Part shown: in pieces, positions 1 through 64,000 of the stretch | Layout of the letters: the number at the start of each line of letters is the position of its first letter | Position numbering within the stretch: position 1 is the stretch's first letter | Source of the DNA: an uncultured Candidatus Saccharibacteria bacterium | GTDB lineage: Bacteria; Patescibacteriota; Dojkabacteria; J137 | DNA: 64,000 nt | Assembly: GCA_964414295.1 (NCBI GenBank) | Contig: CAYPVU010000020.1 | Location: 43,289-107,288, forward strand | Direction: 5' to 3' | Translations under genes and position numbers: made by a program | The notes under the pieces: model-generated | What the model was told of the DNA's origin: nothing | Database searches by the model: none | The model's input: the letters and a program-made list of their open reading frames with translations, nothing else

Positions 1-1
1 C

Positions 2-2128
2 GAAGTTAAAGATATTTCTGCTAGATTCAAATTTTCTTCAGGTGGAGAAACTTATTACTTGAATTACCCTCAAGATGAAAATAATGCAGAGTTTACGCAG
101 TTTGCTGTGTTTGACGGTAAATCAGTAATCATACATCTAGATGAGCGTAATAAATTTGAATTTAAACCTGTTAGTTTAGAGTTCTTTAGTTCTCTTACAG
201 CCGCCTATAAAAAGATTGAAATTAAATTAGATGATGATATACAAAGCAGGCAAGTAAGAAAAGAATACGCAGCATTATTTGATGGTGATTCAAAAATTAA
301 AGAAGTAATTAACAACCTTTCTTCCGATACAAATATCCAAGAATTAAATAAACTACTTCCTGTGGGAGAAGTAGATACTAGGTTGAAAGAATTAGAAGAG
401 AAAAAAGCTCAGTTAATAGTATTGAAAAAGGATAAAGAAATTACATCGCTAACTGAAATTCAAACTTTACTAAGAGCTCTTAAAGAAAGTATTGAAGAAA
501 ATAATAAATACTTTCTTCAAGATACCATAAAGGAAGTAAAAGATAGAATTACCAACTATATAGAAAAATTAGCATTAGCAAACAAGGAAGGAATAACGAA
601 TCTACAAACAGATAAATTAAAGGCTGTAGGAACTGCCGAATGGAAGGCATTCATAGAAAGTGCAGAGAAAGTGGCTATACAGGAAGGTGATAATTATCCT
701 TTAGAAGATTCTATTTGCATTTTTTGTCATCAGCCATTGAAGGAAGATAGTCACTCACTTATCCATGATTATTGGAAATATCTAAAAAGCAAATCCGAGC
801 AGGATAAGAAAGATGCCAAAGAGAAGCTAGATAAAGCTATTGGTGCATACAATAGATTAGCTTGGAATTTAATGTCTGATGAAAGTATATTAAAGAAGTG
901 GTTGAAGGATAATTACGAAAAAGAAGCTGTAAAATTAGAAGAGGACATCTCTAGTCAAAAAGAATTATCAGATTTAATACTATTAGATTTAAAGGATTTA
1001 AATTTAGAGGAAAGAAGGGAGTCTTTAGTTGAAACATCAGATATAGATACAATAGAAAGAAATATAGAAGAGCAAATTAATAAACTTAAACTACAGGAGC
1101 CGACAAAAGAATTAGAATCAGTAAATCAATCAATTACTTTATTAAACCATCAGCAGAAGCTATCGCAACATATATCAACTATTATTGAATATATAAACAA
1201 TTTGAAATGGGCAGAAAAAGCGACACAGTGTAAAAGAAAATTGTTGACTACTAAAGTTACTAATAAAGAAAAGGAGCTTTCAGATAAGTTTTTTAATCAA
1301 GATTACTTAGAAGCTTTCAATGGCGAGTGTATGAGTATGGAGTGCAATTTTGGAGTAGAAATTAATCATACAGGTGTAGCGGGAACATCCTATCGACAGC
1401 TACGACTAAAGGGACATAACCCTTCTGCAATCCTTAGTGAAGGTGAACAAAAGGTTATTTCTCTTGCAGACTTCTTATCAGAAACTAAATTGTCTCAAGG
1501 CAATAAAGGTATTATTTTTGATGACCCTGTTAATTCGCTTGATGAGGAAAGAAAAAGCATTATCGCAAATAGGTTAGTTAATGAAAGTAAAACTCGACAG
1601 GTCATAGTGTTTACTCATGATTTAGTATTTGTCTCCTCTCTTATATCAGCATGTGAAGAAAACAACACAACTACAACTTGTCATTGGATTGAAAAAATCG
1701 ATGGAAAACCTGGGAAAATATGGTTAGATAATGCCCCTAGTTTGGAAAAAACTTACAGGAAGTCAGGTAAAGCATGGGACTTTTACAACAAAGCGAAAGA
1801 TGCATCGGGTCCAGAAGAAAGAGAAATTCATATAAAAAGTGGCTTTGCTTCATTAAGAACTAGTTATGAAACACTAGTTATATTTGATTTATTTAAGGGA
1901 GTTGTACAGAGATTTAATGAACGGGTTAGTATTATGAGCTTAAAGGATGTGACGTTTTCTGAAGAAATGAAAAATGAAATAATTAGTAGTTTTGAAAAAT
2001 GTTGTAGTTACATGGAAGGTCATTCTCATAGCGATAAATATACCTATACCAAGCCCTCTTTAGATGATTTGAAAAATGAGATAGAGGTATTTGATAAGCT
2101 AAAAGGTAAATTGAAAACAAAAGATTAG
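2..2128 (+). CDS. 5'-truncated SMC/Rad50-like ABC ATPase with a coiled-coil CxxC zinc-hook insertion and a ~180-aa C-terminal domain (RloC-like candidate). The N-terminal Walker A lobe lies outside the window.
   Basis: The frame is open from position 2 with no upstream stop, so the ORF-track Met at 59 is not the true start. Long heptad-like coiled-coil flanks CIFCHQP (CxxC at nt 716-727). The ABC signature LSEGEQ (~1434-1451), Walker B IIFDDPVNSLD, a D-loop and the H-loop FTHD are present. A C-terminal domain follows with GHSHSDKY. Confidence 0.55.
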   Translation, partial: EVKDISARFKFSSGGETYYLNYPQDENNAEFTQFAVFDGKSVIIHLDERNKFEFKPVSLEFFSSLTAAYKKIEIKLDDDIQSRQVRKEYAALFDGDSKIKEVINNLSSDTNIQELNKLLPVGEVDTRLKELEEKKAQLIVLKKDKEITSLTEIQTLLRALKESIEENNKYFLQDTIKEVKDRITNYIEKLALANKEGITNLQTDKLKAVGTAEWKAFIESAEKVAIQEGDNYPLEDSICIFCHQPLKEDSHSLIHDYWKYLKSKSEQDKKDAKEKLDKAIGAYNRLAWNLMSDESILKKWLKDNYEKEAVKLEEDISSQKELSDLILLDLKDLNLEERRESLVETSDIDTIERNIEEQINKLKLQEPTKELESVNQSITLLNHQQKLSQHISTIIEYINNLKWAEKATQCKRKLLTTKVTNKEKELSDKFFNQDYLEAFNGECMSMECNFGVEINHTGVAGTSYRQLRLKGHNPSAILSEGEQKVISLADFLSETKLSQGNKGIIFDDPVNSLDEERKSIIANRLVNESKTRQVIVFTHDLVFVSSLISACEENNTTTTCHWIEKIDGKPGKIWLDNAPSLEKTYRKSGKAWDFYNKAKDASGPEEREIHIKSGFASLRTSYETLVIFDLFKGVVQRFNERVSIMSLKDVTFSEEMKNEIISSFEKCCSYMEGHSHSDKYTYTKPSLDDLKNEIEVFDKLKGKLKTKD

Positions 2129-2131
2129 AAC

Positions 2132-2160
2132 AAGAGGAGATGGTTTAATCATCTCCTCTT
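2132..2160. terminator. bidirectional intrinsic terminator hairpin between convergent genes
   Basis: Perfect 11-bp inverted repeat AAGAGGAGATG / CATCTCCTCTT with a 7-nt loop, and T-rich tracts on both sides. Confidence 0.6.
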
Positions 2161-2174
2161 AATCTGTTAAATTT

Positions 2175-2747
2175 TTATTTCAGAGCTCCTTGCATTAAAT
2201 CTAACATTTCCTTTTGCTCAGTAGCTTTATATTTAGGAGATACTCTTAGAAGAACATTTCCTATGATACGATGTTCACCAGGATTAAGGAATCCTGAATT
2301 CTTTTGAAAAGATGATAAGTAAGTACTTCTACTTTGCGCGTCTTCTTCTGTAGCAAAAACTTCTACTGTTCCTCCAGCATCAGTTCCATAATCATTTGAA
2401 GTAGAGTAGTCCATCCCGTCTTGGTTTGTTCTTGTATCATAAAATGCACCTGCATATTGATATTGTCCATTTTTCCCGAGCATATTATTACTATCGGTAT
2501 CTTCAGTGTATATCCTTGTCTTTTCTACAGTAGGCACTTCTGACTTTACTTTATCTAAAATAGATTGAACTAACTCATTACCTATTAACTTTGACTTTGA
2601 TGCATTGTTGGTATTGTCTGTAAATGATTCATTTACAGAAGGAGAATTGTCTGCACTGTCAGACTGATTCTGTAGAAGAATGACTCCTCCTATTATAGCT
2701 ATTGCCAGCACTACTACAGCACCTATCACGAAGCCCTTGGTCTTCAT
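2175..2747 (-). CDS. hypothetical signal-anchored/secreted protein
   Basis: N-terminal hydrophobic segment FVIGAVVVLAIAIIGGVILL, then an N/S/T/D-rich soluble region. No recognisable motifs. Confidence 0.5.
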   Translation of the reverse strand: MKTKGFVIGAVVVLAIAIIGGVILLQNQSDSADNSPSVNESFTDNTNNASKSKLIGNELVQSILDKVKSEVPTVEKTRIYTEDTDSNNMLGKNGQYQYAGAFYDTRTNQDGMDYSTSNDYGTDAGGTVEVFATEEDAQSRSTYLSSFQKNSGFLNPGEHRIIGNVLLRVSPKYKATEQKEMLDLMQGALK

Positions 2748-3555
2748 ATAGAGAAAGATAAAAAATAGAATTTACAAGATTACTGGCTGAGTTATTCAAA
2801 GCTTTAAAAGCAAAGATGGCCCAACGCCAGCTAAGTCTTGCGACTTACTATCAGGGTTTCCCCAGATAGACCAAGGGTAGGACTGGACATTGAGCCGTCA
2901 TCATACCCTTGGATTTTGTTACGAAACCATGCTCATATTTTTAATATGAGTTTAGGTCTCAGATAGGAGAATTATAATCTATGAAGACATAAGCTTCAAC
3001 AGATGATAAAAAAGATTATTCAGTATATGTTAAATTCAAAAATTACTATGCTATCTGAGGTAAAGATAGTTAGGGCATTAAAAATAGAATATAAACGTAA
3101 GCTACTGCCATAGCCATATTTTAAATTCTGATTAGCCTATGGAACAATGTTAATAAGGAATCGAAGTAACAGCAAGGATAGTTAATTCCTTGAGTTTAAT
3201 AGGATAAATTCCTATATTTCTAATATAAAAATAGATTTACTTAAACAAGTATTGTTATGAGCCTCAGAATAATGAAAATAGTATGAAACTGAAGTATAAT
3301 ACAGTCTATAGAACTGTAGGGATTATATTTAGAAAATTAGATTAGATATCTACATTAGTTAAAGCAAGTAATTTACTTACTGTATTCAAAAAATGGTCAG
3401 GATATTTAATGATTTTTAACCAGTCTGTCGTTCGAAAATCGTCCCAGACAGTCAGTTTTTAAAACTAATTTATGAATCAAAAATGGGATTCCCCTTGGGG
3501 GAAAACACTTACACACTAATTAATATTAAAGTAATACTTAAATTAGTAACTTTTT

Positions 3556-4866
3556 ATGGAACGAACTTTTATTAAAGACCTATCTAAATTAGTAGGCACA
3601 ACAGTAAAGATTGTAGGATTTGCAGAAAATCAAAGAGAATTAGGGAAAATTACATTTGTAGACCTTAGAGATATTACAGGAAAAGTACAGTGTGTAGGTT
3701 ACCAAATGATGAAAGATGTAACAGTTGAATCAGTTTTAGAGATTGTAGGAGAAGTTAAAGCAAGACCAGAAAAAATGATTAATGCTGAACAAGAGAATGG
3801 TACTGTAGAGATTGATGTTAAAGAATATAAATTGTTAAGTAAGGCTGAAGGATTGCCAATCATGGTAAATGCTAAGGCTCAAAACGAAGCAGAAGTTGAT
3901 GTTAGATTAGACTATAGATGGTTAGACCTAAGAAAACCAGAAAAGCTTTTAGTATTTAAAGTTTGGACAGAATTAGAAAGAGCATTTAGAGAATATTGGA
4001 CATCTAATAATTATTTAGAAATCCACTCTCCTAAGCTATTGGGTGCGCCAAGTGAAAGCGGAGCAGAAGTATTTGAAGTTAAATACTTTGATAGAAAAGC
4101 ATATTTAGCTCAATCGCCGCAATTCTATAAACAAATGGCAATGGCAGCAGGATTCGAAAAAGTCTTTGAAATAGGATCTGTTTTTAGAGCAGAGAATTCA
4201 AACACAATAAGACATACAACTGAATTCACAGGTTATGACGCAGAAATTTCTTACATTAATTCTCATTTTGATGTAATGGAAGAAGAAGAAAAGCTCATTG
4301 CTTTTGGCATGCAGAAAGTTAAAGAAAAGTATGGAGAGGAAATAAAAAAACTTTTAGGAATAGAGATTATTGTACCTACAATTCCATTTCCTAAGTTAAC
4401 AATGAAGGAAGCAAAAGAAATTCTTGCAAATTTAGGAATTAAAAGTGAAAAAGATGGTGACCTTTCAAGTGAAGAAGAAAGAGAACTTGGTATGTATGTA
4501 GAAAAAGAAATGCATCATGAATTTGTTTTTGTAACAGATTATCCAATTGATGTAAGACCTTTCTACCACATGAGACATGAAGATAATCCTACACTTACAA
4601 AGAGTTTTGACTTAATGTTTAAAGGTTTAGAAATAACTACAGGTGCTCAAAGGGAACATAGATACGATGTTCTATTAAATCAGGCAAAAGAAAAAGGAAT
4701 GAATATAGAAAATATTCAATTCTATTTAGATTTCTTTAAATATGGTGTTCCACCTCATGGAGGATTAGGAATGGGACCAAGCAGACTTTTAATGAAGATG
4801 CTTGGATTAGAATCTATTAGAGAATCAATGTTCTTATTTAGAAATCCTAGAAGATTAAATCCATAA
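3556..4866 (+). CDS. aspS: aspartyl-tRNA synthetase, archaeal/eukaryal-type (class IIb)
   Basis: N-terminal OB anticodon-binding fold. Class II motifs QSPQFYKQ and FRAENSNTIRHTTEFTGYD (motif 2). Motif 3 GLGMGPSRLLM and the C-terminal FPR are present. Confidence 0.85.
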   Translation: MERTFIKDLSKLVGTTVKIVGFAENQRELGKITFVDLRDITGKVQCVGYQMMKDVTVESVLEIVGEVKARPEKMINAEQENGTVEIDVKEYKLLSKAEGLPIMVNAKAQNEAEVDVRLDYRWLDLRKPEKLLVFKVWTELERAFREYWTSNNYLEIHSPKLLGAPSESGAEVFEVKYFDRKAYLAQSPQFYKQMAMAAGFEKVFEIGSVFRAENSNTIRHTTEFTGYDAEISYINSHFDVMEEEEKLIAFGMQKVKEKYGEEIKKLLGIEIIVPTIPFPKLTMKEAKEILANLGIKSEKDGDLSSEEERELGMYVEKEMHHEFVFVTDYPIDVRPFYHMRHEDNPTLTKSFDLMFKGLEITTGAQREHRYDVLLNQAKEKGMNIENIQFYLDFFKYGVPPHGGLGMGPSRLLMKMLGLESIRESMFLFRNPRRLNP

Positions 4867-4876
4867 CTTTATTATA

Positions 4877-4900
4877 GGCGGCGCTAAAGCGCCGCTTTGT
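4877..4900 (+). terminator. GC hairpin plus T-tract between aspS and asnS (terminator or attenuator)
   Basis: GGCGGCGC-TAAA-GCGCCGC followed by TTTGTT. It overlaps the TTG start proposed by the ORF track, which argues for the ATG at 4915 as the true asnS start. Confidence 0.5.
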
Positions 4901-4914
4901 TAACTAATTTATTT

Positions 4915-6216
4915 ATGAACGAATATTCAATTTCAAAATCAAAAGAGTTTGCAGGCAAAGAGGTAACTCTTAAAGGCTGGATGTATAACAAAAGAAGCTC
5001 TGGAAAGATTGCATTTTTGCAATTAAGAGATGGAAGCGGTTACATTCAAGGCGTAGTAGAAAAAGCAAATGTTAGTGAAGATACTTGGAAAGCAAGTGAG
5101 GAATTAACAATAGAGTCGTCCTGTGAAGTTATTGGTTTAGTAAAAGAAGAACCAAGATCTCCAAGTGGTTACGAACTACAAGTAAAAGAAGTTAAAGTTG
5201 TTAATATTGCACCAGAATTCCCAATTGGTAAAAAAGAACACGGACCAGAATTTTTATTTGAAAATAGAGATTTATATTTAAGATCTAAAACTCCTTGGGC
5301 AGTTTTAAGAATAAGAGATCAAGTATTTAGATCCGTAACTAATTATTTTTACGAGCAAGGATTTATTAGGTTTGATGCACCAGTTTTACAGCCTACATCA
5401 GCTGAAGATACTTCTCAATTATTCGAAATTGAATATTACGAAGACAAAATGTATTTAACCCAATCAGGACAGCTATATTTAGAAGCTGGAATTATGGGGT
5501 TTGGCAAAGCATACGATTTTGGTCCAGTATTTAGAGCAGAAAAGAGTAAAACTAGAAACCATTTATCTGAGTTCTGGATGATGGATGCAGAAATGGCAAA
5601 TTATGATCAATCCATGAATGAAGATGTTCAAGAAGGAATGGTTAAAAGAATAATTAAAGATGTTTTAGAAAACTGCAAAACTGAATTAAAAGTATTAGAA
5701 AGAGACACTACTGTTCTAGAAAATTGTTTAAATAAAGATTTTGTAAGAATTAAGCATTATGATGCTAAAAAGCTTTTAGAAGATAAAGGATTTAAAGTAG
5801 ATTACAACGATGATATGACTACAGAAGAAGAAATTGAAATCGGTAATCATTTTGGAATTCCAGTATTTATAGAAGACTATCCTTTTGCTGTAAAAGCTTT
5901 CTATATGAAGAAATATACAGATGAAAGAGGAATGGAAAGAGCAAGAAATGCTGATTTAATTGCACCAGAAGAAGCTAGAGAAATAATAGGAGGAAGCCAA
6001 AGAGAAGAATCTTACGAAAAGTTATTAGAAGAATTAAATAAAAGAAACTACCCTGTTTCCGACTATGAATGGTACTTGAATATCAGAAAATATGGATCTG
6101 TTATACATTCTGGATTCGGCTTAGGATTAGAAAGAATGGTTAGATGGGTAAGTGGTGTTCATCATATTAGAGAAACAATCCCTTTCCCTAGAACTACAGT
6201 ATTAAGTAGACCTTAA
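4915..6216 (+). CDS. asnS: asparaginyl-tRNA synthetase (class IIb)
   Basis: Motifs TQSGQLYLE, FRAEKSKTRNHLSEFWMMDAE and GFGLGLERMVRW. The start was moved to the ATG at 4915 (MNEYSISKS...) because the upstream TTG lies inside the hairpin. Confidence 0.8.
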   Translation: MNEYSISKSKEFAGKEVTLKGWMYNKRSSGKIAFLQLRDGSGYIQGVVEKANVSEDTWKASEELTIESSCEVIGLVKEEPRSPSGYELQVKEVKVVNIAPEFPIGKKEHGPEFLFENRDLYLRSKTPWAVLRIRDQVFRSVTNYFYEQGFIRFDAPVLQPTSAEDTSQLFEIEYYEDKMYLTQSGQLYLEAGIMGFGKAYDFGPVFRAEKSKTRNHLSEFWMMDAEMANYDQSMNEDVQEGMVKRIIKDVLENCKTELKVLERDTTVLENCLNKDFVRIKHYDAKKLLEDKGFKVDYNDDMTTEEEIEIGNHFGIPVFIEDYPFAVKAFYMKKYTDERGMERARNADLIAPEEAREIIGGSQREESYEKLLEELNKRNYPVSDYEWYLNIRKYGSVIHSGFGLGLERMVRWVSGVHHIRETIPFPRTTVLSRP

Positions 6217-6238
6217 AAATGCCCGAAAGGGCATTTTT
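6216..6238. terminator. bidirectional intrinsic terminator
   Basis: AAAAATGCCCGAAAGGGCATTTTT: GCCC/GGGC stem with a GAAA loop, flanked by A and T runs. It sits between convergent asnS and the 6237-7811 gene. Confidence 0.65.
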
Positions 6239-7811
6239 ATTTTATAGCAGTTTGTTCAAACTCCTGTTGAACTTCCATTGATACCTCTCCTGCAAATAAT
6301 GCAATTGCTAAGTCTATTTCTTGAAGTTTTTGAATAGGTTCCATTTCTTTTCTAATTATGTGTCTTAAAATTGCTATTTGCTGATTTATCTCAGCATCCT
6401 CTTTAGCAACAAAATTCAGTCTCCCTAACTGTGTAGATAACCATCTATATTTTTCGTGTCTGCTTTCAATTCCAACTTCTTGATGCAAAAAGTTATATAG
6501 TTCATAAAAGAAATCTATAAATAAAGTTACCTCGTTAGTTATATATTTTATTCCTCCAGTACCTAATCTAACTTTTAATTCTTCTTGCTCATCGGGAGTT
6601 AAAGAATCCCAGCCAGGGATTCTATCTCTTATAGTTTGAGATGCAATTGTTACACCCAATACTGGCTGAACTAAGTTTTTAGTTTGTGTAAATCCGTTAT
6701 AATTAAGACTTTGTGTAATTGCAGTATTCATAGAAGGAATATTTACAAATTCTTTTCCTTGGTCACGGTATCTTTCTACCCAATCTGTTCCTCCCATCGT
6801 TAGGTTTTTAAAGTCGTTCTCATTCATTTGCATTACTACCCCTTCTAAATGTAAACCTGTTAAAAAGAATAGTAATAAATCAACAAAGTCTGCTTCATTT
6901 CTAGTTCTTGCAATATTTCCTAACCACAAAATTAATCCAGGATATTCCTTTAAATAGGGAGCTAACACATTAAGCTGACCAAACAAGTTTGCAATTGAAC
7001 CTGTAGAAAAAACAATTGCCTCTGATCGCTGCATTACTTCTAATAATTCTGGATGATTTCTTTCTATTTCTGCAATTCCTATTGCTTCACCTACTTCTTC
7101 GTCTATTAATTTATAGGTTCCAGGTCCCATATGAATTTGAGCTTCATCAACAGCTTCTTCGGTTACAAATTTTAAACCCGTATTTAAGTTTGTAGCTTCC
7201 AAAGTTAATCTTTTATTATAAAAAAAGTGCGGATGAATATTTTCTGGAATTAACCCAAGGTTTTTTAGTTCTGCAAAAAACTTATTTATATCTAAACCTT
7301 TTTGTATGTGTATAAAAGCTAAAAATAAATTACCAATTGAATGCTTTACTGCAGGATCAAAACCTAGTTCTTTAAATTTATTAAAGTATCTTTTACAAAA
7401 CCCTATAAATCCTTCACAAAAGTCTGGATCTACAAACCCAATTTGATTACAGAAGTCTACACATGCACCAATAAATTCTGCAGTATCAGTCCCCTTATAT
7501 CTTTCACCCATCTTTCTAGAAGCTTCATCACCTCTGGTATAAAATAAGAATCTTTCAATTATTGATCTTAAATCTCCCATTGGCAGTAATTGATTAGGAT
7601 TAATGCCTAAATCTAGCTGAGATAAAACTTTATAAAGCCATCCTGTATGGCCCCCACTGTCATCAACACCTAATACTAAATGAATTTCATCAAGTTCTGT
7701 ATCTGAATTTAATTCGTCCTGATTAACAGTTTGCCTAGTTAGAAGATCATCCATTGCAGAAGATCCGTGTCCTCCAACTCCAAGAATTGTTATAACTTTT
7801 CCTTTTGCCAT
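6237..7811 (-). CDS. YvcK/CofD-superfamily (UPF0052) protein with a ~200-aa C-terminal extension
   Basis: ILGVGGHGSS matches the GGGTG-type P-loop-like motif. VDDSGGHTGWL resembles the DDGGSSGRL motif, and LPMGDLRS resembles PPGDIRN. GNLFLAF and STGSIANLFGQLNVL are also present. At 524 aa it is longer than the typical ~330 aa. Confidence 0.55.
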   Translation of the reverse strand: MAKGKVITILGVGGHGSSAMDDLLTRQTVNQDELNSDTELDEIHLVLGVDDSGGHTGWLYKVLSQLDLGINPNQLLPMGDLRSIIERFLFYTRGDEASRKMGERYKGTDTAEFIGACVDFCNQIGFVDPDFCEGFIGFCKRYFNKFKELGFDPAVKHSIGNLFLAFIHIQKGLDINKFFAELKNLGLIPENIHPHFFYNKRLTLEATNLNTGLKFVTEEAVDEAQIHMGPGTYKLIDEEVGEAIGIAEIERNHPELLEVMQRSEAIVFSTGSIANLFGQLNVLAPYLKEYPGLILWLGNIARTRNEADFVDLLLFFLTGLHLEGVVMQMNENDFKNLTMGGTDWVERYRDQGKEFVNIPSMNTAITQSLNYNGFTQTKNLVQPVLGVTIASQTIRDRIPGWDSLTPDEQEELKVRLGTGGIKYITNEVTLFIDFFYELYNFLHQEVGIESRHEKYRWLSTQLGRLNFVAKEDAEINQQIAILRHIIRKEMEPIQKLQEIDLAIALFAGEVSMEVQQEFEQTAIK

Positions 7812-8452
7812 TAAAATAAACTTAATAAACTTTCTACCTCTCTTACATTACTAGGTGTTTCTAAATGAGAATACTTATCACCTAATCTTTTAATTCTTAT
7901 GTAATCAATATTAGTAATAGGTTTTTTAAAACCTTCGATTTTATCATCTATCCAGTAAAATTGGGAATATTTCACTTCTTTAGTCTTTTTAAAAACTTCA
8001 GATAAGGCGGAACTTAAATTTGATTGCAAAAACTCATTTTTATCTGAATCTACAATAATTACTGGTAATCTAAGCTTATTAAGCCCGCTTATCTTTAATT
8101 TATATTTGTAATGGAAGGGATCGGCATAGGTAAAAACAACAATATTCTTTTTATGAGTATTTATAAAGTCTAAGGTATCTGAATATAAGTAATCTTTTTC
8201 TAAAGAAATTAAATAATGCTTTATTTCTTCAATAAGTCCCGATATATTTTTTAATCCTAGGATTTTAAATTGCTTTTTTAGACTATGAGGTTTTCCATCT
8301 TTCTTTGCGTCTTCGTAAGCTTCTTTTATATCTTCTAAAGGTATTTTATAGGTTGAGTTTAAATACAAAAATATATCGTTATGGAATTCATCTGATTTAA
8401 ATAATGTCCCATCAAAATCAACTAAAAGTAATTGTGACATAATAATACTCAT
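7811..8452 (-). CDS. HAD-superfamily hydrolase
   Basis: HAD motif I LLLVDFDGTLF. The stop/start overlaps the upstream YvcK-like gene. Confidence 0.6.
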   Translation of the reverse strand: MSIIMSQLLLVDFDGTLFKSDEFHNDIFLYLNSTYKIPLEDIKEAYEDAKKDGKPHSLKKQFKILGLKNISGLIEEIKHYLISLEKDYLYSDTLDFINTHKKNIVVFTYADPFHYKYKLKISGLNKLRLPVIIVDSDKNEFLQSNLSSALSEVFKKTKEVKYSQFYWIDDKIEGFKKPITNIDYIRIKRLGDKYSHLETPSNVREVESLLSLF

Positions 8453-8601
8453 ATTTTATAAAAGAGATTTAAAGTATATAACGGAGTTTAAGAATGGGTC
8501 AATTACTCACTTTAATCATTATTACTGGTTAATAAGATACGAGTATTCAAAGATTCAGGCATATATTATAATTCTTTTATAAACCATTAATTAAATTCGG
8601 T

Positions 8602-10038
8602 ATGTTAAAGATTTTTAATACATTAGGTAGAGAAAAGCAGGTTTTTACACCAATAGAAGAAGGTAAAGTAAGATTCTATCACTGCGGACCTACTGTATAT
8701 TGGACTCAGCATATAGGCAATATGAGAGCTGTTGTTATGGGAGACCTAATTCGAAGGAGTTTAATGTATATGGGATACGATGTTCGATATGTAAGAAATT
8801 ATACCGACTTTGGACACTTAACTTCTGATGGAGATGAAGGAGAGGATAAAATGGAAAAAGGTGCTAAAAGAGAAGGCGTTAGTCCAAAAGAAATAGCAGA
8901 TAAATATATAAAAGAATTTGAAATTGATGTAAATAGTTTAAATGTTTTACCCCCAACTGTTACAGCTAGAGCAACTGACTATTTAGAATCTATGATTCAA
9001 ATGGTAAAAGAACTTTTAGATAAAGGTTATGCTTATTCTACTCCAGCAGCAATTTATTTTGATGTAACTAAGTTTAAAGAATATACAAGCTTAAGCGGGC
9101 AAAAATTAGAAATGAATAAAATAGGAGAAGGTCACGGTGACGTAACAGATAGCAATAAAAAAAATCCAGCTGACTTTGCACTATGGTTTTTTAGAACAGG
9201 ACCTCATAAGAATGCATTGCAATATTGGCCATCACCATTTACTTCATCTGAAGTAGAGAATGGTTTTGGGTTTCCAGGATGGCATATTGAATGTTCTGCT
9301 ATGGCTAAATCTAATCTAGGTGATACTTTAGATTTACATATGGGTGGGGTAGAGCATATTCCTGTTCATCACACTAACGAAATTGCTCAAAGTGAATCTG
9401 CTAATAATGCTAAGTATGTAAATTACTGGGTTCATAATGAACATTTGGATGTAGATGGAACTAAGATGAGCAAATCTTTAGGCAATGTTTACAATCTAAG
9501 CAGTATTATAGAAAAAGGATACAATCCACTAAGTTTAAGATATTTCTTTTTACAGTCTCATTACAGGTCTAAACAAAACTTTACTTTAGAAGCTCTTGAT
9601 GCATCTTCAAAAGCTTACGAAAGGTTACTTAATTTTATAAAGAGCTGGGCTAAAGAAAGTGAAAATACACCAAGACCGGATTATAAAGTGGATGAAGCCT
9701 TTAAAACTCAGTTTGTTGAAGCTTTAGAGGATGATTTTAATATTCCATCAGCTTTAAGTATTGTTTGGGAAGTAACTAAATCCAATTTGCCAAGCTATGT
9801 AAAACTTGGAACATTATTAGATTTTGACAGAGTATTAGGATTAAAACTAGATGAAGCTTTAACTAATCCAAATAGTCTAGAAATACCATTAGAAGCTCAA
9901 ATTCTAATTGATGAAAGAAATATAGCAAGACTTAACAAAGACTGGCTAAAGTCTGATGAATTAAGAGATAAACTTAAAAGTGAATTTGGACTTATTGTAA
10001 AAGATACTTCTAATGGGCAGGAAGTAAGTAAAATATGA
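8602..10038 (+). CDS. cysS: cysteinyl-tRNA synthetase
   Basis: FYHCGPTVY (HIGH-region context) and KMSKSLGN. The length and the C-terminal anticodon-binding helical domain also fit. Confidence 0.9.
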   Translation: MLKIFNTLGREKQVFTPIEEGKVRFYHCGPTVYWTQHIGNMRAVVMGDLIRRSLMYMGYDVRYVRNYTDFGHLTSDGDEGEDKMEKGAKREGVSPKEIADKYIKEFEIDVNSLNVLPPTVTARATDYLESMIQMVKELLDKGYAYSTPAAIYFDVTKFKEYTSLSGQKLEMNKIGEGHGDVTDSNKKNPADFALWFFRTGPHKNALQYWPSPFTSSEVENGFGFPGWHIECSAMAKSNLGDTLDLHMGGVEHIPVHHTNEIAQSESANNAKYVNYWVHNEHLDVDGTKMSKSLGNVYNLSSIIEKGYNPLSLRYFFLQSHYRSKQNFTLEALDASSKAYERLLNFIKSWAKESENTPRPDYKVDEAFKTQFVEALEDDFNIPSALSIVWEVTKSNLPSYVKLGTLLDFDRVLGLKLDEALTNPNSLEIPLEAQILIDERNIARLNKDWLKSDELRDKLKSEFGLIVKDTSNGQEVSKI

Positions 10039-10065
10039 AAATTTAAAGTTCGCAATGTAAGGACT

Positions 10066-11502
10066 TTAAATTCTATTAGCTACTTTCATTAGAAGATCTT
10101 CACTAAAGTTTTTTCCCATTAACTGTAATCCTATTGGCATTCCTGTTTCATCTTTGCCTGCTGGTACAGCTATAGCTGGAATACCTACTATATTTGCAGT
10201 TACTGTATAAATATCTACTAAATACATTTGAACAGGATCATTTGATTTTTCACCTAGCTTAAACGCTGTTACAGGAGATATTGGGGTTAATAAGCAATCA
10301 ACTTCTTCAAATGCTTTATCGAATTCGCGTTTTAATTTAGTTCTAACTTTACTTGCCTGTTTATAAAATGCATCAGAATAACCTGCGCTTAGGGAATATG
10401 TACCAATCATTATTCTTCTTTTTACTTCAGGTTCTAAATACTGACTTCTAGATTCAAACAGATTTTCTTCGTAATTATCATTTACTTTTTTGCCGTATCT
10501 TACACCATCGTATCTTGCTCTATTAGAAGATATTTCTGCAGGTACTAAAATATAATACACGCTTAAAGCATATTTAGTACTTGGGATAGAAACTTCCTTT
10601 ATTTTGGCTCCCTTAGATTTTAATTCTTCAACTTTTGCTTCAATTGCATTTTTTACAGATTCATTAACACCTTCACCAAAAAATTCCTTTGGTAATCCAA
10701 TTGTTATATTACTTAAATCTATATTACTTAGTTCGTTTAAATAAGAAGGAACTTCTACTTCTTGAGTTGTGGCATCATTTAGGTCTTTTCCAGCCATAAC
10801 TTCCTCTAATAAAGCCATATCTTCTACATTTCTAGTAAAGAAACCTGGGGTATCAAAAGAAGAACCCATTGCTCCAATTCCATATCTGGAGTTTCTTCCG
10901 TAAGTAGGTTTAAGTGAATAAATTCCGCAAAAACTTGCTGGTAATCTAACAGATCCGCCTGTATCTGTACCTAAAGAAAAGAATCCAACACCAGCTAATA
11001 AACTTGCTGCCGATCCTGAACTTGAACCACCAGGGGTTTTTGTAAAATCCAAAGGATGTTTAGTTGGTCCAAATCCTGAATTTTCACCACTACCGCCAAA
11101 TCCCCATGGATCTGAATTGCATTTCCCAATTAGAATAGCTCCTTCATCTAAACATTTTTGTACAACTGTAGATGTGTATGGTGCTATAAAATCAGACATT
11201 AATTGTGAAGAAAATGTAGTTTTAGTATCTTTTACTAAATATAGATCTTTAGCTGTAAAAGGAATTCCTAATAATCTAAATTTACTTACATCCTCCCCAG
11301 ATTCTATTCTAGCGTCTATTAGTTTTGCTTGTTCAATAGCACCATCTAATATTGTTATAAATGCATTTATTTGTGGATTTATTTGATGAGCTCTTTGCAG
11401 ATGCTCACTTACTAAATCAGCAACTTTTACTTCTTTATTCTTTATTTTTTCAACAGTTTTAATTAAGCTCTCGATTGTAGGAATTTCTAAGCTATTGGTC
11501 AT
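10066..11502 (-). CDS. gatA: Asp/Glu-tRNA(Asn/Gln) amidotransferase subunit A (amidase signature)
   Basis: Amidase signature GGSSSGSAASLLAG, a Ser-cisSer-Lys triad context, and 478 aa. Confidence 0.85.
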   Translation of the reverse strand: MTNSLEIPTIESLIKTVEKIKNKEVKVADLVSEHLQRAHQINPQINAFITILDGAIEQAKLIDARIESGEDVSKFRLLGIPFTAKDLYLVKDTKTTFSSQLMSDFIAPYTSTVVQKCLDEGAILIGKCNSDPWGFGGSGENSGFGPTKHPLDFTKTPGGSSSGSAASLLAGVGFFSLGTDTGGSVRLPASFCGIYSLKPTYGRNSRYGIGAMGSSFDTPGFFTRNVEDMALLEEVMAGKDLNDATTQEVEVPSYLNELSNIDLSNITIGLPKEFFGEGVNESVKNAIEAKVEELKSKGAKIKEVSIPSTKYALSVYYILVPAEISSNRARYDGVRYGKKVNDNYEENLFESRSQYLEPEVKRRIMIGTYSLSAGYSDAFYKQASKVRTKLKREFDKAFEEVDCLLTPISPVTAFKLGEKSNDPVQMYLVDIYTVTANIVGIPAIAVPAGKDETGMPIGLQLMGKNFSEDLLMKVANRI

Positions 11503-11719
11503 TTAAGATTGAGTTAAATTTATTCTATGGAATTTTAACTTAAGAAATAAAGTTTTAACAGTATAGCTTTAAATAGATTTTGTTATTTACTTATGGCAGA
11601 AGATTGAATATAATTCCCCTATGAATTCAAATTCAAGTCACTACAACTTTAAAGGTTTAGCACTCATTATTATTAGAGTTTCTACTTTTAGGGAGTGACA
11701 TTTATAGATGTTATTTATA

Positions 11720-11746
11720 AAGCCTCCCAAAGGGAGGCTTTTTTAT
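11720..11746 (+). terminator. intrinsic terminator-like hairpin immediately upstream of the 11754 gene (may terminate a small RNA or act as an attenuator)
   Basis: AAGCCTCCC-AAA-GGGAGGCTT followed by TTTTTT. Confidence 0.5.
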
Positions 11747-11753
11747 TATCTTT

Positions 11754-13445
11754 ATGAAAAACGTTAAAAAACTAGAAGCATTATTAGAATATCCATTAAA
11801 GCAATACGACTTTGATGCAATTCTACGGTTAGACTACATGTTAGAAAAGTATAAAGTTTTTGAGACTTTAGATGCTTCTACACATAATATTAAAAGTCAT
11901 TTAATTGGAACTGCCAAGAATGTTGCAAAATGCTTTGATGAATACACAGCTAGCTTAAATTTAATTAACTATGATTATTTAAAAACAACTGCTGTTCTAG
12001 CTGGGTTCTTTCATGATTTGGGTAAGGTATTGTGGGAAGGCAGGGCTATATATGATTCTTTAGAAATTGAGGTCTTATTAAGAAAGTATGGATTTAAAGA
12101 TATTGCTCAAGCAGTTAGACACAACCCATATTTATTTTTGTATGATTTACACAATGGGCATGTAACAATACCACAGTTAGTGGTTACTTATGCTGACTCT
12201 CAAGTAAACTCTGCTGGAGAATATGTTGATAGAAAAGTTAGATTAGAGAAGATTCTAAACAATAAAAGGATTAACAAAACATTTCAAAAAGAGTATTGGT
12301 CAATACTTGAACGAGTTTACGTAAATAGAGTTATAAGAACTCCTCATAGCATAACTAAAATCTCATTTTTTGAAAGATGCGATGGAAGGTATCCAGTTTC
12401 TAACTCTATTGAATCCTTAGGTAAGCTATCGTCTTATCATTTAGCAAAAGAAATGAGCAAGATGGGATACAGTGTTAGTATATTTACCGATAATAGTAAT
12501 GAATTTAATACAGAAGGCATTAACTTTTATGGAATAGGGAGTGATTTATTAGAAAGTTATTCTGCAGCAAAAAAGTTTGATATTACTTTTGTAACAGGAT
12601 GGACATCATTATTTTCGTTATTAAAAAAATCTAATAGCAATTTACCAATGATGGTAATGAGGTCATTAAAAGAAAGTTCATTAAATTCAAAAAGAGTAGA
12701 GCCTTTACTTGAAAATGATTCAAGAGTAATTTTGGTTTCTAAAGAATCAAAGTCATTACTACTAAAGTATACGGATAAAAAAACAGCAAACTTTAGAGTT
12801 ATAGCAAATGGAATCGATAAAAAGACATTTTTCTATAAATCAGGTAATGTACTAAATCAATTTGTTTATGCAGGGGCAACTGTAGAGGAGAAAGGAATTT
12901 ACGAAGTTATAGAAATTGCAAAGGCTTTTCCTAATTTAAAATGCATTATTGCAGGCTCAGCAAATATGTATGGTCAAAATGAAATTAGTAAGGATAAATT
13001 GCCAGACAATATAGTCTTTTTAGGTGAAGTAAGCCAAAGTCAGTTAGCAGAAATTTATAGAACATCGCTATTTAGTCTTGCTTTAACAGATCCAGAAAAA
13101 ATATTTGAAACTTTTGGAAAGTCTGCAGCAGAGTCTCAATTATGTGGTTGTCCTGTTTTGCATTTAAAAAATGGAGGGTTAAATTCAACTGTCTTAGAAT
13201 ATAAATTAAACTTTGGTTTAAAGAAATTTAATTTAGTTAAATTTGCAGAGTTTATAAATCAAAACCTAAATAACTTTAGTGATAGCAATCAAAGAGAAGA
13301 ATTAGCACTTAAAGCTAATGAAGTACACAGAAGTTGGAAAACAATTGCAGGTAATTACTTATTAAGTGCTAATATTGAACTTATACTTTCATTAAAAAAG
13401 TTATTAACAACAAAGCAAAAAATCTTTGATTATTTGTATTCATAA
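11754..13445 (+). CDS. fusion protein: N-terminal HD-domain phosphohydrolase plus C-terminal GT4-type (GT1 fold) glycosyltransferase
   Basis: HD motif LAGFFHDLGK (His...HD). The C-terminal segment has an E-x7-E-like motif ETFGKSAAESQLCGCPV, typical of GT-B retaining glycosyltransferases. Confidence 0.6.
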   Translation: MKNVKKLEALLEYPLKQYDFDAILRLDYMLEKYKVFETLDASTHNIKSHLIGTAKNVAKCFDEYTASLNLINYDYLKTTAVLAGFFHDLGKVLWEGRAIYDSLEIEVLLRKYGFKDIAQAVRHNPYLFLYDLHNGHVTIPQLVVTYADSQVNSAGEYVDRKVRLEKILNNKRINKTFQKEYWSILERVYVNRVIRTPHSITKISFFERCDGRYPVSNSIESLGKLSSYHLAKEMSKMGYSVSIFTDNSNEFNTEGINFYGIGSDLLESYSAAKKFDITFVTGWTSLFSLLKKSNSNLPMMVMRSLKESSLNSKRVEPLLENDSRVILVSKESKSLLLKYTDKKTANFRVIANGIDKKTFFYKSGNVLNQFVYAGATVEEKGIYEVIEIAKAFPNLKCIIAGSANMYGQNEISKDKLPDNIVFLGEVSQSQLAEIYRTSLFSLALTDPEKIFETFGKSAAESQLCGCPVLHLKNGGLNSTVLEYKLNFGLKKFNLVKFAEFINQNLNNFSDSNQREELALKANEVHRSWKTIAGNYLLSANIELILSLKKLLTTKQKIFDYLYS

Positions 13446-13521
13446 TTAGAACACTAACTTGTATTAGGTATAAATATTCTGTATTCTTATTAAGTATTGT
13501 TGTACTTATTAAGAAAAATAT

Positions 13522-15378
13522 ATGGGACTACTAGATTTTATTTCTAAAGGTGGTAATAACGCACAGGATCCTAATACAAATCCACCCGCTGTACCTGATT
13601 TTGCAAGTATTCAGCAAAGTTACACAAATCAATCTTTAGCTAATGTTTCTTATCCTATGGCAAATCCTACACCATATACACCAACTAATCCTGTTCCTCC
13701 TCAGTATAATCCTACAGAGCAACAGAGGCAGGAATTTCCTGATGTAAATGCTGCCCCAGCACCTGAGTTTGCACCAAATGCAGCAGTAGCACCTCAGCCT
13801 TTAGATATTATGGAACAAGGAAATGTACCTATGCAGGGTAATGTTACTATGCCAGAGATTCCACCAATGACGCAAAAATTAGTACAGAATCAGAATATTC
13901 AACCAGAAAATACTACAGATGTTCCTGCAGATGGATATGTAGACCCAAGTAAACATCCTGTAATTCCTGCTGTAGTTCCAAATCAAGGACATACTGCAAC
14001 ATTACCTGAGGGAATTAAGATTACAACTTTTGAACCTGTTAATCCTGAAAGTGAATCAGCTGCTGTTCCTCAACCAGTAGCAAATGAACCTGTAGTTGAT
14101 CAGCCACAATCTGTAGAAGTTCCGGAAGTAAAACCTTTTGAAGTTCAACCTAGTCCTGAATTTGCAGTTAGCAACTTTGATTCAAACACATCTTTAAATG
14201 TTGGTATAGAAGCAGCTCCTACTACCAATCAGTTTGAAAGTACAACTGTTGCACCGATGCAGAATAATAGTGTAGAACTACCAGTTATGCCAGATGTTAA
14301 TACATTAACACCTGTAAATACTGAAGCAATTTCAGCTTTACCTAGTCAAGTATTAACTCCAGAAGTTCCTGTAAATCAGAATGAAATTGCAAATCAGTCA
14401 CAATCAATTGAATCTCAAGCACAACAATCAAACTTACCTACTGAACCTGCAGTTGAACAGTCAGCGCCGGTAGAAGGAATTGAAATTGGTGTAGGGAGTA
14501 TGGATTCTCCAATGGCAGATTTGACTTCAGCACAAAACAGTAACTTAGATCCTATGCCAGCAGTAGAATCAACTTTGCCAGTGGCTTCTACAAATGAAAT
14601 ATCAACATTAGACCCAAATAATGCTCTAGTAGAGGATGTTACACAAAATGCTGTAATTCCTGTTCCTGAAGTAACAGAAGTAAAAGAATCAAAAGCCGAA
14701 ACAGCACCTGAAGCTACACAGCCAGTGCCAGTAAATTTTGAAATGAATTATTTTAGAACTATTGGATTTATAGGTTTAAATACTCAGCCTAATCTTAAAG
14801 TTGTAGAAAAGGTATCAGAGTTAGCAGGAAAATTGTCTGATTATGCAGAAGTATTTATAATTGACTCCGCAAAAGGATATGCGAAGACAATATTTGATAG
14901 TGCTAAAGAAAAGAACATAGAATTAACAGGTATGTACTTAAAACCTTTCCACTCTACTTATAGTGACGAAGCAGAATTAGGTGATTATGAGAATTTTACT
15001 GTAATGATGTTCTCAAATAATTCAGATAAAATTAAGAATTTAATAAAAGAGTCCGACATCTTAGTAATGCCTGAAATTACAGGATTAAATAGTCTTGGTA
15101 CATTGTTTGAGATTTGGTCTACAAATAGTATGTATCCAGGTCAGCATAAGCAGCTTATCTTATTAGGAAAAGGTTGGACAAATATTCTAACTCAGTTAAA
15201 AACATTATTTAAATTAACAGATGCTGATTTAAGCTTTGTTAATGTGTGTGCAACAGCAGAGGAAGCATTAGCAAAAATTACAGAGCTAGATAAAATGTAT
15301 TTAAACAAAGAAGTTAAACAACCAAGAAAGGTTATAGATTTAAGAGAAGAAGATGATGAGGAAGGATTATTTATATAA
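13522..15378 (+). CDS. protein with a ~400-aa P/N/Q/V/E-rich low-complexity N-terminus and a C-terminal LOG/TIGR00730-like (SLOG) Rossmann domain
   Basis: The C-terminal ~200 aa contains MPEITGLNSLGTLFEIWS, resembling the LOG PGGxGTxxE motif. The glycine-rich GGGxGxMG motif is degenerate. Confidence 0.5.
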   Translation: MGLLDFISKGGNNAQDPNTNPPAVPDFASIQQSYTNQSLANVSYPMANPTPYTPTNPVPPQYNPTEQQRQEFPDVNAAPAPEFAPNAAVAPQPLDIMEQGNVPMQGNVTMPEIPPMTQKLVQNQNIQPENTTDVPADGYVDPSKHPVIPAVVPNQGHTATLPEGIKITTFEPVNPESESAAVPQPVANEPVVDQPQSVEVPEVKPFEVQPSPEFAVSNFDSNTSLNVGIEAAPTTNQFESTTVAPMQNNSVELPVMPDVNTLTPVNTEAISALPSQVLTPEVPVNQNEIANQSQSIESQAQQSNLPTEPAVEQSAPVEGIEIGVGSMDSPMADLTSAQNSNLDPMPAVESTLPVASTNEISTLDPNNALVEDVTQNAVIPVPEVTEVKESKAETAPEATQPVPVNFEMNYFRTIGFIGLNTQPNLKVVEKVSELAGKLSDYAEVFIIDSAKGYAKTIFDSAKEKNIELTGMYLKPFHSTYSDEAELGDYENFTVMMFSNNSDKIKNLIKESDILVMPEITGLNSLGTLFEIWSTNSMYPGQHKQLILLGKGWTNILTQLKTLFKLTDADLSFVNVCATAEEALAKITELDKMYLNKEVKQPRKVIDLREEDDEEGLFI

Positions 15379-15393
15379 GTAGTATTACTAAAT

Positions 15394-15425
15394 AAAAAAA
15401 GGACTCTTTTAAGAGTCCTTTTTTA
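15394..15425. terminator. bidirectional intrinsic terminator
   Basis: AAAAAAA-GGACTCTT-TT-AAGAGTCC-TTTTTT between convergent genes. Confidence 0.65.
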
Positions 15426-15438
15426 ATAGGTAATCTTC

Positions 15439-16875
15439 TTATTTAAGCTTAAGTTCAAATTTATATATGTTATTGACTTCTAATCCTGTAGCATCTTTTT
15501 CCTGTATAAGTGCATAGATTTCGGTATTATTATTCGCAAATAATAATTTATTGTCTACAAATTTAAAATCTTCAAGCAAAGTATGAGCATTAAGTCCATC
15601 ATAGTCCATAATTGTAGCTTTATTATTCTTAAAGAACACAATGTTCTTGCCAGTAGAAGCAAATTCTAAATTATCAAAATCCTCTAAAGAAATATTTAAA
15701 CTATAATTAAATGTATCTAAGGTATTAGCATTAAAGTTATCTTCTGTATAATACGAATGCAAACTATTATTCTTAGTGTACAGTATTAGTCTTCCATTAC
15801 TTAAACCTTTGTAAAAGTTTGCTGTAGTGTCTATAACATCTACAAACTCTTTTTGAAGATCTACATAGTACAAAGTATTGTTTGTAGATAGTACTAATAT
15901 ATTAGGATTTTCTGCTACAGTATAAACATTATCTAGTTGATTTGGGATAAATGGCACTAGTTTAGATGTAAATTTATACTCTGCTATAGCTTTGTTTGTA
16001 TAGTAATAGAGTTTATTATTTCTTATAAAATAAATAGTATTTGTTGTTACGCTGATTGTAGAATCGCTTTCAGTTAAATTTACTAGACTAATTTGTTGAC
16101 TTACTAAATCATACTCAAAGTAGTAATTATCGTATTTAAATATTATTGATTGATCCTCTTTAAACCAAGAGAGCTCTTGAGTTGTATTAATATTTAACTG
16201 CTGATTTAAATTGGTTCTTTTTGTAGTATCTGATAGGTTATAAAGGTAGTTGTTACTTCCTGCCTGCAATATGAGTTTATTATTATTGGACGATATTAAA
16301 AGATTATAACTGTTATTTAATAATTCTTCTGTTTCTAGAGCTGTAAACCTTACAATCTGACTTCTTTGGAGTGTGTTAGAAAAATCTAATAAATTTCTAC
16401 TGAGCTTAATTCGCCAAATTCCATCTAAAGCACTTTTATTCAGTACAGTGTAGTAAATATATTGTCCATCTGCTGAATAAAAACTCTTGCTTATATTTTG
16501 CTCTGCAATTTTAGAAAAAGGTACAGTATTAGGATAAAGCTGAGCAAAAACATCTTTTACAATTCCAGACTCTACTTTAATTTGTTTCTCCCATGGTGAA
16601 TATCCCTCTTTACTTAATCGTAAGTTTACAATACCCGGATTAATTCCTGTAATTCTAAAATCAGAAAGTTGAACTTCTTCGTCATTAATATATGCTTTTA
16701 TGTTGTCTGCTGGTATAGATGTTATTCTTATAATCCCTGTTTGAATAAACTGGCCACTTTCTTCTAATTTTTGTCCTTGAGAAATAATTAAAACAACAAT
16801 AGAAGCAACTAAAAATAAACCCAATGAAGCCAATGGGAGTATAAATTTTAATATAGATTTGGTAATTTTGGTCAT
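15439..16875 (-). CDS. signal-anchored secreted protein with an N-terminal PEGA-like domain and a beta-rich C-terminal region
   Basis: An N-terminal TM is followed by ITSIPADNIKAYINDEEVQ...GINPGIVNLRLSKEGYSPWEKQIKV (PEGA-like). The rest is N/Y/S/T-rich repeat-like sequence. Confidence 0.45.
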   Translation of the reverse strand: MTKITKSILKFILPLASLGLFLVASIVVLIISQGQKLEESGQFIQTGIIRITSIPADNIKAYINDEEVQLSDFRITGINPGIVNLRLSKEGYSPWEKQIKVESGIVKDVFAQLYPNTVPFSKIAEQNISKSFYSADGQYIYYTVLNKSALDGIWRIKLSRNLLDFSNTLQRSQIVRFTALETEELLNNSYNLLISSNNNKLILQAGSNNYLYNLSDTTKRTNLNQQLNINTTQELSWFKEDQSIIFKYDNYYFEYDLVSQQISLVNLTESDSTISVTTNTIYFIRNNKLYYYTNKAIAEYKFTSKLVPFIPNQLDNVYTVAENPNILVLSTNNTLYYVDLQKEFVDVIDTTANFYKGLSNGRLILYTKNNSLHSYYTEDNFNANTLDTFNYSLNISLEDFDNLEFASTGKNIVFFKNNKATIMDYDGLNAHTLLEDFKFVDNKLLFANNNTEIYALIQEKDATGLEVNNIYKFELKLK

Positions 16876-16906
16876 ATCTCCATTTTAAGTCAAATTACTT
16901 TAAATT

Positions 16907-18466
16907 TCATCTAACAAGTTGTTTTTCACTCCATGTTACTCTTTTTGTATGTTCCTGACCTAACATCATTCTAGTTGTAGACTCAATAAACGGTAAGAAT
17001 CCAAAAGTGAAGAGAGATATAATGTTAAATGGTATTTCGACTATTAAAGTAGCTATATACTTAACTATTGGCATCTTTTTAGGTCTAGAAGGAATAATAA
17101 ATAATTTTATAATTGTATTAGGAATTAAAAATAGAGTAGCTAAAGTTAAAAGGTTCGATACAGTTTGTGGTACTGTTATTGATATTACTTGTCTACTAAG
17201 TTCATAATTAATCAAAAATACAATTGGAATTCCAAATGCAATTAGAAACGCCAATACTTTCCAAAAGACAAATACTTCAAACAAATGATAAATCTTAGTT
17301 ATTCTCTCAATTAAAGGAATATTCTTGTTATATAAAAGCTCCTTAGTTGCTAAAGGAAAAGTTATTACCCCCCAACCCCATCTTACATATTGCTTGTACT
17401 GATCTACATGATTTTTAAAGTAGTTTTTATTATAGACTGCATCTGCACTTAATGGGGTAAAGAATACTTCGCATTTCCAATCACCATTAAAGTAAAAGTA
17501 AGGTCTCCAGAAGAAAGTAGTATCATCTATACCAAGAGAAGTATCCCAGTAATTTACAGCTTTCATAACACCTAAATTTAAGGTAAAGCACGACCAAGTT
17601 TCTCTTTTATTCTTTTCTAAAACAGAAGACGATAGCACGGGTAATGTAAGTCCAACCATTAAAATTCTTACAAGCATTGGAACATCCCAATAGTTATTAT
17701 TAAATGTGTATAGTCCAGTTTGGTAAAACTTCTTATTTCTTTTTTCTGCTGTTAACCATCTAAAAGTTAGTGAAGCTAAATAATCTCCGCTAAAAACTAA
17801 ATCTCCATCTGGAGCAGTAATTAAAAATTCATTTATATCTTCGCCTCTACTTTCTAATATCTCTACAGTTTGTCTTGTTCCCCAGGTTCTATTTGCAGCA
17901 GCACCTATAGCTTCACCGTCAATATTTTCTGGATGAGTAAAGCAAAACAATCTATCACCAAATATATCTCCAAAGTCTCTTTTTAGATATTCACCTCTTT
18001 TAGCATATTCGGGGTCTTTTTTTGCTTTTCTTTCTTCAATAGAAACAGCTAAATAAATTAACTCTGTAGGGTAATTTTGATTAATCAAGGCATTAATAGA
18101 TCTTTTTATTACATCGTACTCTTCTCCATAATTTGCAATTACTATTAATTGTTTAGGTAGAAGTCCACTTTTAGGAAGAGTTTCTGGTTCAGGCAGTAAA
18201 TTCCTATCTAAAGAAAGACATTCTTTAAGCCAATCTTTTTTTGAAGCTCTCCAAACTTGAAAATATCCAATTATTGAACCAATGCTTAGTATAAAAGCTC
18301 TATAGACCCAGTAGACAGATAAGACTACTAAAATATTAATAATAAGATATGGGAAAGAAAATCCTAGCCATAATGGTGATAGTAGAAATACCCAAATCAA
18401 AACCCCAGGAATAATTTCTAAAATTCTTTGAATAATTCTGTCATTAAAAGCTCTTTCCTTAGTCAT
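16907..18466 (-). CDS. processive family-2 glycosyltransferase (membrane-embedded polysaccharide synthase; cellulose/chitin/hyaluronan-synthase-like)
   Basis: Two N-terminal and several C-terminal TM helices flank a GT-A domain. The domain has a DGD (DxD) motif and the QxxRW hallmark (QYVRW). Confidence 0.65.
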   Translation of the reverse strand: MTKERAFNDRIIQRILEIIPGVLIWVFLLSPLWLGFSFPYLIINILVVLSVYWVYRAFILSIGSIIGYFQVWRASKKDWLKECLSLDRNLLPEPETLPKSGLLPKQLIVIANYGEEYDVIKRSINALINQNYPTELIYLAVSIEERKAKKDPEYAKRGEYLKRDFGDIFGDRLFCFTHPENIDGEAIGAAANRTWGTRQTVEILESRGEDINEFLITAPDGDLVFSGDYLASLTFRWLTAEKRNKKFYQTGLYTFNNNYWDVPMLVRILMVGLTLPVLSSSVLEKNKRETWSCFTLNLGVMKAVNYWDTSLGIDDTTFFWRPYFYFNGDWKCEVFFTPLSADAVYNKNYFKNHVDQYKQYVRWGWGVITFPLATKELLYNKNIPLIERITKIYHLFEVFVFWKVLAFLIAFGIPIVFLINYELSRQVISITVPQTVSNLLTLATLFLIPNTIIKLFIIPSRPKKMPIVKYIATLIVEIPFNIISLFTFGFLPFIESTTRMMLGQEHTKRVTWSEKQLVR

Positions 18467-18511
18467 TTTATCCTTTAAATCTTTATGTTAATATAAATCC
18501 GTACTAGCTTA

Positions 18512-18913
18512 ATGAATAAACCTATGCAACAAGACGAGAATCCTAATGCAGATAATACTAACTCTAATTCTAGTAAAGTTCAAGATGGCACAACTCAGTC
18601 ATCGTTATCCGATATAAAAAGTAAAGTAAAAGTAGAAGAAATCTCTGAAGGAGTTTATAGGGCGACTACAGAGAAAAGCAGCTATATAATTGAGTATGAT
18701 ATTAATAAATGTATAGGGGCAGCCTCATGTGCTGCTATTGCACCATTGACTTTCTTTATGAACGAAGAAAACAAAGCTCAAATACGTGAAGATGTAGAAG
18801 ACTTTGACGAAGATGAAGTTATTTTAGCAGGTGCCCAATCTTGTCCAGTATTTGCTATAAAAATTATCGAAAAATCTACAGGGAATGTTTTATTCCCTAT
18901 AGAAGGTGACTAA
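18512..18913 (+). CDS. small ferredoxin-like protein with 3 Cys (CxxAxxC...CP, [3Fe-4S]-type) and a disordered N-terminal extension
   Basis: CIGAASCAAIAP ... AQSCPVFAI. The second Cys of the classical CxxCxxC is replaced by Ala. Confidence 0.5.
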   Translation: MNKPMQQDENPNADNTNSNSSKVQDGTTQSSLSDIKSKVKVEEISEGVYRATTEKSSYIIEYDINKCIGAASCAAIAPLTFFMNEENKAQIREDVEDFDEDEVILAGAQSCPVFAIKIIEKSTGNVLFPIEGD

Positions 18914-20036
18914 AATGCAAAATTTAATAAAAAGCATTAAGCGAAACAAACATTTAATACTTTCAGTATTAATAGTTATTCTTGGCTTTTTGTTATTCTT
19001 TCCAACTAAGGTAATTACTATAGATGAGCATGACTATTTAAACAATGCACATCTTTTAATTAATGGTGATTTAAAAACAGATTGTAATTTAAATATACCT
19101 GGCCAGTGGCCAACTAATTTAGGATATTGTATTTCTAAATACAATATCGGTACTTCAATTTTTTTAATACCTGCAGTATTGATTGATACTAATTTAGTGA
19201 TACTGACTTCCTTAGTAATATTTTCTTTTTCTATATTGGTATTCTATAAACTAATAATTTTTTATAAATTAGATAAAAAACTAATTTATATCTTTGCTTT
19301 GTTTCCACCGTTTATATTCTTTTCTAGAACTTTACTTTCCGAAATTTACTCAATGAGTATATTGCTATTTATCTACTACAGCCTTTTAAATCTTAAAAGT
19401 TTTAAGTATAGAATTCTTGCACCTATATTGATTATCATTTCTTTATACATTAGATATACAAATATAATTCCGGTAGGTATATTAGCTATCTACTTCCTTA
19501 TATATTACTTAAGACAAGAATCTTTTAAGGACTTAGTCAAGAAGTATTGGATAATACCTATTATTTTAGGATTAGGTGCAATAACATTGTTTATTTTTAA
19601 TCATAATTACTACGGATTTTTTTTAAGATCAGGATATTACTTCTCGGCAGAAGAGGGTAATATTGTTCCTCTTCAATTCCCAGTTGTATTTTTTAAATAC
19701 TTTTTATTAGTAAATATCTTTTATCCGTTTGGGTTGATTTTTCTTTTTAAAAGCAGGATAAAGCATACAAAGTTATTTGCAGTATTATTTATAACTTTGC
19801 TTTTATTCTACAGTATAGTAAAAAATGAAAGTTTCCCCGGCAAATTATCAGATATTATATTAGGCTTAAGATTTTTAATTCCAGTATATCCATTTTTAAT
19901 ACTTCCTTATGCTGGATTAATAAATAACTTTAAAAATGAAAGGGTTTATAAATATTTGATGTATACTATTATTATCCTATTAATTTGTTCAAGCCTGTTA
20001 GTGAATTTACTGCACTATAATTTTATAAATAAATGA
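18906..20036 (+). CDS. GT-C fold membrane glycosyltransferase (ArnT/PMT GT39/GT83-like)
   Basis: About 10 TM helices. The first extracytoplasmic loop carries a DE motif (TIDEHDYLNNAHLL), as in ArnT/PMT. Confidence 0.5.
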   Translation: MTKMQNLIKSIKRNKHLILSVLIVILGFLLFFPTKVITIDEHDYLNNAHLLINGDLKTDCNLNIPGQWPTNLGYCISKYNIGTSIFLIPAVLIDTNLVILTSLVIFSFSILVFYKLIIFYKLDKKLIYIFALFPPFIFFSRTLLSEIYSMSILLFIYYSLLNLKSFKYRILAPILIIISLYIRYTNIIPVGILAIYFLIYYLRQESFKDLVKKYWIIPIILGLGAITLFIFNHNYYGFFLRSGYYFSAEEGNIVPLQFPVVFFKYFLLVNIFYPFGLIFLFKSRIKHTKLFAVLFITLLLFYSIVKNESFPGKLSDIILGLRFLIPVYPFLILPYAGLINNFKNERVYKYLMYTIIILLICSSLLVNLLHYNFINK

Positions 20037-21181
20037 AAATAATATTACTTACAACTTTCTATAAACCTTCTGTGGGAGGGGTGGAGAGACAGGTAGAAGA
20101 AATATTTTTAAATCTAAAGAAGAGAGGACACAATGTAAGGGTCTTTACTACTGATGCTTCTCATTCAACTAATAAAAGGTTAAAAAATGTTCCTGTTGAA
20201 CATGATGTAGAAAGATTTAAATATTTGTTTGGATTTGGATTCTTTTTTAGATTCTCCTTGAGTCTTGTAATAAATCTACTATTTACAGACTTTGATGTAG
20301 TACATGTCCATAATTCACACGATGCCCATTTACTTCCGGCTCTATTAATAAAGATAATTAGAAGAAAAAAGATTGTAATTACTGGACATAATCCTTATGT
20401 AGTAGATAAATCCAAGCGAAAAGAAAGACTGTCAAAAGGAGTAATATTATTTGACTCAATATTAAAAATCTTTAGATTAGGTGTAGATAAATATATTGCA
20501 TTGTTAGAATCCGAGAAGCAATTTGTAAATAACTACTTAAAGATTCCCCTAAATAAGATAGACATTATTCCAAATGGAATTAGAGATCCTTATTACAAGG
20601 AAGTAAGACAACTTACCGATAGTAATCTTTTTTATACCAAATATAATTTAGATAAAGATAAGTATAAATTAGTTGCAGGATTACTATGTAGAGTAGATTT
20701 TGTAAAAGGTATTCAAAACTTAAAAACTGCAGTTAATAATAATCCCGACTGTTTATTTATAATAGGGGGCGGAGATGGGGGATATTTAGAATCTCTAAAA
20801 GAAATGTTTAAAGAAAACTCTAATATATTTTTTACAGGAGAATTTTTGAATGTAAATGAGTCATTAGACTTTTATGCGTTTATTGATATATTTTTGCTAC
20901 CAAGTGTATATGAACCTTTTGGTATTACAATTGTAGAAGCTATGACCCAAGGTAAGTATATATTGGCAAGTTCTAAAGGGGGGCCTAAAGAGATTATTAA
21001 AGGAGAGTACGGGGAAGTTCTTGATCCTTTAAATGAACAAATGTGGTCCGATAGAATTAAGGATATAAAAGAGAGTATCGATGTTTTTACTACTAAGGGG
21101 CAACTTGGAATTAAAGACTCTTTAGAGTATAAGTGGGAAAGAATTACCGATAAATTAGTAAGTTTATATAAATCAATTTGA
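20033..21181 (+). CDS. GT4-family (GT-B) glycosyltransferase
   Basis: C-terminal EPFGITIVEAM (E-x7-E motif), plus a GT1-like N-terminal domain. Confidence 0.7.
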   Translation: MKIILLTTFYKPSVGGVERQVEEIFLNLKKRGHNVRVFTTDASHSTNKRLKNVPVEHDVERFKYLFGFGFFFRFSLSLVINLLFTDFDVVHVHNSHDAHLLPALLIKIIRRKKIVITGHNPYVVDKSKRKERLSKGVILFDSILKIFRLGVDKYIALLESEKQFVNNYLKIPLNKIDIIPNGIRDPYYKEVRQLTDSNLFYTKYNLDKDKYKLVAGLLCRVDFVKGIQNLKTAVNNNPDCLFIIGGGDGGYLESLKEMFKENSNIFFTGEFLNVNESLDFYAFIDIFLLPSVYEPFGITIVEAMTQGKYILASSKGGPKEIIKGEYGEVLDPLNEQMWSDRIKDIKESIDVFTTKGQLGIKDSLEYKWERITDKLVSLYKSI

Positions 21182-21257
21182 TATAATTTTTTTATTCTTC
21201 ACTTAGAATTCAAAGGTGAAGGCTAAAATTGTTTTATTAAATGTTTAGATATAAATT

Positions 21258-21926
21258 ATGAAAATACCATCTTTTGTTTGGGTTGTACTTATTCTTATAG
21301 TAGGATTTGGTTTTTTAATGCTTTTAGCAAATCAAAAAAACAATCAAAGTGTAGTTAATGCAACATTACCTGTAGATGTAGAAGTTTATGTAGATTTTAA
21401 CTGTCCACACTGTGCTGAATTTGAACCATTTGTAACTGAGGCTAGAGAAAAATATGGAGATAAAGTTAATATTCAGGTAAAAATGCTTCCATTTTTAACT
21501 TCTGGACAAACTCCAGACACATCTGCCGAATATGCTTATGCAGCTTTAGCAGCAGGAAAGCAAGATAAAAAAGAGGAATTTACAGAATTGCTTTTTAAAT
21601 GGATAACATTTAGAAAAAGCCCTACAAATACAATCTTTACCTATACAGATGAAGAGAAGCAATTATTTGCAAATACAATAAATTTGGAAGAATTAGCTTC
21701 TTATTTAGAGCTTGACGTTCAAAAGTTTAATGCAGATAGAGTTAGTTCCGAAGTTAAAGCAGAATTACTTGCAGAAAAAGATTCCGCAGTAAAAAGAATG
21801 GGTGCTATTTCTACACCAGCAGTCTTTTACTATGGCACTTACCAAAAACTAAGTACGTATAACGATTTAGATGCTAAAATTGATTCCTATATAAAGCAAG
21901 CTGAAGCCTCAACAACAAATAAATAA
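21258..21926 (+). CDS. membrane-anchored DsbA-family thiol:disulfide oxidoreductase
   Basis: N-terminal TM and the thioredoxin active site CPHC. Confidence 0.7.
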   Translation: MKIPSFVWVVLILIVGFGFLMLLANQKNNQSVVNATLPVDVEVYVDFNCPHCAEFEPFVTEAREKYGDKVNIQVKMLPFLTSGQTPDTSAEYAYAALAAGKQDKKEEFTELLFKWITFRKSPTNTIFTYTDEEKQLFANTINLEELASYLELDVQKFNADRVSSEVKAELLAEKDSAVKRMGAISTPAVFYYGTYQKLSTYNDLDAKIDSYIKQAEASTTNK

Positions 21927-21930
21927 ACCT

Positions 21931-22689
21931 ATGAGATTAAGTCGTTTTTTTACAGAAAGAAAGAATTTAAGAATTGGTAGCAGTGTTAAATTGGCAGATA
22001 CGGATATAGAACATATTAGAAAAGTTCTTAGATTACAGAAAGGCGATAAGGTAATAGTATTTAACGGTGAAAAAGAATTTTCTGCAATTTTAACTCTTGT
22101 TAAAAAGGATGTTGTACTAGTTAAACTCGAAGAATTACTAAAGGAAGATTTAGAAAAATCCGATAGAACTAAATTTACATTAATACAAGGTTTATTAAGA
22201 GCTGGTAAATTTGATACTATAATTGAAAAAACTACAGAATTAGGTATTGATAATATTATTCCTACTGAATGCGACTTTTCTCAGACTAAAGTTGAAGTTG
22301 TAGAAAGAAAACTAGATAGATGGAATAAACTAGCTGTCGCTGCTGCCAAGCAGAGTGAAAGAATAGATGTTCCTTTAATCTATGAAGGAGTTGTATTTAA
22401 GGATTTGGAAAACTTACTTAAAGAATTTGATGAAGTTATTTTTTTTACAATACCTAGAAAGAAAATTCCCGAATCTTTAGAATCATTAAAGCTATCACAA
22501 CTAAAACCTAACAAAACTGCTAAGAATATTGCATTTCTAATTGGGCCAGAAGGCGGTTTTTCGCCTAGAGAACATGAATGGGCTAAAAGCTGGAACTTAA
22601 AGTTTGTCCATTTTGATGGACCTGTATTAAGATCAGAAACTGCAAGTATTGTTTTAACCGGAATATTAAAATATATTTATTCTATTTAG
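21931..22689 (+). CDS. rsmE: 16S rRNA (uracil1498-N3)-methyltransferase
   Basis: N-terminal PUA-like region and the C-terminal SPOUT motif GPEGGFSPRE. Confidence 0.8.
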   Translation: MRLSRFFTERKNLRIGSSVKLADTDIEHIRKVLRLQKGDKVIVFNGEKEFSAILTLVKKDVVLVKLEELLKEDLEKSDRTKFTLIQGLLRAGKFDTIIEKTTELGIDNIIPTECDFSQTKVEVVERKLDRWNKLAVAAAKQSERIDVPLIYEGVVFKDLENLLKEFDEVIFFTIPRKKIPESLESLKLSQLKPNKTAKNIAFLIGPEGGFSPREHEWAKSWNLKFVHFDGPVLRSETASIVLTGILKYIYSI

Positions 22690-23419
22690 ATAGAATTAGA
22701 TATAGTTCGTTAGAAGTTCTTAGACTTTGATTTTCTAGTTTAAGGTTATATATTTTGGCCATATTCTTAATTTCTTCTAATCTCCAGTATCTTTGTTTTA
22801 TAAAGGTTAGTTTTTTATCTATTAACTTGCTATTTCTATATACTTCTACTTCTTCTTTAGATATTGAAGTATTTGTTTTAGATAGGTATTTATATGTAGA
22901 CCAATGCATTTTATAAGTTATTTCACCAAGGGTTTTTTCTGTTGTAAAATCAAACCTAGCAGGATTAACTAATTGTGCATTATCAATGTTGATTAATATT
23001 TTGCCATCTTGAACTAATAATTCCTTTAGTCTTTTAAGCAAACTAAGTGCATCTTTTTTAGTTAGTGCAATTTCATTAAAAGAGTTCCATAAAAGTATTA
23101 TTAAATTAAACTTTTCTTGGGGAGCAAAGTTAAAAATACTTTTATTTACTATTAGCAAATTATCATTCGTATAGTTTTTATTAATTTCGTTTAGCATTAA
23201 TGAAGACGAATCTAAAGCAGTAACATTAAACCCCAATTTAGCTAAAGGGATCGAGTGTCTACCAGTCCCCGCTCCAACATCTAATATATTTGAACCAGGT
23301 TCTGTAAGTCTATTAATTAGTGAAATCTCTTCATCAGTAACTTCAATACTTTTTAAAGGAAGACTTACTAAATCGTAATATTTAGACGTTACATTATTAG
23401 GGTTAGAAATTAATCCCAT
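22682..23419 (-). CDS. class I SAM-dependent methyltransferase
   Basis: SAM-binding motif I ILDVGAGTGRHS, then an acidic residue after beta2 (ALDSS). Confidence 0.65.
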   Translation of the reverse strand: MGLISNPNNVTSKYYDLVSLPLKSIEVTDEEISLINRLTEPGSNILDVGAGTGRHSIPLAKLGFNVTALDSSSLMLNEINKNYTNDNLLIVNKSIFNFAPQEKFNLIILLWNSFNEIALTKKDALSLLKRLKELLVQDGKILINIDNAQLVNPARFDFTTEKTLGEITYKMHWSTYKYLSKTNTSISKEEVEVYRNSKLIDKKLTFIKQRYWRLEEIKNMAKIYNLKLENQSLRTSNELYLILSK

Positions 23420-24522
23420 TCGCTTACAGGAAAATAATTAATATCAGAGATATTTTTAGCATTTGCAAATACCATCGCAATTCTATCTAACCCAATTCCT
23501 ATTCCAGCAACATTTGGTAAACCACTTTTAAGTGCATTTATTAAATCATGGTCAAATGCAATCTCTTTAAGCCCTAACTTTTTTCTAGCCTCTGCTTCTT
23601 CAATAAACCTTTGTTCTTGGTAAGTTGCATCAATTAATTCTGTATATCCATTTCCAATCTCTTTTCTTGCTAAGTAGATTTCGATTCGCTCACAAACTAG
23701 AGGATTTGTTGTGCTTGGCTTTGTAAGTACACATATCTGCTTAGGAAAGTCATATACAAAAACAGGTTTATTTGTAGGTAATTTAGGCTCAATTTCGTTT
23801 GCCCAAATCCATTCGTATATTCTTTGCCAATCATCTTCGTTAGTTACATTATATCCTTTATTAATAGCAACTTTTCTAAATTCATTTTCATCCTGAATTT
23901 CATTCAATTTTATTCCTGCGAACTTTTCTAAGGCTTCAGGTATTGATACTTTATGCCAAGGAGCACTTAAATCAATTATTGAACCTTGATAATTTATGCT
24001 TAAATCTTGATTATAAGGAGTTACATCAATAGGAAATCGATTAAGTTTCTGTTCTTTTGCTAAACTTTCTTTTATGTAGTTAAATAAAAAAGTAAAAAGC
24101 TCTTCGCAGTCATTCATTAATCCTCTGTAATCTGTATTTAAATGGTACCATTCAAGCATAGTAAATTCTGGAGAATGATTAACTCCAATTTCTTCCAAAC
24201 CCCTTAATACTTTGGTAATTACAAAATGCTCCCCTAATCCTGCAGCTAATATTTTTTTATTATATGTTTCTGTTGTTGGAGTTATGTATCCTACCTTAAC
24301 TTTATTATCTTTTAATTCTATATTTGTTGTTAATATATCTAAGTATCTTTCCTGAGGTAGAGCATTGGTAATTATAGGACTTTCTAATTCGTGATAGTTT
24401 CTTCCTTCAAAGAACTTTCTACACCCTTGAATAAGATATTCTTTTATAAAATACCTTTGAAATAATAGAGGGTTTTCTTTTAATTTCTGCCAAGTTTTCA
24501 TAGATATAAAAAACGGATTCAA
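23410..24522 (-). CDS. epmA: elongation factor P-(R)-beta-lysine ligase (EpmA/PoxA/GenX; LysRS catalytic-domain paralog lacking the anticodon-binding domain)
   Basis: HSPEFTMLEWY, PVFVYDFP, ERIEIYLARKEIGNGY and class II motif 3 GIGIGLDRIAM are present. There is no OB-fold N-terminus. It sits immediately upstream of efp. Confidence 0.8.
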   Translation of the reverse strand: MNPFFISMKTWQKLKENPLLFQRYFIKEYLIQGCRKFFEGRNYHELESPIITNALPQERYLDILTTNIELKDNKVKVGYITPTTETYNKKILAAGLGEHFVITKVLRGLEEIGVNHSPEFTMLEWYHLNTDYRGLMNDCEELFTFLFNYIKESLAKEQKLNRFPIDVTPYNQDLSINYQGSIIDLSAPWHKVSIPEALEKFAGIKLNEIQDENEFRKVAINKGYNVTNEDDWQRIYEWIWANEIEPKLPTNKPVFVYDFPKQICVLTKPSTTNPLVCERIEIYLARKEIGNGYTELIDATYQEQRFIEEAEARKKLGLKEIAFDHDLINALKSGLPNVAGIGIGLDRIAMVFANAKNISDINYFPVSEWD

Positions 24523-24572
24523 GTTGTATTAATATATTTAATAGTAACTCAAATCCGTATTAATAGTAAGTA

Positions 24573-25136
24573 TTATTCGTTAGCTTTAGAGTAGTACTCG
24601 TTTGTTTCAGTATTAATTAGAATTTTCTCTCCATTTTTTATAAATAATGGAACTTTAACTTTTAATCCTGTTTCAACTGTAACTTCTTTCATAGCATTTG
24701 TTGCAGTATCGCCTCTAACTGCATCAGGTGCTTCAATTATAGTTAATGCAATCTTACCTGGTAATTGTACATAAATTACTTCATCTTCGTAAAAAGACAT
24801 TACGTACTTTGCATCTGAGTGTAGGTAATCAGTACCCCCAGGGATTAAATCTAATGAAACTGTTACTTGATCAAATGTATCTGGATTCATAAAATACGCA
24901 CTGTCTCCATCATTATAAAGATACTGCATATTCCTAGTTGAAACCTCTAATTCTTCAACCTTTTCTCCTGATTTTAAAACAATATTTACAAATTTACCTG
25001 TTTTAATAGACTTTAATTTACATCTATTAAATGCAGATCCTTTTCCAGGTGAATAAAACTCTTTTTCAACTAAAATATGAGGCTCGTTGTTGTGTTTTAT
25101 AATCATTCCTCTATATAGCTCTGATGTTGCTGACAT
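24573..25136 (-). CDS. efp: elongation factor P
   Basis: SPGKGSAFNRCKLKSIKTGK carries the modified-Lys loop. The start is set at MSATSELYRGM; the ORF-track start at 25166 adds 10 non-conserved residues. Confidence 0.85.
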   Translation of the reverse strand: MSATSELYRGMIIKHNNEPHILVEKEFYSPGKGSAFNRCKLKSIKTGKFVNIVLKSGEKVEELEVSTRNMQYLYNDGDSAYFMNPDTFDQVTVSLDLIPGGTDYLHSDAKYVMSFYEDEVIYVQLPGKIALTIIEAPDAVRGDTATNAMKEVTVETGLKVKVPLFIKNGEKILINTETNEYYSKANE

Positions 25137-25464
25137 GTTTCTTAATATAATAATTACATTCCACAATTCAAATAGTTTATATATCCAGTAAATAACAAGA
25201 TTTGTGAATTTATAGATTATTCAAATTGATCGGATAATTCTACCAAAAAAGGATCATTATTGCTATAGGGCTTAATGGGCTTTTCTTATTTACTAAAATT
25301 TTACACAAGAATTAATTGACACGTAAGAAATTATTGATAAAATCCTACGTCTTAGCAAGATATTTTAATTAAAGTTAAATTGCACTTATGGCTAAAACAG
25401 CTTATATGGTGACCATGTTAGTTGCCGCCTGGTTTGCTGATTTACTATTAATTGGTGGAGATGA

Positions 25465-26565
25465 TTAATTGTGATAGTAACCAATGGCTTCAGAGATATG
25501 GTTGAATCCATCCTTCTTTGCTAACTGTTCTAATCCCTTATTAATTTCTTTAATAAGGGAAGGTCCCTCAAATATCATTCCTGTTATTAACTCTAGTAAA
25601 GTAGCACCTCTTTTTATTTTTTCGTAAGCATCCTCAGCTGAAAATATACCTCCAACTCCAATTATTTTTAAACTAGTACCGTAGTTTTTGTATGTATAGC
25701 TAATTAGATTGTTGCATAAGCTCTGTGTAGGCAATCCACTAATTCCTCCTTTAACATTTTCTGGAATTTCATCTTTTATTAAAGCTGGATCTTTTACCTT
25801 TGTTAAGTTACCTATTACTACACCTGTAAATTTGTATTTTTGTATAACTTTTAGTAGTAAATCAAACTCTTCTATCTGTAGATTAATAGGCATTTTTACA
25901 AAAATAGGTTTTTCAGTTTTTAACTCTGAAAGTTTATTCAATAATCTTTCGAGTTTGTCTTCTGTAGTAAAGGGTTCACCTCCAAAAGTATTAGGGCAAG
26001 AAATATTAATTGTATAGTATTGTCCAATATTATTATCTATTAAATACTTTAAACACTCATAATAATCTTGTATACCTGCTTCTTCAGTTGAAGTCTTAGA
26101 TGAGTTAGTTTTTGCTACAGAAACTCCTAGTACCATATCTGTCTTTAGAGCTTCTTTTATTCTATTTGCAACTTTCTTTACACCATCGTTCATTAGACCA
26201 TAGTAGACCACTAGTCCTTTAGATTTTTTTAATCTATAAAGTCTTGGTTTAGGATTCCCTTTATAGCTATCTAAAGTAACAGATCCAATTTCTTCAAATC
26301 CAAATCCTACATAAGGTAGAATATTTAGTAATTTTGCGTTCTTATCAAAACCCGCAGAAAGTCCTACCGGATTTTGAAAATTAACATTACTAATTTTTTG
26401 TTCTAAGAATGGAGAAGAGTAGTAGAATATCTTTTTTGTTACAAATCTAGTAACTCTGTATCTACCCAAAAAAACACCAAAGTAAGTTATTGAGTCGTGT
26501 ATAAATTCGGGATCGAATTTAAAGACAATAGGTTTAAAAATGTATTTATAAAGTGTAGTGACCAT
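25465..26565 (-). CDS. pyrD: dihydroorotate dehydrogenase (quinone), class 2
   Basis: NPVGLSAGFDKNAK, GNPKPRLYRL, NISCPNT and IGVGGIFSAEDA. Confidence 0.85.
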   Translation of the reverse strand: MVTTLYKYIFKPIVFKFDPEFIHDSITYFGVFLGRYRVTRFVTKKIFYYSSPFLEQKISNVNFQNPVGLSAGFDKNAKLLNILPYVGFGFEEIGSVTLDSYKGNPKPRLYRLKKSKGLVVYYGLMNDGVKKVANRIKEALKTDMVLGVSVAKTNSSKTSTEEAGIQDYYECLKYLIDNNIGQYYTINISCPNTFGGEPFTTEDKLERLLNKLSELKTEKPIFVKMPINLQIEEFDLLLKVIQKYKFTGVVIGNLTKVKDPALIKDEIPENVKGGISGLPTQSLCNNLISYTYKNYGTSLKIIGVGGIFSAEDAYEKIKRGATLLELITGMIFEGPSLIKEINKGLEQLAKKDGFNHISEAIGYYHN

Positions 26566-26607
26566 GTAAAACTATTTTATTCCTCTTTTCTATTTTTGCA
26601 AGAAGAA

Positions 26608-26961
26608 TTAATTGCACTCCTCGCACTTACCTTTTAGGTTTAGTTCAAAGTCTTTTATATCTAGATTAAGTGGTAGTAGTTTTTTTAGTTGCTCTGTATC
26701 TATGTCTACAGGTATAACTTTTTCGCAGTTTTGACAAATAAAGTGCTGATGATAGTCATGTTCTACATTAATTTCGTAGCTTGATACACCTTTTTTAACA
26801 TTTACTTCTCTTAGAATTCCCTGTTCTACAAATAAAGCTATATTTCTATATATAGTTGCTCGATCTATATCGGGTAGCTTTTGAGTAACTTCATTAGCAG
26901 TTAGTAAATCACCGTTTTTGAATATTTCTAAAATCTTTTCTCTTTTTTGACTATTTTTCAT
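26608..26961 (-). CDS. Fur-family metalloregulator (probably Zur)
   Basis: wHTH N-terminus, HHHFICQNCEKV and the C-terminal CEEC. It is divergent from a ZIP zinc transporter gene. Confidence 0.75.
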   Translation of the reverse strand: MKNSQKREKILEIFKNGDLLTANEVTQKLPDIDRATIYRNIALFVEQGILREVNVKKGVSSYEINVEHDYHQHFICQNCEKVIPVDIDTEQLKKLLPLNLDIKDFELNLKGKCEECN

Positions 26962-26990
26962 ACGTAATGCAAATAAGTTGCAAAATTATA

Positions 26991-27007
26991 ATGCGACACT
27001 GTTGCAT
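26991..27007. promoter_or_regulatory. candidate Fur/Zur operator (imperfect 17-bp palindrome) in the divergent promoter region
   Basis: ATGCGACACTGTTGCAT matches its own reverse complement at 14 of 17 positions. An upstream TGCAA...TTGCAAAAT repeat is also present. Confidence 0.35.
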
Positions 27008-27051
27008 TTGTCAAAGATATAATTTAAAATCCCTTATCTTATTTTATTAGT

Positions 27052-27825
27052 TTGTTTATGGATTCTATTTTAATGCCAATAGGCGCATCACTTTTAGTCA
27101 GTTTAATGTCATTTGTAGGTATAGTTTTATTAGTAAATAAAATATCTAAAAGTTTTATATTAACTGCTTTAATCTCCTTTGCAGCAGGTAGTTTAATAGG
27201 AGATGTTTTTTTCCACTTATTACCGGAGAGTATAGAAACTTACGGATATTCTAATACCACAGTATTTGGAATATTAATTGGTATTATTTTAATGTTATTA
27301 GTAGAAGCATATCTGCACTGTAGTCATGATTCTGAAGAAGAAATTGAAAAAGCAAATGACCATTCCACACATTCGCATGTACATTTAGGGAAATTAAATA
27401 CTTTAGGAGATGCTTTACATAATTATTTAGATGGAGTTGCATTAGCATCTAGCTTTCTAATTTCTCCAGAAATTGGTATTGCTACTACTGTTGCCATTAT
27501 ACTGCACGAAATACCGCAAGAGTTTGCAGATGTTTCTGTATTGGTTTATGCAGGCTGGAGCAAGGCTAAAATTTTAGTAATGAACTTTTTAACTGCTCTA
27601 ACATCCTTACTTGGAGTATTTACTGTATATATTCTAAGCAGTATTAATAGTGAATTAGAAATGTATTTAATTCCAATTGCAATAGGTCAATTTATCTATA
27701 TAGCACTTGCAGATTTACTGCCGGTAATACATAAAAAAGCTGGAGTAAAAAAATATATAATAGAAATTACTACATTTTTAATAGGCATAGGTTTAATGTA
27801 TTTGCTTACACTAGCAGAAGCCTAA
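27052..27825 (+). CDS. zupT: ZIP-family zinc transporter
   Basis: Eight TM helices, a His-rich loop (HDSEEEIEKANDHSTHSHVH) and the HEIPQEFAD motif. Confidence 0.8.
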   Translation: MFMDSILMPIGASLLVSLMSFVGIVLLVNKISKSFILTALISFAAGSLIGDVFFHLLPESIETYGYSNTTVFGILIGIILMLLVEAYLHCSHDSEEEIEKANDHSTHSHVHLGKLNTLGDALHNYLDGVALASSFLISPEIGIATTVAIILHEIPQEFADVSVLVYAGWSKAKILVMNFLTALTSLLGVFTVYILSSINSELEMYLIPIAIGQFIYIALADLLPVIHKKAGVKKYIIEITTFLIGIGLMYLLTLAEA

Positions 27826-28754
27826 TATAAATCCAGGTAAATTAAATTATTCCAAGGATCTAATGTTGAAAATGATTTTTCGGAAATTTGGTTTACCTGA
27901 ATATTTTTACTTCTTAAATTCTCTAATACTCGTTTAAATAAATCTAAACTATAGTATTTAATTTGAAAGCTTTTTAACCCTGTTAAATTTTCTGGCCTTT
28001 TTTCAGCTCCGTTGCTTTGCCAAGTATTAATACCTAAATGATGATGATAACCATCTTTAGAAATGAACAATGAATTACTGCTTTGTGTAATTACATCAAA
28101 TAAAAGTATGTCACTATAAAATGCTTTTGCATTTTCAATATTCCCAACTCTTAAGTGTATATGTCCCATTTTTGAAGGACTATTAGAATTGTTTAAATAT
28201 TTATTAATATATTCTTTTTCGTTGATATATGTGCTACCCATAACAGGTTTCCCATCTGCATAAATCCACTGATCTCTGGGTCTGTCATAATAAAGTTCAA
28301 CACCATTGTTTTCTGGGTCAACAAAATAAAAAGCCTCAGTTACTGAGTGATCGGCACTTCCTTGATAGTATTGAGGACTTTTAGTAAGTATTCTATTTAT
28401 AGCTTCAGCTAAGCCATTTTGTGTTTCAAATACTATAGCCATATGATAGAGTCCGGCTTCCGATCCATTTTCAAACTTATTATTTGAATTAGAAACTAAT
28501 TTTACTAATACATTGTCTTCGTATCCTAATTCTACATAATTACCTTTAGCAGAAATCTCTTTAAGTCCAATCAAATCAATGTAAAATGATTTTACCTTTT
28601 GTAGATCAATTACATTTAACTCTACATAACCCATTTCTATACTTTTATTTTGACTCATTAATTTAATTACTGTAAAAGTTACAAATACTAATAAGATTAT
28701 AAAAAATAAACCAATCAGTAGTTTAAATAAATCTTTTTTCTTAATACTTATCAT
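27822..28754 (-). CDS. membrane-anchored tandem VOC (glyoxalase / extradiol-dioxygenase fold) protein
   Basis: N-terminal TM, then two VOC-like modules (HMAIVFE...; HIHLRVGNIENAKAFYSDIL). Confidence 0.55.
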   Translation of the reverse strand: MISIKKKDLFKLLIGLFFIILLVFVTFTVIKLMSQNKSIEMGYVELNVIDLQKVKSFYIDLIGLKEISAKGNYVELGYEDNVLVKLVSNSNNKFENGSEAGLYHMAIVFETQNGLAEAINRILTKSPQYYQGSADHSVTEAFYFVDPENNGVELYYDRPRDQWIYADGKPVMGSTYINEKEYINKYLNNSNSPSKMGHIHLRVGNIENAKAFYSDILLFDVITQSSNSLFISKDGYHHHLGINTWQSNGAEKRPENLTGLKSFQIKYYSLDLFKRVLENLRSKNIQVNQISEKSFSTLDPWNNLIYLDLY

Positions 28755-28769
28755 GTGTGATTATTAATT

Positions 28770-29450
28770 ATGTATAATTTATTGTTATCATATGAATATA
28801 CTATGAATAAAAGCCATAAAAAAATCTTGTTAATCTTATTAAGCGGAGTTCTTTTAGGAACAGCTTCTTCTTTAGGTGATGTTTTGCCCTTTGGTTCGTT
28901 ACTTTATATTATTGGTGGATTCTTAAATACTGCTTCTGTTTGGAGTTTATCTGCTTTTCTTATTGGTACACAATTTAGATCTCGAAAAAATTCAATTATT
29001 TTTTCAATTTCTTTTCTTGCTTTATCTGTACTTTCTTATTATATAGTTGGATATTTATGGGGAAATAGAGGAGAAGTTCCTCTTATAACTTTAGTTAGTA
29101 CAGCATTAAGTTGGATTTTTATAGGAATATTTATAGGTGCTTTATGCGGTTTATCGGGTAGAACTGCTAAGCATACTAAGAACTTAAGAAAAAGAATAAT
29201 TGCAATGATTATTCCAATGGCTATTATTTTAACTGAGAGCAAAATATCTTTAATTCAGTTATTACCTTACTTAAATTTAAATTCAAATAACTACATACCA
29301 TTTCTTATGATGGTTTTGTTATTTATTTCTGCATGTGGAATTCCTTTTATAATCTTTAAAAATAGAAGGGTAGCTGTATACACTTTAATATTGGCCCTTT
29401 TAATAAGTTCAGCGGGAAGTTTACTTTTAATTACTATAAGTAATCTATAA
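28770..29450 (+). CDS. polytopic membrane protein (~6 TM), unknown function
   Basis: Hydropathy only. Confidence 0.45.
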   Translation: MYNLLLSYEYTMNKSHKKILLILLSGVLLGTASSLGDVLPFGSLLYIIGGFLNTASVWSLSAFLIGTQFRSRKNSIIFSISFLALSVLSYYIVGYLWGNRGEVPLITLVSTALSWIFIGIFIGALCGLSGRTAKHTKNLRKRIIAMIIPMAIILTESKISLIQLLPYLNLNSNNYIPFLMMVLLFISACGIPFIIFKNRRVAVYTLILALLISSAGSLLLITISNL

Positions 29451-29523
29451 TTTACAAAAACTTTAACAAATTCACAGAGAATTCACCTAAAATTTTATTA
29501 ATAATTTATTAACAAGTTATTTT

Positions 29524-29886
29524 ATGAATAGAGATCGTTCAGCAGTTATTATACTTACTTTAATAGTAGCCTTCATTTTATTTGTTTTAGTAGCATTAGG
29601 ACTACAAAACGCTACAAGCAATAACAATACAACAAATAATAATGCAACAACAAATGAGCCACAAGCGTGTACTATGGATGCAATGTTGTGTCCGGACGGT
29701 ACATATGTGGGTAGAAATCCAAATAGTAACTGTGAATTCTATCAATGTCCAAATCCGTTAAGTGGAGCACAGAATCAATCAGTGTGTACTATGGAAGTAA
29801 AAATGTGTCCAGATGGAACAGAAGTGGGACGAGACTCTGCAAGGAATTGCCAATTTACCTTATGTCCAGACGGCACTCAGTTATAA
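29524..29886 (+). CDS. small secreted protein with two tandem 4-Cys repeats
   Basis: Signal/TM, Asn/Thr linker, then CTMDAMLCPDGTYVGRNPNSNCEFYQCPN and CTMEVKMCPDGTEVGRDSARNCQFTLCPD (C-x5-C-x11-C-x4-C, twice). Confidence 0.55.
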   Translation: MNRDRSAVIILTLIVAFILFVLVALGLQNATSNNNTTNNNATTNEPQACTMDAMLCPDGTYVGRNPNSNCEFYQCPNPLSGAQNQSVCTMEVKMCPDGTEVGRDSARNCQFTLCPDGTQL

Positions 29887-29931
29887 TTCAATTTAAGAAC
29901 GTAAAAGAAAAAGAGCTGTAACTCTAATTAA

Positions 29932-30321
29932 CTACAATCGGATAATTGGAGGCAGTTCTTTGTTCTCTGCAATAAATCTTATTGATAAGGAATTTACACA
30001 ATGTCTTGTGTTTTTATCAGTTAATCTTTCTCCTCTGAATACGTGTCCTAAATGTGCCTCACAGTTAGCACACTGAATTTCAGTCCTTTGACCATCTGCA
30101 TCTGGTATTTCCTTTACTGCGTTTGGAAAACAGTCCTCAAATGCTGGCCATCCGCAATGAGCATCAAATTTAGCCTTTGAAGAAAATAGGGGATTATTAC
30201 ATCTACGGCATATAAAAGTACCAGGTAAGTAAAAATCATCATATTCACCTGTAAAAGGATATTCTGTACCCTTATTAACAATAATATTCTCTTCTTCTTT
30301 TGTTAACTTGTTGTATTCCAT
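29932..30321 (-). CDS. msrB: peptide-methionine (R)-S-oxide reductase
   Basis: CxxC...CxxC zinc site and the RHCVNSLSI active-site motif. Confidence 0.85.
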   Translation of the reverse strand: MEYNKLTKEEENIIVNKGTEYPFTGEYDDFYLPGTFICRRCNNPLFSSKAKFDAHCGWPAFEDCFPNAVKEIPDADGQRTEIQCANCEAHLGHVFRGERLTDKNTRHCVNSLSIRFIAENKELPPIIRL

Positions 30322-30353
30322 TTAATAATAGTAACTTAAACTATTATTACACA

Positions 30354-31442
30354 TTATGCTTCTTCTTTATTAGCAATTATATTTCTTTTTAGACTATCAA
30401 AAAGTTGTTCTCTAAGTTGAATCTGACTAAAACTTGGGTTTAATAAAGCCTGCAGTAAATGCCCTTGTCCTGTAATTTGAAGCATTGTATTAACATGCCT
30501 CTCTTCTGTAGAAGGTGTATAGTAAACCAATTCTGCCCACTCTTTTTCAACTACAATTGGCAAAAAACCGCAATCCATAACAGTTGTTCCGTCAGGTAAT
30601 ATTAAATATCTGGTAGAATATGTACCGGTTGGCATTAACTCAGTTGGCTCTTCGTTACTTTCTGGAGCTGGTACAAAAGACTGACATGAAAACTCTTCTT
30701 TAACACTCCCCTTAATTGCAAGATATCCATCTAGATCTTTGCCTAATAAATCCTTATTTAGTCCAACAAATATAACTTTAATATTAGGATATTCTAACTT
30801 TATATACTCTATAAATTGTAAGATTGCTTCTGGAGGTAAGAAAGAAAATTCGTCAAAATGCAAGATAACTTTATCTTCTTTAGAGATATTCAACTCTCTA
30901 AATAATTCTTCGTACCTTTCTGGATTGTACTGAACTGCGCTTATTCTTGCAAATCCGTCTTCACCAACTTCATCATCAGAAGTACATTCACGTCCTCTTA
31001 TAGTAATAAAGTCACCCATAAAAAAAGGAACCATTGTTATTACTCTATAGCCTTTATCTTCTAATCTTTTACAAACTTCGGAAGCAAGTGTAGATTTGCC
31101 TGCATACATAGAACTTGTTATAGCAAAAAACTGATCACTGGAATTATCAATAATCTGACTTAAACCAACAGACTGTTCTGAATAGATTTCGTGATGTCTT
31201 TGCCTATATAAATCAATTTGTTGTTTATTCGGTTTTATAGGATTAAATAATAGTCTTTCAATCTCTTCACTTGGCCAATTATTCGCTAAAGTATATGTAA
31301 GAATAACAAGCAATGCTTCAAAACCATTTGTATCTAAGTATTGAAAGTATTCAGATTGGGTTAGGGCTTGTAAATGTCGTTGAATATTTTCTGGAATCTC
31401 TAATAATTCTAGACGTTGACGAATTGAAAGTTGGTCAGTCAT
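30354..31442 (-). CDS. P-loop NTPase with a divergent thymidine-kinase-like fold and an N-terminal ~110-aa domain of unknown function
   Basis: Walker A SMYAGKSTLA resembles TK GPMFSGKST. Walker B-like ILHFDEFSFL and VIFVGLNKDLLGKDLDG resemble TK VAALDGDF. Confidence 0.4.
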   Translation of the reverse strand: MTDQLSIRQRLELLEIPENIQRHLQALTQSEYFQYLDTNGFEALLVILTYTLANNWPSEEIERLLFNPIKPNKQQIDLYRQRHHEIYSEQSVGLSQIIDNSSDQFFAITSSMYAGKSTLASEVCKRLEDKGYRVITMVPFFMGDFITIRGRECTSDDEVGEDGFARISAVQYNPERYEELFRELNISKEDKVILHFDEFSFLPPEAILQFIEYIKLEYPNIKVIFVGLNKDLLGKDLDGYLAIKGSVKEEFSCQSFVPAPESNEEPTELMPTGTYSTRYLILPDGTTVMDCGFLPIVVEKEWAELVYYTPSTEERHVNTMLQITGQGHLLQALLNPSFSQIQLREQLFDSLKRNIIANKEEA

Positions 31443-31520
31443 AAAATAAAACTAAAACATTAACTATGGAACGGTAACAATTTATCACAGAGTTAGGATT
31501 TGGTATATCCAGTTTTTAAA

Positions 31521-32750
31521 CTAACCAGCTATTGCTGTAGCCACTAAAGATTTATTTGTAGAAGATTCTAATAAATTAAGTTCAGCAAGTTTTGAATATA
31601 AATTTTCTATAAAATCAACATATCTAATTTTTATTTCTGCCCATCTCCATAAAAGTTCTACCCATACTCCTTCGTTTCCTGAAGCATCAGCATCTAGCTG
31701 TACCTGGGCGTGTAAAGTCATATATCCATTACTATCAATAATAATTCTTCCTACTGAATCAGTAGCAATTTCTCCATGACCAATTTGATTTATAGTAACT
31801 CCTAAAAGATTTGATAAAGTCTGAGCAGAAATAATCGAAGAAAGGGAATGCATTCTATTGTTAATTTCAACACCCAACGTTAATCTTTGTCCATAGTTAG
31901 AAAAACTTACCCATTGTCCAATAGTAGTAAGACTTGTTATTCCTAACTCAGGAAAACTTAAAGCATAGGGTAAAGTTGCTAATTGTACAGCTTCTGGTCC
32001 TTTCCATTGTTCCTGCATAGTTCCATTTAAAACGTCTTCCAAATGCCAATTAAAGTCATCAATATCTCTTTGTAAAACTGGGATTTGGCTCATTTCCCAT
32101 TGTCCGCTTTCGCTTCTAGTTATTTTATAAAAAGAGGTTCCCATAGGATCTCCTTCTTTATAGACTACTGCAACTATACATAAATTACCGCACTCATCAC
32201 AATAATCATTTGCATCATAAATCATAATTTGAGATTCTGGATCAAACTCCCATACTACTTCAGCAAAAGTAAATGTATTTCCGGAATCTTTAGAAACAAA
32301 TCTCATTATGGCTGAAGCATTAGCGCCTTCGTTAGTATTATTAAAATCAAAGTTAAAATTCGATTGAATATAAGCTTCTATTCCATCTTCTGTTTCTCTA
32401 AAAGATCCTGCGACTTTAAACCTTCCATCTAACTTTGGTGGTATACCAGTTAAAATAACTCTATTTTTAGAAGTTGTATTAGTGAGCTTGTTATTAACTA
32501 CTTTTTCTATGCAAACACCTTCATCACAACCAGCAGTTAAAAATATAACTTCTTCATTTTCGTTTAATTGTGGGTCTAACCTTTTTAAGATAGCCATATC
32601 TTTATAAAAAGTAGTAGGTGCATGTAGTCTTGCAACTATTGAATCTTTTTGATTTAAAAGATATAACTCTGGGGATTCTGGATTAATTGAAAGAATATAA
32701 TGAATTCTTTCTCTATACGTATGCTGTTGTTGCTCAATTGAACTTTGCAC
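31521..32750 (-). CDS. hypothetical protein (409 aa)
   Basis: Long ORF with consistent codon usage, no recognisable motifs, and co-directional with the TK-like gene. Confidence 0.5.
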   Translation of the reverse strand: MQSSIEQQQHTYRERIHYILSINPESPELYLLNQKDSIVARLHAPTTFYKDMAILKRLDPQLNENEEVIFLTAGCDEGVCIEKVVNNKLTNTTSKNRVILTGIPPKLDGRFKVAGSFRETEDGIEAYIQSNFNFDFNNTNEGANASAIMRFVSKDSGNTFTFAEVVWEFDPESQIMIYDANDYCDECGNLCIVAVVYKEGDPMGTSFYKITRSESGQWEMSQIPVLQRDIDDFNWHLEDVLNGTMQEQWKGPEAVQLATLPYALSFPELGITSLTTIGQWVSFSNYGQRLTLGVEINNRMHSLSSIISAQTLSNLLGVTINQIGHGEIATDSVGRIIIDSNGYMTLHAQVQLDADASGNEGVWVELLWRWAEIKIRYVDFIENLYSKLAELNLLESSTNKSLVATAIAG

Positions 32751-32932
32751 AAAATTTACATGAAATTTACTGTATATTTATATTCTAACTTCTAAAAGGT
32801 TAAATGAATAGTGATTTTAGAGGTTTTACATTGTAAATTTTATGTAATAAAGTTTACCAATTATTTACTACCCAAAGCAAAGAACTTAATAATTTAGGAA
32901 TAATATAAATTAGTTACTTATTAAGTTTAGAT

Positions 32933-33889
32933 ATGGTTAAATTTGGATACTCACTTTCTACAGAACAATTAAATGTAAAGGAAATTCTAGATTTAGTAGT
33001 AAATGTAGAAAATAATGGTTTTGATTTTGCAATGCTTTCAGATCATTTTCATCCATGGATAGAAAAACAAGGACAAAGTTCATTTGTATGGAGTATGTTG
33101 GGAGCGGTATCTCAAAAAACAAATAACTTACCTGTAGGGACTGGAGTTACTGCAACTATATTAAGATATCATCCAGCAATTTTAGCTCAAGCAGCTGCAA
33201 CAGCTGCCGCATTAATGGAAGATCGGTTTATTTTTGGAGTCGGCTCGGGTGAGAACTTAAATGAGCATATTATTGGTGAAGGATGGCCTCCTATAAAAGT
33301 TAGACATGAAATGTTTAGAGAATCTTTAGAAATTATAAGAAAACTTTGGGAAGGGAATAATACAAATTATTTTGGTGCTTATTATACAGTCGAAGATGCT
33401 AAGATTTATACTTTACCCAAAACCTTACCACCAATAATAGTTTCTGCGTATGGACCTAAAGCTGCAAAAATAGCTGCAGAACTAGGGGATGGACTAATAA
33501 CAACATCTCCTGATGAAGAAATTGTAAAAGCTTATAAGGATAACGATGGAGATGGACCAATGTATATTCAATTTACAGTAAGTTTTGATGAGAATGACGA
33601 AAAAGCAATAGATAGAGCTTATGAAATTTGGCCAATTGCCGGTTTTAATGACCCTTTAAATACAGAATTAAGGTTGCCTAAATATTACGATAAGGTAAAA
33701 AAGATGGTTAAAAAGGAAGATATTGCAAATTCTATTCCCTACGGCAAAGATCCCCAAAAATATATTGAACAAATACAAAAAGCTATTGATCTAGGTTTTA
33801 CTCATATTTATTTAAATCAAGTCGGTCATGAGCAGAAAAAGTTTATGGAGTTTTATAGAGATGAAATTATTTCTAACTTTACTGGGTAA
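32933..33889 (+). CDS. luciferase-like (LLM) flavin/F420-dependent oxidoreductase family protein
   Basis: TIM-barrel LLM signatures: FAMLSDHFHPW and a GVGSGEN-type segment. Confidence 0.6.
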   Translation: MVKFGYSLSTEQLNVKEILDLVVNVENNGFDFAMLSDHFHPWIEKQGQSSFVWSMLGAVSQKTNNLPVGTGVTATILRYHPAILAQAAATAAALMEDRFIFGVGSGENLNEHIIGEGWPPIKVRHEMFRESLEIIRKLWEGNNTNYFGAYYTVEDAKIYTLPKTLPPIIVSAYGPKAAKIAAELGDGLITTSPDEEIVKAYKDNDGDGPMYIQFTVSFDENDEKAIDRAYEIWPIAGFNDPLNTELRLPKYYDKVKKMVKKEDIANSIPYGKDPQKYIEQIQKAIDLGFTHIYLNQVGHEQKKFMEFYRDEIISNFTG

Positions 33890-33961
33890 CAATTATAAAT
33901 AAGCTATCAAAACAAATCGTTACTAATTATAATTATTGAGTATTAATTATAGTAGTAATTT

Positions 33962-34513
33962 ATGGAAGAAATCTTTTGTAAAGAAATAAGTGATTTACAC
34001 AATTGGTTAAAAGTGAATTACAAAAGGGAAAAAGGTATATGGTTAGTCTTTTTAAAAGGCAAAGATAGAACAATGTCTTGGGAAGATATTGTAAAAGAAT
34101 TACTATGTTTTGGCTGGATTGATAGCAAAGCTGGCAGTGTAGATTCAACCAAATCTAAAATATGGATATCTCCAAGAAAACCGAGTAGTGGTTGGTCTGC
34201 AATAAATAAAATTCATATTGAGAATTTAATAAAGGAAGGAAGGATGCAAAAAGCAGGATTAGAAGTTGTTGAGCAGGCAAAAAAAAGCGGTGCATGGAAT
34301 ATTCTTGATAGTGTAGAAAGGTTAGAAGTACCTACAGATTTAGAAAAGAAGCTCAAAAGTTATCCTAATGCATATAAAAATTTTACTAACTTCCCTAAAT
34401 CTACAATACGCGCAACCTTACAATGGATTTTAACGGCTAAAACACCAAATACTAGGGCTTCTAGAATTTTAAAGACAGCAGAACTTGCTGAAGAGAATAT
34501 GAGAGCTATTTAA
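33962..34513 (+). CDS. YdeI/OmpD-associated family protein (PF13376-like)
   Basis: WLKVNYKREKGIWLVF...SWEDIVKELLCFGWIDS pattern. Confidence 0.5.
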   Translation: MEEIFCKEISDLHNWLKVNYKREKGIWLVFLKGKDRTMSWEDIVKELLCFGWIDSKAGSVDSTKSKIWISPRKPSSGWSAINKIHIENLIKEGRMQKAGLEVVEQAKKSGAWNILDSVERLEVPTDLEKKLKSYPNAYKNFTNFPKSTIRATLQWILTAKTPNTRASRILKTAELAEENMRAI

Positions 34514-34534
34514 TGTAAAATATACATACAATAT

Positions 34535-35455
34535 CTAATTCATTAAAGAATGGACTTTTAAATATTTTTCTAATACTTCCTTTTCTCTCGAATATATACG
34601 TTTATAAGAATTCTGGATTACAGCATTGTTGAAATCTTTAAAGGCCTCATCACTCTCTGAAATTTCCAGTATCTTTATAGAAAGGTTACTTTTTTCAGCT
34701 TCATGGCTACCTAGGATTATCCCTATTTTAGGTGTTAATACAATAGGTATAAGTTTCTCACTATAATTCGCAGCTCCTACATCCCATTGTAGGTAAAAAG
34801 GATTATCACTTGTTAAAAAGCTTCCAGATCTCAGGTTAACAAAGTATAGGCTTCGTTTAAATATTTCCTCTTTCCATCTTTTGGCTTGTCTATCCATTAT
34901 GTTAAGTGCATAGTGAGATGATTCACTGTCACTTAAAAGATTTAAATATGCTTGTGTTTGGAAATCTAATTTATCCTGAACAGTCATTTTATAAATTTCT
35001 CTTTGAAAGGTTTTCATAAAAGTTTCGCCAGCAGTTTTCATAATCTGTAGTTTATTTTCAATAACTTTATTTCTTATTCTTTTAGCCTTTTCAGCAAATT
35101 CTACAGTTCGTACAGGAAGATAACTTAGAAAGTAAATTAAATTTACTAAATCATTTTCTGAAGGAATTGACAAACTAGCTACTGATCTCTTTATATTATC
35201 TAAACTTTTTCCATATAAATCATCAATTATTTTTAATCTATCTACTTCTACAGAAACATCAGCCTCAGGTGTTTCAAATCTTGTAAAAATATCCCTATTA
35301 AATAGTTTACTTATACTTTTTTCTTGGATTTTTCTATTATGAATCCAGGACTTATCGAAGTAATAAACTTTCTTTTGATTAGAATCAAAAGTGAATTCTT
35401 TTAGATATACTTCAGGTATGGTATGTTGATTTCTTGAAGGATTTGACTTCCTCAT
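34535..35455 (-). CDS. DUF4238-family protein
   Basis: N-terminal NQHTIPEVYLKEF matches the DUF4238 HxVPxxYLxxF signature. Confidence 0.5.
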   Translation of the reverse strand: MRKSNPSRNQHTIPEVYLKEFTFDSNQKKVYYFDKSWIHNRKIQEKSISKLFNRDIFTRFETPEADVSVEVDRLKIIDDLYGKSLDNIKRSVASLSIPSENDLVNLIYFLSYLPVRTVEFAEKAKRIRNKVIENKLQIMKTAGETFMKTFQREIYKMTVQDKLDFQTQAYLNLLSDSESSHYALNIMDRQAKRWKEEIFKRSLYFVNLRSGSFLTSDNPFYLQWDVGAANYSEKLIPIVLTPKIGIILGSHEAEKSNLSIKILEISESDEAFKDFNNAVIQNSYKRIYSREKEVLEKYLKVHSLMN

Positions 35456-35552
35456 ATAGATTTTGTTAAATCTTAATATTAGATAATTAAACTATAAACA
35501 AATAATTATAGATTAGGAGAAATTAAAGGAAATAGGTAAAGTCATTCGATCA

Positions 35553-35918
35553 TCAAGGCCCACTTCCTGCACCTGTTACATACCAAAGATCATCAAGCTT
35601 TTCTACAGTAACGAATGTTAATGCTTTTTCTCCATCTACAGTAGGATTAAATCTATAATTTACTCTAGTCGGAGTAACTTCATATGCTGAATACTCTAAA
35701 TCCCATATATTAAAGATTAGTTTGTAACTTGTATAGGAATATCCGTTATAGCTTAGTTTGCTATGTACCTGATTTGCCCATGGATAATTTAGTAATGCTT
35801 CTTCGGCTGTACTATAGCCTTTATTGGGATCATTAAATCTTGTGGGATTTATAAAGATGTAAATGAAAAAAATAACGAAGATTAGAAATACAAGTCCTAG
35901 AATTAGTTTTTTGTACAT
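35553..35918 (-). CDS. small signal-anchored hypothetical protein
   Basis: The ORF-track start at 36029 overlaps tRNA-Gly. The start was trimmed to MYKKLILGLVFLIFV... downstream of the tRNA. Confidence 0.45.
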   Translation of the reverse strand: MYKKLILGLVFLIFVIFFIYIFINPTRFNDPNKGYSTAEEALLNYPWANQVHSKLSYNGYSYTSYKLIFNIWDLEYSAYEVTPTRVNYRFNPTVDGEKALTFVTVEKLDDLWYVTGAGSGP

Positions 35919-35939
35919 ATGTTTATAATGGAGCATAAA

Positions 35940-36011
35940 AGCGGGTAGCGGGAATCGAACCCGCCTCCTTGGTTTGGAAAACCAATATAATGACCGATAT
36001 ACTATACCCGC
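35940..36011 (-). tRNA. tRNA-Gly (anticodon UCC)
   Basis: The reverse complement GCGGGTATAGTATATCGGTCATTATATTGGTTTTCCAAACCAAGGAGGCGGGTTCGATTCCCGCTACCCGCT folds as a cloverleaf. The 7/7 acceptor stem is GCGGGTA/TACCCGC, the anticodon stem TTGGT/ACCAA carries the loop TTTCCAA (anticodon TCC), and the T-arm is GGCGGGTTCGATTCCCGCT. Confidence 0.85.
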
Positions 36012-36126
36012 ATTAATCGCAATCCCCATCCTTTTCCGAGGTACATTGAGTATATCAAAACTCTGCTATAAGTCAATAATCTACAGCTATGGTATTATTT
36101 AATGGTATTTTTTAACTCAAACTTCA

Positions 36127-37935
36127 ATGAATACTGAATGGAATTTAAAGCTTTTACTTACTTCCGAAGACTCAAATACTATTGAAAATATTAAAGAAGA
36201 AGTTAGGGCAAAGTGGGATGAATTTACTAAAAAATGGGAAAACAATAAAGACTATTTAGAAGATCCTATTGTTCTAAAACAAGCTTTAGATGAGTATGAG
36301 GCACTTCATGCAAATTATGGAATGGATAAAGGTTTAAGTTACTACTTTGAATTAAAAGATTCCTTAGATCAAGGGAACTCCAATACTAAAGCTCAAATTA
36401 ATAAAATAGATGATTTTGTAAGCCAGTTATCTAATCAAATTCAGTTTTTTACTCATAGAATTTCTAAGGTTGATGAAGCTAAACAACATGTATTACTAAA
36501 TGCTGCTGAACTACAAGACTATAGACATTTTTTAGAAAGGTTATTTCAGGAATCTAAACATTTACTAACAGAAGATCAAGAAAAAGTAATTACACTTATT
36601 TCTAAACCGGCAACCTATAACTGGAGACAGATGGTTGAGGCTTTTGTAGCAAATGATGAAGAGGAAGTATTAACAGAAGAAGGAAAATTAGAAAAAAGAC
36701 CAATGTCGCAAATTGGACCAATGATAGATACTAGAAATATTGAAGTTAGAGAAAGTGCAGTAAATGCTTTATATAAAATAAGAGAAAGATGGTCTAGTGT
36801 TTCTGAGAATGAAATTAATTCTTTACTAGAATATAAAAAGAATACAGATTTATTAAGGAATTTTGAAAGACCTGATTCAGGTAGGCATTTAGCAGACGAT
36901 ATTGATACCGAAGTTGTAGACGCAATGATAGAAAGCGTTGTTAGTAAATTTCCTATAATTGAAGAATACTTTAAGTTTAAAGCAAAACTAATTAAAAAGG
37001 ATGTATTGCAGGCTCATGAAGCATTATTAGGTATTGAATATTTAGATGAATCAATAGATGTTAGTAATATCAAAAAATATTCATTTGAAGAAGCAGTGGA
37101 GTTGGTATCTAAAGTAATGGGAAACTTAGATAGTGAATTTAAACAAATCTTTGAAGATTTCTTTAATGAGGGCAGAGTAGATGTTTATCCCAAAAAAGGA
37201 AAAGTTAATGGTGCATTTTGTGCAAGCGTGCATAAGACTCAACCTGTTTATATCCTTTTAAACTTTACAGGCAAGCTGCAGGATTGTTTAACAATGGCGC
37301 ACGAAATGGGACATGGTATTAATGACATTTTAATGAGAAAACAGAACGAACTAAATTATGGTACTGTACTTTCTACAGCGGAAGTTGCAAGTACTTTTAT
37401 GGAGGACTTTGTATGGCAGGAAATTGTTAAAGAGGCAAACGACGAGCAAAAATTTGTACTTATAATGCAAAAAATTGATGACGATATTGGAACAATATTT
37501 ATGCAGGTAGCTTGTTATACTTTTGAGCAAAATCTTCATAAACAATTTAGAGAAAAAGGATATTTATCTAAGGCAGAAATTTCCGAGATATTCCTAAATT
37601 CATTTAGTAATCTTTTTGGCAGCTCAGTTGAATACAGTAAAACAAAATATAAGTGGGTAACATGGACTCATATTAGAACTTTCTTTTATGTCTATTCATA
37701 CGCAAGCGGTTTATTAATTTCTAAGTCATTGCAGAACAGTGTAAAAAACAACCCTAAATTTATATCAAAAGTTAAAGAGTTTTTAAGTGCCGGTACAAGT
37801 AAATCACCTAAAGATACATTTATGGACTTAGGAATTGATATTACAAAAAAAGAGTTTTGGATAAATGGTTTAAAAGAAGTTGAGGACTTAATAAATGCAG
37901 CAAAGGAATTAGCAATTAAGTTAGGTAAAATTTAG
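36127..37935 (+). CDS. pepF: oligoendopeptidase F (M3B metallopeptidase)
   Basis: HEMGHG zinc-binding motif, about 600 aa, M3 family layout. Confidence 0.8.
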   Translation: MNTEWNLKLLLTSEDSNTIENIKEEVRAKWDEFTKKWENNKDYLEDPIVLKQALDEYEALHANYGMDKGLSYYFELKDSLDQGNSNTKAQINKIDDFVSQLSNQIQFFTHRISKVDEAKQHVLLNAAELQDYRHFLERLFQESKHLLTEDQEKVITLISKPATYNWRQMVEAFVANDEEEVLTEEGKLEKRPMSQIGPMIDTRNIEVRESAVNALYKIRERWSSVSENEINSLLEYKKNTDLLRNFERPDSGRHLADDIDTEVVDAMIESVVSKFPIIEEYFKFKAKLIKKDVLQAHEALLGIEYLDESIDVSNIKKYSFEEAVELVSKVMGNLDSEFKQIFEDFFNEGRVDVYPKKGKVNGAFCASVHKTQPVYILLNFTGKLQDCLTMAHEMGHGINDILMRKQNELNYGTVLSTAEVASTFMEDFVWQEIVKEANDEQKFVLIMQKIDDDIGTIFMQVACYTFEQNLHKQFREKGYLSKAEISEIFLNSFSNLFGSSVEYSKTKYKWVTWTHIRTFFYVYSYASGLLISKSLQNSVKNNPKFISKVKEFLSAGTSKSPKDTFMDLGIDITKKEFWINGLKEVEDLINAAKELAIKLGKI

Positions 37936-38083
37936 TGCAGTAATTGCAGAATTAATAAGTTTAGTTGTAATATAAATCTATTAAGGAACTAACTAAATAA
38001 GCTTACTTCACTTTGTTTTCATATTGAATGTATAAAATTTGTAAGCTTCTTATATAACAATACTTTGGTATTAAATAAATATT

Positions 38084-38998
38084 ATGATTGAAATCAAAAA
38101 TGTAACTAAACGCTACAACAATAACGCTGCAGTAAATAATTTAAGTTTAAAAATAGATAAAGGGGAAATTGTAGGTTTACTAGGGCCAAATGGAGCTGGG
38201 AAAAGTACAACTATGAAGATTATTACGGGTTTAATAATTCCGGATGAAGGAGATGTTTTTATAAACGAAAAAAGCATAAGAGATTATCCTGCATACGGTA
38301 AAAAGAGAATTGGATTTATGCCGGAAAGTAATCCTTTGTATAAAGATATGATTGTTAAAGAGGCTATTGAATATTCTTTAAGTTTAAGTAATGTTGCTAA
38401 AAGCAAATATAAAGAAAGAATCGATTATGTTGTAAAGGCTACAGGTTTAGAAAATGTTTTCTATAAACCAATATCAGATTTATCAAAAGGTTATAAACAA
38501 AGAGTTGGTTTAGCACAGGTTTTAGCTAGCGATCCAGAGATCTTAATATTAGATGAACCAACTGAAGGTTTAGACCCAAACCAGAGGAATGAGATTAGGA
38601 AGCTTATTGTTGAATTAGGGAAGAATAAAACTGTAATTATTTCTACACATGTTCTGCAAGAAGTTGAACTAATGTGTAATAGAATTGTAATTATAAATAA
38701 AGGTGAGATTGTTAAAGATGGAAACAAAGATTCTTTAACAAAAGATAAATTAAAAAATACAACTGTATTAGTAACCTTAAAAGCATCAAAAAAACCTCAG
38801 CTTTCTATTAATGCTACTCAAGTTAAATTAGTAGAAGAAAATAATAATAAATTTACATTCGAAATAAAGGGAGGTGATGAAGAGGCTATTGTTTCTTCTA
38901 TTAATAAACAATTTAAAACTAGTGACTGGCAAATACTTCAATTAAAAACTGTAAGCCAAAATCTAGAAGAAGTATTTAGATCATTAACATTAAATTAA
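38084..38998 (+). CDS. ABC transporter ATP-binding protein
   Basis: Walker A GPNGAGKST, signature LSKGYKQR, Walker B ILILDEPTEGLD. Confidence 0.85.
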   Translation: MIEIKNVTKRYNNNAAVNNLSLKIDKGEIVGLLGPNGAGKSTTMKIITGLIIPDEGDVFINEKSIRDYPAYGKKRIGFMPESNPLYKDMIVKEAIEYSLSLSNVAKSKYKERIDYVVKATGLENVFYKPISDLSKGYKQRVGLAQVLASDPEILILDEPTEGLDPNQRNEIRKLIVELGKNKTVIISTHVLQEVELMCNRIVIINKGEIVKDGNKDSLTKDKLKNTTVLVTLKASKKPQLSINATQVKLVEENNNKFTFEIKGGDEEAIVSSINKQFKTSDWQILQLKTVSQNLEEVFRSLTLN

Positions 38999-39000
38999 AT

Positions 39001-41253
39001 ATGAAAACAAGAAAATTTAAATTTAACAAAAGTGTTCCTTCTTTAATTTTAAAAGAAATTAAATCAATCTTATTTTCACCAACAGGATTTATTGTAGGAA
39101 GTTTATTTATTTTTGTAGTAGGAATATTAGTATTCGGAATAGGAAGGTTTACACAATTTGGAACTAATGATCTAACACAAGTTTTTGGATATTTAGCTTT
39201 TGCTATGGCTATAGCAATTCCGGCATTAGTAATGGGCTCTATTTCAAAAGAAAAAGGTAATGGAACTATGGAGTATCTACTGTCTAAACCTTTATCTGAA
39301 TTTGAGATTTTACTAGCTAAGTTTATATCTTATTCCATTTTATCTGTACTACTAATATTACTTACTCTACCTTTAACTTTAGCTACAGCAGCTTATGCAG
39401 GAGTAGATGTAGGACAAGTATTTATGCAATACGCAGGTGCAATAATGTTAGCTGTTTCTATTGTAAGTGTAGGGATAGCAGTATCCGCACTATTTAAAAA
39501 TGAAGTTGCCTCATTTTTAACTACTGTTGTAATAGTGGCTTTGTTTATAATAACTGGCTCTAATTTAATTAACTTTTTACCGTTTAGTCTCTCAACTTTT
39601 TTAGATAGAATTAGTTTATTATCTCACTATCAATCAGTATCTAGAGGAGTGTTAGATCTTAGAGATTTATTTTACTTTGCAGCATTTATATTCTTATTTT
39701 TATCTGTTGCATACTTTTTATTAATTAAAGATAAATACCCTAGTAAACATAAGTATTTAAGAAATACAAAAATTGCTACAGTTCTTTTTGTGATTATTGC
39801 CTTTTTAGTAGGGACTTTAGGACAAGTTATACCCGGAAGGCTAGATTTTACTTCTGATCAAAGATATACCCTATCTCCAGCAACAGTAAATGTATTAAAT
39901 AATATTCAAGATACCTTAACAATTGATTATTACGCTTCCTCTAATTTACCTATTGAATTTCAATCAGAACTTAGAAGAGTAAGTGATTTGCTTACAGATT
40001 ACGCTAAGGCTTCTAATGGAAGAATTATTTTAAATACAAGAGAACCAGATAAAGATCAAACAATTCAATCACAGGCAGAAGCTGCTGGAATTACTCAAAT
40101 TAGGTTCTCTGTAAATTCCAGTGATTCAGCTCAAGTAGTTGTAGGTTATTTTGGTATTGCATTCAAATATCAGGATAAAAATGAAGCAATGAATCTAGAT
40201 AATAGTATTTTAAACGATCTAGAGTACCAGGTAACAAAGAAAGTTAAAAAACTTACAGAAATAAGTAAAAAGGTTGTAGCTTTTGTAAATAATAATGTTT
40301 TACATTCACTAAGCGGAGACTTAACTAGGTTAAACTCTGAGCTAGGTGATTTATTCGAAGTTAGAAATATTGAACTAACTTTAGAAAATCCCGAAGTACC
40401 TTCTGATATATCTGCAATAGTAATTGCTGGTCCAGTTGAAAGATTTTCAGATAAAACAATAGAGTCTCTAAAAGCATTCTTTAATAATGGAGGTAGCATT
40501 TTCTTTCTTACAGATACAATAGATACAAATACAGAAACACCTACAATTAATGAAAATGCTTTAGGAAATTTATTTGCAGATTATGGTGTAACTATAAATA
40601 ATGATTTAGTTTATGATTTAGATAGTAATAATATAGTTGCACTGCAGTCACTATTTTCCCCAGTAATATTTAACTTCCCTCAATGGATAATTAGTAGACC
40701 AGTAGATAGTTCTACAGGTATAACTAAAGACGTTTCTGCTGTGTCTTTATTATGGGCAAATTCAATTAATATAGAACAAAAGGAAAATGTTACTGCTTCA
40801 GTACTACTAACTACTAGTGAAAATTCTAATATTCAATCATCAGATAGTCTAAATACTACATTTGAACAGACTTGGGAGTATAAGGATAGTGATTCTACTA
40901 GAACTGTTGGAGTTGCATTAGAAAATTCAAAGGGAGGTAGAGCTGTAATAGTGGCTGATACAGATTTTATTACTGATAACATTCTAAGTGCTCTAGCAGA
41001 GAGACAAGCTCAAGATAAGGAAGTTATATCCTTTACATTAAATTCAATTTCCTGGTTAGTTAGAGATAGTCTAGTAGGGAGCATTAAGGCTAAAACAAAC
41101 TCTGCAAAACTATTGAACTTAAATAGTAATCAACAAGTAACTTATATAGCTGCTAGTGTAGGAATTCCAATCCTAATCTGCACTCTAGTTTTTGCAGGTT
41201 ACTATCTAAAAAGAAGAAGAACACTAAACAAGATTTATAAATCTAATGAATAA
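39001..41253 (+). CDS. ABC-2 type permease fused to a large extracytoplasmic GldG-like (COG3225) domain with a C-terminal TM anchor
   Basis: N-terminal ~240 aa with 6 TM helices (ABC-2/GldF-like), a ~480-aa soluble region, and a C-terminal TM plus basic tail (YYLKRRRTLNK). Confidence 0.6.
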   Translation: MKTRKFKFNKSVPSLILKEIKSILFSPTGFIVGSLFIFVVGILVFGIGRFTQFGTNDLTQVFGYLAFAMAIAIPALVMGSISKEKGNGTMEYLLSKPLSEFEILLAKFISYSILSVLLILLTLPLTLATAAYAGVDVGQVFMQYAGAIMLAVSIVSVGIAVSALFKNEVASFLTTVVIVALFIITGSNLINFLPFSLSTFLDRISLLSHYQSVSRGVLDLRDLFYFAAFIFLFLSVAYFLLIKDKYPSKHKYLRNTKIATVLFVIIAFLVGTLGQVIPGRLDFTSDQRYTLSPATVNVLNNIQDTLTIDYYASSNLPIEFQSELRRVSDLLTDYAKASNGRIILNTREPDKDQTIQSQAEAAGITQIRFSVNSSDSAQVVVGYFGIAFKYQDKNEAMNLDNSILNDLEYQVTKKVKKLTEISKKVVAFVNNNVLHSLSGDLTRLNSELGDLFEVRNIELTLENPEVPSDISAIVIAGPVERFSDKTIESLKAFFNNGGSIFFLTDTIDTNTETPTINENALGNLFADYGVTINNDLVYDLDSNNIVALQSLFSPVIFNFPQWIISRPVDSSTGITKDVSAVSLLWANSINIEQKENVTASVLLTTSENSNIQSSDSLNTTFEQTWEYKDSDSTRTVGVALENSKGGRAVIVADTDFITDNILSALAERQAQDKEVISFTLNSISWLVRDSLVGSIKAKTNSAKLLNLNSNQQVTYIAASVGIPILICTLVFAGYYLKRRRTLNKIYKSNE

Positions 41254-42103
41254 AAGTACAATTAAAAAGTTATTAATAATAATAGTATTTTTAATATTGT
41301 TAGTAACTGGAGTTATGTTTATTGAAGGCAATTTAAAACAGAACTATAACTCTAGTTACTTCTTTAACGATCAAAAACTTTCTAATATAACTAAAGTTGA
41401 ATATGTTAATGCGTCTAATAATATTTTAATTAATAAAAGATCAGATGGCTGGTATGTGAATGATTATAAAGCTTCTAACAGAATTGTAGAAATAGCAATC
41501 TCTAAACTATTATCACTAAATGTTGAGTATATTGCATCTACTGAAGATAACTCCCACAGTTTATTCGAAGTAAATAATCCTAACAACAAGCTAATAATAG
41601 AAACAGAGAACTCAAGATTAGAATTTTTTATTGGCAAAAATACCTATTCAAATGGGAGCTTTATTAGAGATATTAATTCATCCTCAACTGTTGCTTTAGA
41701 TACCAATATATCGTCCATACTCGATTATGATGTAAATTACTTTAGGGATAAGGTTATTACTTCGTTTAACCCAAACTCGGTAGATGCTATAAAATTAAAT
41801 AACAAGGAATATAAAAAACAAGAGTGGGGAGGTAAAGAAGGTAATTTACAAAAGTTAATAATTAGATTAAGCAACTTAGAAGGTATCTCTATTGCTTCGG
41901 AAAGTGATAAAGCTAGTATATCAAAGCTATCTCCCCTTTTCACCGTTGACATTTCTACTAAAGGGAATGAGGTAAACTTATTCTTTTATGATTTTAATAG
42001 CATAAAGTATATAAAGGATAGAGCAAAGGAAGATTTTATAGTTATTACAGATTCAACTTTCCAAGATATTAATTCAGAGATAGAAACCTTAATTGGTGTA
42101 TAA
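41246..42103 (+). CDS. signal-anchored protein (DUF4340-like GldG-associated partner)
   Basis: N-terminal TM. Translationally coupled to the GldG-like gene by an 8-nt overlap. Confidence 0.4.
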   Translation: MNKSTIKKLLIIIVFLILLVTGVMFIEGNLKQNYNSSYFFNDQKLSNITKVEYVNASNNILINKRSDGWYVNDYKASNRIVEIAISKLLSLNVEYIASTEDNSHSLFEVNNPNNKLIIETENSRLEFFIGKNTYSNGSFIRDINSSSTVALDTNISSILDYDVNYFRDKVITSFNPNSVDAIKLNNKEYKKQEWGGKEGNLQKLIIRLSNLEGISIASESDKASISKLSPLFTVDISTKGNEVNLFFYDFNSIKYIKDRAKEDFIVITDSTFQDINSEIETLIGV

Positions 42104-42106
42104 CAC

Positions 42107-43027
42107 CTATTCTCTAATTTTTTTACTACCTATCTTTCCCGTTTTACTAGAATAATTAATATTGAGTATGTCTTTTAGAGCTTTATTAAATCTAATTAGT
42201 AAGATTAAACTAACATTAATTATTATTACAACAATAATTAAAATATAATTTACATAAAAGAAAGTTGTTTTTTTTACAGTACTTTTGTTTGTAAGTGTAT
42301 CTGTTACTAATACTTCTGCACGATATTGTCCTATGTCTAAAAGATCAGAAATTGGGATGCTTGCATCAATATTGTAAGTTTCTGAATTATAAATCATCTT
42401 TAAATTCTCGTTTAAGACCTTTGTATATACTATCTGCCCTTTATTACTAATTATATTAAGATTAATTATTGGTTTTGATACTTGATTAATGGCTGGATTA
42501 TCAATAGTTAAATTTAAATTAACTACATTACTTATGAGTAACTTTTGCGATACAGCAAATTCTTTGATGATAGTGCCTACTTCACTAGAAAATGTAGAGT
42601 CTACGAATACACTTATAGTATAAGGAATTTGTAGTATTACTAAAGAATCATTATTACTTTTATCTGTAACCTCCAATACAATAGCTTTTTTATAAACTCC
42701 TTTTGAACTATTTTCAGGAACGATTAACTTGTAATCAATTACTTGAGTACCTTTAGAAGCTAAGATTACATTTAAAGAAGATAGTTCAATCCATGGTGTA
42801 CTTGTTTGAATAGGAACCTCATTAATAATATCGTATTCCTTTAAAACTATCGATATGGGTATCTCTTCATTATTAGTAATTGAAAACTTTCCTGAATGAC
42901 TGTCCTGTGTTTTTAAAGTTATACTCTCAGTTGCAGGAGTAATGGTAACTCCTGTCTCTGCAGCCTCAATCTGTTGACTAAAGACAGATATTAAAATTAC
43001 AATTGTTGTAAATATCCACTTAAACAT
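42107..43027 (-). CDS. anchored surface protein, B-type paralog 4 (signal peptide plus C-terminal TM anchor)
   Basis: The C-terminus IGQYRAEVLVTD...YILIIVVIIINVSLILLIRF is shared with 43020, 45073 and 47239. N-terminal signal peptide. Confidence 0.55.
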   Translation of the reverse strand: MFKWIFTTIVILISVFSQQIEAAETGVTITPATESITLKTQDSHSGKFSITNNEEIPISIVLKEYDIINEVPIQTSTPWIELSSLNVILASKGTQVIDYKLIVPENSSKGVYKKAIVLEVTDKSNNDSLVILQIPYTISVFVDSTFSSEVGTIIKEFAVSQKLLISNVVNLNLTIDNPAINQVSKPIINLNIISNKGQIVYTKVLNENLKMIYNSETYNIDASIPISDLLDIGQYRAEVLVTDTLTNKSTVKKTTFFYVNYILIIVVIIINVSLILLIRFNKALKDILNINYSSKTGKIGSKKIRE

Positions 43028-43931
43028 TTTTTCTTTTTAAATTTCTTACTGTAAAAATAATAATTCCCAAAATAATAACTATTAGCCAGATGGGTATAAC
43101 AAATATTCTGCTTTTTTGCGTATAAACGTTATTTTCAAGACCATATAAAAAATTTAAAGATACTTCATACTCACCAAGAACTAACTGATTAAAGTAAATA
43201 TCTTTTGTATAGTTTCTAAGAGAGAATGAGTTTACAATTCGGCCTTCAGTATTGAAATCACTGTTTAATACATCGGGACCAAAACCAAATTTCTTATTTA
43301 GTGTAATTACTCCTGTAGGAGTTATTATCTGATTACTGTTATTTAAAACAGTTATAGAGTAGTTTACGCCATTTGAAATATAATTATAACCAACATCAAA
43401 TGTATCTAAAGAGATATCTCCATAACTAATACCTTGTACACCTGCAACATTTATAATAAATGGAACGCCTATACTTTGCTTTATAGAAGTTTTTGTCTCA
43501 CTTAAATTATTATTACTATTAGTAATTGTTTCAAAAAGTAATGTAAATAAATAACCACCTGGGGGAGTCTCGGGATTTATAGCTAGATCAAGTGTGTATT
43601 CATATCTTTCTTTAGGCTTTAGTACAATTGTATTCTTAAAATTTCTAATCCAATTTAAAATTGTTTCATCAATACTTTCATCAAATAGAATTTCTTGATT
43701 ATTATTAATTAATTTAAAACTTCTTAAATTAACTCCTAATACTACTTCTTCTGACTCATTATTTAATAGCGTTATTAGAACCTTTTCAGAATCATTTCCC
43801 TTATAGTTTTTTTGAACCTTTATAGGGCTTATTGAAATTCCATTTCCTTCATCTGCAGTTATAATAATACTTCCAGAAAGAATAATTAGTAGTATAAAAG
43901 ATATTGTGAATAAACCCTTTAGTATATTCAT
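43020..43931 (-). CDS. anchored surface protein, B-type paralog 3 (DUF916/DUF3324-like topology)
   Basis: N-terminal signal. C-terminal GEYEVSLNF...FVIPIWLIVIILGIIIFTV plus basic tail, homologous to 45073 and 47239. Confidence 0.55.
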   Translation of the reverse strand: MNILKGLFTISFILLIILSGSIIITADEGNGISISPIKVQKNYKGNDSEKVLITLLNNESEEVVLGVNLRSFKLINNNQEILFDESIDETILNWIRNFKNTIVLKPKERYEYTLDLAINPETPPGGYLFTLLFETITNSNNNLSETKTSIKQSIGVPFIINVAGVQGISYGDISLDTFDVGYNYISNGVNYSITVLNNSNQIITPTGVITLNKKFGFGPDVLNSDFNTEGRIVNSFSLRNYTKDIYFNQLVLGEYEVSLNFLYGLENNVYTQKSRIFVIPIWLIVIILGIIIFTVRNLKRKNV

Positions 43932-45073
43932 AAATTTGTAAATGCAGTGAATGTTAATGTATCACTATAACTTTCCGCTGGAGTTAGTGTACTTGATTTT
44001 ACTCCCACCTCAACTGCTATTCTGCTTAAGCTGTCTGATCTTACAGCTCCTAATGAACTAATTAGTAGAGTTGAACTACCCAAGCTCCCACTTATTTGAC
44101 CTACATCTCCAGCTGTTGAAGAATTAAAGGGTGAATTCACTAAAAAGGAACCAATTGTTGGTGTTCCTGTAGAAGCAATTCTTAAGCCGTAACCTTCTGT
44201 AGTACCAGCTAGGTTTAAATTACCTGTAATTGATTCTATTGTTCCAGTATTCCCAACTATTCCACCCACAGTATTATTTCTAGAACTTTGTACCAAAATT
44301 TTTAAGCCACTATTAGAGTTAGTAGCTGCTTCAATGCAAATAAATGGAATATCTGTAGTGCTATATTTAGCAATCCCTGGAAATAATTGACCAAAGCTTA
44401 TTGATTGATCCTCAGGTGGTGTCTGAGTATTATTATTACAATCACTATTCACTGTATCTATACCCATTAATATTGTATTAGAAATATTTGCATTTAACTG
44501 AACAGTATCTACATTTACAGCTGATGAATCTCCTAATATTATAACTGCTAATTCACCACTATCTTGTAGTGTATTTAAAGTTATATTAAATACTGTATTG
44601 CTTATTACATTAGGATTATTAATATTATGATTAGCTCCATTACTATTTAATTGCACTCTTATACATTTATTACTAGCTAAAGTATCTGTTCCAGATGTAA
44701 TAGCAATTGTTAAAGCTGAATATATAGCGCCCCATGTAGATCCGCTAGGTGAACTACTTAGTGTTTTATTCGTAAAAGTACTGGTTTTACAATCCAGTAA
44801 ACTTCCTTCAGCTAAGGTGATATCAGTATAGTCAAATAAACTTCCAAAGCTAAATTCTGAAGGGAAACTTATATTAATGCTTTGTCCAGCAGATAAACCA
44901 TTTGGTAATACAAAATATATATTATGATTTGCAATTGCATTAGAAGAAACCCTACTCATTTGATTAAAGACAGTTGTAATTGTGTCTGCTTTTATCAAAG
45001 TAAAGTTTATATTTAACATCAGCCCAATTAAAAGGGCAGAGCCTAATTTTAATAGAAATCTTTTTTTAAACAT
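43928..45073 (-). CDS. secreted Thr/Ser/Gly-rich Cys-paired surface protein, A-type paralog 3
   Basis: Signal peptide, several Cys pairs and a C-terminal ...TLTFTAFTNL strand. Related to 46190 and 48257. Confidence 0.55.
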   Translation of the reverse strand: MFKKRFLLKLGSALLIGLMLNINFTLIKADTITTVFNQMSRVSSNAIANHNIYFVLPNGLSAGQSINISFPSEFSFGSLFDYTDITLAEGSLLDCKTSTFTNKTLSSSPSGSTWGAIYSALTIAITSGTDTLASNKCIRVQLNSNGANHNINNPNVISNTVFNITLNTLQDSGELAVIILGDSSAVNVDTVQLNANISNTILMGIDTVNSDCNNNTQTPPEDQSISFGQLFPGIAKYSTTDIPFICIEAATNSNSGLKILVQSSRNNTVGGIVGNTGTIESITGNLNLAGTTEGYGLRIASTGTPTIGSFLVNSPFNSSTAGDVGQISGSLGSSTLLISSLGAVRSDSLSRIAVEVGVKSSTLTPAESYSDTLTFTAFTNL

Positions 45074-46176
45074 TAAATTTTTTTTGGAGTTTTTTTTAAT
45101 TCCCTAAGTTCTTTTGTTTTTCTTCTATCTCTTATGTAGATAAAAATGAGTAGAGCAATTATGATTGCTGCCACAAGAACTACTTTCCAAGGAATAATCC
45201 ATACATATATTGAAGAAACAATTTTTGGACTTACATTAAAAGTTACTCCTAATCTAGCTTCGTATTGTCCAAATCGAAAGTGAGAGAGTTCATAAACAAA
45301 TTGTTCAATAAAATTACCATTTACAGGATAGTCTGGATCAATCCAGCTATTTGTAAATTTTCTTGTTGTTCCAGGATAAATATCTAATTCCTCATCATTA
45401 AATGGGATTGTAATCTTAGAACCAGAACCAAACAATTCTATGTAACCCTTTGGGCTTTGAGATAACAAATTTCCTTCATTTTTAATTCTTGTTATAAATT
45501 TAATATTATCGTAATTATATATAGGTAAAAATGAATCAACTTTAAATTCTATTAGATCAAGTTTAGTCTTTACTTCATCACAATATTCTTGATTTGTGCT
45601 ATTAACATTTATATGCAGCTGAGAGACTATAGAATTTCTAATTCCTACTTGAGAATCTTGTGCGTTACTATTTAAATTTTTGTTTAATTCTTCTCTTGGT
45701 GCTGTAGAAATAAAGATAGTTGCAAGGTTAGTTCCGCACCTTGCAATTTCACTAACAGAAACGCTAAAGGGTATAGAAACAATTTGTCCTGCACTTAAAG
45801 TAAATTTATCCATATTTAACTTTATCCAATTCGCTGGTTCGGCTTCATCATTGGGATTAGGGATTTGAAAATCTCTTTCATCTTCTTCACCTAGCTTTTC
45901 CATTGTCATAGGGTAAGCATATAGTTGAAGTGTATCAGGTTGCCTAGCATCTCCTAAAACTTTTAGTTCAAAGTTTTTAGTTTCTCCAGGAGTAATATCA
46001 ATGTAGTATTTATCTGGACTAATTACTGCTGCATTAATAGGTTTATTAAAATAATTAAATACAGTAATTGCAGCTATAAACGCAAGTATAAATAGTCTAA
46101 CTAAATAGGCTTTTTTCATAAGGATGTAAATATGTACATTACTTTTGAGTATAGAATAAAATCGCTGGATTTCCAA
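45073..46176 (-). CDS. anchored surface protein, B-type paralog 2
   Basis: AAVISPDKYYIDITPGE... N-terminus. C-terminal GQYEARLGVTFNV...WIIPWKVVLVAAIIIALLIFIYIRDRRK TM plus basic tail. Paralog of 47239. Confidence 0.6.
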   Translation of the reverse strand: MEIQRFYSILKSNVHIYILMKKAYLVRLFILAFIAAITVFNYFNKPINAAVISPDKYYIDITPGETKNFELKVLGDARQPDTLQLYAYPMTMEKLGEEDERDFQIPNPNDEAEPANWIKLNMDKFTLSAGQIVSIPFSVSVSEIARCGTNLATIFISTAPREELNKNLNSNAQDSQVGIRNSIVSQLHINVNSTNQEYCDEVKTKLDLIEFKVDSFLPIYNYDNIKFITRIKNEGNLLSQSPKGYIELFGSGSKITIPFNDEELDIYPGTTRKFTNSWIDPDYPVNGNFIEQFVYELSHFRFGQYEARLGVTFNVSPKIVSSIYVWIIPWKVVLVAAIIIALLIFIYIRDRRKTKELRELKKTPKKI

Positions 46177-46189
46177 TATCTAAATACAT

Positions 46190-47179
46190 CTATTTAGTAT
46201 AAGCAGTATAGAAAACTGTTTGAGTATAAGTACCAGTTGCAGTACCCATTGTTGCTCCGTGAGTTACTGTAAAGTGATGGCCTACTGTTGCTTTATCACT
46301 TGTTGTTGTTGATGTTGCTAATGTTGTTTCTGTTGTCGGTACTGTTTGATATGCTGATCCATATGATCCTGCTGCACTAAATCTTGCTCCTGCTGTTGAT
46401 ATGTAAAAACCATATGCTTCTGTTCCTGCATTTATTGTTCCAGTTGCATTTGTCATATTTACTGTTCCATTTGTGAATGCTCCTCCTGCTCTTACTCTTA
46501 CTGTTGCTCCTGTTGATGAGTTTGTTCCTACTCCTACATTGTATGCACATGTATTTACTGAGTTTACTGATAATACTCCTAAGTTACATGTATTTGGATT
46601 TGTCATTAAAGTTGTTGTTCCTGAATTGTATAGATCTAATGCTAATACTGGAGGTACTATTGCTCTTACTTCTACTTCATTTTCATCTGCTATGTAAGAT
46701 AGTCCTGCTCCTGTATCGTATGTTGATCCACTTCCTCCTACATTTACTGATACTGACCAGCTGTAGTTTCCTGCTGAAGATGGTGTTGTTAATTGATTAC
46801 TATCTCCTATTACTGTTGTTACTGTTGTTGTTACTGAACCTGAAGTAGTTAAAGTACATCTAAAGTATCCTGCAATAAATCCGGTACATGTTTTTGATGA
46901 TATATTTGTTCCACTTATTGATATGTCTCCATCTGTTAGTGCTGCTCCTCCGGTAAAGGTTGTTGGATATGTTATTTCTATTACACTATTATTTGTTATT
47001 GCTGTTACTGGAGTAAAGGTTACTGTTACATCTACTGCCGTAGAGACAGCTAAAGAATCAGAAACTACTGTTACATCTGTTAATACTGCAGCATTAATGT
47101 GCTGAGTTAAATTAGAAAGTGGAACAAAAACTACTAATAAAACTAATAGCTTTTGTACAAGATTATTTCTCATATTCAA
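46190..47179 (-). CDS. secreted Thr/Ser/Gly-rich Cys-paired surface protein, A-type paralog 2
   Basis: Signal peptide with an AxA site (INA/A). Conserved Cys pairs KTCTGFIAGYFRCT and NPNTCNLGVLSVNSVNTCAY. C-terminal ...VFYTAYTK. Collinear paralog of 48257. Confidence 0.6.
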   Translation of the reverse strand: MNMRNNLVQKLLVLLVVFVPLSNLTQHINAAVLTDVTVVSDSLAVSTAVDVTVTFTPVTAITNNSVIEITYPTTFTGGAALTDGDISISGTNISSKTCTGFIAGYFRCTLTTSGSVTTTVTTVIGDSNQLTTPSSAGNYSWSVSVNVGGSGSTYDTGAGLSYIADENEVEVRAIVPPVLALDLYNSGTTTLMTNPNTCNLGVLSVNSVNTCAYNVGVGTNSSTGATVRVRAGGAFTNGTVNMTNATGTINAGTEAYGFYISTAGARFSAAGSYGSAYQTVPTTETTLATSTTTSDKATVGHHFTVTHGATMGTATGTYTQTVFYTAYTK

Positions 47180-47238
47180 TATTAAAAAATGAACGTTCTT
47201 ATCATTAAAACAAATGTAAAAAGAGGTGTCAATTATAA

Positions 47239-48294
47239 TTAATTTCTCTTTTTCATTTCTTTTTTTAGGTATTTAATTTCCTGCTTAGTCTTATAGCTAT
47301 TTTTTGCAAACCAAATTACACCAATTAAAATTACTAAAAAAAATAGAATAACTTTCCAAGGAAAAATCCAAATAGTAGTAGTAGCAATTATAGGTTTTTG
47401 AATGTTTTTTGTAACTCCTAATCTAGCAGTGTATGGACCTATTCTAAAGTTTGTTAACTCATAAATAAACTCTTGAAAAATATTCCCTCTAGGGTAATTA
47501 GGATCCATCCAAGTAGTATTAAAAATTCTAGTCGATTTAGGGTAAATGTCTAAACTATTTTCATTGAATTCTAAAGTAACTTTTTTACCTATCCCAAAAA
47601 GCTCAATAAATCCTTTTATATTTCTAGATAAATATTCCGATTCATTTTCAATGGATGTTTTAAATTCGATATTATCGTAGTTAAATATAGGAAGGGTGGC
47701 TGTTGTTTTAAATTCTTTAAGAATTAAATCCTCATAATATGCACAATTACTATTATCAACTTTTGATGTGGAGATATGTATTTGACTAATAACTTCATTT
47801 GCAATTGATATATTACTTCCTTGTGCTTCAGTTGTTTCTTCTGCTTCCGAAACAGCTAAGCCAGTTAAAGAACTTTGGCATAGATAATCTGTAGGAATAT
47901 TTAATTGCCAGTTAACATTTACAGTTTGGCCGGGGTCCACCTTTACTTGCTTATCTATAACGTTAATCCAGTTAGATACATCATCTTTATTATTAGGATC
48001 AGGTGAATAGAAACTTCTTTCGTTACCAGTGCCTATTTTCTTTACGCCTATTACTCTTATATTGTATGTTACAGTTTTATTTTGATTTGGAGCGGAATAA
48101 ATTGTTAAAGTCTTATTAATAGTATTACTTTCCTTTGTATCAATATAATACTTATCTGGACTAATTACTGCTGCACTAGCTTTGTAAGAAGTAAATAGGA
48201 CTAATAAAAAGAAAATAGTAAAAATCAAGCCTTTCCTTTTAAATTTAATAGTCATATTAATTAGTGTAAGCTCTATAGGTGACCTTGTGAGCAT
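47239..48294 (-). CDS. anchored surface protein, B-type paralog 1
   Basis: AAVISPDKYYIDTKESN... N-terminus. C-terminal WIFPWKVILFFLVILIGVIWFAKNSYKTK TM plus basic tail. Confidence 0.6.
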   Translation of the reverse strand: MLTRSPIELTLINMTIKFKRKGLIFTIFFLLVLFTSYKASAAVISPDKYYIDTKESNTINKTLTIYSAPNQNKTVTYNIRVIGVKKIGTGNERSFYSPDPNNKDDVSNWINVIDKQVKVDPGQTVNVNWQLNIPTDYLCQSSLTGLAVSEAEETTEAQGSNISIANEVISQIHISTSKVDNSNCAYYEDLILKEFKTTATLPIFNYDNIEFKTSIENESEYLSRNIKGFIELFGIGKKVTLEFNENSLDIYPKSTRIFNTTWMDPNYPRGNIFQEFIYELTNFRIGPYTARLGVTKNIQKPIIATTTIWIFPWKVILFFLVILIGVIWFAKNSYKTKQEIKYLKKEMKKRN

Positions 48295-49252
48295 AATTGC
48301 CTACTTGTGTTGTAGAACTAATTGCAGCTGCATGAGTTATTGTTAAATGCTGCGCAGTAGTTAATAAATCACTTGTTTGTGTAGAAGATGCAATTGATAC
48401 CTCTGTTGTTGGAACAGCTTTATAAGCATCATCGTAGTTGTTTAAAGCAGCAAACCTAGAACCTGGTGTGGAGATATAAAAGCCATACGATTCTACCCCT
48501 GCACTAATAGTTCCAGAAGTATTTGTAAAATTTACTGCACCATTTCTAAGTGCTCCATCGGAATTAATGCTTAGACTTGCTCCATTTTGATTATTTGTTC
48601 CAATTCCAATGTCGTATAGACATGTTTTAACAGCATTAATAGTAAGTACGCCTAATCCGCAAGAATTTGGATTAGATAATTTAGTATTAGTTCCCGCCTG
48701 ATATATTTCTAAAGAAAGGTTAGGCGGAACGTAAGCAGTAATTTGTACTTCGTTTTCTTTTACATCTTCAGAAGAAATATAAGCTAGACCAGCACCACTA
48801 TCAACTGTTGTACCTAATCCTCCTATATCTACTGCTGCAGAAAAAGAGTAATTTCCTTCTGCTGAAGGTGTTGTTAGTTGGTTTGACGATCCAATAATTA
48901 CAGTTACGGCCGATGTAAATGAACTTGAAACATTTAATGTACATACAAAATATCCATTTACAAACCCTGAACAATTTTTCCCGGTTATATTACCACCACT
49001 TATTGCAATGTCTGTATTTGTAAGTGCTGCTCCCCCTGTAAATAGAGTATCGTAAGAAATACTTAGAATGGTTCCATTTGTTATTGCTGAAGCAGGGGTA
49101 AATGTTAATGTTATATTTGTTGCAGTTGATTCATTCTGGGATGCCGGTGTAACAGTAAAATTTGTTAGACTTGCAGCGTTTAATTTAGAAAAAAAGAAAA
49201 CAGATACTGAAACTAAGAATATAGTAGAAATAAAGAATTTTACTCTTTTCAT
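48257..49252 (-). CDS. secreted Thr/Ser/Gly-rich Cys-paired surface protein, A-type paralog 1
   Basis: Signal peptide. KNCSGFVNGYFVCT and NPNSCGLGVLTINAVKTCLY. C-terminal ...VTYRAYTN. Confidence 0.6.
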   Translation of the reverse strand: MKRVKFFISTIFLVSVSVFFFSKLNAASLTNFTVTPASQNESTATNITLTFTPASAITNGTILSISYDTLFTGGAALTNTDIAISGGNITGKNCSGFVNGYFVCTLNVSSSFTSAVTVIIGSSNQLTTPSAEGNYSFSAAVDIGGLGTTVDSGAGLAYISSEDVKENEVQITAYVPPNLSLEIYQAGTNTKLSNPNSCGLGVLTINAVKTCLYDIGIGTNNQNGASLSINSDGALRNGAVNFTNTSGTISAGVESYGFYISTPGSRFAALNNYDDAYKAVPTTEVSIASSTQTSDLLTTAQHLTITHAAAISSTTQVGNYAHKVTYRAYTN

Positions 49253-49315
49253 TGATAGGTATTACTTAATGAATCTATTAATAGTTAAACATTATTTGCA
49301 AATGGTGTCAATTTA

Positions 49316-50728
49316 TTAATTCAACCATTTTACATTTATACCTATAAGTTTATTATCGTAAACTTTGTTGGTAATAGTATCAAATACTATTATAGATCCT
49401 GAATATGGTTTATTCTGAAAGCCGTAATTTCTAATTTTAGAATAATCTTTCAAATTAATTTCTGTGTACTGCTCCATTGCAATGTATCTATCATCTGCAC
49501 TAATAGTGGGTAATTCTAAACTAAAGTTTTCGGATTTAATTATATCGATTTTATTTCCTTCAAGATCTGTTTGTACTATTTTATATATACCTTTTGTTGT
49601 AGGTAATTCTTTCCAAAATTCCGCATATAAAATCTCATTAGTTCTATTTTTAAATTGAGGATCAAGTGCTGGAGTATCTCCATTAGTAATTTGCTTAGTG
49701 TTTCGATTTGAATCAAAAACAGTTATAAATTGTGCAGTTGTATATGTATTTAACGGGTCAAAATTTATAAGTGCTAATAATGTATTATCGTAGTTAAAGT
49801 TCCCGTTAGATAAAAATCTTCCTATGCCTACATACTCTTCTTGCTGATCTGTTTCTGCTAGATTAAAAAAGGAATCACCGGTTTTATATAGAAGTGAGCT
49901 TCCATCTCTAGAATATTCAATAAAAGCAACATCTTTTGCAGTATCTTGAGGATTAAACTCTTTTTCTTCTTGAGTATCGATATTATAGACATAAACTTTT
50001 GCGTCTGACCTTGGCAAGTAGTAAGTAGGGTAAATCTCAATCTCTTGTTTTATATATGCAAATTCATTCTTATATTTAGATGGCGAAAAAGAAAAGGAAT
50101 TAATTCTAATGTTAGGCAAATTAAAGTCTTTCACTTCGCCTGTATTTCTATTAAGTATTTCGATATTATTCTTATACTTGTCTTCAGTAACTACAACTAA
50201 GTAATTTGAATTTATTCCATAAAATATAATATTTTCTCTTTGTAATAATTGTTGTCTGCCAGTTTGATCTGCATTATAAATTGCAATTGTATCTAGATTA
50301 GAACCAGGAGTTTTTTCAACAACCGCAAACTTAGGAATTTCTGTTGTGAACTCATAATTAAAGTCCTCAGTTAATGTATCTCCATAAATATCAATAATAT
50401 CCTTTTTTATTATAAGTGTGTATTTAGTTTGGGAATCTAGAGATGTATCAGGAATAATAACAAGTGTATTTCCGCTCCATAAAGATCTAAATTTAATTTC
50501 AGGTTCAATAATTATATTGTTTTCTATGGTTTCCTTTTTTATCGGCCTATTAAAGTCTATTCTAATCTGTTGGTTACTAATGTTTGCATTATCTTTATCC
50601 CCGTTTAAATTTACTGCAACAACCTTTGTATGTATAAATGTATTTAAAAATATAAACATAAGTATTAATGCAAAAATACTTACAAAAGAAGATATTAATA
50701 ATGTATTAAATTTAATTTTTCTTTTCAT
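49316..50728 (-). CDS. signal-anchored protein with a TolB/WD40-like beta-propeller
   Basis: N-terminal TM. Repeated ~40-aa units with S(R/P)DG-like turns (YSRDGSSLLY, ISADDRYIAM). Confidence 0.45.
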   Translation of the reverse strand: MKRKIKFNTLLISSFVSIFALILMFIFLNTFIHTKVVAVNLNGDKDNANISNQQIRIDFNRPIKKETIENNIIIEPEIKFRSLWSGNTLVIIPDTSLDSQTKYTLIIKKDIIDIYGDTLTEDFNYEFTTEIPKFAVVEKTPGSNLDTIAIYNADQTGRQQLLQRENIIFYGINSNYLVVVTEDKYKNNIEILNRNTGEVKDFNLPNIRINSFSFSPSKYKNEFAYIKQEIEIYPTYYLPRSDAKVYVYNIDTQEEKEFNPQDTAKDVAFIEYSRDGSSLLYKTGDSFFNLAETDQQEEYVGIGRFLSNGNFNYDNTLLALINFDPLNTYTTAQFITVFDSNRNTKQITNGDTPALDPQFKNRTNEILYAEFWKELPTTKGIYKIVQTDLEGNKIDIIKSENFSLELPTISADDRYIAMEQYTEINLKDYSKIRNYGFQNKPYSGSIIVFDTITNKVYDNKLIGINVKWLN

Positions 50729-51573
50729 TAAAATATATATGGATTTTCTGGTTGATCAATTTTAATTATATTAATCGGTTCAATAAATAACTGATTATCA
50801 GAATTAATGTTGAATTTTCCTTCAACTTCAATCCATTCATCTTGTTTATATTTATACCCCTCGTTTAAGCTTAATCTAAGTCCTACAGGTCTTGCATCAA
50901 CAGCACAACAAGTAACAATAAATCTAGCAATTAATACCTCGTTCTCTAATAAACTAATGTTTTCAGGTTTATAAATAAATCCACTAATTTTTACATCTTT
51001 ATCCTTATAGAATAAAGGATCCGGATTGTAGTTTATTAGTGCTATCCAATCTCCTAAACTATAGTTAGAGGTAGATTTATTAAAATTATTAAGCGTTGTA
51101 TTTGTAGCTTGAGTAAGATTTATAGAGTTAAGATCAATTGATCTTTGAGAAGCGGTTACAGAACTTAGACTTTTTGCAGGTAAAGTTACTCCTATAAGAA
51201 TAATTCCTACAACAAGTGAATTACCTAATAAATCGTTCTTTAAAAATTGAGAAAGATTTTTATTAGGAGTAATAATTAAAAACGCAGCAATAATTATAAA
51301 CAGACTACTGAAAATAAAGGAAAGAAATACTAATAAAACAATAATTAATATTCTTGAATTTATAACTTCTCTTAACTCTTTTAAGTTACTTTTATGTTTA
51401 TAAAAAAAGTAAACTAAAGATATAAGTCCAATTAAAATAGCAACTATACTTGCTAGTAGGGATTCTTCAAAGAATCTTGGATGTATGTATAAAGATAGTT
51501 CTTTATTTAAATATAAAGATAATCCGTAAAATCCCATTATTGTTAATATTATTGAACTTATAATCTGTTTCAT
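50728..51573 (-). CDS. DUF1980/TIGR03943-family membrane protein (usual partner of COG0701 permeases)
   Basis: Three N-terminal TM helices plus a C-terminal soluble domain. Start/stop overlaps the upstream permease. Confidence 0.5.
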   Translation of the reverse strand: MKQIISSIILTIMGFYGLSLYLNKELSLYIHPRFFEESLLASIVAILIGLISLVYFFYKHKSNLKELREVINSRILIIVLLVFLSFIFSSLFIIIAAFLIITPNKNLSQFLKNDLLGNSLVVGIILIGVTLPAKSLSSVTASQRSIDLNSINLTQATNTTLNNFNKSTSNYSLGDWIALINYNPDPLFYKDKDVKISGFIYKPENISLLENEVLIARFIVTCCAVDARPVGLRLSLNEGYKYKQDEWIEVEGKFNINSDNQLFIEPINIIKIDQPENPYIF

Positions 51574-52655
51574 TTTATAAAGTTAACTATCAGTGCTGTT
51601 AAAAGACTTAGCATAAACACTAAACTACTTATAATTAAAAGCAATTTAGGTTTATATGTTGTTCTTAACATTGTTAATATTTTAATATCAATCATTGGAC
51701 CAAATACTAAGAATCCTATAATTGACCCTATTGTAAAACTATTTGCATAAGATAATGCAAAGAAAGCATCAACATTTGAACAAATTGAAATAATAAATGC
51801 CAACAATAACATTGCTAAAATTGATAGAATTGGATTCTGCCCAATTGCAATTATAATGTCTCTCGGAACAAATGTTTGGGAAGCAGCAGCAAGCATTGCA
51901 CCAATAATAAGGACTTTAAAGATTTCTATAAATTCTCTTTGAAATGTATTAAGTGCTTCTATAAATCTATTTTTATTATGTTTATGAACTTGAGTATCAC
52001 AGATTTCTTGATAGAAATCTAAGTTTAAAAACTCATTCTGAGGTTTTTTAAAACTTAATAATATTCCTACAAAGTTTGCAATTATAAATGCAGCTACTAA
52101 TCTAATTACAACAACACTTTTATCGTAATTAAAAGCTTCTAATGTAGTTAAAAAGGTTACTGGATTTAATATAGGAGCAGCTAATAAAAATGTTATTGAC
52201 TGTGATACGCTAAATCCACCTAAAAGTAATCTTCTTGCTACCGGGATGTTACCGCATTCGCACACTGGTAAGAAAACCCCCAATACCGAGACCTTTACAT
52301 GTGAGTATATTCTATTAGTCTTAAACTTATTATCAATACTTGAAGCTGATTCATACAAATAATGTAAAGGGAATAGTATTTTTTTATGTTTATAAACAAA
52401 TGTTTTTAAGAATTCAAAAACCCCAACTCCAATTAGAGTTGAAATTGAGACTCCTAAAATAATAAAAGGAAAAGCTTCTACAACAATACTTAAAACTAAT
52501 GTAATAAAGTCCTGAACTCTTAACGATAGCAATTGTCCAGATTCTGAATATTGAAAAAAACTATATCCACCATTAAGTTGATATAAAAAGATTCCAGCGA
52601 GTATAGCCAGCAAAAAAAGTTTATTGATATTTGTGCTAGAAAATAAGTTCTTCAT
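51570..52655 (-). CDS. DUF318/COG0701-family permease (ArsP-like)
   Basis: About 8-10 TM helices and the conserved LPVCECGNIPVARRL motif. Confidence 0.6.
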   Translation of the reverse strand: MKNLFSSTNINKLFLLAILAGIFLYQLNGGYSFFQYSESGQLLSLRVQDFITLVLSIVVEAFPFIILGVSISTLIGVGVFEFLKTFVYKHKKILFPLHYLYESASSIDNKFKTNRIYSHVKVSVLGVFLPVCECGNIPVARRLLLGGFSVSQSITFLLAAPILNPVTFLTTLEAFNYDKSVVVIRLVAAFIIANFVGILLSFKKPQNEFLNLDFYQEICDTQVHKHNKNRFIEALNTFQREFIEIFKVLIIGAMLAAASQTFVPRDIIIAIGQNPILSILAMLLLAFIISICSNVDAFFALSYANSFTIGSIIGFLVFGPMIDIKILTMLRTTYKPKLLLIISSLVFMLSLLTALIVNFIK

Positions 52656-53029
52656 TTATTTATATTTTATCATCAAAAATTTGAAGTTTTTTAGATATTG
52701 CACTTTTAATATATAATATGTTCTATGACATTTATTAATACAAACGACATAATGTTTCTTTTATACTTAACAATCTGCTGCATTTGTACTGTTCTATTTG
52801 TAGTCTTGGTAGCTGCAGTGTATATTCTATCTTCTGCAAGAGTACGAGCAGCTCTAGTAACTTTAAGTTTAATAAAAACTATAGTAGATCTTTTTAAGGA
52901 TATTTTTTTTTGCAGCAAAAACTGTAAGAAATAAAACTAAATCTTCTAAAACCACTAAAAAGAATAGCAGCTTTATAGATGCAGAATTTAGAGACAAGGA
53001 TTAATTAAGTTTGATGTATAATTCTGCTT

Positions 53030-55537
53030 ATGACCCCAATGCAGGAACAGTATCAAAAAATTAAATCAGAGTATCAAGATTTTATTATCCTTTTTAGGCT
53101 TGGTGATTTTTACGAAACATTTAATGAAGATGCAATACAAATTTCTAAAGTCTTAGGTATTACATTAACAAGTAGAGGTAAAGATGCAAACAAAACACCA
53201 TTAGCAGGAATACCTTACCATGCACTTGCCAACTATATGCCTAAAATGGTTGAAGCTGGTTTAAAAGTAGTGATTGCAGAACAAATGGAAGAGGCAGTGC
53301 CAGGTAAATTAGTAGAAAGAAAAGTAACAAAGGTTATAACCCCAGGAACTGTAATGGATGAAAATTCCTTAGATTCAACTAAAAATAATTACATTGCTTG
53401 TTTTAATCGATATACATTAAATAAGGCTACAGAGTATTTATTAGCATATAGTGATTTAACAACAGGATTGCTTCAAGTCTTTTCATCTAAATCTTTAAAT
53501 CAATTTAAGCTTGAATTAAACAAAGTGAATCCATCAGAAATTTTGGTTAGTTCTAAGGATTATGACTTTTTAAAAGAGATCTCATCTAAATCTATTGAAA
53601 AGGTAGAAGATAATAAATTTGAAATAAACTATGCCCTTGAATGCTTATTAAGCCAATTAGGTGTTCTTTCATTAAAAGGTTACGGACTAGAGGATAATGA
53701 CCCTTTAGTAATAGTAGCAGGTGTTTTAATTAACTATTTAAAGGAATGCCAAAAGGGAGAGCTTAAGCATTTAAAATCTATAAAAAAATACTCTTATTCT
53801 GACTACATGCAGTTAGATACAGAAACAATAAGAAATCTTGAATTAATCTATTCTACAAGTGGAAATGATTCTAATACCCTATATACAGTACTTAATAGAT
53901 GTTCAACTTCAATGGGGAAAAGAAATTTAAGAAAGTGGCTTATTTATCCATTAATTAATAGAGACAAATTAATAGATAGATTAGAAAGTGTTGAAGCATT
54001 TTACTCTAACCCCATACTATCCTCGGATCTAAGTAATACTTTAAACAACATTTCTGATATAGAAAGGATTTCAGGACGAATCGGAGTGGGCAGTGCATTA
54101 CCAAGAGATTTAATAGCACTTAAACAAAGTTTAATAAGTATTAAGCAAATAGCTGAAATATTAAATAATAATTCATTATCTAATAGATTAAAGATTCTTG
54201 TAGATAAACTTACTAGTGCAGATTCCGAATTAAACCCAATTATAAACAAAATAATAGAAACAATAGATGATTCAATAGATAATGAGCCTCCTGCTACATT
54301 AAGTGATGTTGGGATTATAAAAACTGGTTTTAATTCAGAAATAGATGAAATTAGATCATTAAGACAAAATTCCAAACAAGTATTATCAAAAATGCAAACT
54401 GATGAAGCTAGCAGTACAGGAATAACTTCTTTAAAAATTTCCTTTAATCAGGTATTTGGTTACTATATAGAGATAACAAAAACACATTTAAACAAAGTCC
54501 CAAGTCATTATATTCGAAAACAAACATTAGCAAATGCAGAAAGATTTATTACACCCGAGTTAAAGGAATTAGAAGAAAAGATTCTATCTTCCGAAGAAAA
54601 GTTAATTAAATTAGAACAAGCCGTATTCTTAGAAATTAGAAATAAGATAGCTGAATGTTTAGCAGAAATATTAGAGGTAGCAGAAATTATTGCTGAAATA
54701 GATTGCTATATAAGTTTTGCCAAGGTAGCTAAAGAAAATCGATACATAAAACCTATTTTAATTGAAGAAGATAAGCTGGAAATTAATAATTCTAGACATC
54801 CAGTAATCGAAAGAATTGTAAATGAATTTACCTCTAACTCGGCAAGTTTTAGTAAGGATAATCGTATACATATTCTTACTGGACCTAATATGTCTGGTAA
54901 ATCTACATATATTAGGCAAATAGCTTTAATTACTTTAATGGCACAAATAGGAAGTTTTGTACCTGCAGATTCAATGAGCTGGAATATTGTAGATAGAATT
55001 TTTACTAGAGTTGGGGCAACTGACAATTTAAGCAAAGGTGAATCAACTTTTATGGTAGAAATGAATGAAACTGCAAATATTCTTAATAATGCTACTTCTA
55101 ATAGTTTAATAATATTAGATGAAGTTGGAAGAGGAACAAGTACTTATGATGGAGTTGCTATTGCATGGTCAATTATTGAGTATATCTTTGAAAATTTAAA
55201 ATCAAAAACATTATTTGCAACACATTATCATGAGCTTATAAATCTTGAATCTCAATATAAAGGTATATGTAACTATAATGTAGAAGTATTAGAGGTAAAT
55301 GGAGAGATTATGTTTAAACATAAAATTGTAAAGGGAGGTACTAATAGAAGTTATGGTGTACATGTTGCTAAGTTAGCAGGAATACCTAACGAGGTGTTAG
55401 AAAAAGCAGATAAAATACTTAAGGCTTTTGAAAACGAAAGTTCAGTAGAAAAAACAGTAAATAAAAGTAATAACAAGTCCAAAAGCAAAATAGCAAAACC
55501 AAAAGCTATACACCCAGAACAGCTAGGTTTAATTTAG
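53030..55537 (+). CDS. mutS: DNA mismatch repair protein MutS (MutS1)
   Basis: N-terminal TPMQEQYQKIK...GDFYETF mismatch-binding motif. Walker A GPNMSGKSTYIRQ, the STFMVEM helix, Walker B ILDEVGRGTSTYDG. Confidence 0.9.
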   Translation: MTPMQEQYQKIKSEYQDFIILFRLGDFYETFNEDAIQISKVLGITLTSRGKDANKTPLAGIPYHALANYMPKMVEAGLKVVIAEQMEEAVPGKLVERKVTKVITPGTVMDENSLDSTKNNYIACFNRYTLNKATEYLLAYSDLTTGLLQVFSSKSLNQFKLELNKVNPSEILVSSKDYDFLKEISSKSIEKVEDNKFEINYALECLLSQLGVLSLKGYGLEDNDPLVIVAGVLINYLKECQKGELKHLKSIKKYSYSDYMQLDTETIRNLELIYSTSGNDSNTLYTVLNRCSTSMGKRNLRKWLIYPLINRDKLIDRLESVEAFYSNPILSSDLSNTLNNISDIERISGRIGVGSALPRDLIALKQSLISIKQIAEILNNNSLSNRLKILVDKLTSADSELNPIINKIIETIDDSIDNEPPATLSDVGIIKTGFNSEIDEIRSLRQNSKQVLSKMQTDEASSTGITSLKISFNQVFGYYIEITKTHLNKVPSHYIRKQTLANAERFITPELKELEEKILSSEEKLIKLEQAVFLEIRNKIAECLAEILEVAEIIAEIDCYISFAKVAKENRYIKPILIEEDKLEINNSRHPVIERIVNEFTSNSASFSKDNRIHILTGPNMSGKSTYIRQIALITLMAQIGSFVPADSMSWNIVDRIFTRVGATDNLSKGESTFMVEMNETANILNNATSNSLIILDEVGRGTSTYDGVAIAWSIIEYIFENLKSKTLFATHYHELINLESQYKGICNYNVEVLEVNGEIMFKHKIVKGGTNRSYGVHVAKLAGIPNEVLEKADKILKAFENESSVEKTVNKSNNKSKSKIAKPKAIHPEQLGLI

Positions 55538-55956
55538 CCTTCTAAAGAAGCTTCCTGTTTTAAGGTTAATACTATTGGATCTTCTTCGTGTTCTGCGTTA
55601 TAAACTTCTATAATCCCCTGTCCTCTGTAGGCTGCTCTTCTAAATGAGTTTATAGCTCTTGTTATTAACCCTCCTGTAGTGTGTGGATCTTTGTTAATTA
55701 TTAAGGATAATCTTTCTAATTCTTGTTGTCTTTGTAATTCAGCTTCCTCATCCTGTCTTACATATTTACCATTAATCTTTAACCATATATTTCTAGGATC
55801 AACTACAAATTCATGTACTTTTGCTGCAAAGGCAGCATCAGCTTCAATAGTATCTTCACCAGTATCTCCTAAAATAACTTTTAATATATTAAGAGAATCT
55901 GCGCCTATATTATTTACTTTCTTAAGAATTCTTTTATCTAAACCTTGTGTCGTCAT
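55534..55956 (-). CDS. hypothetical protein (140 aa)
   Basis: ORF only. It is convergent with mutS and overlaps it by 4 nt. Confidence 0.4.
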   Translation of the reverse strand: MTTQGLDKRILKKVNNIGADSLNILKVILGDTGEDTIEADAAFAAKVHEFVVDPRNIWLKINGKYVRQDEEAELQRQQELERLSLIINKDPHTTGGLITRAINSFRRAAYRGQGIIEVYNAEHEEDPIVLTLKQEASLEG

Positions 55957-56076
55957 AAATTTATATAATAATTAACTTATAATAACATTAGCATTTTGTA
56001 CCATACAACCTTTAGCAGTATCTCCACAAGATTGCCAGCTTTATGGTAAACTTCTTATGCTTTTAAAGTACAAAAA

Positions 56077-56805
56077 ATGGAACTTACAGAAAGACAGCAA
56101 AAATTATTACTCAGTATAATTAAGGAATTTATAAAAACAGCAGAAGCTGTAGGTTCAATTAGTCTTCAAAGCAAGTACAATCTAGATTTAAGCCCTGCAA
56201 CAATTAGAAACGAAATGTCTGTTCTTGTAGAAAGTGGATTTTTATTTCAAAAACATAATAGCGGCGGAAGAATTCCTACAACAAAGGGTTGGCGTTTTTT
56301 TATTGAATCATTAGGTGAGGATGAACTTAATCAAATTGATGAAATAACAAAAGAAAAAATTAAAGATGAACTTTATGGTTTAAGACCTAATAGCAAAGAA
56401 TTAATTAGAAAAGCAATTTTTGAACTATCAAGATTGTCTTTAAATCCTGCAGTTGCAATTATTGAAAATGAATTCTACTATGCTGGGTTAAGTGAAATGA
56501 TTAATATTCCTGAATTTCAAGAACACGATAATTTAAGAAGGATTTTAAGATTAATGGAAGATTATTACTCTTTATCAGAAATTCTTAATAAAGGTACTAG
56601 CGATGATGACATTAACATAATTATTGGTGAAGAAGCAGAGAATTCATTATTTAAGGACTATGCAGTAATATTTTCAGAAATTAGAGTAATGAAGTCACAA
56701 AGGGGTTACATTGCAGTAATTGGCCCAAATAGAATGGATTATTTGCAAATTATCCCTTCGGTAAAATATATTACAGATACAATTAGATATTTATTAAGTA
56801 ATTAA
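56077..56805 (+). CDS. hrcA: heat-inducible transcription repressor HrcA (short form, 242 aa)
   Basis: N-terminal LTERQQKLLLSIIKEFIKTAEAVGS...SPATIRNEMSVLVESGFLFQKHNSGGRIPTTKGWRFF matches the HrcA wHTH. Confidence 0.75.
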   Translation: MELTERQQKLLLSIIKEFIKTAEAVGSISLQSKYNLDLSPATIRNEMSVLVESGFLFQKHNSGGRIPTTKGWRFFIESLGEDELNQIDEITKEKIKDELYGLRPNSKELIRKAIFELSRLSLNPAVAIIENEFYYAGLSEMINIPEFQEHDNLRRILRLMEDYYSLSEILNKGTSDDDINIIIGEEAENSLFKDYAVIFSEIRVMKSQRGYIAVIGPNRMDYLQIIPSVKYITDTIRYLLSN

Positions 56806-56808
56806 TAT

Positions 56809-57750
56809 ATGGCAAGTTTACTTTCAGAATTAGATTCTGTACTAAAGCAAAGTTTGGAGTTAAAAAATAAGTATTTTGATGGCTATAAAATGGATTTAGA
56901 TCATGTAACTTTATTTACTTACGATCAGGAATCTTACGATCAATTAAACGAAAAAGCTCGTGCCTTAGGCGAATTAGAAAAAGAAGACGATAGAGGAAGC
57001 TTTTATAAATTAAATAATCCTTTTAAAGTTGAGGGTTACGATTTGACACATTTTAAAGTAGCAAAACCAAATGTACATAACCATAGTCAACATAAATGCG
57101 GCGTTTACTATAAGGTTGAAGATTATGATGACTTTAAGAAAAACTTTAACTCAATAACAGATGAAAAAGTTGTAAAACAGCAGCTACCAAATAAATCAGA
57201 AATCTTAAAAATAGATACAGATGTTGTACTATATGTAATCCCTGCAAATCAACCTGAAGTGGAAGATATTGAAGCAGCATTAGAAAGAACAGCAGAAGAA
57301 AAAGATATAGAAAGACTAAAAGCTCAACTATCAGAAGAGCAAATGAAAAGAATTCAAGTAATGGCTGATTTTCAAAATTACCAAAAAAGAATTGAGCAAG
57401 AAAAAAAGACATGGGGTGCTGTATCTAATATGGGATTAGTAAGAGAAATGTTAGAAGTTTATGATGATCTCCATTTAGCTTTAAATGATGAAAATCTTAA
57501 TTTAGATCATGCAAAGGTTTCAATAAAATCTGCCCAAGATAAATTAATTACTGCCGTATCTACAGTAGGTATAGAAGTAATTGATATAAATATAGGTGAA
57601 GAATTTGATAAAGAAAAAATGGAAGCAGTATCTACAATTTCAGCAGGAGAAGAGCAAAAGAATAAAGTAATTGCTGTAATATCTTCAGCTTACAAATATA
57701 AAGATAGAGAATTTATCTTAAAACCAGCCAAGGTTGTAGTAGGAAAATGA
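56809..57750 (+). CDS. grpE: nucleotide exchange factor GrpE with a ~110-aa extra N-terminal domain
   Basis: Canonical KRIQVMADFQNYQKRIEQE, GEEFDKEKMEAV and the C-terminal REFILKPAKVVV. Residues 1-160 have no GrpE counterpart. Confidence 0.75.
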   Translation: MASLLSELDSVLKQSLELKNKYFDGYKMDLDHVTLFTYDQESYDQLNEKARALGELEKEDDRGSFYKLNNPFKVEGYDLTHFKVAKPNVHNHSQHKCGVYYKVEDYDDFKKNFNSITDEKVVKQQLPNKSEILKIDTDVVLYVIPANQPEVEDIEAALERTAEEKDIERLKAQLSEEQMKRIQVMADFQNYQKRIEQEKKTWGAVSNMGLVREMLEVYDDLHLALNDENLNLDHAKVSIKSAQDKLITAVSTVGIEVIDINIGEEFDKEKMEAVSTISAGEEQKNKVIAVISSAYKYKDREFILKPAKVVVGK

Positions 57751-58604
57751 ATGATGTATTAATAGCGCCCTACAGAACAGATAGAAATAAAGCTTTAGAA
57801 ATATATTTAAGAGATAATTCTGATAATGTAGAGTTAGCTATAGAAAGGCTATTTGAGGAAATTCTTTATAAACTTGAAGATACAGGTATTAATAATACAA
57901 TACTAAACTATCCTTCAATATTAATAGCAGAAACAGTACTTAAATATAATAAACAGATTAAAGACTTCTTAATTAAAGATGTAAAGGATTTGCTTAAGAA
58001 TAGAGAATTTACAGAAAGAACTGCACGTAAATTTATAGATGAAAATCATAGACACATAAAATGGTCCTTAAATGAATGGATCCTTTTAAATGCAGGGTGC
58101 TGTATAGAGATATGCCATTTAAGTAAGGTTTGTTCAAATATTGTTAAGGAACAGCTTAAAAATAAAAACATTAATCCAGAATCATTATTTATACATAACC
58201 ATGTAGTAAGGCCTTTAGAATCTGAATATTTAATTACAAGAGGAGTTCAGTTAGGTGAAGTAGGATTTAAAAAAGAATACTTTATAGAATCTAGAACTAT
58301 TTCTGCAAAAATTATTAAGGCATCTAAAGTAATAGAAGCTGTAATATCTGAAGGCTCTTGGATTTATGATCCTCAAATATATAAGCTATGGAATGGAAAA
58401 CCTTTAGTAAAATTCGATTTTTTAGCAGACCAAAGATTAGTAGGACATAGGTTTTATGTTAAGACTCTTTTAGAAGGTGATACACAATTAAAATTTGCTT
58501 TAGAGAATAGTAAAACCAGACAAGCTCTTTATAAAGAAGGTAAATACATACCGGAAAGCTGGGGAGTAATATATTCAAAAAAAGAACTTTTAAAACAATT
58601 TTAA
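57747..58604 (+). CDS. hypothetical protein inserted between grpE and dnaK
   Basis: ORF in the operon; 4-nt overlap with grpE. No recognisable motifs. Confidence 0.45.
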   Translation: MNDVLIAPYRTDRNKALEIYLRDNSDNVELAIERLFEEILYKLEDTGINNTILNYPSILIAETVLKYNKQIKDFLIKDVKDLLKNREFTERTARKFIDENHRHIKWSLNEWILLNAGCCIEICHLSKVCSNIVKEQLKNKNINPESLFIHNHVVRPLESEYLITRGVQLGEVGFKKEYFIESRTISAKIIKASKVIEAVISEGSWIYDPQIYKLWNGKPLVKFDFLADQRLVGHRFYVKTLLEGDTQLKFALENSKTRQALYKEGKYIPESWGVIYSKKELLKQF

Positions 58605-58606
58605 AG

Positions 58607-58636
58607 TTGACAACTTCAAATTAGCAGTTATAGAAT
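58607..58636 (+). promoter_or_regulatory. sigma-70-like promoter upstream of dnaK
   Basis: TTGACA (58607-58612), an 18-nt spacer, then TAGAAT (58631-58636). It overlaps the CIRCE operator. Confidence 0.4.
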
Positions 58637-58647
58637 TAGAGTGCTAA
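58621..58647 (+). promoter_or_regulatory. CIRCE operator (HrcA binding site)
   Basis: TTAGCAGTT-ATAGAATTA-GAGTGCTAA versus the consensus TTAGCACTC-N9-GAGTGCTAA. The right arm is perfect and the left arm has 2 mismatches. It lies 35 bp upstream of the dnaK start. Confidence 0.75.
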
Positions 58648-58681
58648 ATTTAAAAATTTTAAACTATTATTATTCATATTT

Positions 58682-60580
58682 ATGGGAAAAGTAGTAGGAA
58701 TCGACTTAGGAACTACAAACTCTGCTGTAGCTTTTGTTCAGGCAGGAAAACCGGAAGTTATAACAAGCAAAGAAGGATCTAGATTAATTCCATCTGTAGT
58801 AGCAATAGATAACACCAGCGAAATTGTGGGGATCACAGCTAAAAATCAAATGGTAACTAATCCGGAGCAAACCTTTTATTCTATAAAAAGACTTATCGGA
58901 AGAAGATTCGAAGATGCCGAAGTGCAAAAAGATATTGAATTACTTCCATTTGAAATTAGAAAAAGTGATAAAGGTGGAGTTGAAATTAAGTTTGGAAATG
59001 AATGGGTTTCACCAGAAGTAATATCTGCAAAAGTATTATCAAAAATAAAAACAGATGCAGAAGCTTACCTAGGAGAAAAAATTACAGAAGCAGTTATTAC
59101 TGTTCCTGCATATTTTGATGATTCTCAAAGACAGGCTACAAAAAACGCCGGTAAAATTGCTGGATTTGATGTAAAAAGAATTATTAACGAACCTACAGCT
59201 GCAGCTATTGCATATGGATTAGACAAAAAAGGCGACCAAACAATTGCTGTTTATGACTTAGGTGGTGGTACATTCGATATCTCAATTTTAGATATAGGAG
59301 ATGGCGTATACGAAGTAAAATCTACTGCAGGAGATACTCACTTAGGAGGAGATGACTTTGATCAAAGATTAATAGATTTCTTTATATCTGAATTTAAAAA
59401 AGAGCAGGGTATTGATCTTAAAGAAGATGCAGCAGCATTACAGAGGCTAAAAGAAGCTGCTGAAAAAGCAAAGATTACTCTATCCTCTAGTGAAGCAGCA
59501 GATGTAAATCTTCCTTATATTACAGCTGATGCAAAGGGCCCTAAACACTTTAGACTTCAATTAACTAGAGCACAATTCGAAAATCTTGTAGGAGAATTAG
59601 TAGATAAAACATTTGATTCAGTCTCTAAAGCTCTTAAAGATGCAGGATTAGAAAAATCTGAAATTGACGAAGTAATTATGGTTGGTGGTATGACAAGAAT
59701 GCCATTAGTTCTAAAAAAAGTTGAAGAATTTTTTGGTAAAAAAGGAAATCAATCTGTTAATCCAGATGAGGTAGTAGCAGTTGGTGCTGCTCTACAGGCT
59801 GCAGTTTTAGCTGGAGATTCAAGTGTACAAGATATTACATTATTAGATGTAACACCTTTATCTTTAGGATTAGAAGTAAATGCTGGAGAAATGCATGTAA
59901 TTATTCCAAGAAATACAACAATTCCTACAGAAAAAACTGAAGATATGTTTACTACAGCAGTTGATAACCAACCAGCTATTGATGTTAAAGTTTTACAAGG
60001 AGAAAGACCTTTAGCTAAGGATAATAAAGTTCTTGGTAGTTTTAGGTTAGAAGATATTCCACCGGCACCTAGAGGAGTACCTAGATTTGCAATCACATTT
60101 AAATTAGACGCAAACGGTATTTTAAATGTAAAGGCTAAAGATGTTAAAACAAATAAAGAGCAGAGTATTACAATTACTGCTTCAACACATATGGATCAGG
60201 ATGAAATTGATAAAAGAGTAAGAGAAGCTGAAGAAAATAAAGCTAAAGATGAAGAAGTAGTAACTAGACTAAAAACAAAGAATGAAGCTGACACTGTTAT
60301 TTATCAAACAGAAAAGTTAGTAAAAGATTACGGAGACAAAATTGGAGAAGAATCTAAAAAAGAATTAACAGATAAAGCTAATGCTTTAAAAGAAATGATA
60401 AGCAAAGAAGACTTTAATATTGAAGAAGTTAAAAAAGCTTATGATGAGTTAGTACAAAAATCTCAAGATGCAGGTGCCAAGATTTATCAAGAAGATCCAA
60501 ATGCAGGTGCAAATACTTCTAATGAAACTGCGGAAGATAAAAAGAAGGATGAACCACTAGAAGGTGAAGTTATTGAATAA
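58682..60580 (+). CDS. dnaK: molecular chaperone DnaK (Hsp70)
   Basis: GIDLGTTNSAVA, DLGGGTFD and IVLVGGMTRMP-type motifs. 632 aa. Confidence 0.95.
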   Translation: MGKVVGIDLGTTNSAVAFVQAGKPEVITSKEGSRLIPSVVAIDNTSEIVGITAKNQMVTNPEQTFYSIKRLIGRRFEDAEVQKDIELLPFEIRKSDKGGVEIKFGNEWVSPEVISAKVLSKIKTDAEAYLGEKITEAVITVPAYFDDSQRQATKNAGKIAGFDVKRIINEPTAAAIAYGLDKKGDQTIAVYDLGGGTFDISILDIGDGVYEVKSTAGDTHLGGDDFDQRLIDFFISEFKKEQGIDLKEDAAALQRLKEAAEKAKITLSSSEAADVNLPYITADAKGPKHFRLQLTRAQFENLVGELVDKTFDSVSKALKDAGLEKSEIDEVIMVGGMTRMPLVLKKVEEFFGKKGNQSVNPDEVVAVGAALQAAVLAGDSSVQDITLLDVTPLSLGLEVNAGEMHVIIPRNTTIPTEKTEDMFTTAVDNQPAIDVKVLQGERPLAKDNKVLGSFRLEDIPPAPRGVPRFAITFKLDANGILNVKAKDVKTNKEQSITITASTHMDQDEIDKRVREAEENKAKDEEVVTRLKTKNEADTVIYQTEKLVKDYGDKIGEESKKELTDKANALKEMISKEDFNIEEVKKAYDELVQKSQDAGAKIYQEDPNAGANTSNETAEDKKKDEPLEGEVIE

Positions 60581-60584
60581 ATTT

Positions 60585-60610
60585 AAAGGGAGCAATCGCT
60601 CCCTTTTTTT
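60585..60610. terminator. intrinsic terminator after dnaK (bidirectional)
   Basis: GGGAGC-AATC-GCTCCC followed by TTTTTTT. Confidence 0.65.
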
Positions 60611-61052
60611 AAGCCTCAACAAAAGGTTGAAGCTCTAAAGATGACTCAACACTATAAATACCTGCAGCGGTAGTTCCATCTATTAGAATATCTGCATACT
60701 CACCATTTATATTATCTACAACTTCAATGCAGAGATTTACTAAACCTATTAAACTAGGATCAATAGATTCTGGTAAATTTGCTAAAAAGTATTCAGCAGC
60801 AGTTTTAAATTTGCCTACAGATGCCTCTGTATTTCCGATAATTAATAACCTCATTTGAGAAGCTAGCTCTTCTAGTGCATTCTGTAGCTCCTGACTTTCT
60901 TCATTCGAAAAGTAAAGATTATTTAATTCTTTTAATCTTTTGTAAAGTGCTAAGGAAGCTAATCCTATTTGTCTAGGTTTATCTAATCTAATATCGTATT
61001 GAATCTCGCCTTCAGCCGTTCTTGGATATTCACCCCAGTTATATATAGACAT
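60609..61052 (-). CDS. hypothetical protein (147 aa)
   Basis: ORF only. Confidence 0.4.
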   Translation of the reverse strand: MSIYNWGEYPRTAEGEIQYDIRLDKPRQIGLASLALYKRLKELNNLYFSNEESQELQNALEELASQMRLLIIGNTEASVGKFKTAAEYFLANLPESIDPSLIGLVNLCIEVVDNINGEYADILIDGTTAAGIYSVESSLELQPFVEA

Positions 61053-61188
61053 AAGCTAACATTAAAAAATTAAGATGGATTAAGCAGTACAAGACTGTTC
61101 AATTCTAAGCAGAAAAAGGGGAATAAAAGTTTTGCGTAAAAATTAGTAAGCTTAACTTTTATTTTTATTAACATAACGGTGTAATAAT

Positions 61189-64000
61189 TTACTCAATTAT
61201 AACCCATTTTTTTAAACATTCACGAGTTTTAGTTTCTTTAAGATTAGTATGTTTTACAAAGGTCTTAGTATTACCTTTAGAACCATAAATTATTTTAACT
61301 TCAGTACTATCAGGAGTATCTGTAAGAACTTCTTTTAAACAATTTAACTCTTCCTTATCTGTAACTCCTGTTATATCTACAGTAATTTTTTTAGGTTCAC
61401 CTAAAACATTTGCATGTTCCAAACTGTTTACTATAAGAGACTTTCTATCTTCTCTTTCATTTATTACTCCTCTTATGATTAAAGGAGAAGACTCATTTAA
61501 GAATTGTTTATATTTTTCAAATGTCTTTGGAAAAATAACTGCATCAACCTTACCTGTCATATCTTCAAAAGTAAGAATAGCCATTTTGGAATTGTCTTTT
61601 TTTGTATAAACAAATTTAAATGTTGTAAGCATACAGAGCATTTTTACATTTTTTCCAGGTTTAGTTTCATCTATTTGGTTTGCACTAATATAATCAGGGA
61701 AAATTTCTACCCATGAAAATTTGTGCAGCGGATGAGTTGAAATAAATAGTCCCATATAATCCTTTTCCCAATTCATTTTGTCATGATCACTTGCTGGTTC
61801 AACATCAGGTAAAAGAGTTGCATTAAAAAACTGCTTTTGTGGCTGGTCAGTTTCTTCTAAATCAAATCCAAATAAATCTGTCTGTGCTTCATCTCTTTTT
61901 TTACTTTTAACATTTAGCTTCTGAAGAATTTCTGGCATTACCTTTAAGAGAGCATTTCTATCACCAAAATCATCCATTGCTCCAGACTTTATTAATGCCT
62001 CTAGAATTCTTTTGTTTATAAATTCAGATCCAACTCTAAATACAAAATCATCCAAATTTAAATATTCACCATTAAGTCTTTCTTCTATTATTCTTTCACA
62101 AGCCTTAACACCTACATTCTTAATGGCACCTAATCCAAAACGAATACTATTATTATTTTCTGGTTCAAAATATACACCTGATTTATTTATATTGGGAGGC
62201 AATACTTCGTAACCCATTCTTCTTGCCTCTTGAATATCTATTGTAACTCTATCTAAGTTTTCTAAGTCTGAATGGATTAATGCAGTGATAAATTCTAGTG
62301 GGTAGTGGGCTTTTAAATAAGCACATTTATAAGCAAGAACTGCATATCCCGCAGCATGAGCTTTATTAAATCCGTAATCTGCAAATGGCAAGATCATATT
62401 CCAAAGTTTGTCTGCCACTTCTTGAGAGTAACCTTTTTTCATTACTCCTTCTTTAAGCTTAGGTTCTTCCTTTTGCATAACATCCATCTTCTTTTTACCT
62501 ACAGCTTTTCTTAATGAATCTGCCTGTCCCATGTTATAGCCAGCAACATCTACCGATAACCTCATTAATTGTTCCTGATAGACCATGTAACCATTGGTAA
62601 CGCCAAGAATAGGCTCAAGCTCAGGAATTAAGTAGCTAGCTTCTTTTAATCCATTTTTTACTTTAATGTAGTCGGGGATATATTTCATAGCTCCTGGTCT
62701 GTAGGCCGCAACCATAAAGCATATATCTTCTTGAGTTTCTGGTTTTAATTCTTTTAAGTACTGCTGCATAGGAGGAGACTCGAATTGGAATACACCAATT
62801 GTTTCTCCTCTTGAAAATAATTCAAAAGTTTTTTTATCACTTGCGGGAATATTATAAAAGTCTACAGTGATTCCATACTTTTTTTGAATAATCTCTATTG
62901 TTCTTTTTACAATAGTTAAAGTTCTTAGTCCTAAGAAATCAAATTTCATTAATCCTAACTCTTCTAACCATGGACCTTCAAACTGAACTACTGTTCTTCC
63001 CCCTCCAGCTTCTAACTGTAACGGTGCATAATTAACAATCGGACCTGGCGTAATCAAATGTCCGCAAGCGTGCACCGAAGAATGCCTAGACATATTTTCA
63101 ATCTTTTGTACAATTGCAGCCATTTCTTGAAGTTTAGGATCTGATTCTATAATTCGCTTAAACTCTTCATCTTCCTTCATCATCTTATCAATTGTGTATA
63201 CCTTTCCAAACAAAACATGTACCATCTTAGACAATCTGTCAGCGACTTTAAGATCAATTCCCATCACCCTAGAAACATCTCTTATTGCAGCTTTAGTTTT
63301 TAATCTTCCAACAGCTAAGATTGCTGCTACTGCATCTTTCCCATACTTTTCTTCTACATAAGCAATAATTTCATCTCGTCTATCGTCTTGTATATCCATA
63401 TCAATATCGGGAGGCGAAGGTCTTTCTGGATTCAAAAATCTCTCAAAATATAATTCCCATTTAATAGGATCAACTTCCACTATATCTAAACAGTGTGCAG
63501 CAGCAGAACCTGCAACAGAACCTCTTACTCCCATAAGAATTCCAGATCGAGCTGCAAACTTCATAATATCCGAAACTACTAAAAAGTAGTCATCATAACC
63601 TTTGTCGTGTATAACATCTAACTCGTATCTTAATCTTTCGTATAAATCTTCTCCTAATTCCTTTTTAGTTGATTCATAATCATTCTTATGTAAGTCATTT
63701 AATATTTCTTCGTATTTTTGTGGATTTTCCGTATTAAGTTTTTTATATTTTCTTAAAGCTCCGTCGTAGGTTTGTCTTTTTAATTCACTACCTGCAGTTT
63801 CTCCTTCCGGAACATTCCAAAATCTGGGCTGAACTCTGTCAAAAGCAATAGAGAAGGATTCAATTTGCTCATCAATTCTTTGTGTATTGTCTACAGCTTC
63901 TTTACAATCTGCAAATTTAGTCTCCATTTCTTCAGGAGATAGAATATAAGTACCTTCGTAACCATGTCTGCAGTCGGGTTCAGTTATAAGTTTTCCGTCT
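61189..64000 (-). CDS. dnaE: DNA polymerase III alpha subunit, C-terminal ~935 residues. The N-terminal PHP domain lies beyond the window end.
   Basis: Pol III alpha palm/fingers motifs such as GLLKMDFLGLRTLT-like (GLMKFDFLGLRTLTI) and the OB-fold C-terminus. The reading frame stays open to nt 64000 with no stop, so the Met at 63927 is internal. Confidence 0.85.
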   Translation of the reverse strand, partial: DGKLITEPDCRHGYEGTYILSPEEMETKFADCKEAVDNTQRIDEQIESFSIAFDRVQPRFWNVPEGETAGSELKRQTYDGALRKYKKLNTENPQKYEEILNDLHKNDYESTKKELGEDLYERLRYELDVIHDKGYDDYFLVVSDIMKFAARSGILMGVRGSVAGSAAAHCLDIVEVDPIKWELYFERFLNPERPSPPDIDMDIQDDRRDEIIAYVEEKYGKDAVAAILAVGRLKTKAAIRDVSRVMGIDLKVADRLSKMVHVLFGKVYTIDKMMKEDEEFKRIIESDPKLQEMAAIVQKIENMSRHSSVHACGHLITPGPIVNYAPLQLEAGGGRTVVQFEGPWLEELGLMKFDFLGLRTLTIVKRTIEIIQKKYGITVDFYNIPASDKKTFELFSRGETIGVFQFESPPMQQYLKELKPETQEDICFMVAAYRPGAMKYIPDYIKVKNGLKEASYLIPELEPILGVTNGYMVYQEQLMRLSVDVAGYNMGQADSLRKAVGKKKMDVMQKEEPKLKEGVMKKGYSQEVADKLWNMILPFADYGFNKAHAAGYAVLAYKCAYLKAHYPLEFITALIHSDLENLDRVTIDIQEARRMGYEVLPPNINKSGVYFEPENNNSIRFGLGAIKNVGVKACERIIEERLNGEYLNLDDFVFRVGSEFINKRILEALIKSGAMDDFGDRNALLKVMPEILQKLNVKSKKRDEAQTDLFGFDLEETDQPQKQFFNATLLPDVEPASDHDKMNWEKDYMGLFISTHPLHKFSWVEIFPDYISANQIDETKPGKNVKMLCMLTTFKFVYTKKDNSKMAILTFEDMTGKVDAVIFPKTFEKYKQFLNESSPLIIRGVINEREDRKSLIVNSLEHANVLGEPKKITVDITGVTDKEELNCLKEVLTDTPDSTEVKIIYGSKGNTKTFVKHTNLKETKTRECLKKWVIIE

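What the first reader, a model, noticed from the sequence alone, without database searches (positions are those of the whole stretch)
2..2128. 5'-truncated Rad50/RloC-like ABC ATPase with a coiled-coil CxxC zinc hook and an extra C-terminal domain (candidate defence nuclease)
The C-lobe of an ABC ATPase (LSEGEQ signature, IIFDDP Walker B, FTHD H-loop) is preceded by about 350 aa of coiled coil. The coiled coil is interrupted by CIFCHQP, which matches the Rad50/SbcC zinc-hook topology. The protein is far too short to be SbcC and carries a ~180-aa non-ATPase C-terminal domain.

This layout, an ABC head with an internal zinc-hook coiled coil and a C-terminal effector, matches RloC-type anticodon nucleases and related abortive-infection ATPases. 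The N-terminal Walker A lobe and any partner genes lie upstream of the window.
Basis: partly seen in the sequence, partly recalled or inferred. Interest (0 to 1): 0.6.

Follow-up and report, generated by a model that had tools for sequence, protein, structure and literature searches.

The report
RloC-like zinc-hook ATPase defence gene
The window opens inside a gene for an 849-residue Rad50-like ATPase with a zinc hook and a small C-terminal domain that looks like an RNase; it belongs to the RloC-like candidate anti-phage family that PADLOC already catalogues as PDC-S06, and it sits on a mobile island next to a restriction-modification system, so it is a good call but not a new kind of system.

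Summary
An identical contig (L123) supplies the missing 141 residues, including Walker A. It also shows the upstream genes: HTH, C5-methyltransferase, a split HpaII endonuclease, Vsr, a 109-aa ORF, then this gene, with a serine recombinase at the far end of the contig.

The full protein matches PADLOC PDC-S06 end to end (E = 5e-136). A published RloC orthologue from a Shewanella plasmid hits other models of the same PDC-S06 set. It also shares the hook motif (CxFCQQ) and the ABC C-lobe with this family (hhalign 98.9%). An AlphaFold model resembles Rad50 and SMC proteins.

The C-terminal ~135 residues form a helical bundle. Arg-x3-Glu and His are invariant in 215-216 of 216 relatives, which fits the RloC triad pattern. 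An Rx4H motif is kept in 89% of relatives, but the window protein has Ser in place of that Arg. Homology of this domain to RloC or HEPN domains was not statistically supported. No partner gene is conserved.

Verdict: a divergent RloC-like abortive-infection ATPase, a new member of a known kind. RNase activity is inferred, not shown.

The parts
2..2128 (+). 3' 83% of the gene: residues 142-849 of an 849-aa RloC-like / PDC-S06 ABC ATPase, stop codon included
   Evidence: Open frame. PADLOC PDLC04891 E=7e-108 for the fragment and 4.7e-136 for the full length. Full length recovered from the identical contig L123.
2..169 (+). End of ABC lobe I; Walker A lies 25-33 residues upstream of the window edge
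   Evidence: AlphaFold model of P0001 (79% identical), strands and helices up to residue 190. Walker A GGNGSGKTG seen in L005 and L123.
170..1336 (+). Helical (coiled-coil-type) insert of about 390 aa that splits the ABC head
   Evidence: 76% helix in the AlphaFold model. Foldseek best matches are Rad50, SMC, MukB, LmuB, JetC and RecN with their coiled coils.
716..727 (+). CxxC zinc-hook motif (C239, C242; C380/C383 in full-length numbering), within C-I-F-C-H-Q-P
   Evidence: Invariant in 42 of 42 relatives; C..C.Q in 119 of 120. The ANA-3-type RloC HMM aligns its 'CPfCqqk' to the family's 'CLFCQQKL'. PDLC04898 and PDLC04886 cover this region in both families.
1358..1723 (+). ABC lobe II: signature LSEGEQ (1433-1450), Walker B IIFDDP (1511-1528), D-loop SLD, H-loop FTHD (1610-1621), then two further strands
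   Evidence: hhalign probability 98.9%, E=2.9e-17 against the ANA-3-type RloC profile over this region. Rad50 chains are the best sequence matches in the PDB.
1733..2125 (+). C-terminal helical domain of about 135 aa, candidate HEPN/ACNase-like RNase
   Evidence: AlphaFold pLDDT 83, helices 18-28, 33-59, 83-97 and 116-135 with a conserved insert between. No Pfam or PDB sequence hit. Foldseek gives nothing significant; the best match is the Csx1-Crn2 HEPN chain at E=0.46, and five other HEPN-type entries are in the top 41.
1856..1870 (+). R619-T-S-Y-E623 (R760/E764 in full length): Arg-x3-Glu
   Evidence: R in 216 of 216, Y in 215, E in 215 of 216 full-length relatives. Matches the Arg-X3-Glu half of the RloC/PrrC triad pattern (PMC2610378).
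1910..1924 (+). [quoted passage not shown]
   Evidence: R637 in 215 of 216, E640 in 194 (+12 D), R641 in 203. In the permissive hhalign path it lines up with RloC 'RRIlE', not significant.
2006..2035 (+). S669-Y-M-E-G-H674-S-H676-S-D678: the family's Rx4H-x-H-x-D motif, with Ser in place of the Arg in this protein
   Evidence: H674 in 216 of 216, H676 in 208, D678 in 210. Position 669 is R in 192 and K in 8, S in the window and G in P0001.

Best explanation
The window starts 141 codons into a gene for an 849-residue protein of the RloC-like group, which PADLOC calls candidate system PDC-S06.

Shown by the analysis:
- A Rad50/SMC-type ABC ATPase head is split by a helical insert of about 390 residues that carries an invariant CxxC hook.
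- A ~135-residue helical domain follows, with invariant Arg-x3-Glu and His.
- The gene is a single-gene module with no conserved partner.
- It is scattered across phyla, and here it sits on a ~10-kb serine-recombinase island directly downstream of an HpaII-type R-M + Vsr cassette.

Inferred by analogy with Geobacillus and Acinetobacter RloC:
- Two protomers join through the zinc hook and their ATPase heads.
- The heads sense DNA ends or damage that arise during phage attack or failed restriction.
- ATP hydrolysis then releases the C-terminal domains, which act as a metal-independent HEPN-type RNase.
- That RNase cuts tRNA anticodon loops or other RNA, stops translation and aborts the infection.
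For: Family assignment:
- PADLOC PDC-S06 PDLC04891 E=4.7e-136 over residues 8-848.
- The Table-S1 RloC orthologue from the Shewanella ANA-3 plasmid hits PDC-S06 models (2.9e-266), PrrC (1.6e-13) and AAA_13 positions 1-713.
- Models PDLC04886, 04895 and 04898 are hit by both proteins.
- hhalign gives 98.9% between the two families over the ABC C-lobe.
- The RloC HMM aligns from the hook (CPfCqq vs CLFCQQ) to the H-loop.
- IMG names C-terminal fragments of the family 'wobble nucleotide-excising tRNase'.

Structure:
- The full-length AlphaFold model (pLDDT 84) matches Rad50, SMC, MukB, LmuB and JetC.

Effector domain:
- R619, E623 and H674 are invariant in 215-216 of 216 relatives. The spacing is R-x3-E-x50-H (x52 to H676), inside the published RloC range of x36-52.
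- Rx4H is kept in 89% of relatives.

Context:
- The gene lies downstream of M.C5, R.HpaII and Vsr, with a serine recombinase on the same contig.
- In 69 related loci no partner is conserved. A Type III mod gene lies directly downstream in 9 loci, an XRE HTH upstream in 8, and integrases, Dcm, HNH, YhcG and HD-CE/HATPase genes are nearby.
- Only 356 of 185,579 species genomes carry a relative found through the two conserved peptides.
Against: - The C-domain has no significant profile or fold match to an ACNase or HEPN domain. hhalign against the ANA-3-type RloC C-domain gives probability 1.6%, P=0.03. The reciprocal HMM searches (RloC C-domain HMM against the family proteins, family C-domain HMM against the RloC proteins) gave no significant match to either C-domain. 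Foldseek against PDB and BFVD gives E>0.2. Pfam finds nothing.
- The Pfam AAA_13 alignment stops at model position 616 of 713 in this protein.
- The Arg of Rx4H is Ser in this protein, which could weaken or abolish an HEPN-type site.
- H-x-H-x-D could instead be a metal site.
- No member of this sub-family has been tested, and the papers that mention PDC-S06 report no experimental validation of it.
- Which Arg/Glu pair corresponds to the RloC triad is ambiguous (R619/E623 or R637/E640).
Confidence: 0.6

Rival explanations
1. The protein is a Rad50-like, zinc-hook defence ATPase of the same superfamily, but its C-terminal domain is not an anticodon or HEPN RNase. It could be a His-His-Asp metal-binding nuclease or phosphoesterase acting on DNA or nucleotides, or a non-catalytic sensor or oligomerisation domain, with toxicity coming from something else.
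For: E-G-H-x-H-x-D is conserved at 88-100%, and two Cys precede it in about two thirds of members. The Rx4H Arg is dispensable in 16 of 216 members, this one included. There is no significant sequence or fold link to any HEPN or ACNase domain.
Against: R-x3-E and His are invariant with RloC-like spacing. The fold is all-helical with HEPN-like helix order, and HEPN entries are enriched among the weak Foldseek matches. The rest of the protein is homologous to RloC-type proteins that do carry an ACNase domain in the same position. One divergent member (P0306) aligns to AAA_13 up to model position 704 of 713.
Confidence: 0.25
2. This particular copy is a decaying or silenced gene. The catalytic Arg of Rx4H has been lost, population variants are frameshifted at the hook, and the neighbouring HpaII endonuclease is split, so the island's toxic functions are being inactivated.
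For: S669 replaces the Arg, a single-base change from AGR. Two independent assemblies (L004, L005) carry a 1-nt deletion in the T6 run inside the CIFC codons, which splits the gene into 328- and 463-aa ORFs. R.HpaII is called as 108- and 253-aa pieces.
Against: The window and L123 carry an intact 849-codon frame with every other invariant residue preserved. The closest relative, P0001 (79% identical), also lacks the Arg (Gly) yet is intact, which suggests a tolerated clade-specific state. Homopolymer indels in short-read assemblies can be errors.
Confidence: 0.1
3. It is a housekeeping DNA-repair or chromosome-maintenance ATPase (an SbcC, Rad50, RecN or SMC paralogue).
For: The best PDB sequence and fold matches are Rad50 and SMC heads. 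Pfam SMC_N and AAA_23 give weak hits.
Against: There is no SbcD/Mre11 or kleisin partner next to it here or in 69 related loci. The distribution is patchy (356 of 185,579 species genomes). The gene lies on a recombinase island with R-M genes. It has an extra C-terminal domain, and it matches defence-candidate HMMs far better (E=1e-136 against 1e-9 or weaker).
Confidence: 0.03

Closest known systems
RloC (wobble-nucleotide-excising anticodon nuclease; Geobacillus kaustophilus and Acinetobacter baylyi proteins characterised; Pfam AAA_13, COG4694)
   Same: - The order of parts is the same: ABC head, coiled-coil insert with CxxC hook, C-terminal ~130-aa helical domain with Arg-x3-Glu...His.
- Hook sequence is C-x-F-C-Q-Q.
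- Size (849 aa) falls within the published range of 658-897 aa.
- It is a stand-alone gene, occasionally R-M-linked, on mobile DNA.
- PADLOC places both in the same candidate system.
   Different: - This family has an extra N-terminal helical extension with an LPYWAKYL motif; Walker A sits at ~109-117, against 31-38 in the ANA-3 protein.
- The C-domain is not detectably homologous at profile level.
- It lacks the RloC-type 'W-I-N-x-G-S-H' and terminal 'HYNMMMGE' motifs and has 'R-Y-[IM]-E-G-H-x-H-S-D' instead.
- AAA_13 covers only model positions 244-616.
- Activity is untested.
PADLOC PDC-S06 (single-gene phage-defence candidate, models PDLC04886-04898)
   Same: There is an end-to-end match to PDLC04891, 04893 and 04888, so the gene is a member by the database's own criterion.
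   Different: PDC-S06 is a computational candidate. No validation was found in the papers that mention it. The set lumps several sub-families, including canonical RloC-type proteins.
PrrC anticodon nuclease
   Same: It has an ABC-type NTPase followed by a C-terminal HEPN-class RNase with an Arg-Glu-His triad, and it is linked to an R-M system.
   Different: PrrC is about 400 aa with no coiled-coil or hook, and it is always embedded in a type Ic hsd locus. The PADLOC PrrC model is hit by the ANA-3 RloC orthologue (1.6e-13) but not by this protein at E<=0.01. Here the neighbour is a type II HpaII-like system.
Other ABC-HEPN fusions catalogued by Anantharaman et al. 2013 (APECO1_4465 and ERFG_01251 families)
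   Same: They pair an ABC ATPase with a C-terminal HEPN domain carrying a canonical Rx4-6H motif, on mobile islands.
   Different: Identity with either family could not be tested because no sequences were available. The HEPN/Toprim-NTD1 of ERFG_01251 is about 240 aa and alpha+beta, unlike the three-helix N-terminal region here.
Rad50 / SbcC
   Same: The head fold, the coiled-coil insert and the apical CxxC zinc-hook logic are shared, and these are the best structural matches.
   Different: This protein has no Mre11/SbcD partner, shorter arms (about 170-200 residues each), an additional C-terminal effector domain and a defence-island context.

Membership tests
RloC (Davidov & Kaufmann 2008 screening criteria) | ABC ATPase motifs: Walker A, signature, Walker B/D-loop, H-loop | tested here: met
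   LSEGEQ, IIFDDP..SLD and FTHD lie in the window. GGNGSGKTG is recovered from the identical contigs L005 and L123.
RloC (Davidov & Kaufmann 2008 screening criteria) | Coiled-coil insert with a CxxC zinc hook between Walker A and the signature motif | tested here: met
   The CxxC is invariant. The insert is 389 aa and 76% helical. The hook region aligns to the RloC-type HMM and to shared PDC-S06 models. Zinc binding itself was not tested.
RloC (Davidov & Kaufmann 2008 screening criteria) | C-proximal Arg-X3-Glu-X36-52-His triad, with Ser often before His | tested here: met
   The pattern is R619-x3-E623-x50-H674, or x52 to H676, which is preceded by Ser. R, E and H674 are invariant in 215-216 of 216 relatives.
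RloC (homology of the effector domain) | C-domain homologous to the ACNase domain of recognised RloC proteins | tested here: inconclusive
   hhalign against the ANA-3-type C-domain profile gives probability 1.6%, P=0.03. The reciprocal HMM searches gave no significant match to either C-domain. AAA_13 stops at 616 of 713 in this protein but reaches 704 of 713 in the divergent member P0306. Four motifs are collinear only in the permissive alignment.
RloC (function) | Zn- and ATP/DNA-regulated excision of the tRNA wobble nucleotide | not testable with these tools
   This needs biochemistry. Only the published data for the Geobacillus and Acinetobacter proteins exist.
PADLOC PDC-S06 | Full-length match to one of the system's HMMs, as a single gene | tested here: met
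   PDLC04891 E=4.7e-136, residues 8-848 against model positions 5-856 of 858. No conserved partner in 69 loci.
HEPN superfamily | Rx4-6H motif between helix 3 and helix 4 of a four-helix, two-hairpin domain of about 100-130 aa | tested here: inconclusive
PrrC | About 400-aa ABC NTPase without a coiled coil, embedded in a type Ic hsd locus | tested here: not met
   The protein is 849 aa with a hook insert. The neighbour is a type II HpaII-like R-M system. The PADLOC PrrC model is not hit.
Rad50/SbcC-Mre11/SbcD | Adjacent or conserved Mre11/SbcD nuclease partner, and no effector domain after lobe II | tested here: not met
   The upstream genes are the HTH, M.C5, R.HpaII, Vsr and the 109-aa ORF. 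No phosphoesterase partner cluster appears in 69 loci. An extra ~135-aa C-domain is present.
Lamassu LmuB / PARIS AriA / Septu PtuA | Strong match to the family HMM plus the cognate partner gene (LmuA/C, AriB, PtuB) | tested here: not met
   Only weak head-domain hits were found (LmuB 4.9e-9, AriA 4.8e-6, PtuA 9e-6). No such partners appear nearby.

The most novel reading that the evidence does not exclude
This large sub-family has 717 clusters at 50% identity, an extra N-terminal helical region and an R-x4-H-x-H-x-D helical C-domain that no profile links to any ACNase. It may not be an anticodon nuclease at all. It could be a separate Rad50-like, zinc-hook abortive-infection enzyme with a different effector chemistry or target. 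Here it would be wired in one operon with a type II R-M + Vsr cassette, so that breaks or nicks made or left by restriction trigger it.
Probability: 0.25. Interest if true: 0.55.

Novelty: new member of a known kind. Interest (0 to 1): 0.3.

Why it matters
The gene shows that the RloC design (a DNA-damage-sensing Rad50-like head and zinc hook controlling a suicidal RNase) extends to a populous, untested sub-family. That sub-family is spread across Bacteroidota, Proteobacteria, Firmicutes and Patescibacteria-type genomes. In this case it rides on a small serine-recombinase island together with a type II R-M system and Vsr.

If the RNase inference holds, the island is a compact two-layer defence: restriction first, translation shut-off second. 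The natural Arg-to-Ser change in the Rx4H motif would then tell which residues the active site really needs.

It does not open a new class of system. PADLOC already flags the family, and the mechanism is borrowed from characterised RloC proteins.

Tried and rejected
- Pfam, NCBIfam and PHROGs on the C-domain or the whole protein gave nothing beyond AAA_13, SMC_N and generic ABC hits.
- PDB sequence search with the C-domain profile returned only chance hits.
- Foldseek of the C-domain against PDB and BFVD found nothing with E<0.2.
- The word-indexed protein search with the C-domain profile returned only fragments of the same family. The exhaustive representative search found the same fixed architecture in nearly all of the 150 proteins listed; the weaker hits were not shown.
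- I tried to fetch Geobacillus RloC by searching with sequence read by OCR from the 2008 supplement. It found nothing and used the last homology search.
- The HEPN paper's supplement holds no sequences.
- The genome-contig scan returned 80 close relatives, none from the organisms in the 2008 Table S1. So I could not show that the 860-870-aa 'RloC orthologues' listed there are this sub-family.
- A distant blastn search of E. coli genomes with the Citrobacter member found no match.
- The reciprocal HMM searches (RloC C-domain HMM against the family proteins, family C-domain HMM against the RloC proteins) gave no significant match to either C-domain.
- The SbcC/RecN reading was rejected on context and architecture.
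- Identity with the ERFG_01251 family was considered but could not be tested.
Full report
**1. The observation**

Translating window 2-2128 in frame gives 708 codons with no stop before 2126-2128. The frame runs off the 5' edge. The first in-frame start listed is an internal TTG at 59, so the gene is truncated by the window. All the quoted motifs are present:
- CIFCHQP at nt 716-736
- LSEGEQ at 1433-1450
- IIFDDP at 1511-1528
- FTHD at 1610-1621

**2. Recovering the missing part**

Looking up the neighbouring 190-aa protein (window 2175-2747, minus strand) returned contig L123 from run SRR8581213.
- L123 is 100% identical to window 1-3482 and continues 7.1 kb further upstream.
- It gives a complete 849-aa ORF. 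The window starts at residue 142, and the 708 shared residues show no mismatch.
- The missing part carries Walker A, GGNGSGKTG, also seen in the 99.9%-identical contigs L004 and L005.

**3. Family**

*This protein.* The fragment matches Pfam AAA_13 only over model positions 244-616 of 713 (E=1e-15). It matches PADLOC PDC-S06 model PDLC04891 almost end to end. The full-length protein gives E=4.7e-136 over residues 8-848.

*Size and spread of the family.*
- Homologues are 850-880 aa and come from Vibrio, Methylomonas, Sporosarcina, Lactococcus, many Bacteroidota and a Patescibacteria MAG.
- A profile of the C-terminal domain finds 717 clusters at 50% identity. Nearly all of the 150 listed proteins have the same architecture.
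- A scan of one genome per species found 356 relatives among 185,579 genomes through two conserved peptides.
- This patchy, cross-phylum spread is typical of mobile defence genes.

**4. Is it RloC-like?**

*What defines RloC.* Davidov and Kaufmann (PMC2610378) screened for three things: ABC motifs, a CxxC hook in a coiled-coil insert, and a C-proximal Arg-X3-Glu-X36-52-His triad. Their orthologues were 658-897 aa and mostly not linked to R-M systems.

*A published orthologue for comparison.* No RloC sequence was to hand. I therefore took entry 60 of their Table S1, a 746-aa protein on Shewanella sp. ANA-3 plasmid 1, from the plasmid record (L092:12256-14496, minus strand).
- It matches AAA_13 over the whole model (1-713, E=4e-178).
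- It hits PADLOC PDC-S06 models (PDLC04890 E=3e-266) and, more weakly, PrrC (1.6e-13).
- So PDC-S06 is, at least in part, the RloC-like group.
- Models PDLC04886, 04895 and 04898 are hit by both proteins.

*Direct comparison of the two families.* I collected 18 ANA-3-type relatives from metagenomes.
- hhalign gives 98.9% probability (E=3e-17) between the two families over the signature, Walker B and H-loop region.
- The ANA-3-type HMM aligns continuously from the hook to the H-loop of this family. It pairs its 'CPfCqqk' with 'CLFCQQKL'.
- IMG labels C-terminal fragments of the family 'wobble nucleotide-excising tRNase'.

**5. Structure**

The AlphaFold model of the 79%-identical P0001 (851 aa, 82-sequence alignment, pLDDT 84) shows these parts:
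- a three-helix N-terminal region (residues 5-48)
- ABC lobe I (78-190)
- a 389-residue insert that is 76% helical, with the CxxC at 379-382
- lobe II (593-714)
- a helical C-domain (721-846)

Foldseek against the PDB returns Rad50 (Mre11-Rad50-Nbs1), cohesin and condensin SMC heads, MukB, LmuB, JetC, RecN and SbcC. By sequence, Rad50 heads are the best PDB matches. I could not inspect coordinates. The antiparallel packing of the arms and the apical position of the hook are therefore inferred from these matches, not measured.

**6. The C-terminal domain**

*Fold.* Modelled alone (pLDDT 83), it has helices at 18-28, 33-59, 83-97 and 116-135. A conserved non-helical segment lies between the second and third helices.

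*Conservation in 216 full-length relatives.*
- R619 216/216, Y622 215, E623 215
- R637 215, R641 203
- H674 216/216, H676 208, D678 210
- R619-x3-E623-x50-H674 (x52 to H676, which follows a Ser) fits the published triad pattern.
- Position 669 gives R-x4-H with H674 and is Arg in 192 and Lys in 8 of 216. This protein has Ser there, and P0001 has Gly.

*Fit to HEPN.* Anantharaman et al. (PMC3710099) describe HEPN domains as two alpha-hairpins with a conserved insert between helices 2 and 3 and an Rx4-6H motif. They place PrrC and RloC in that superfamily, and they note families in which the Arg is replaced. The domain fits that description.

*No statistical support.*
- Pfam and PDB sequence searches find nothing.
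- Foldseek is not significant, although the top PDB match is the Csx1-Crn2 HEPN chain (E=0.46, probability 0.87), and 1ufb, 2hsb, 4nqf, 1wty and 8yuf also appear.
- hhalign against the ANA-3-type C-domain gives probability 1.6%.
- In the permissive alignment four motifs are collinear: SYE-L, R-x-x-E, C-R...S-H...D and the last helix.
- One divergent member (P0306) aligns to AAA_13 up to model position 704.

I therefore treat 'HEPN/ACNase-like RNase' as the most likely reading, not as shown.

**7. Context**

Upstream of the gene on L123, and on the same strand, lie these genes:
- an HTH_17/MerR protein (74 aa)
- a C5 DNA methyltransferase (344 aa)
- an HpaII-type endonuclease called in two pieces (108 + 253 aa)
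- Vsr (138 aa)
- an unassigned 109-aa ORF
- then this gene

The gaps run from -20 to +21 nt, so these genes could form one operon. A large serine recombinase (532 aa) sits at the far end of the contig.

L123 ends at window 3482. The next contig from the same run (L122) starts at window 3453. The ~10.6-kb element is thus bounded by assembly breaks. That fits an island present in only part of the population.

The closest homologue (L001) also lies beside a serine recombinase.

In 69 related loci no neighbour family occurs in more than 9:
- a Type III mod methylase directly downstream in 9 loci, with a res gene in 5
- an XRE HTH directly upstream in 8
- integrases, Dcm, HNH, YhcG and HD-CE/HATPase genes elsewhere

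The protein therefore works alone. It sits in defence and mobile contexts, with R-M linkage in a minority of loci, as reported for RloC.

**8. Mechanism**

Shown:
- the architecture
- the conservation pattern
- homology of the head and hook to RloC-type proteins
- the island context

Inferred from the published work on Geobacillus and Acinetobacter RloC:
- dimerisation through the zinc hook
- control of the C-terminal nuclease by a DNA-dependent ATPase
- activation by DNA breaks
- cleavage of tRNA anticodon loops
- translation arrest that aborts infection

The Ser at the Rx4H Arg, and the choice between R619/E623 and R637/E640 as the triad pair, remain open.

**9. Verdict**

- The gene is a new, divergent member of a known kind. 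PADLOC already flags the family, and the RloC paradigm explains it.
- Its sub-family is untested, and its effector domain is not yet tied to any solved or characterised nuclease.
- Interest is modest.

Noticed in passing
window 720-725 (T6 run inside the CIFC codons); L004 near 969, L005 near 988: Two independent assemblies of the same sequence (runs SRR12997672 and SRR12997673) have T5 instead of T6 exactly at the zinc-hook codons. This splits the gene into 328- and 463-aa ORFs. The window and L123 have the intact T6. It could be a real inactivating or phase-variable allele, or a homopolymer assembly error.
   Followed up: partly
window 2832-2958 (-): Rfam LOOT RNA (RF03000) matches above its gathering score (55 bits against 46.4, E=3.5e-9, full model 1-121). 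It lies in the 800-nt gene-free gap, just upstream of and on the same strand as the 190-aa membrane-anchored ORF at 2175-2747.
   Followed up: no
L123 4662-5736 (upstream of the window, same strand as the gene): The HpaII-type restriction endonuclease is split into a 108-aa piece (Pfam model 1-104) and a 253-aa piece (model 107-359) that overlap by 14 nt near a T5 run. The cognate C5 methyltransferase and Vsr are intact. This may be a frameshifted, inactivated restriction gene.
   Followed up: partly
window 3453-3482: In run SRR8581213 the assembly breaks here. Contig L123 (the island) ends at 3482 and contig L122 (AspRS onwards) starts at 3453. L123's other end lies 18 nt past the serine recombinase gene. 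This suggests an island boundary or attachment site in the gap before AspRS.
   Followed up: partly
window 2006-2008 (codon AGT, S669): The Arg of the family's Rx4H motif is Ser here and Gly in the 79%-identical P0001. It is Arg or Lys in 200 of 216 relatives. AGT is one base away from the Arg codons AGA and AGG.
   Followed up: yes
L123 3904 back to about 3650 (residues 1-85 of the full-length protein); P0001 residues 5-48: The family has an N-terminal helical extension with a conserved LPYWAKYL motif before ABC lobe I. The ANA-3 RloC orthologue lacks it. No Pfam, PHROGs or PADLOC sub-domain match was found, and its role is unknown.
   Followed up: partly
L067 10587-12215 and 14668-17181, and eight other loci among L009-L088: In 9 of 69 related loci a Type III R-M mod methylase (N6_N4_Mtase) starts a few bases after the gene's stop, and a ResIII helicase-nuclease follows in 5. 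In 8 loci a ~100-130-aa XRE-type HTH gene lies immediately upstream; in L019 it overlaps the gene's start.
   Followed up: partly
window 2128-2257 (-): There is a sub-threshold Rfam match to FuFi-1 RNA (28 bits against a gathering score of 59.6, E=9e-4). It overlaps the 3' end of the 190-aa ORF and the gap after the ATPase stop codon. It is probably chance.
   Followed up: no

Follow-up and report, generated by a model that had tools for sequence, protein, structure and literature searches.

A predicted, highly diverged relative of the cellulose synthase BcsA paired with a PEGA-domain protein in Candidatus Dojkabacteria

The 64-kb stretch of DNA analyzed here (the window) comes from a Candidatus Dojkabacteria genome (CPR/Patescibacteria) and encodes a glycosyltransferase whose family, as judged from motif alignments and a structural model, consists of highly diverged, previously unrecognised relatives of the bacterial cellulose synthase BcsA. 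The best overall explanation, which we regard as rather probable when taken as a whole, is that this GT2 is a very divergent, CPR-restricted and membrane-integrated synthase nearest to BcsA that would make and export a surface polymer together with its PEGA-domain partner; that the two minus-strand genes form an operon which is the functional unit; that the plus-strand genes for a ferredoxin, a GT-C, a GT4, DsbA and RsmE represent a clade-specific, recent juxtaposition beside the GT2 gene; and that the ferredoxin carries electrons for general purposes, a functional tie to glycosylation being unsupported. The GT-C and the GT4 probably act on envelope glycans independently of the GT2.

CPR/Patescibacteria account for a large share of bacterial diversity, and their envelopes and host-attachment molecules are almost unknown. 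A stripped-down BcsA-like GT2 family with lineage-specific partners (PEGA proteins, WecA-type enzymes, GT4s, an acyltransferase) is a testable candidate for CPR surface polysaccharide, and the predicted natural minimal cellulose-synthase architecture, lacking PilZ, TM7/8 and BcsB, may be useful for mechanistic work.

Genes of the locus

All five open reading frames of the preliminary description lie where it had placed them, and since each has conserved homologues, they are real genes (Table 1).

Table 1. Features of the GT2-PEGA operon and the adjoining plus-strand genes (positions within the window)
Feature	Position	Strand	Basis or remark
Bidirectional intrinsic terminator	15395..15424	.	13-bp stem between A and T runs; closes the GT2-PEGA operon
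PEGA-domain protein, bitopic, 478 aa	15439..16875	-	Pfam PEGA 3e-7; hydropathy; orthologues
Divergent BcsA-like membrane GT2 synthase (predicted), 519 aa	16907..18466	-	Model, Foldseek, motif alignment, hydropathy
Divergent intergenic region GT2/ferredoxin, 45 bp	18467..18511	.	
Single-cluster ferredoxin, 133 aa	18512..18913	+	Fer4_13 1.5e-8; PDB match; motif in orthologues
Minimal glycosyltransferase of the GT-C fold (373 aa), comprising the TM core alone	18915..20036	+	Start at ATG 18915; model, Foldseek
GT4 (GT-B fold) glycosyltransferase, 382 aa	20033..21181	+	Pfam Glyco_transf_4 5e-23, Glycos_transf_1 3e-20
Co-directional neighbours DsbA and RsmE	21258..22689	+	No glycan role
DsbA-like thioredoxin, membrane-anchored	21258-21926	+	
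RsmE rRNA methyltransferase	21931-22689	+	

Motifs, fold and topology of the GT2

Sequence searches against Pfam, NCBIfam and the PDB do not recognise the 519-aa GT2. It gives no match to PF13632 (Glyco_trans_2_3, gathering threshold 27 bits), whereas distant members of its family exceed this cutoff (P0213 with 41.4 bits, P0235 with 44.9 bits), and its membership is therefore transitive only. The only NCBIfam links are weak and lead to PgaC/IcaA and CelA, and the best PDB sequence match of the family profile is BcsA with E=0.016, which is not significant.

QYVRW and DGD, which had already been noticed, are found at residues 359-363 and 220-222, and their key residues belong to a set that is invariant in 34 family sequences, comprising QNYP, E144-E-R146, N192-R193, D220/D222, YQ249T...N257N258, D314-D315 and Q359/R362/W363. 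In a wider family of 39 sequences, D220, D222, D315, Q359, R362, W363 and K515 are invariant or nearly so, and when this alignment is compared with BcsA, IPxYxE, GKxxN, DxD (D220/D222), DD (D314/315) and QxxRW (Q359/R362/W363) line up (the family/BcsA pairs of the HMM alignment are viPtykEp/LVPSYNEP, GKgaN/HAKAGN, tlDaD/VFDADH and QlrRWawG/QRGRWATG). The first Asp of the synthase motif set is replaced by the invariant E144.

The AlphaFold model of the GT2 has a pLDDT of 87.8 and a pTM of 0.87. Its top 21 Foldseek matches are BcsA and the hyaluronan synthases (HAS) of Chlorella virus and Xenopus, with the exception of PcManGT at ranks 15 and 17; the BcsA and HAS matches have E values from 3e-8 to about 1e-6 over approximately 490-590 aligned columns, the leading ones reaching a TMq of 0.41-0.51. 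In the domain plan, two N-terminal TM helices precede a cytoplasmic GT-A domain (approximately residues 105-345); the QYVRW motif lies on an interface helix, and the C-terminal part, with two or more TM helices as predicted by hydropathy, is followed by a gating-loop-like tail, VTWSEK, with K515. In the wide family, this tail has the motif [FY]xVTxK (YRVTEK, FWVTEK, FWVTPK), and FXVTXK is the published gating-loop signature of cellulose synthases and related beta-glucan synthases, represented by 503-FAVTAK-508 in BcsA (PMC10374906). Of this motif, the window protein has kept only Ser (for Thr) and Lys. The pLDDT of the tail is below 50, which fits a mobile gating loop. The protein stops at residue 519, four residues past K515, and no family member extends more than a few residues beyond the motif; TM7/8 and a PilZ domain are thus absent, and the enzyme should be independent of c-di-GMP.

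The preliminary description had compared the protein to single-protein synthase-exporters. By fold and motifs it is indeed of the membrane-embedded synthase type, with DxD and QxxRW intact and with BcsA and HAS at the top of the structural matches, and it is not GtrB-like. A GtrB/DPMS-type polyprenyl-phosphate glycosyltransferase would be attractive as the source of the lipid-linked donor that a GT-C enzyme such as the neighbouring one would need: the locus has no other GT2, none that would make such a donor was recognised in the window, and PcManGT is among the structural matches. Such an assignment is very improbable, as the window GT2 combines QxxRW with a pair of N-terminal TM helices and the gating-loop-like tail, all of which, to our knowledge, are lacking in GtrB/DPMS enzymes. 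Moreover, no entry named GtrB occurs in the Foldseek top 50, PcManGT is outranked by BcsA and HAS, and the GT2 family is far wider in distribution than the GT-C.

The GT2-PEGA operon

The protein encoded downstream of the GT2 had been described as a signal-anchored PEGA protein, and this holds: a PEGA domain (PF08308) is recognised at residues 47-113 with 30.7 bits (cutoff 20.8 bits) and recurs in 12 of 12 orthologues, and the only hydrophobic segment, residues 4-37, is an N-terminal membrane anchor. The remaining C-terminal part of about 360 aa is extracytoplasmic and gives only sub-threshold hints of a beta-propeller (TolB/PD40). Pfam and orthologue searches detected no BcsB signature in this protein.

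The two genes are separated by 31 nt, the PEGA start is preceded by GGAG, and a terminator follows the PEGA gene. The suggested pairing is borne out by comparative genomics, as the GT2 and a full-length PEGA orthologue are adjacent in 13 loci, in three orientations and at GT2 identities from 89% down to 32%, and the pair is thus conserved across deep Dojkabacteria divergence.

Distribution and neighbours of the GT2 family

The GT2 family is small and accounts for about 350-1,200 of 1.84 billion representatives; its known members are from Dojkabacteria/WWE3, and its entries are almost always annotated as "hypothetical protein". In WWE3, a sister lineage, the GT2 gene is translationally coupled to a gene for a WecA-type phosphotransferase (41 loci, most commonly with overlaps of 4 and 11 nt), and the same coupling is found in L085; the window contains no WecA-type gene. 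Other neighbours of the family are GT4s and a polysaccharide acyltransferase/DUF2334 fusion.

Could the GT2 be a non-processive or length-limited enzyme, which glycosylates membrane lipids or makes short oligomers in the way of glycosyl-diacylglycerol, glucosylceramide or NodC-type synthases? Lipid glycosyltransferases and oligosaccharide synthases belong among the QxxRW-type GT2 enzymes and share with polymer synthases the D, DxD, D, QxxRW motifs and the membrane embedding. The window protein is a short one with a small number of TM helices, and BcsB, PilZ or an outer export partner are lacking. In P0150, the domain fused to the GT2 module resembles chiefly PF00535 and, to a lesser degree, GT21, and PcManGT, a membrane GT2 monotransferase, not only ranks 15th in Foldseek but is also the second distinct protein in the PDB profile search. 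As CPR bacteria scavenge host lipids, a decoration of these would be plausible. We nevertheless consider this explanation unlikely: polymer synthases head both the structural and the sequence matches, the family FxVTxK motif is on record for cellulose synthases and the beta-glucan synthases related to them, and the WecA-type initiating enzyme, the acyltransferase/DUF2334 fusion and the extracellular PEGA protein are neighbours that fit a polymer better.

Plus-strand genes

The Ala-substituted cluster motif that had been noted in the ferredoxin is genuine. The protein matches Fer4_13 with 35.6 bits (cutoff 24.5 bits), its best PDB match is the P. furiosus ferredoxin (4e-7), and the motif C-IGA-A-SC...CP (CxxAxxC...CP) is invariant in nine orthologues, which together identify a three-Cys, single-cluster type and exclude a spurious reading frame. 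The CxxXxxC...CP spacing is shared with Pyrococcus furiosus-type and [3Fe-4S] Fer4_13/Fer4_15 ferredoxins, but the variable ligand position is occupied by Ala instead of the Asp of P. furiosus, which predicts a three-Cys cluster, and the window protein additionally has a low-complexity N-terminal extension of about 55 aa.

The GT-C had been described as a 376-aa enzyme with a DE loop motif whose gene overlaps the ferredoxin gene by 8 nt. The overlap is an artefact of choosing the furthest-upstream start codon, GTG 18906: P0121, an identical database entry of 373 aa, begins at ATG 18915, as do the genes called independently in L005 and L087. This ATG is preceded by GAAGGTGA, and with this start the genes are separated by 1 nt. 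While the length thus had to be corrected to 373 aa, fold and loop motif stand. The acidic motif DEHD, within TIDEHDY, follows TM1 in the first extracytoplasmic loop, with D37, E38 and D40 invariant in 15 sequences; the model has a pLDDT of 85.7 and a pTM of 0.88, and its top 17 Foldseek matches are all GT-C enzymes (STT3, PglB, ArnT, ALG9/12, Pmt4, AftA, Emb; TMq 0.41-0.58). The window protein fails every Pfam model, and homologues give weak matches to PMT_2 and GT22. With ArnT, PMT and ALG-type enzymes it has the fold and an acidic first-loop motif in common, whereas it consists of the TM core only and lacks their large extracytoplasmic domain. The GT4 downstream is confirmed by matches above cutoff to Glyco_transf_4 in its N-terminal part (82.3 bits) and to Glycos_transf_1 in its C-terminal part (72.7 bits).

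All five genes had been proposed to form one locus, with a meaningful coupling of ferredoxin and GT-C. In such a pathway, the synthase would make a glycan that the GT-C and GT4 build or attach, or these two would O-glycosylate proteins, and the ferredoxin would serve as a dedicated redox partner of the GT-C. The packing is tight, with a divergent region of merely 45 bp, the 1-nt gap between ferredoxin and GT-C genes, an ATGA overlap of GT-C stop and GT4 start, and in L090 a genuine 4-nt ferredoxin/GT-C overlap, which shows that tight coupling is real in the clade of the window. The layout is kept in L005, L007, L008, L018/L032, L087 and L090, and in L013 a different GT-C of the PMT_2 type abuts the GT2, which implies that a GT2-GT-C association arose twice. 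This pathway is nonetheless quite improbable, because only the GT2-PEGA pair recurs at depth, and the full layout is confined to the closest relatives, where the GT2 is at least 83% identical. At 71% GT2 identity (L001), ferredoxin, GT2, PEGA and GT4 are kept, and the place of the GT-C is taken by genes for an ECF sigma factor and a DUF4349 protein. The ferredoxin gene is monocistronic in L013, L015 and L017, and GT-C homologues of at most 38% identity occur in unrelated contexts, never near a ferredoxin, a GT4 or a GT2 of the window type. The plus-strand string continues with DsbA and RsmE and is thus functionally mixed, and we know of no GT-C or GT2 mechanism that needs an electron donor. 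The recent and local juxtaposition of ferredoxin and GT-C calls for caution in inferring function from tight packing in compact CPR genomes.

Proposed mechanism

For the GT2 as a polymer synthase, we infer the catalytic and export steps from BcsA and HAS. A UDP-sugar would be bound in the cytoplasmic GT-A domain, with E144 substituting for the first Asp and D220-x-D222 contacting metal and diphosphate; D315 would act as catalytic base, and W363 of QxxRW would hold the acceptor terminus of the nascent chain. The polymer would be threaded through a pore formed by the TM helices of the GT2 itself, while the gating loop at the C terminus (family motif [FY]xVTxK, window sequence VTWSEK) might open and close the active site. 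The PEGA protein, which apart from its one N-terminal helix is predicted to be outside the cell, may receive or guide the polymer and thereby play a BcsB-like role without BcsB homology. The translational coupling to WecA-type genes in WWE3 suggests that the polymer may start on a polyprenyl-PP-HexNAc primer.

One can go further and speculate, although we regard this elaboration as doubtful, that GT2 and PEGA protein constitute a minimal, c-di-GMP-independent, two-component cellulose-synthase-like secretion machine, seen so far only in CPR, that extends a WecA-made polyprenyl-PP-HexNAc primer and passes a beta-glycan to its extracellular PEGA/propeller-like partner, resulting in a wall-associated polymer for the envelope integrity or the host attachment of ultra-small episymbionts.

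Comparison with known synthases

In terms of pathway, the GT2-WecA-type coupling parallels the synthase-dependent O-antigen pathway of WbbF from Salmonella O:54, a GT2 synthase believed both to polymerise and to export a glycan whose synthesis starts on an undecaprenyl-phosphate carrier (PMC6286764). The differences are that the WecA-type gene is found in the relatives and not in the window, and that the host, a CPR bacterium, is monoderm and has no LPS.

In case of class I HAS (Chlorella virus HAS 7SP7-7SP9, Xenopus HAS1 8SMM) and NodC/chitin synthases, the likeness lies in the similar size of about 500 aa and in the arrangement, with a GT domain between two N-terminal TM helices and a set of TM and interface helices at the C terminus. 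The HAS structures, which represent single-protein synthase-exporters, rank highest by TM-score (TMq 0.50-0.51, TMt 0.52-0.53), whereas sequence searches detect no similarity to this group. HAS, NodC and chitin synthases have a WGTR/K-type loop instead of FxVTxK.

BcsA is the best match when structure and sequence are considered together. Both proteins have a membrane-embedded GT-A domain with TM helices on both sides, and the motif order is the same, from IPxYNE, GKxxN and DxD via the (T)ED-type acid to QxxRW on the interface helix and, in the family, FxVTxK. The GT2 differs in having Glu for the first Asp, DD for TED, and two N-terminal TM helices instead of the four of BcsA, and in lacking PilZ and TM7/8, and its locus has no BcsB homologue, with the PEGA protein in the position of BcsB.

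The synthase candidate, probably a truncated BcsA-like core

The minus-strand ORF GT2 has no match in Pfam or NCBIfam, and neither its single sequence nor a profile of 34 close homologues retrieves anything from the PDB. With the 39-sequence alignment of the wide GT2 family (A3), the best PDB sequence hit is the bacterial cellulose synthase BcsA, and this hit is weak (E=0.016). The corresponding HMM alignment places the family motifs viPtykEp, GKgaN, tlDaD and QlrRWawG on LVPSYNEP, HAKAGN, VFDADH and QRGRWATG of BcsA, respectively, and E144/E145 of GT2 fall under the DD of BcsA. Invariant in the family are QNYP, E144-E-R146, N192-R193, D220-G-D222, YQ249T...N257N258, I-D314-D315-T and Q359-x-x-R362-W363-GWG, and the sister CPR lineage WWE3 has canonical FDAD or FDSD at the DGD position. 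The QxxRW and DxD motifs that had been read in this ORF are thus intact, as Q359/R362/W363 and D220/D222 are invariant and align with the BcsA motifs.

An AlphaFold model computed with the 34 homologues as input is confident (pLDDT 87.8, pTM 0.87), and a Foldseek search of the PDB ranks BcsA, Chlorella virus hyaluronan synthase (HAS) and Xenopus HAS first, with E-values from 3e-8 and near full-length alignments at a modest TMq of ~0.41-0.51. This bears out the synthase-type fold proposed in the preliminary description. PcManGT, a membrane mannosyltransferase, and soluble enzymes of the GT-A type rank lower. A GtrB-like function of GT2 was considered and is rejected, since no GtrB-named entry occurs among the top 50 Foldseek hits and BcsA and HAS rank first. 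From the predicted structure, with its modest TM-scores, and from the sequence motifs, GT2 is therefore best described as a putative BcsA-like synthase.

At the C-terminus, members of the wide family have in common a conserved tail of the form ...AQTRLMLGK-x-[FY]-x-V-T-x-K. Its sequence corresponds to FXVTXK, the signature of the gating loop in cellulose synthases (BcsA, 503-FAVTAK-508; PMC10374906). In GT2 of the window, the tail is degenerate (V-T-W-S-E-K515) and has a pLDDT <50 in the model; low confidence for the gating loop has likewise been noted (PMC10374906). All family members end within a few residues of the tail lysine, which indicates that GT2 has the architecture of a BcsA-like core that stops just past a gating-loop-like tail. 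The helix layout in the table was read from hydropathy and the secondary structure of the model.

Features of the window and of related loci (L, loci surveyed around GT2 homologues; ranges within GT2 are residues)
Feature	Position	Strand	Remarks
Class II D/K/N-type aminoacyl-tRNA synthetases	3556-4866; 4897-6216	+	tandem paralogues, presumably AspRS and AsnRS
GatA-type amidase	10066-11502		
563-aa protein	11754-13445	+	weak HD-domain signal + GT4
618-aa protein	13522-15378	+	
PEGA protein	15439-16875	-	Pfam PEGA, 30.7 vs 20.8 bits cutoff
GT2	16907-18466	-	519 aa
GT2, N-terminal part			two TM helices, GT domain, QxxRW interface helix
GT2, C-terminal TM helices	about 392-424; 439-460		two clear helices
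GT2, remainder	C-terminal to these helices		basic cytoplasmic loop, weaker hydrophobic helix with conserved Glu and Pro, basic tail
Ferredoxin	18512-18913	+	Fer4_13 match
GT-C	18915-20036	+	373 aa
GT4	20033-21181	+	textbook Pfam match
DsbA-like oxidoreductase	21258-21926		membrane-anchored
Six-ORF run	42107-50728	-	303-381 aa each
PMT_2-type GT-C of L013	8548-10065	-	505 aa, 29 bits vs cutoff 26.1
GT2 locus of L085	5965-11372		GT2 30% identical
WWE3 GT2-PF00953 coupled loci	e.g. L036:7001-9989		L003, L036, L088 + 38 others

When 1.84 billion representative proteins were searched exhaustively with a profile, 350 matched at E<=1e-30, 1,214 at E<=1e-10 and 2,004 at E<=1e-3, and the family is therefore real but small, without merging with mainstream GT2 synthases at the sequence level. 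To date, the family is known from CPR lineages alone. Almost every member carries the annotation "hypothetical protein", several distant ones exceed the Pfam gathering threshold of PF13632 (Glyco_trans_2_3), and our literature search found no description of the family. Two paralogous copies (L027 and L072) lie ~15 kb apart on one Dojkabacteria contig, JAGQLH010000004.1, so that some genomes possess more than one synthase. In the 790-aa database protein P0150, a conventional N-terminal GT2 domain (PF00535, 2e-26; weak GT21 similarity) is naturally fused to a synthase-like module, and this extra domain may be a priming or adaptor transferase.

The genomic company of the synthase

Among GTDB representative genomes, the scan found 114 loci; 80 of them, from Dojkabacteria and WWE3, were kept, and locus contents were compared by tblastn and custom HMMs in 83 loci. 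GT2 is found everywhere among envelope-glycan genes, with partners that change by lineage. In the WWE3 branch (41 loci), GT2 is translationally coupled to a gene for a PF00953 protein of ~495 aa, mostly with an overlap of 4 or 11 nt between the GT2 stop and the start of this gene; the protein has an N-terminal extension and scores higher as WecA than as MraY. At least 21 WWE3 loci have, 2-4 kb downstream, a UbiA-family gene that meets the equivalog cutoff for decaprenyl-phosphate phosphoribosyltransferase, and tandem-PEGA/SH3-like proteins are encoded 3-6 kb away. HMMs built from these WecA-type and UbiA neighbours detected no PNPT/UbiA homologue within the 64-kb window. Elsewhere, GT2 is directly preceded by a GT4 or double GT4, or has a LysM-M23 hydrolase upstream. 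In L085, the most divergent member surveyed, a PF00953 protein of 333 aa is encoded upstream of GT2, and the gene of an Acyl_transf_3 + DUF2334 fusion of 988 aa overlaps the GT2 stop by 8 nt, a context suggesting that the polysaccharide is acylated or otherwise modified.

The PEGA protein is the most persistent neighbour of the Dojkabacteria locus. Full-length orthologues adjoin GT2 in 13 loci, at GT2 identities from 89% down to 32%, and they do so in three orientations (downstream co-directional, upstream divergent and downstream convergent), which argues for selection and against inherited synteny. Downstream of the GT2-PEGA pair in the window lies a strong terminator; a promoter scan found 26 sites against 38 expected by chance, which makes it uninformative for DNA as AT-rich as this. 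The protein has one N-terminal hydrophobic anchor, and its C-terminal domain is possibly propeller-like, judged by TolB/PD40/THOC3 hints that are all sub-threshold. Its gene adjacency to GT2 makes it the leading candidate for a BcsB-like partner on the outer side of the membrane.

Ferredoxin and GT-C

All five ORFs of the flagged region lie where they had been called, each with conserved homologues, and the gene-by-gene assignments were correct. The ferredoxin is a real gene with a Fer4_13 match, and its cluster motif C-IGA-A-SC...CP is invariant in nine orthologues; its best PDB relatives are single-cluster ferredoxins of Pyrococcus furiosus, and a 3-Cys cluster is predicted from the motif.

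For GT-C, no Pfam or NCBIfam hit was obtained. Among its homologues, three have precomputed PMT_2 hits, one is annotated as ArnT-like and one as GT39, and direct scans of 15 members gave weak PMT_2 in four and GT22 in five. TIDEHDY is invariant in the loop following TM1. The model (pLDDT 85.7, pTM 0.88) confirms the expected fold, as the top 17 Foldseek hits are exclusively GT-C enzymes (STT3, PglB, ArnT, ALG9/12, Pmt4, AftA, EmbA/B), and the protein is essentially the TM core alone. Its first external loop has two conserved cysteines, C57 being invariant and C72 present in at least 90% of sequences, and a possible disulfide can be read from this pattern. The DsbA-like oxidoreductase is encoded two genes downstream of GT-C.

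The 8-nt overlap reported for ferredoxin and GT-C turned out to be an artefact of choosing, mechanically, the GTG at 18906 as start. An identical database protein, P0121, is 373 aa long, GT-C is called from one base past the ferredoxin stop in L005 and L087, and the ATG at 18915 has GAAGGTGA just before it. Coupling is tight despite the corrected start, with a genuine 4-nt overlap in L090, and GT-C and GT4 overlap by ATGA.

Comparative context does not support the one unified locus of five genes that had been supposed, since the full layout occurs only at GT2 identities of at least 83% (L005, L007, L008, L018/L032, L087, L090). At 71% identity, L001 retains ferredoxin, GT2, PEGA, GT4, DsbA and RsmE, with an ECF sigma factor and a DUF4349 gene in place of GT-C. 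About nine loci have the ferredoxin gene in divergent orientation to GT2. L013, L015 and L017 carry it as a monocistronic gene that converges on a putative DHH-type gene. Nor is a ferredoxin/GT-C coupling supported, as GT-C homologues of at most 38% identity reside in unrelated housekeeping contexts. A dedicated ferredoxin-GT-C redox pair is rejected for this clade-specific adjacency and because the ferredoxin-GT-C-GT4 string runs on into DsbA and then the rRNA methyltransferase RsmE. Nothing in the evidence gathered ties the ferredoxin functionally to glycosylation. The L013 lineage lacks the GT-C of the window and has an unrelated PMT_2-type GT-C, convergent with GT2 and overlapping it by 4 nt; GT2-GT-C adjacency therefore arose at least twice.

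Setting within the window

The window has a GC content of ~30%, its proteins have their closest relatives in Candidatus Dojkabacteria of the CPR/Patescibacteria, and its bulk is housekeeping (tRNA synthetases, a GatA-type amidase, MutS, EF-P). No sugar-nucleotide biosynthesis genes were found near the flagged region, which thus is not a classical self-contained polysaccharide cluster, nor among 20 further annotated genes picked for operon-like appearance or for flanking the locus.

Two genes from the synthase operon, the 563-aa protein combines a weak N-terminal HD-domain signal (E=0.017, under the Pfam cutoff) with a C-terminal GT4 (Glycos_transf_1, 1e-14), which is unusual. The 618-aa protein has ~400 N-terminal low-complexity residues rich in P/Q/N/V and a globular C-terminal half; the whole protein has no match in Pfam, NCBIfam or PDB, and the C-terminal half has none in PDB either. 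Its gene converges on the PEGA gene, and its synteny with the locus is kept in L001, L005, L007, L008 and L032. Farther away, six successive co-directional ORFs, all without Pfam hit, directly follow same-strand genes for a weakly BslA-like and a Big_5 Ig-like protein, and this run is possibly a block of genes for surface structures or appendages.

Proposed mechanism and comparison with known synthases

By homology with BcsA and HAS, GT2 would act as a metal-dependent, inverting polymerase of UDP-sugars and extrude the polymer via its own TM pore, while its C-terminal loop would gate access to the active site. The PEGA protein would be held by one helix, with the remainder extracellular, as a BcsB-like partner. 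The WecA-type coupling in WWE3 suggests, by analogy with the WbbF synthase-dependent pathway (PMC6286764), that synthesis could be lipid-primed. BcsA possesses TM7/8 and PilZ, whereas GT2 has no room for either; in the absence of PilZ, GT2 would be constitutive or otherwise regulated. The family is no categorically new system, and it is instead a new minimal form of the known BcsA-like GT2 synthases.

Follow-up and report, generated by a model that had tools for sequence, protein, structure and literature searches.

A WxLIP-like membrane anchor paired with secreted two-domain proteins beside a permease module in a patescibacterial gene block

Ten minus-strand genes at 42107-52655 of a 64,000-nt stretch of DNA from an uncultured Candidatus Saccharibacteria bacterium (GTDB: Patescibacteriota, Dojkabacteria; the whole stretch analysed is hereafter called the window) raise the question of whether a permease, its partner and a series of secreted and membrane-anchored proteins form one system, and what role the exported proteins might play. 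In ultrasmall Patescibacteria, surface display and host attachment are poorly known beyond type IV pili; the literature that we found on patescibacterial attachment describes type IV pili, and our literature search returned no paper combining DUF916 or DUF3324 with CPR terms. All ten open reading frames are present, in the following gene order:

51570-52655, minus strand: ArsP_1/DUF318-type permease, 361 aa (Pfam ArsP_1, E 4.5e-53)
50728-51573, minus strand: TIGR03943/DUF1980 permease partner subunit, 281 aa (TIGR03943, E 1.6e-40; DUF1980_C, E 8e-20)
49316-50728, minus strand: N-terminally anchored Big_5 Ig-like protein with a beta-rich C-terminal region, 470 aa (Big_5, E 5e-13)
48257-49252, minus strand: A1, secreted two-domain A-module protein, 331 aa, ending in ...YRAYTN (BslA/YweA-like Ig domain at about 25-160, unannotated C-terminal domain at about 175-331)
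47239-48294, minus strand: B1, type I membrane protein of the WxLIP-like kind (two Ig-like domains between a signal peptide and a C-terminal TM helix, then a basic tail)
46190-47179, minus strand: A2, paralogue of A1, 19.9% Thr (54% identity to A1; separate orthologues in loci L004 and L005)
45073-46176, minus strand: B2, paralogue of B1 (39% identity to B1)
43928-45073, minus strand: A3, diverged A-module protein, 381 aa (hhalign against the A family 95.8%, E 7.6e-9, full length)
43020-43931, minus strand: B3, diverged WxLIP-like anchor, 303 aa (hhalign against the B family 97%, E 1.1e-10)
42107-43027, minus strand: B4, most diverged WxLIP-like anchor, 306 aa (B4-family profile against the B family 97.5%, E 5e-12)

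Gene order and the permease module

The nine junctions, in gene order, measure -4, -1, +63, -38, +59, +13, -1, -4 and -8 nt. Likelier internal ATG starts lie at 48255 for B1 (giving 338 aa) and at 46119 for B2 (348 aa), and with these A1 and B1 no longer overlap but lie 1 nt apart, and the A2/B2 gap widens to 70 nt. No terminator-like hairpin was found in the minus-strand intergenic gaps of the block, the sole hairpin at the block end lying at 42095-42107, and promoter-like matches were not above those in shuffles (65 vs. 69.7 +/- 9.1). The reading of the block as a single transcript therefore draws on spacing only. Of the ten-gene operon that the original prediction had described, the real, tightly packed genes on one strand remain, but they fall into two modules.

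The first two genes are ordinary members of the ArsP_1 (PF03773; DUF318/COG0701) and TIGR03943 families and together make up a two-component permease: they are adjacent, overlap by 4 nt and both score above the curated cut-offs (180.8 vs. 32.3 bits for ArsP_1, 138.8 vs. 88.8 bits for TIGR03943). The permease has about six hydrophobic segments and a VCECG motif and resembles, below threshold, the SO_0444 Cu/Zn efflux and SaoE families; residues 222-223 of the DUF1980 subunit form a CC motif. The substrate may be a metal or a thiol. The DUF1980 stop and the start of the Big_5 protein gene share 1 nt. This third gene had been taken for a TolB-like propeller, an assignment that we could not confirm, as the propeller hints are weak (TolB, E 0.002 over 35 residues; THOC3 propeller, E 0.008); comparison with PDB sequences found no relative. 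Unlike in other permeases of this type, a Big_5 membrane protein and the WxLIP-like B4 come after the pair, and we know of no earlier description of the permease pair together with these two proteins.

It could be proposed that all ten genes constitute one system, in which the permease pair and the Big_5 protein would export, import or modify something needed for assembly of the A/B complex. The tight one-strand spacing and the lack of an intergenic terminator fit such a proposal, as does the block order, which is kept in loci L004, L005 and L007; all three, like L019, contain orthologues of the permease together with the Big_5 protein, which was seen in no other locus fetched. However, the full block occurs only in L004, L005 and L007, and because these are close syntenic relatives with common MutS and ABC-transporter flanks, their conserved blocks are not independent. 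Moreover, L019 keeps the same MutS/ABC-transporter frame with the permease, the DUF1980 subunit, the Big_5 protein and, directly after it, B4, but has none of A1, B1, A2, B2, A3 and B3, and in six other loci (L001/L002, L003, L006, L008, L015 and L018) A-B pairs are found without a permease, DUF1980 or Big_5 gene nearby. Thus, the present distribution argues against one ten-gene system, which we consider very unlikely, even though the retention of B4 in L019 points to some tie between a B-type protein and the permease. The original prediction had the permease pair leading a single system, and had itself named a lack of conservation between permease and surface proteins as evidence against it; this linkage is not conserved, and therefore we treat the block as two modules. 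B4 travels with the permease module, not with an A gene. Hence, module 1 would be a two-component permease with two membrane-anchored extracytoplasmic accessories, the Big_5 protein and B4, and module 2 would comprise the pairs A1-B1, A2-B2 and A3-B3.

The B-type proteins and their relation to WxLIP

The WxL/Csc clusters of Lactobacillales, Listeria and Enterococcus encode WxLIP (= CscA) together with small and large WxL proteins (PMC10599100, PMC9772566, PMC1534035). WxLIP consists of a signal, two Ig domains and a C-terminal TM helix within 337-365 aa (PMC10599100); its conserved N-terminal strand, NQIDKxxxYFDLK, is predicted to enter the partner, and a WxL-WxLIP complex has been solved (PDB 9i25). 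The B-type proteins have the same layout at a similar size (303-348 aa), with a signal peptide, a DUF916-like and a DUF3324-like domain and the C-terminal TM helix and basic tail that had been anticipated for them. Alignment of the B family with WxLIP sequences from five Firmicute plasmid clusters gave an hhalign probability of 96.4% (E 1.2e-9, 216 columns spanning both domains), compared with 0.5-35% in controls; a wider B alignment (A5) reached 98.4% (E 1e-14), but since it contains an unrelated L016 neighbour, we rely on the 96.4% obtained from the clean alignment (A2). The best fold match of the B type is the solved EfmWxLIP1 structure, which the B profile also retrieved among PDB sequences (E 0.039), and an HMM of five WxLIP sequences finds the L007 orthologues of B (E 2e-7) and B3 (E 2.6e-6). 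Against Pfam, B proteins stay below the DUF916 cut-off and have no DUF3324 match, and WxLIP_PGBD matches at E < 0.1 were obtained for 5 of the 17 B members (best E 0.0025), all below the cut-off. Taken together, the profile-profile homology and the fold match uphold the DUF916/DUF3324-like character proposed originally: the homology of the B proteins to Firmicute WxLIP (DUF916 + DUF3324 + C-terminal TM helix) is remote but well supported.

The relatedness within both families is uneven. BLAST readily links B1 with B2 (39% identical, E 2e-72) and A1 with A2 (54% identical, E 5e-103), but shows no relation of A3, B3 and B4 to their paralogues, for which profiles were needed; the profile-profile comparison of the three A and four B paralogues, which the original prediction had called for, brought them in at 95.8, 97 and 97.5%, respectively. 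The B4-family profile matches WxLIP at 94.8% (E 5.5e-8) over the N-terminal domain only. An invariant I-x-P-D-K-Y marks the mature N-terminus of the B family, within a strand that aligns with the conserved WxLIP strand; hhalign puts B YYID on WxLIP YFDL, a similarity of position.

The A family and its C-terminal module

The A and B families show no relation to each other in profile comparison. As the original prediction stated, A proteins are rich in Thr, Ser, Gly and Asn and contain two Cys pairs; they are acidic, with no Trp in A1 and one each in A2 and A3. The Sec signals proposed for the A/B proteins are matched by N-terminal hydrophobic signal-like segments in six of the seven, but A3, though signal-like by eye, falls under the hydropathy threshold used. 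In each A protein, a BslA/YweA-like Ig domain precedes a C-terminal domain that has no annotation. A3 was recognised by HMM at E 1e-13 and has orthologues in L004, L005 and L007. No Pfam or NCBIfam family matches the A family above threshold, in agreement with the expectation that it is undescribed.

Searches at E <= 1e-3 recovered the A module in 1294 cluster representatives, a count of clusters and not of taxa. The module takes the form either of a small secreted protein or of the extreme C-terminus of proteins of 450-2500 aa: of 145 matches extending to the end of the profile, 144 finish no more than 6 residues from the protein C-terminus, and all 28 proteins of at least 450 aa carry it at the C-terminal end. 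In four of these 28, as well as in two L018 genes, only the C-terminal domain is present.

The A type was ruled out as a WxL domain. hhalign gave 6% for the A family against the WxL alignment and 0.5% for the A C-terminal domain against the WxL domain (score 15.9 vs. 11.1 for the reversed control), the solved WxL chain is not among the A fold hits, and A has no W-x-L motifs. In line with the original prediction, a WxL HMM run over the window ORFs gave no match at E <= 10, a regex scan found no C-terminal LPXTG in any window ORF, and Pfam found no sortase family among 18 proteins (those of the block and of eight neighbouring genes). WxL clusters often, but not always, come with an LPXTG protein or a sortase. 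The block therefore does not contain the at least two proteins with a C-terminal WxL domain, and its dual W-x-L motifs, that characterise a WxL cluster.

The resemblance of A to BslA raises the possibility of a coat, in which small A proteins would self-assemble through the BslA/YweA-like domain into a hydrophobic or protective layer and B would merely tether them. In BslA itself, function is defined by a surface-exposed hydrophobic cap. The A model matches BslA in Foldseek (TMt 0.58), showing a BslA-type Ig-like fold, Pfam BslA (PF17735) matches were obtained for 10 of 50 family members (E < 0.01; best E 2.3e-5), and the acidic, Thr/Ser/Gly-rich composition would also suit a coat. Nevertheless, every BslA match is under the Pfam cut-off (24.8 bits for A1 vs. 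the gathering cut-off of 38.7; A2 and A3 give no match), and the BslA-like domain is dispensable, being missing from at least four large members and the two L018 genes mentioned above. Moreover, unlike BslA/YweA, which are biofilm surface-layer proteins of Bacillus subtilis (PDB 4bhu, 5mkd), A contains a further, larger domain at its C-terminus and is paired with a membrane anchor. We thus judge a coat to be a rather improbable explanation in its own right, although it is compatible with, and not exclusive of, the surface display discussed below.

The three A paralogues within one block, together with the strands conserved at the two ends of mature A, would also be expected of a monoderm chaperone-assisted fibre, where A1, A2 and A3 polymerise by donor-strand exchange as major, minor and tip subunits and B proteins serve as membrane-tethered PapD-like chaperones or assembly platforms. 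B indeed has the two-domain Ig-like fold of PapD-like chaperones. In contrast to FimC, PapD, CfaA and CsuC, however, it is anchored in the membrane by a C-terminal helix and is not a soluble chaperone; there is no outer membrane, Pfam and NCBIfam scans found no usher family in the block, and the sequence-profile affinity shown for B is to WxLIP. Furthermore, A is modelled (pLDDT 93) as two finished sandwich domains from which no disordered N-terminal arm protrudes, although this argument is weak given that AF2 can self-complement. In the 28 large proteins, hundreds to thousands of residues precede the A module, so that a free donor strand at the N-terminus is no general trait of the A family. 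Hence, we regard a fibre as unlikely.

A-B pairing and surface display

In 10 of 11 distinct loci, the gene immediately after a small A gene is a B gene, the exception being a distant small A gene in L016 with no B neighbour; many of the large A-module genes of L014 and L017 do not lie beside a B gene. The A1-B1 and A2-B2 pairs have separate orthologues in related genomes, in accordance with the earlier proposal that the pairs were duplicated and then diverged. As in WxL/Csc clusters, the anchor gene adjoins the genes of secreted partners, the partners are either small (module only) or large (with varied domains N-terminal to it), the module in each case forming the extreme C-terminus, and clusters are multiplied within one genome. 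Here, however, the partner has a BslA-like Ig domain and an unannotated C-terminal domain instead of a WxL domain, A and B occur one to one in tandem whereas one WxLIP accompanies at least two WxL proteins, and the host belongs to Patescibacteria and not to Bacillota. Since A is not WxL, the analogy is carried by the B type alone and the complex in 9i25 cannot simply be transferred.

Given these observations, we somewhat favour the explanation that the block consists of two modules, the second of which serves non-covalent surface display by A and B, following a WxL/Csc-like logic with a new partner domain. B would be Sec-exported and held in the cytoplasmic membrane by its C-terminal helix, with its two WxLIP-homologous Ig-like domains exposed as a dock for the neighbouring secreted A. 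The A module, the C-terminal domain of which is always at the extreme C-terminus, would take the role that the WxL domain has in Firmicutes, and as a C-terminal tag it would keep giant proteins, some of them with FG-GAP, MAM, beta-helix or Ig-like domains, on the surface. The likely contact is beta-strand complementation, in which the B strand AAVISPDKYYID, the invariant strand at the mature N-terminus that aligns with NQIDKxxxYFDLK of WxLIP, would join the conserved terminal strand of A. The A module and the WxLIP-like B thus probably represent a new means of retaining proteins at the cell surface.

The locus offers a concrete candidate for patescibacterial surface display, namely a WxLIP-related membrane dock and a partner module without an above-threshold family, and the B proteins would extend the WxLIP family beyond the Bacillota hosts in which we saw it here. 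This suggests that WxLIP-type anchors can work with more than one partner fold. More tentatively, the pair could represent a widespread, unrecognised, sortase-independent system of Patescibacteria for giant adhesin-like and small coat proteins; if so, it would be the physical basis of host-cell attachment in at least some episymbiotic lineages, and it would also mark the WxLIP anchor as an ancient monoderm device with swapped partner domains. The A module marks more than 1000 protein clusters, among them giant proteins with adhesin-type domains, and as a putative new C-terminal sorting/anchoring module it could serve to search CPR genomes for surface proteins. FG-GAP, MAM or Ig-like domains were found in four of the seven large members scanned, and in precomputed Pfam annotation a further large A-module gene, of L018, carries Beta_helix and one of L017 carries Laminin_G_3; among 12 large members, most N-termini are signal-like by eye.

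The ten-gene block and its two modules

All ten minus-strand reading frames of the original prediction (42107-52655) were found exactly as it gave them, encoding three permease-module proteins, three secreted two-domain proteins (A) and four C-terminally anchored proteins (B):

51570-52655, minus strand: ArsP_1/DUF318 permease (gene 1; E 4.5e-53)
50728-51573, minus strand: TIGR03943/DUF1980 partner (gene 2; E 1.6e-40, above the curated cut-off)
49316-50728, minus strand: N-terminal membrane segment and Big_5 Ig-like domain (gene 3; E 5e-13)
48257-49252, minus strand: A1
47239-48294, minus strand: B1
46190-47179, minus strand: A2
45073-46176, minus strand: B2
43928-45073, minus strand: A3
43020-43931, minus strand: B3
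42107-43027, minus strand: B4

Adjacent genes overlap or are separated by no more than 63 nt, no terminator-like hairpin was found by scanning the minus-strand intergenic gaps of the block, and promoter-like matches in the scan showed no excess over shuffled controls. Judged by spacing alone, co-transcription of the ten genes is plausible. The window has a G+C content of ~30%, and its nearest relatives are MAGs labelled Patescibacteria group bacterium BroJett037, uncultured Candidatus Saccharibacteria and Candidatus Dojkabacteria. A 123-aa plus-strand ORF consisting almost entirely of Leu (46477-46848), antisense to the Thr-rich A2 gene, is a by-product of codon composition and no gene.

Among the window and related loci from other genomes and metagenomes (L001-L019), 11 distinct loci have a small A gene. 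B follows it directly in 10 of them (the window, L001/L002, L003-L008, L015 and L018), L016 being the sole exception. Among the relatives compared with the window, the permease, DUF1980 and Big_5 genes lie beside A/B genes only in L004, L005 and L007, and these three loci are not independent, since they have flanking genes in common with the window (a GldG-type ABC transporter in all three, MutS in L005 and L007). L019 (metagenome contig Ga0226835_1000136), which was found by an alignment-based search after the Big_5 protein by itself had found no locus in metagenomes, is flanked, as in the window, by MutS and, at the opposite end, by the GldG-type transporter; its positions 7987-12285 hold a four-gene unit of permease, DUF1980, Big_5 protein and B4 orthologue, and A1, B1, A2, B2, A3 and B3 are all absent. 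Given this gene content and the non-independence of the other three loci, the ten genes are two modules: a permease module, to which B4 belongs, and an A/B module lying between the Big_5 gene and B4. The permease genes had originally been read as part of one A/B system; a single ten-gene system, whose linkage is confined to the syntenic L004, L005 and L007 and is broken in L019, is very unlikely. Moreover, as the four-gene unit of L019 occurs without A genes, B4 may pair with something other than an A protein, perhaps with the Big_5 protein. Next to B4, plus-strand genes for an ABC ATPase, a fused ABC-2 permease/GldG-like protein (ABC_transp_aux, DUF7088) and a DUF4340 protein (38084-42103) converge on the block, with a small hairpin at the point of convergence (42095-42107). 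In L004, L005, L007 and L019 the transporter is found at the corresponding place, and DUF4340 is absent from L019.

B proteins as remote WxLIP homologues

The B type had been predicted to resemble the WxL-interacting protein of Firmicutes (WxLIP; DUF916, DUF3324 and a C-terminal TM helix), the partner of the WxL domain. The AF2 model of B (pLDDT 83.5) comprises a signal helix, two beta-sandwich domains and a long C-terminal helix. We built WxLIP and WxL alignments from five Firmicute plasmid WxL clusters, and the prediction was supported: the B family matched the WxLIP alignment with 96.4% probability (E 1.2e-9) over 216 columns spanning both domains, with low values in the control comparisons (B with WxL, 1.3%; A with WxLIP, 20%; WxLIP with WxL, 0.5%). 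A wider B alignment reached 98.4%, but it included one sequence, a 421-aa neighbour in L016, that is unrelated to B according to hhalign, and we prefer the former value. Direct matches were weak (E 0.039 to EfmWxLIP1 in the PDB; Pfam WxLIP_PGBD in 5 of 17 B members), and the WxLIP HMM matched the B and B3 orthologues of L007 at E 2e-7 and 2.6e-6, respectively. The profile alignment with its low controls, together with the agreeing weak direct matches, identifies B, at the level of sequence comparison, as a remote WxLIP homologue lying under Pfam thresholds; the anchor is a member of a known family. A wide B-profile search for intermediates with Pfam DUF916/DUF3324 returned 25 matches, none so annotated, and our literature search found no link between DUF916/DUF3324 and CPR. 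The invariant mature N-terminus of B, ISPDKYYID, aligned with a conserved WxLIP strand that is predicted to insert into the WxL partner (PMC10599100).

The terminal A module and its proposed docking

The A profile, searched against 1.84 billion representatives, gave 1294 matches at E <= 1e-3 and 549 at E <= 1e-10. In the best 153 of the 1294 matches, from which end position and size were read, 145 run to the end of the profile, and 144 of these finish no more than 6 residues short of the protein C-terminus; the module forms the C-terminal end of 28 proteins of 473-2513 aa (four of which have only its C-terminal domain). Pfam scans of seven large members found FG-GAP, MAM or Ig-like domains in four and no recognised domain in three; in precomputed Pfam annotation, another L018 gene that ends with the A C-terminal domain has Beta_helix, and one of the members in L017 has Laminin_G_3. 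Most of twelve large members have signal-like N-termini by eye, and large A-module genes form tandem arrays within one metagenome assembly (L001, L014, L017). This pattern matches exactly that of WxL proteins, which occur in small and large forms with the shared domain always last (PMC9772566). From the strict restriction of the module to the terminus, its free C-terminal strand would seem to be important. In distant representatives the terminal motif ...YTAYTN changes to ...TVTxSF or ...TASADF, with Phe last; what is conserved, it seems, is a beta-strand at the very end that carries an aromatic residue as, or close to, its last residue.

The confident AF2 model of A (pLDDT 93.3) has two beta domains, and in fold comparison the whole protein resembles tandem-Ig adhesins, e.g., ClfA and FnBPA. 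The A profile had no match among PDB sequences at E <= 10, the A alignment offered no part sufficiently conserved for a locus search, and neither Pfam nor NCBIfam has a family covering the C-terminal domain. Sub-threshold Pfam BslA matches in 10 of 50 A-family members would fit a BslA-like coat, which would be compatible with docking to B; we regard such a coat as quite unlikely. A was also considered as a cryptic WxL domain, with YGFYIS and VTYxAYTN (~68-70 residues apart, as in large WxL proteins) replacing the two W-x-L strands. At the level of profile and fold comparison this was rejected: hhalign gave 6% and 0.5%, equal to the reversed-profile control, and the solved WxL chain 9i25_A was missing from the best fold matches; the A C-terminal domain is not detectably a WxL domain.

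We infer the biological role of the A/B system as follows, and judge this reading somewhat more probable than its converse: B proteins would act as membrane docks and A modules as docking domains of secreted proteins that bind them, the two making contact by beta-strand complementation, as proposed for WxLIP and WxL. Beta-strand complementation is also used by PapD-like chaperones, and B might instead be a tethered chaperone of a donor-strand-exchange fibre; with B matching WxLIP over both domains, we consider this unlikely. As far as the databases and literature were searched, the A partner module, the 1:1 tandem pairing and the occurrence in Patescibacteria are new.

In L003 (JGI 3300076001; 4664-9571 and 13301-13951), the A-B pair adjoins a protein of 1635 aa that has a faint match to BclA_C, and a dockerin-domain protein lies nearby; this is further surface-protein context. 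In L001 (GCA_015657875.1), 'nn' scaffold gaps at 1001-1003 and 4398-4399 break two large genes exactly inside repeated A modules, so that 'genes' of 108-110 aa are called from the module tail; these are apparently artefacts of assembling a repeated domain and no real small proteins.

Paralogues and permease genes

A1 and A2 (54% identical) and B1 and B2 (39%) are obvious paralogues. A3, B3 and B4 were not detected by BLAST and were placed by profile comparison, A3 with the A family (95.8%, E 8e-9), and B3 (97%, E 1e-10) and the B4-family profile (97.5%, E 5e-12) with the B family, which bears out the proposed grouping of three A and four B proteins into two families; the families show no relationship to each other. 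The paralogues are each matched by a separate orthologue in L004, L005 and L007, and hence the duplications predate these genomes. The proposed paralogue expansion therefore stands as regards duplication; it is old, and the array is a stable one and not the product of recent expansion. L007 (Patescibacteria bacterium BroJett037) has a single A-B pair ahead of A3-B3-B4, so pair copy number varies among relatives; its B1 orthologue (9986-11009) is frameshifted after ~218 codons.

Gene 3, previously called a TolB-like propeller, gave only faint propeller hints, the Big_5 domain being found instead. Our literature search on DUF1980/TIGR03943/DUF318 returned nothing on function. The permease resembles Cu/Zn efflux families weakly, below threshold, and in L004 (GCA_034680565.1, 1686-3534) genes for a Fur-family regulator and a ZIP metal transporter stand immediately upstream of the ArsP_1/DUF1980 pair; from these two observations, our guess is a metal-related substrate. 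Candidate ligands for a metal or thiol are provided by two Cys motifs, VCECG in the permease (residues 131-135) and TCCAVDA in the DUF1980 protein (residues 221-227).
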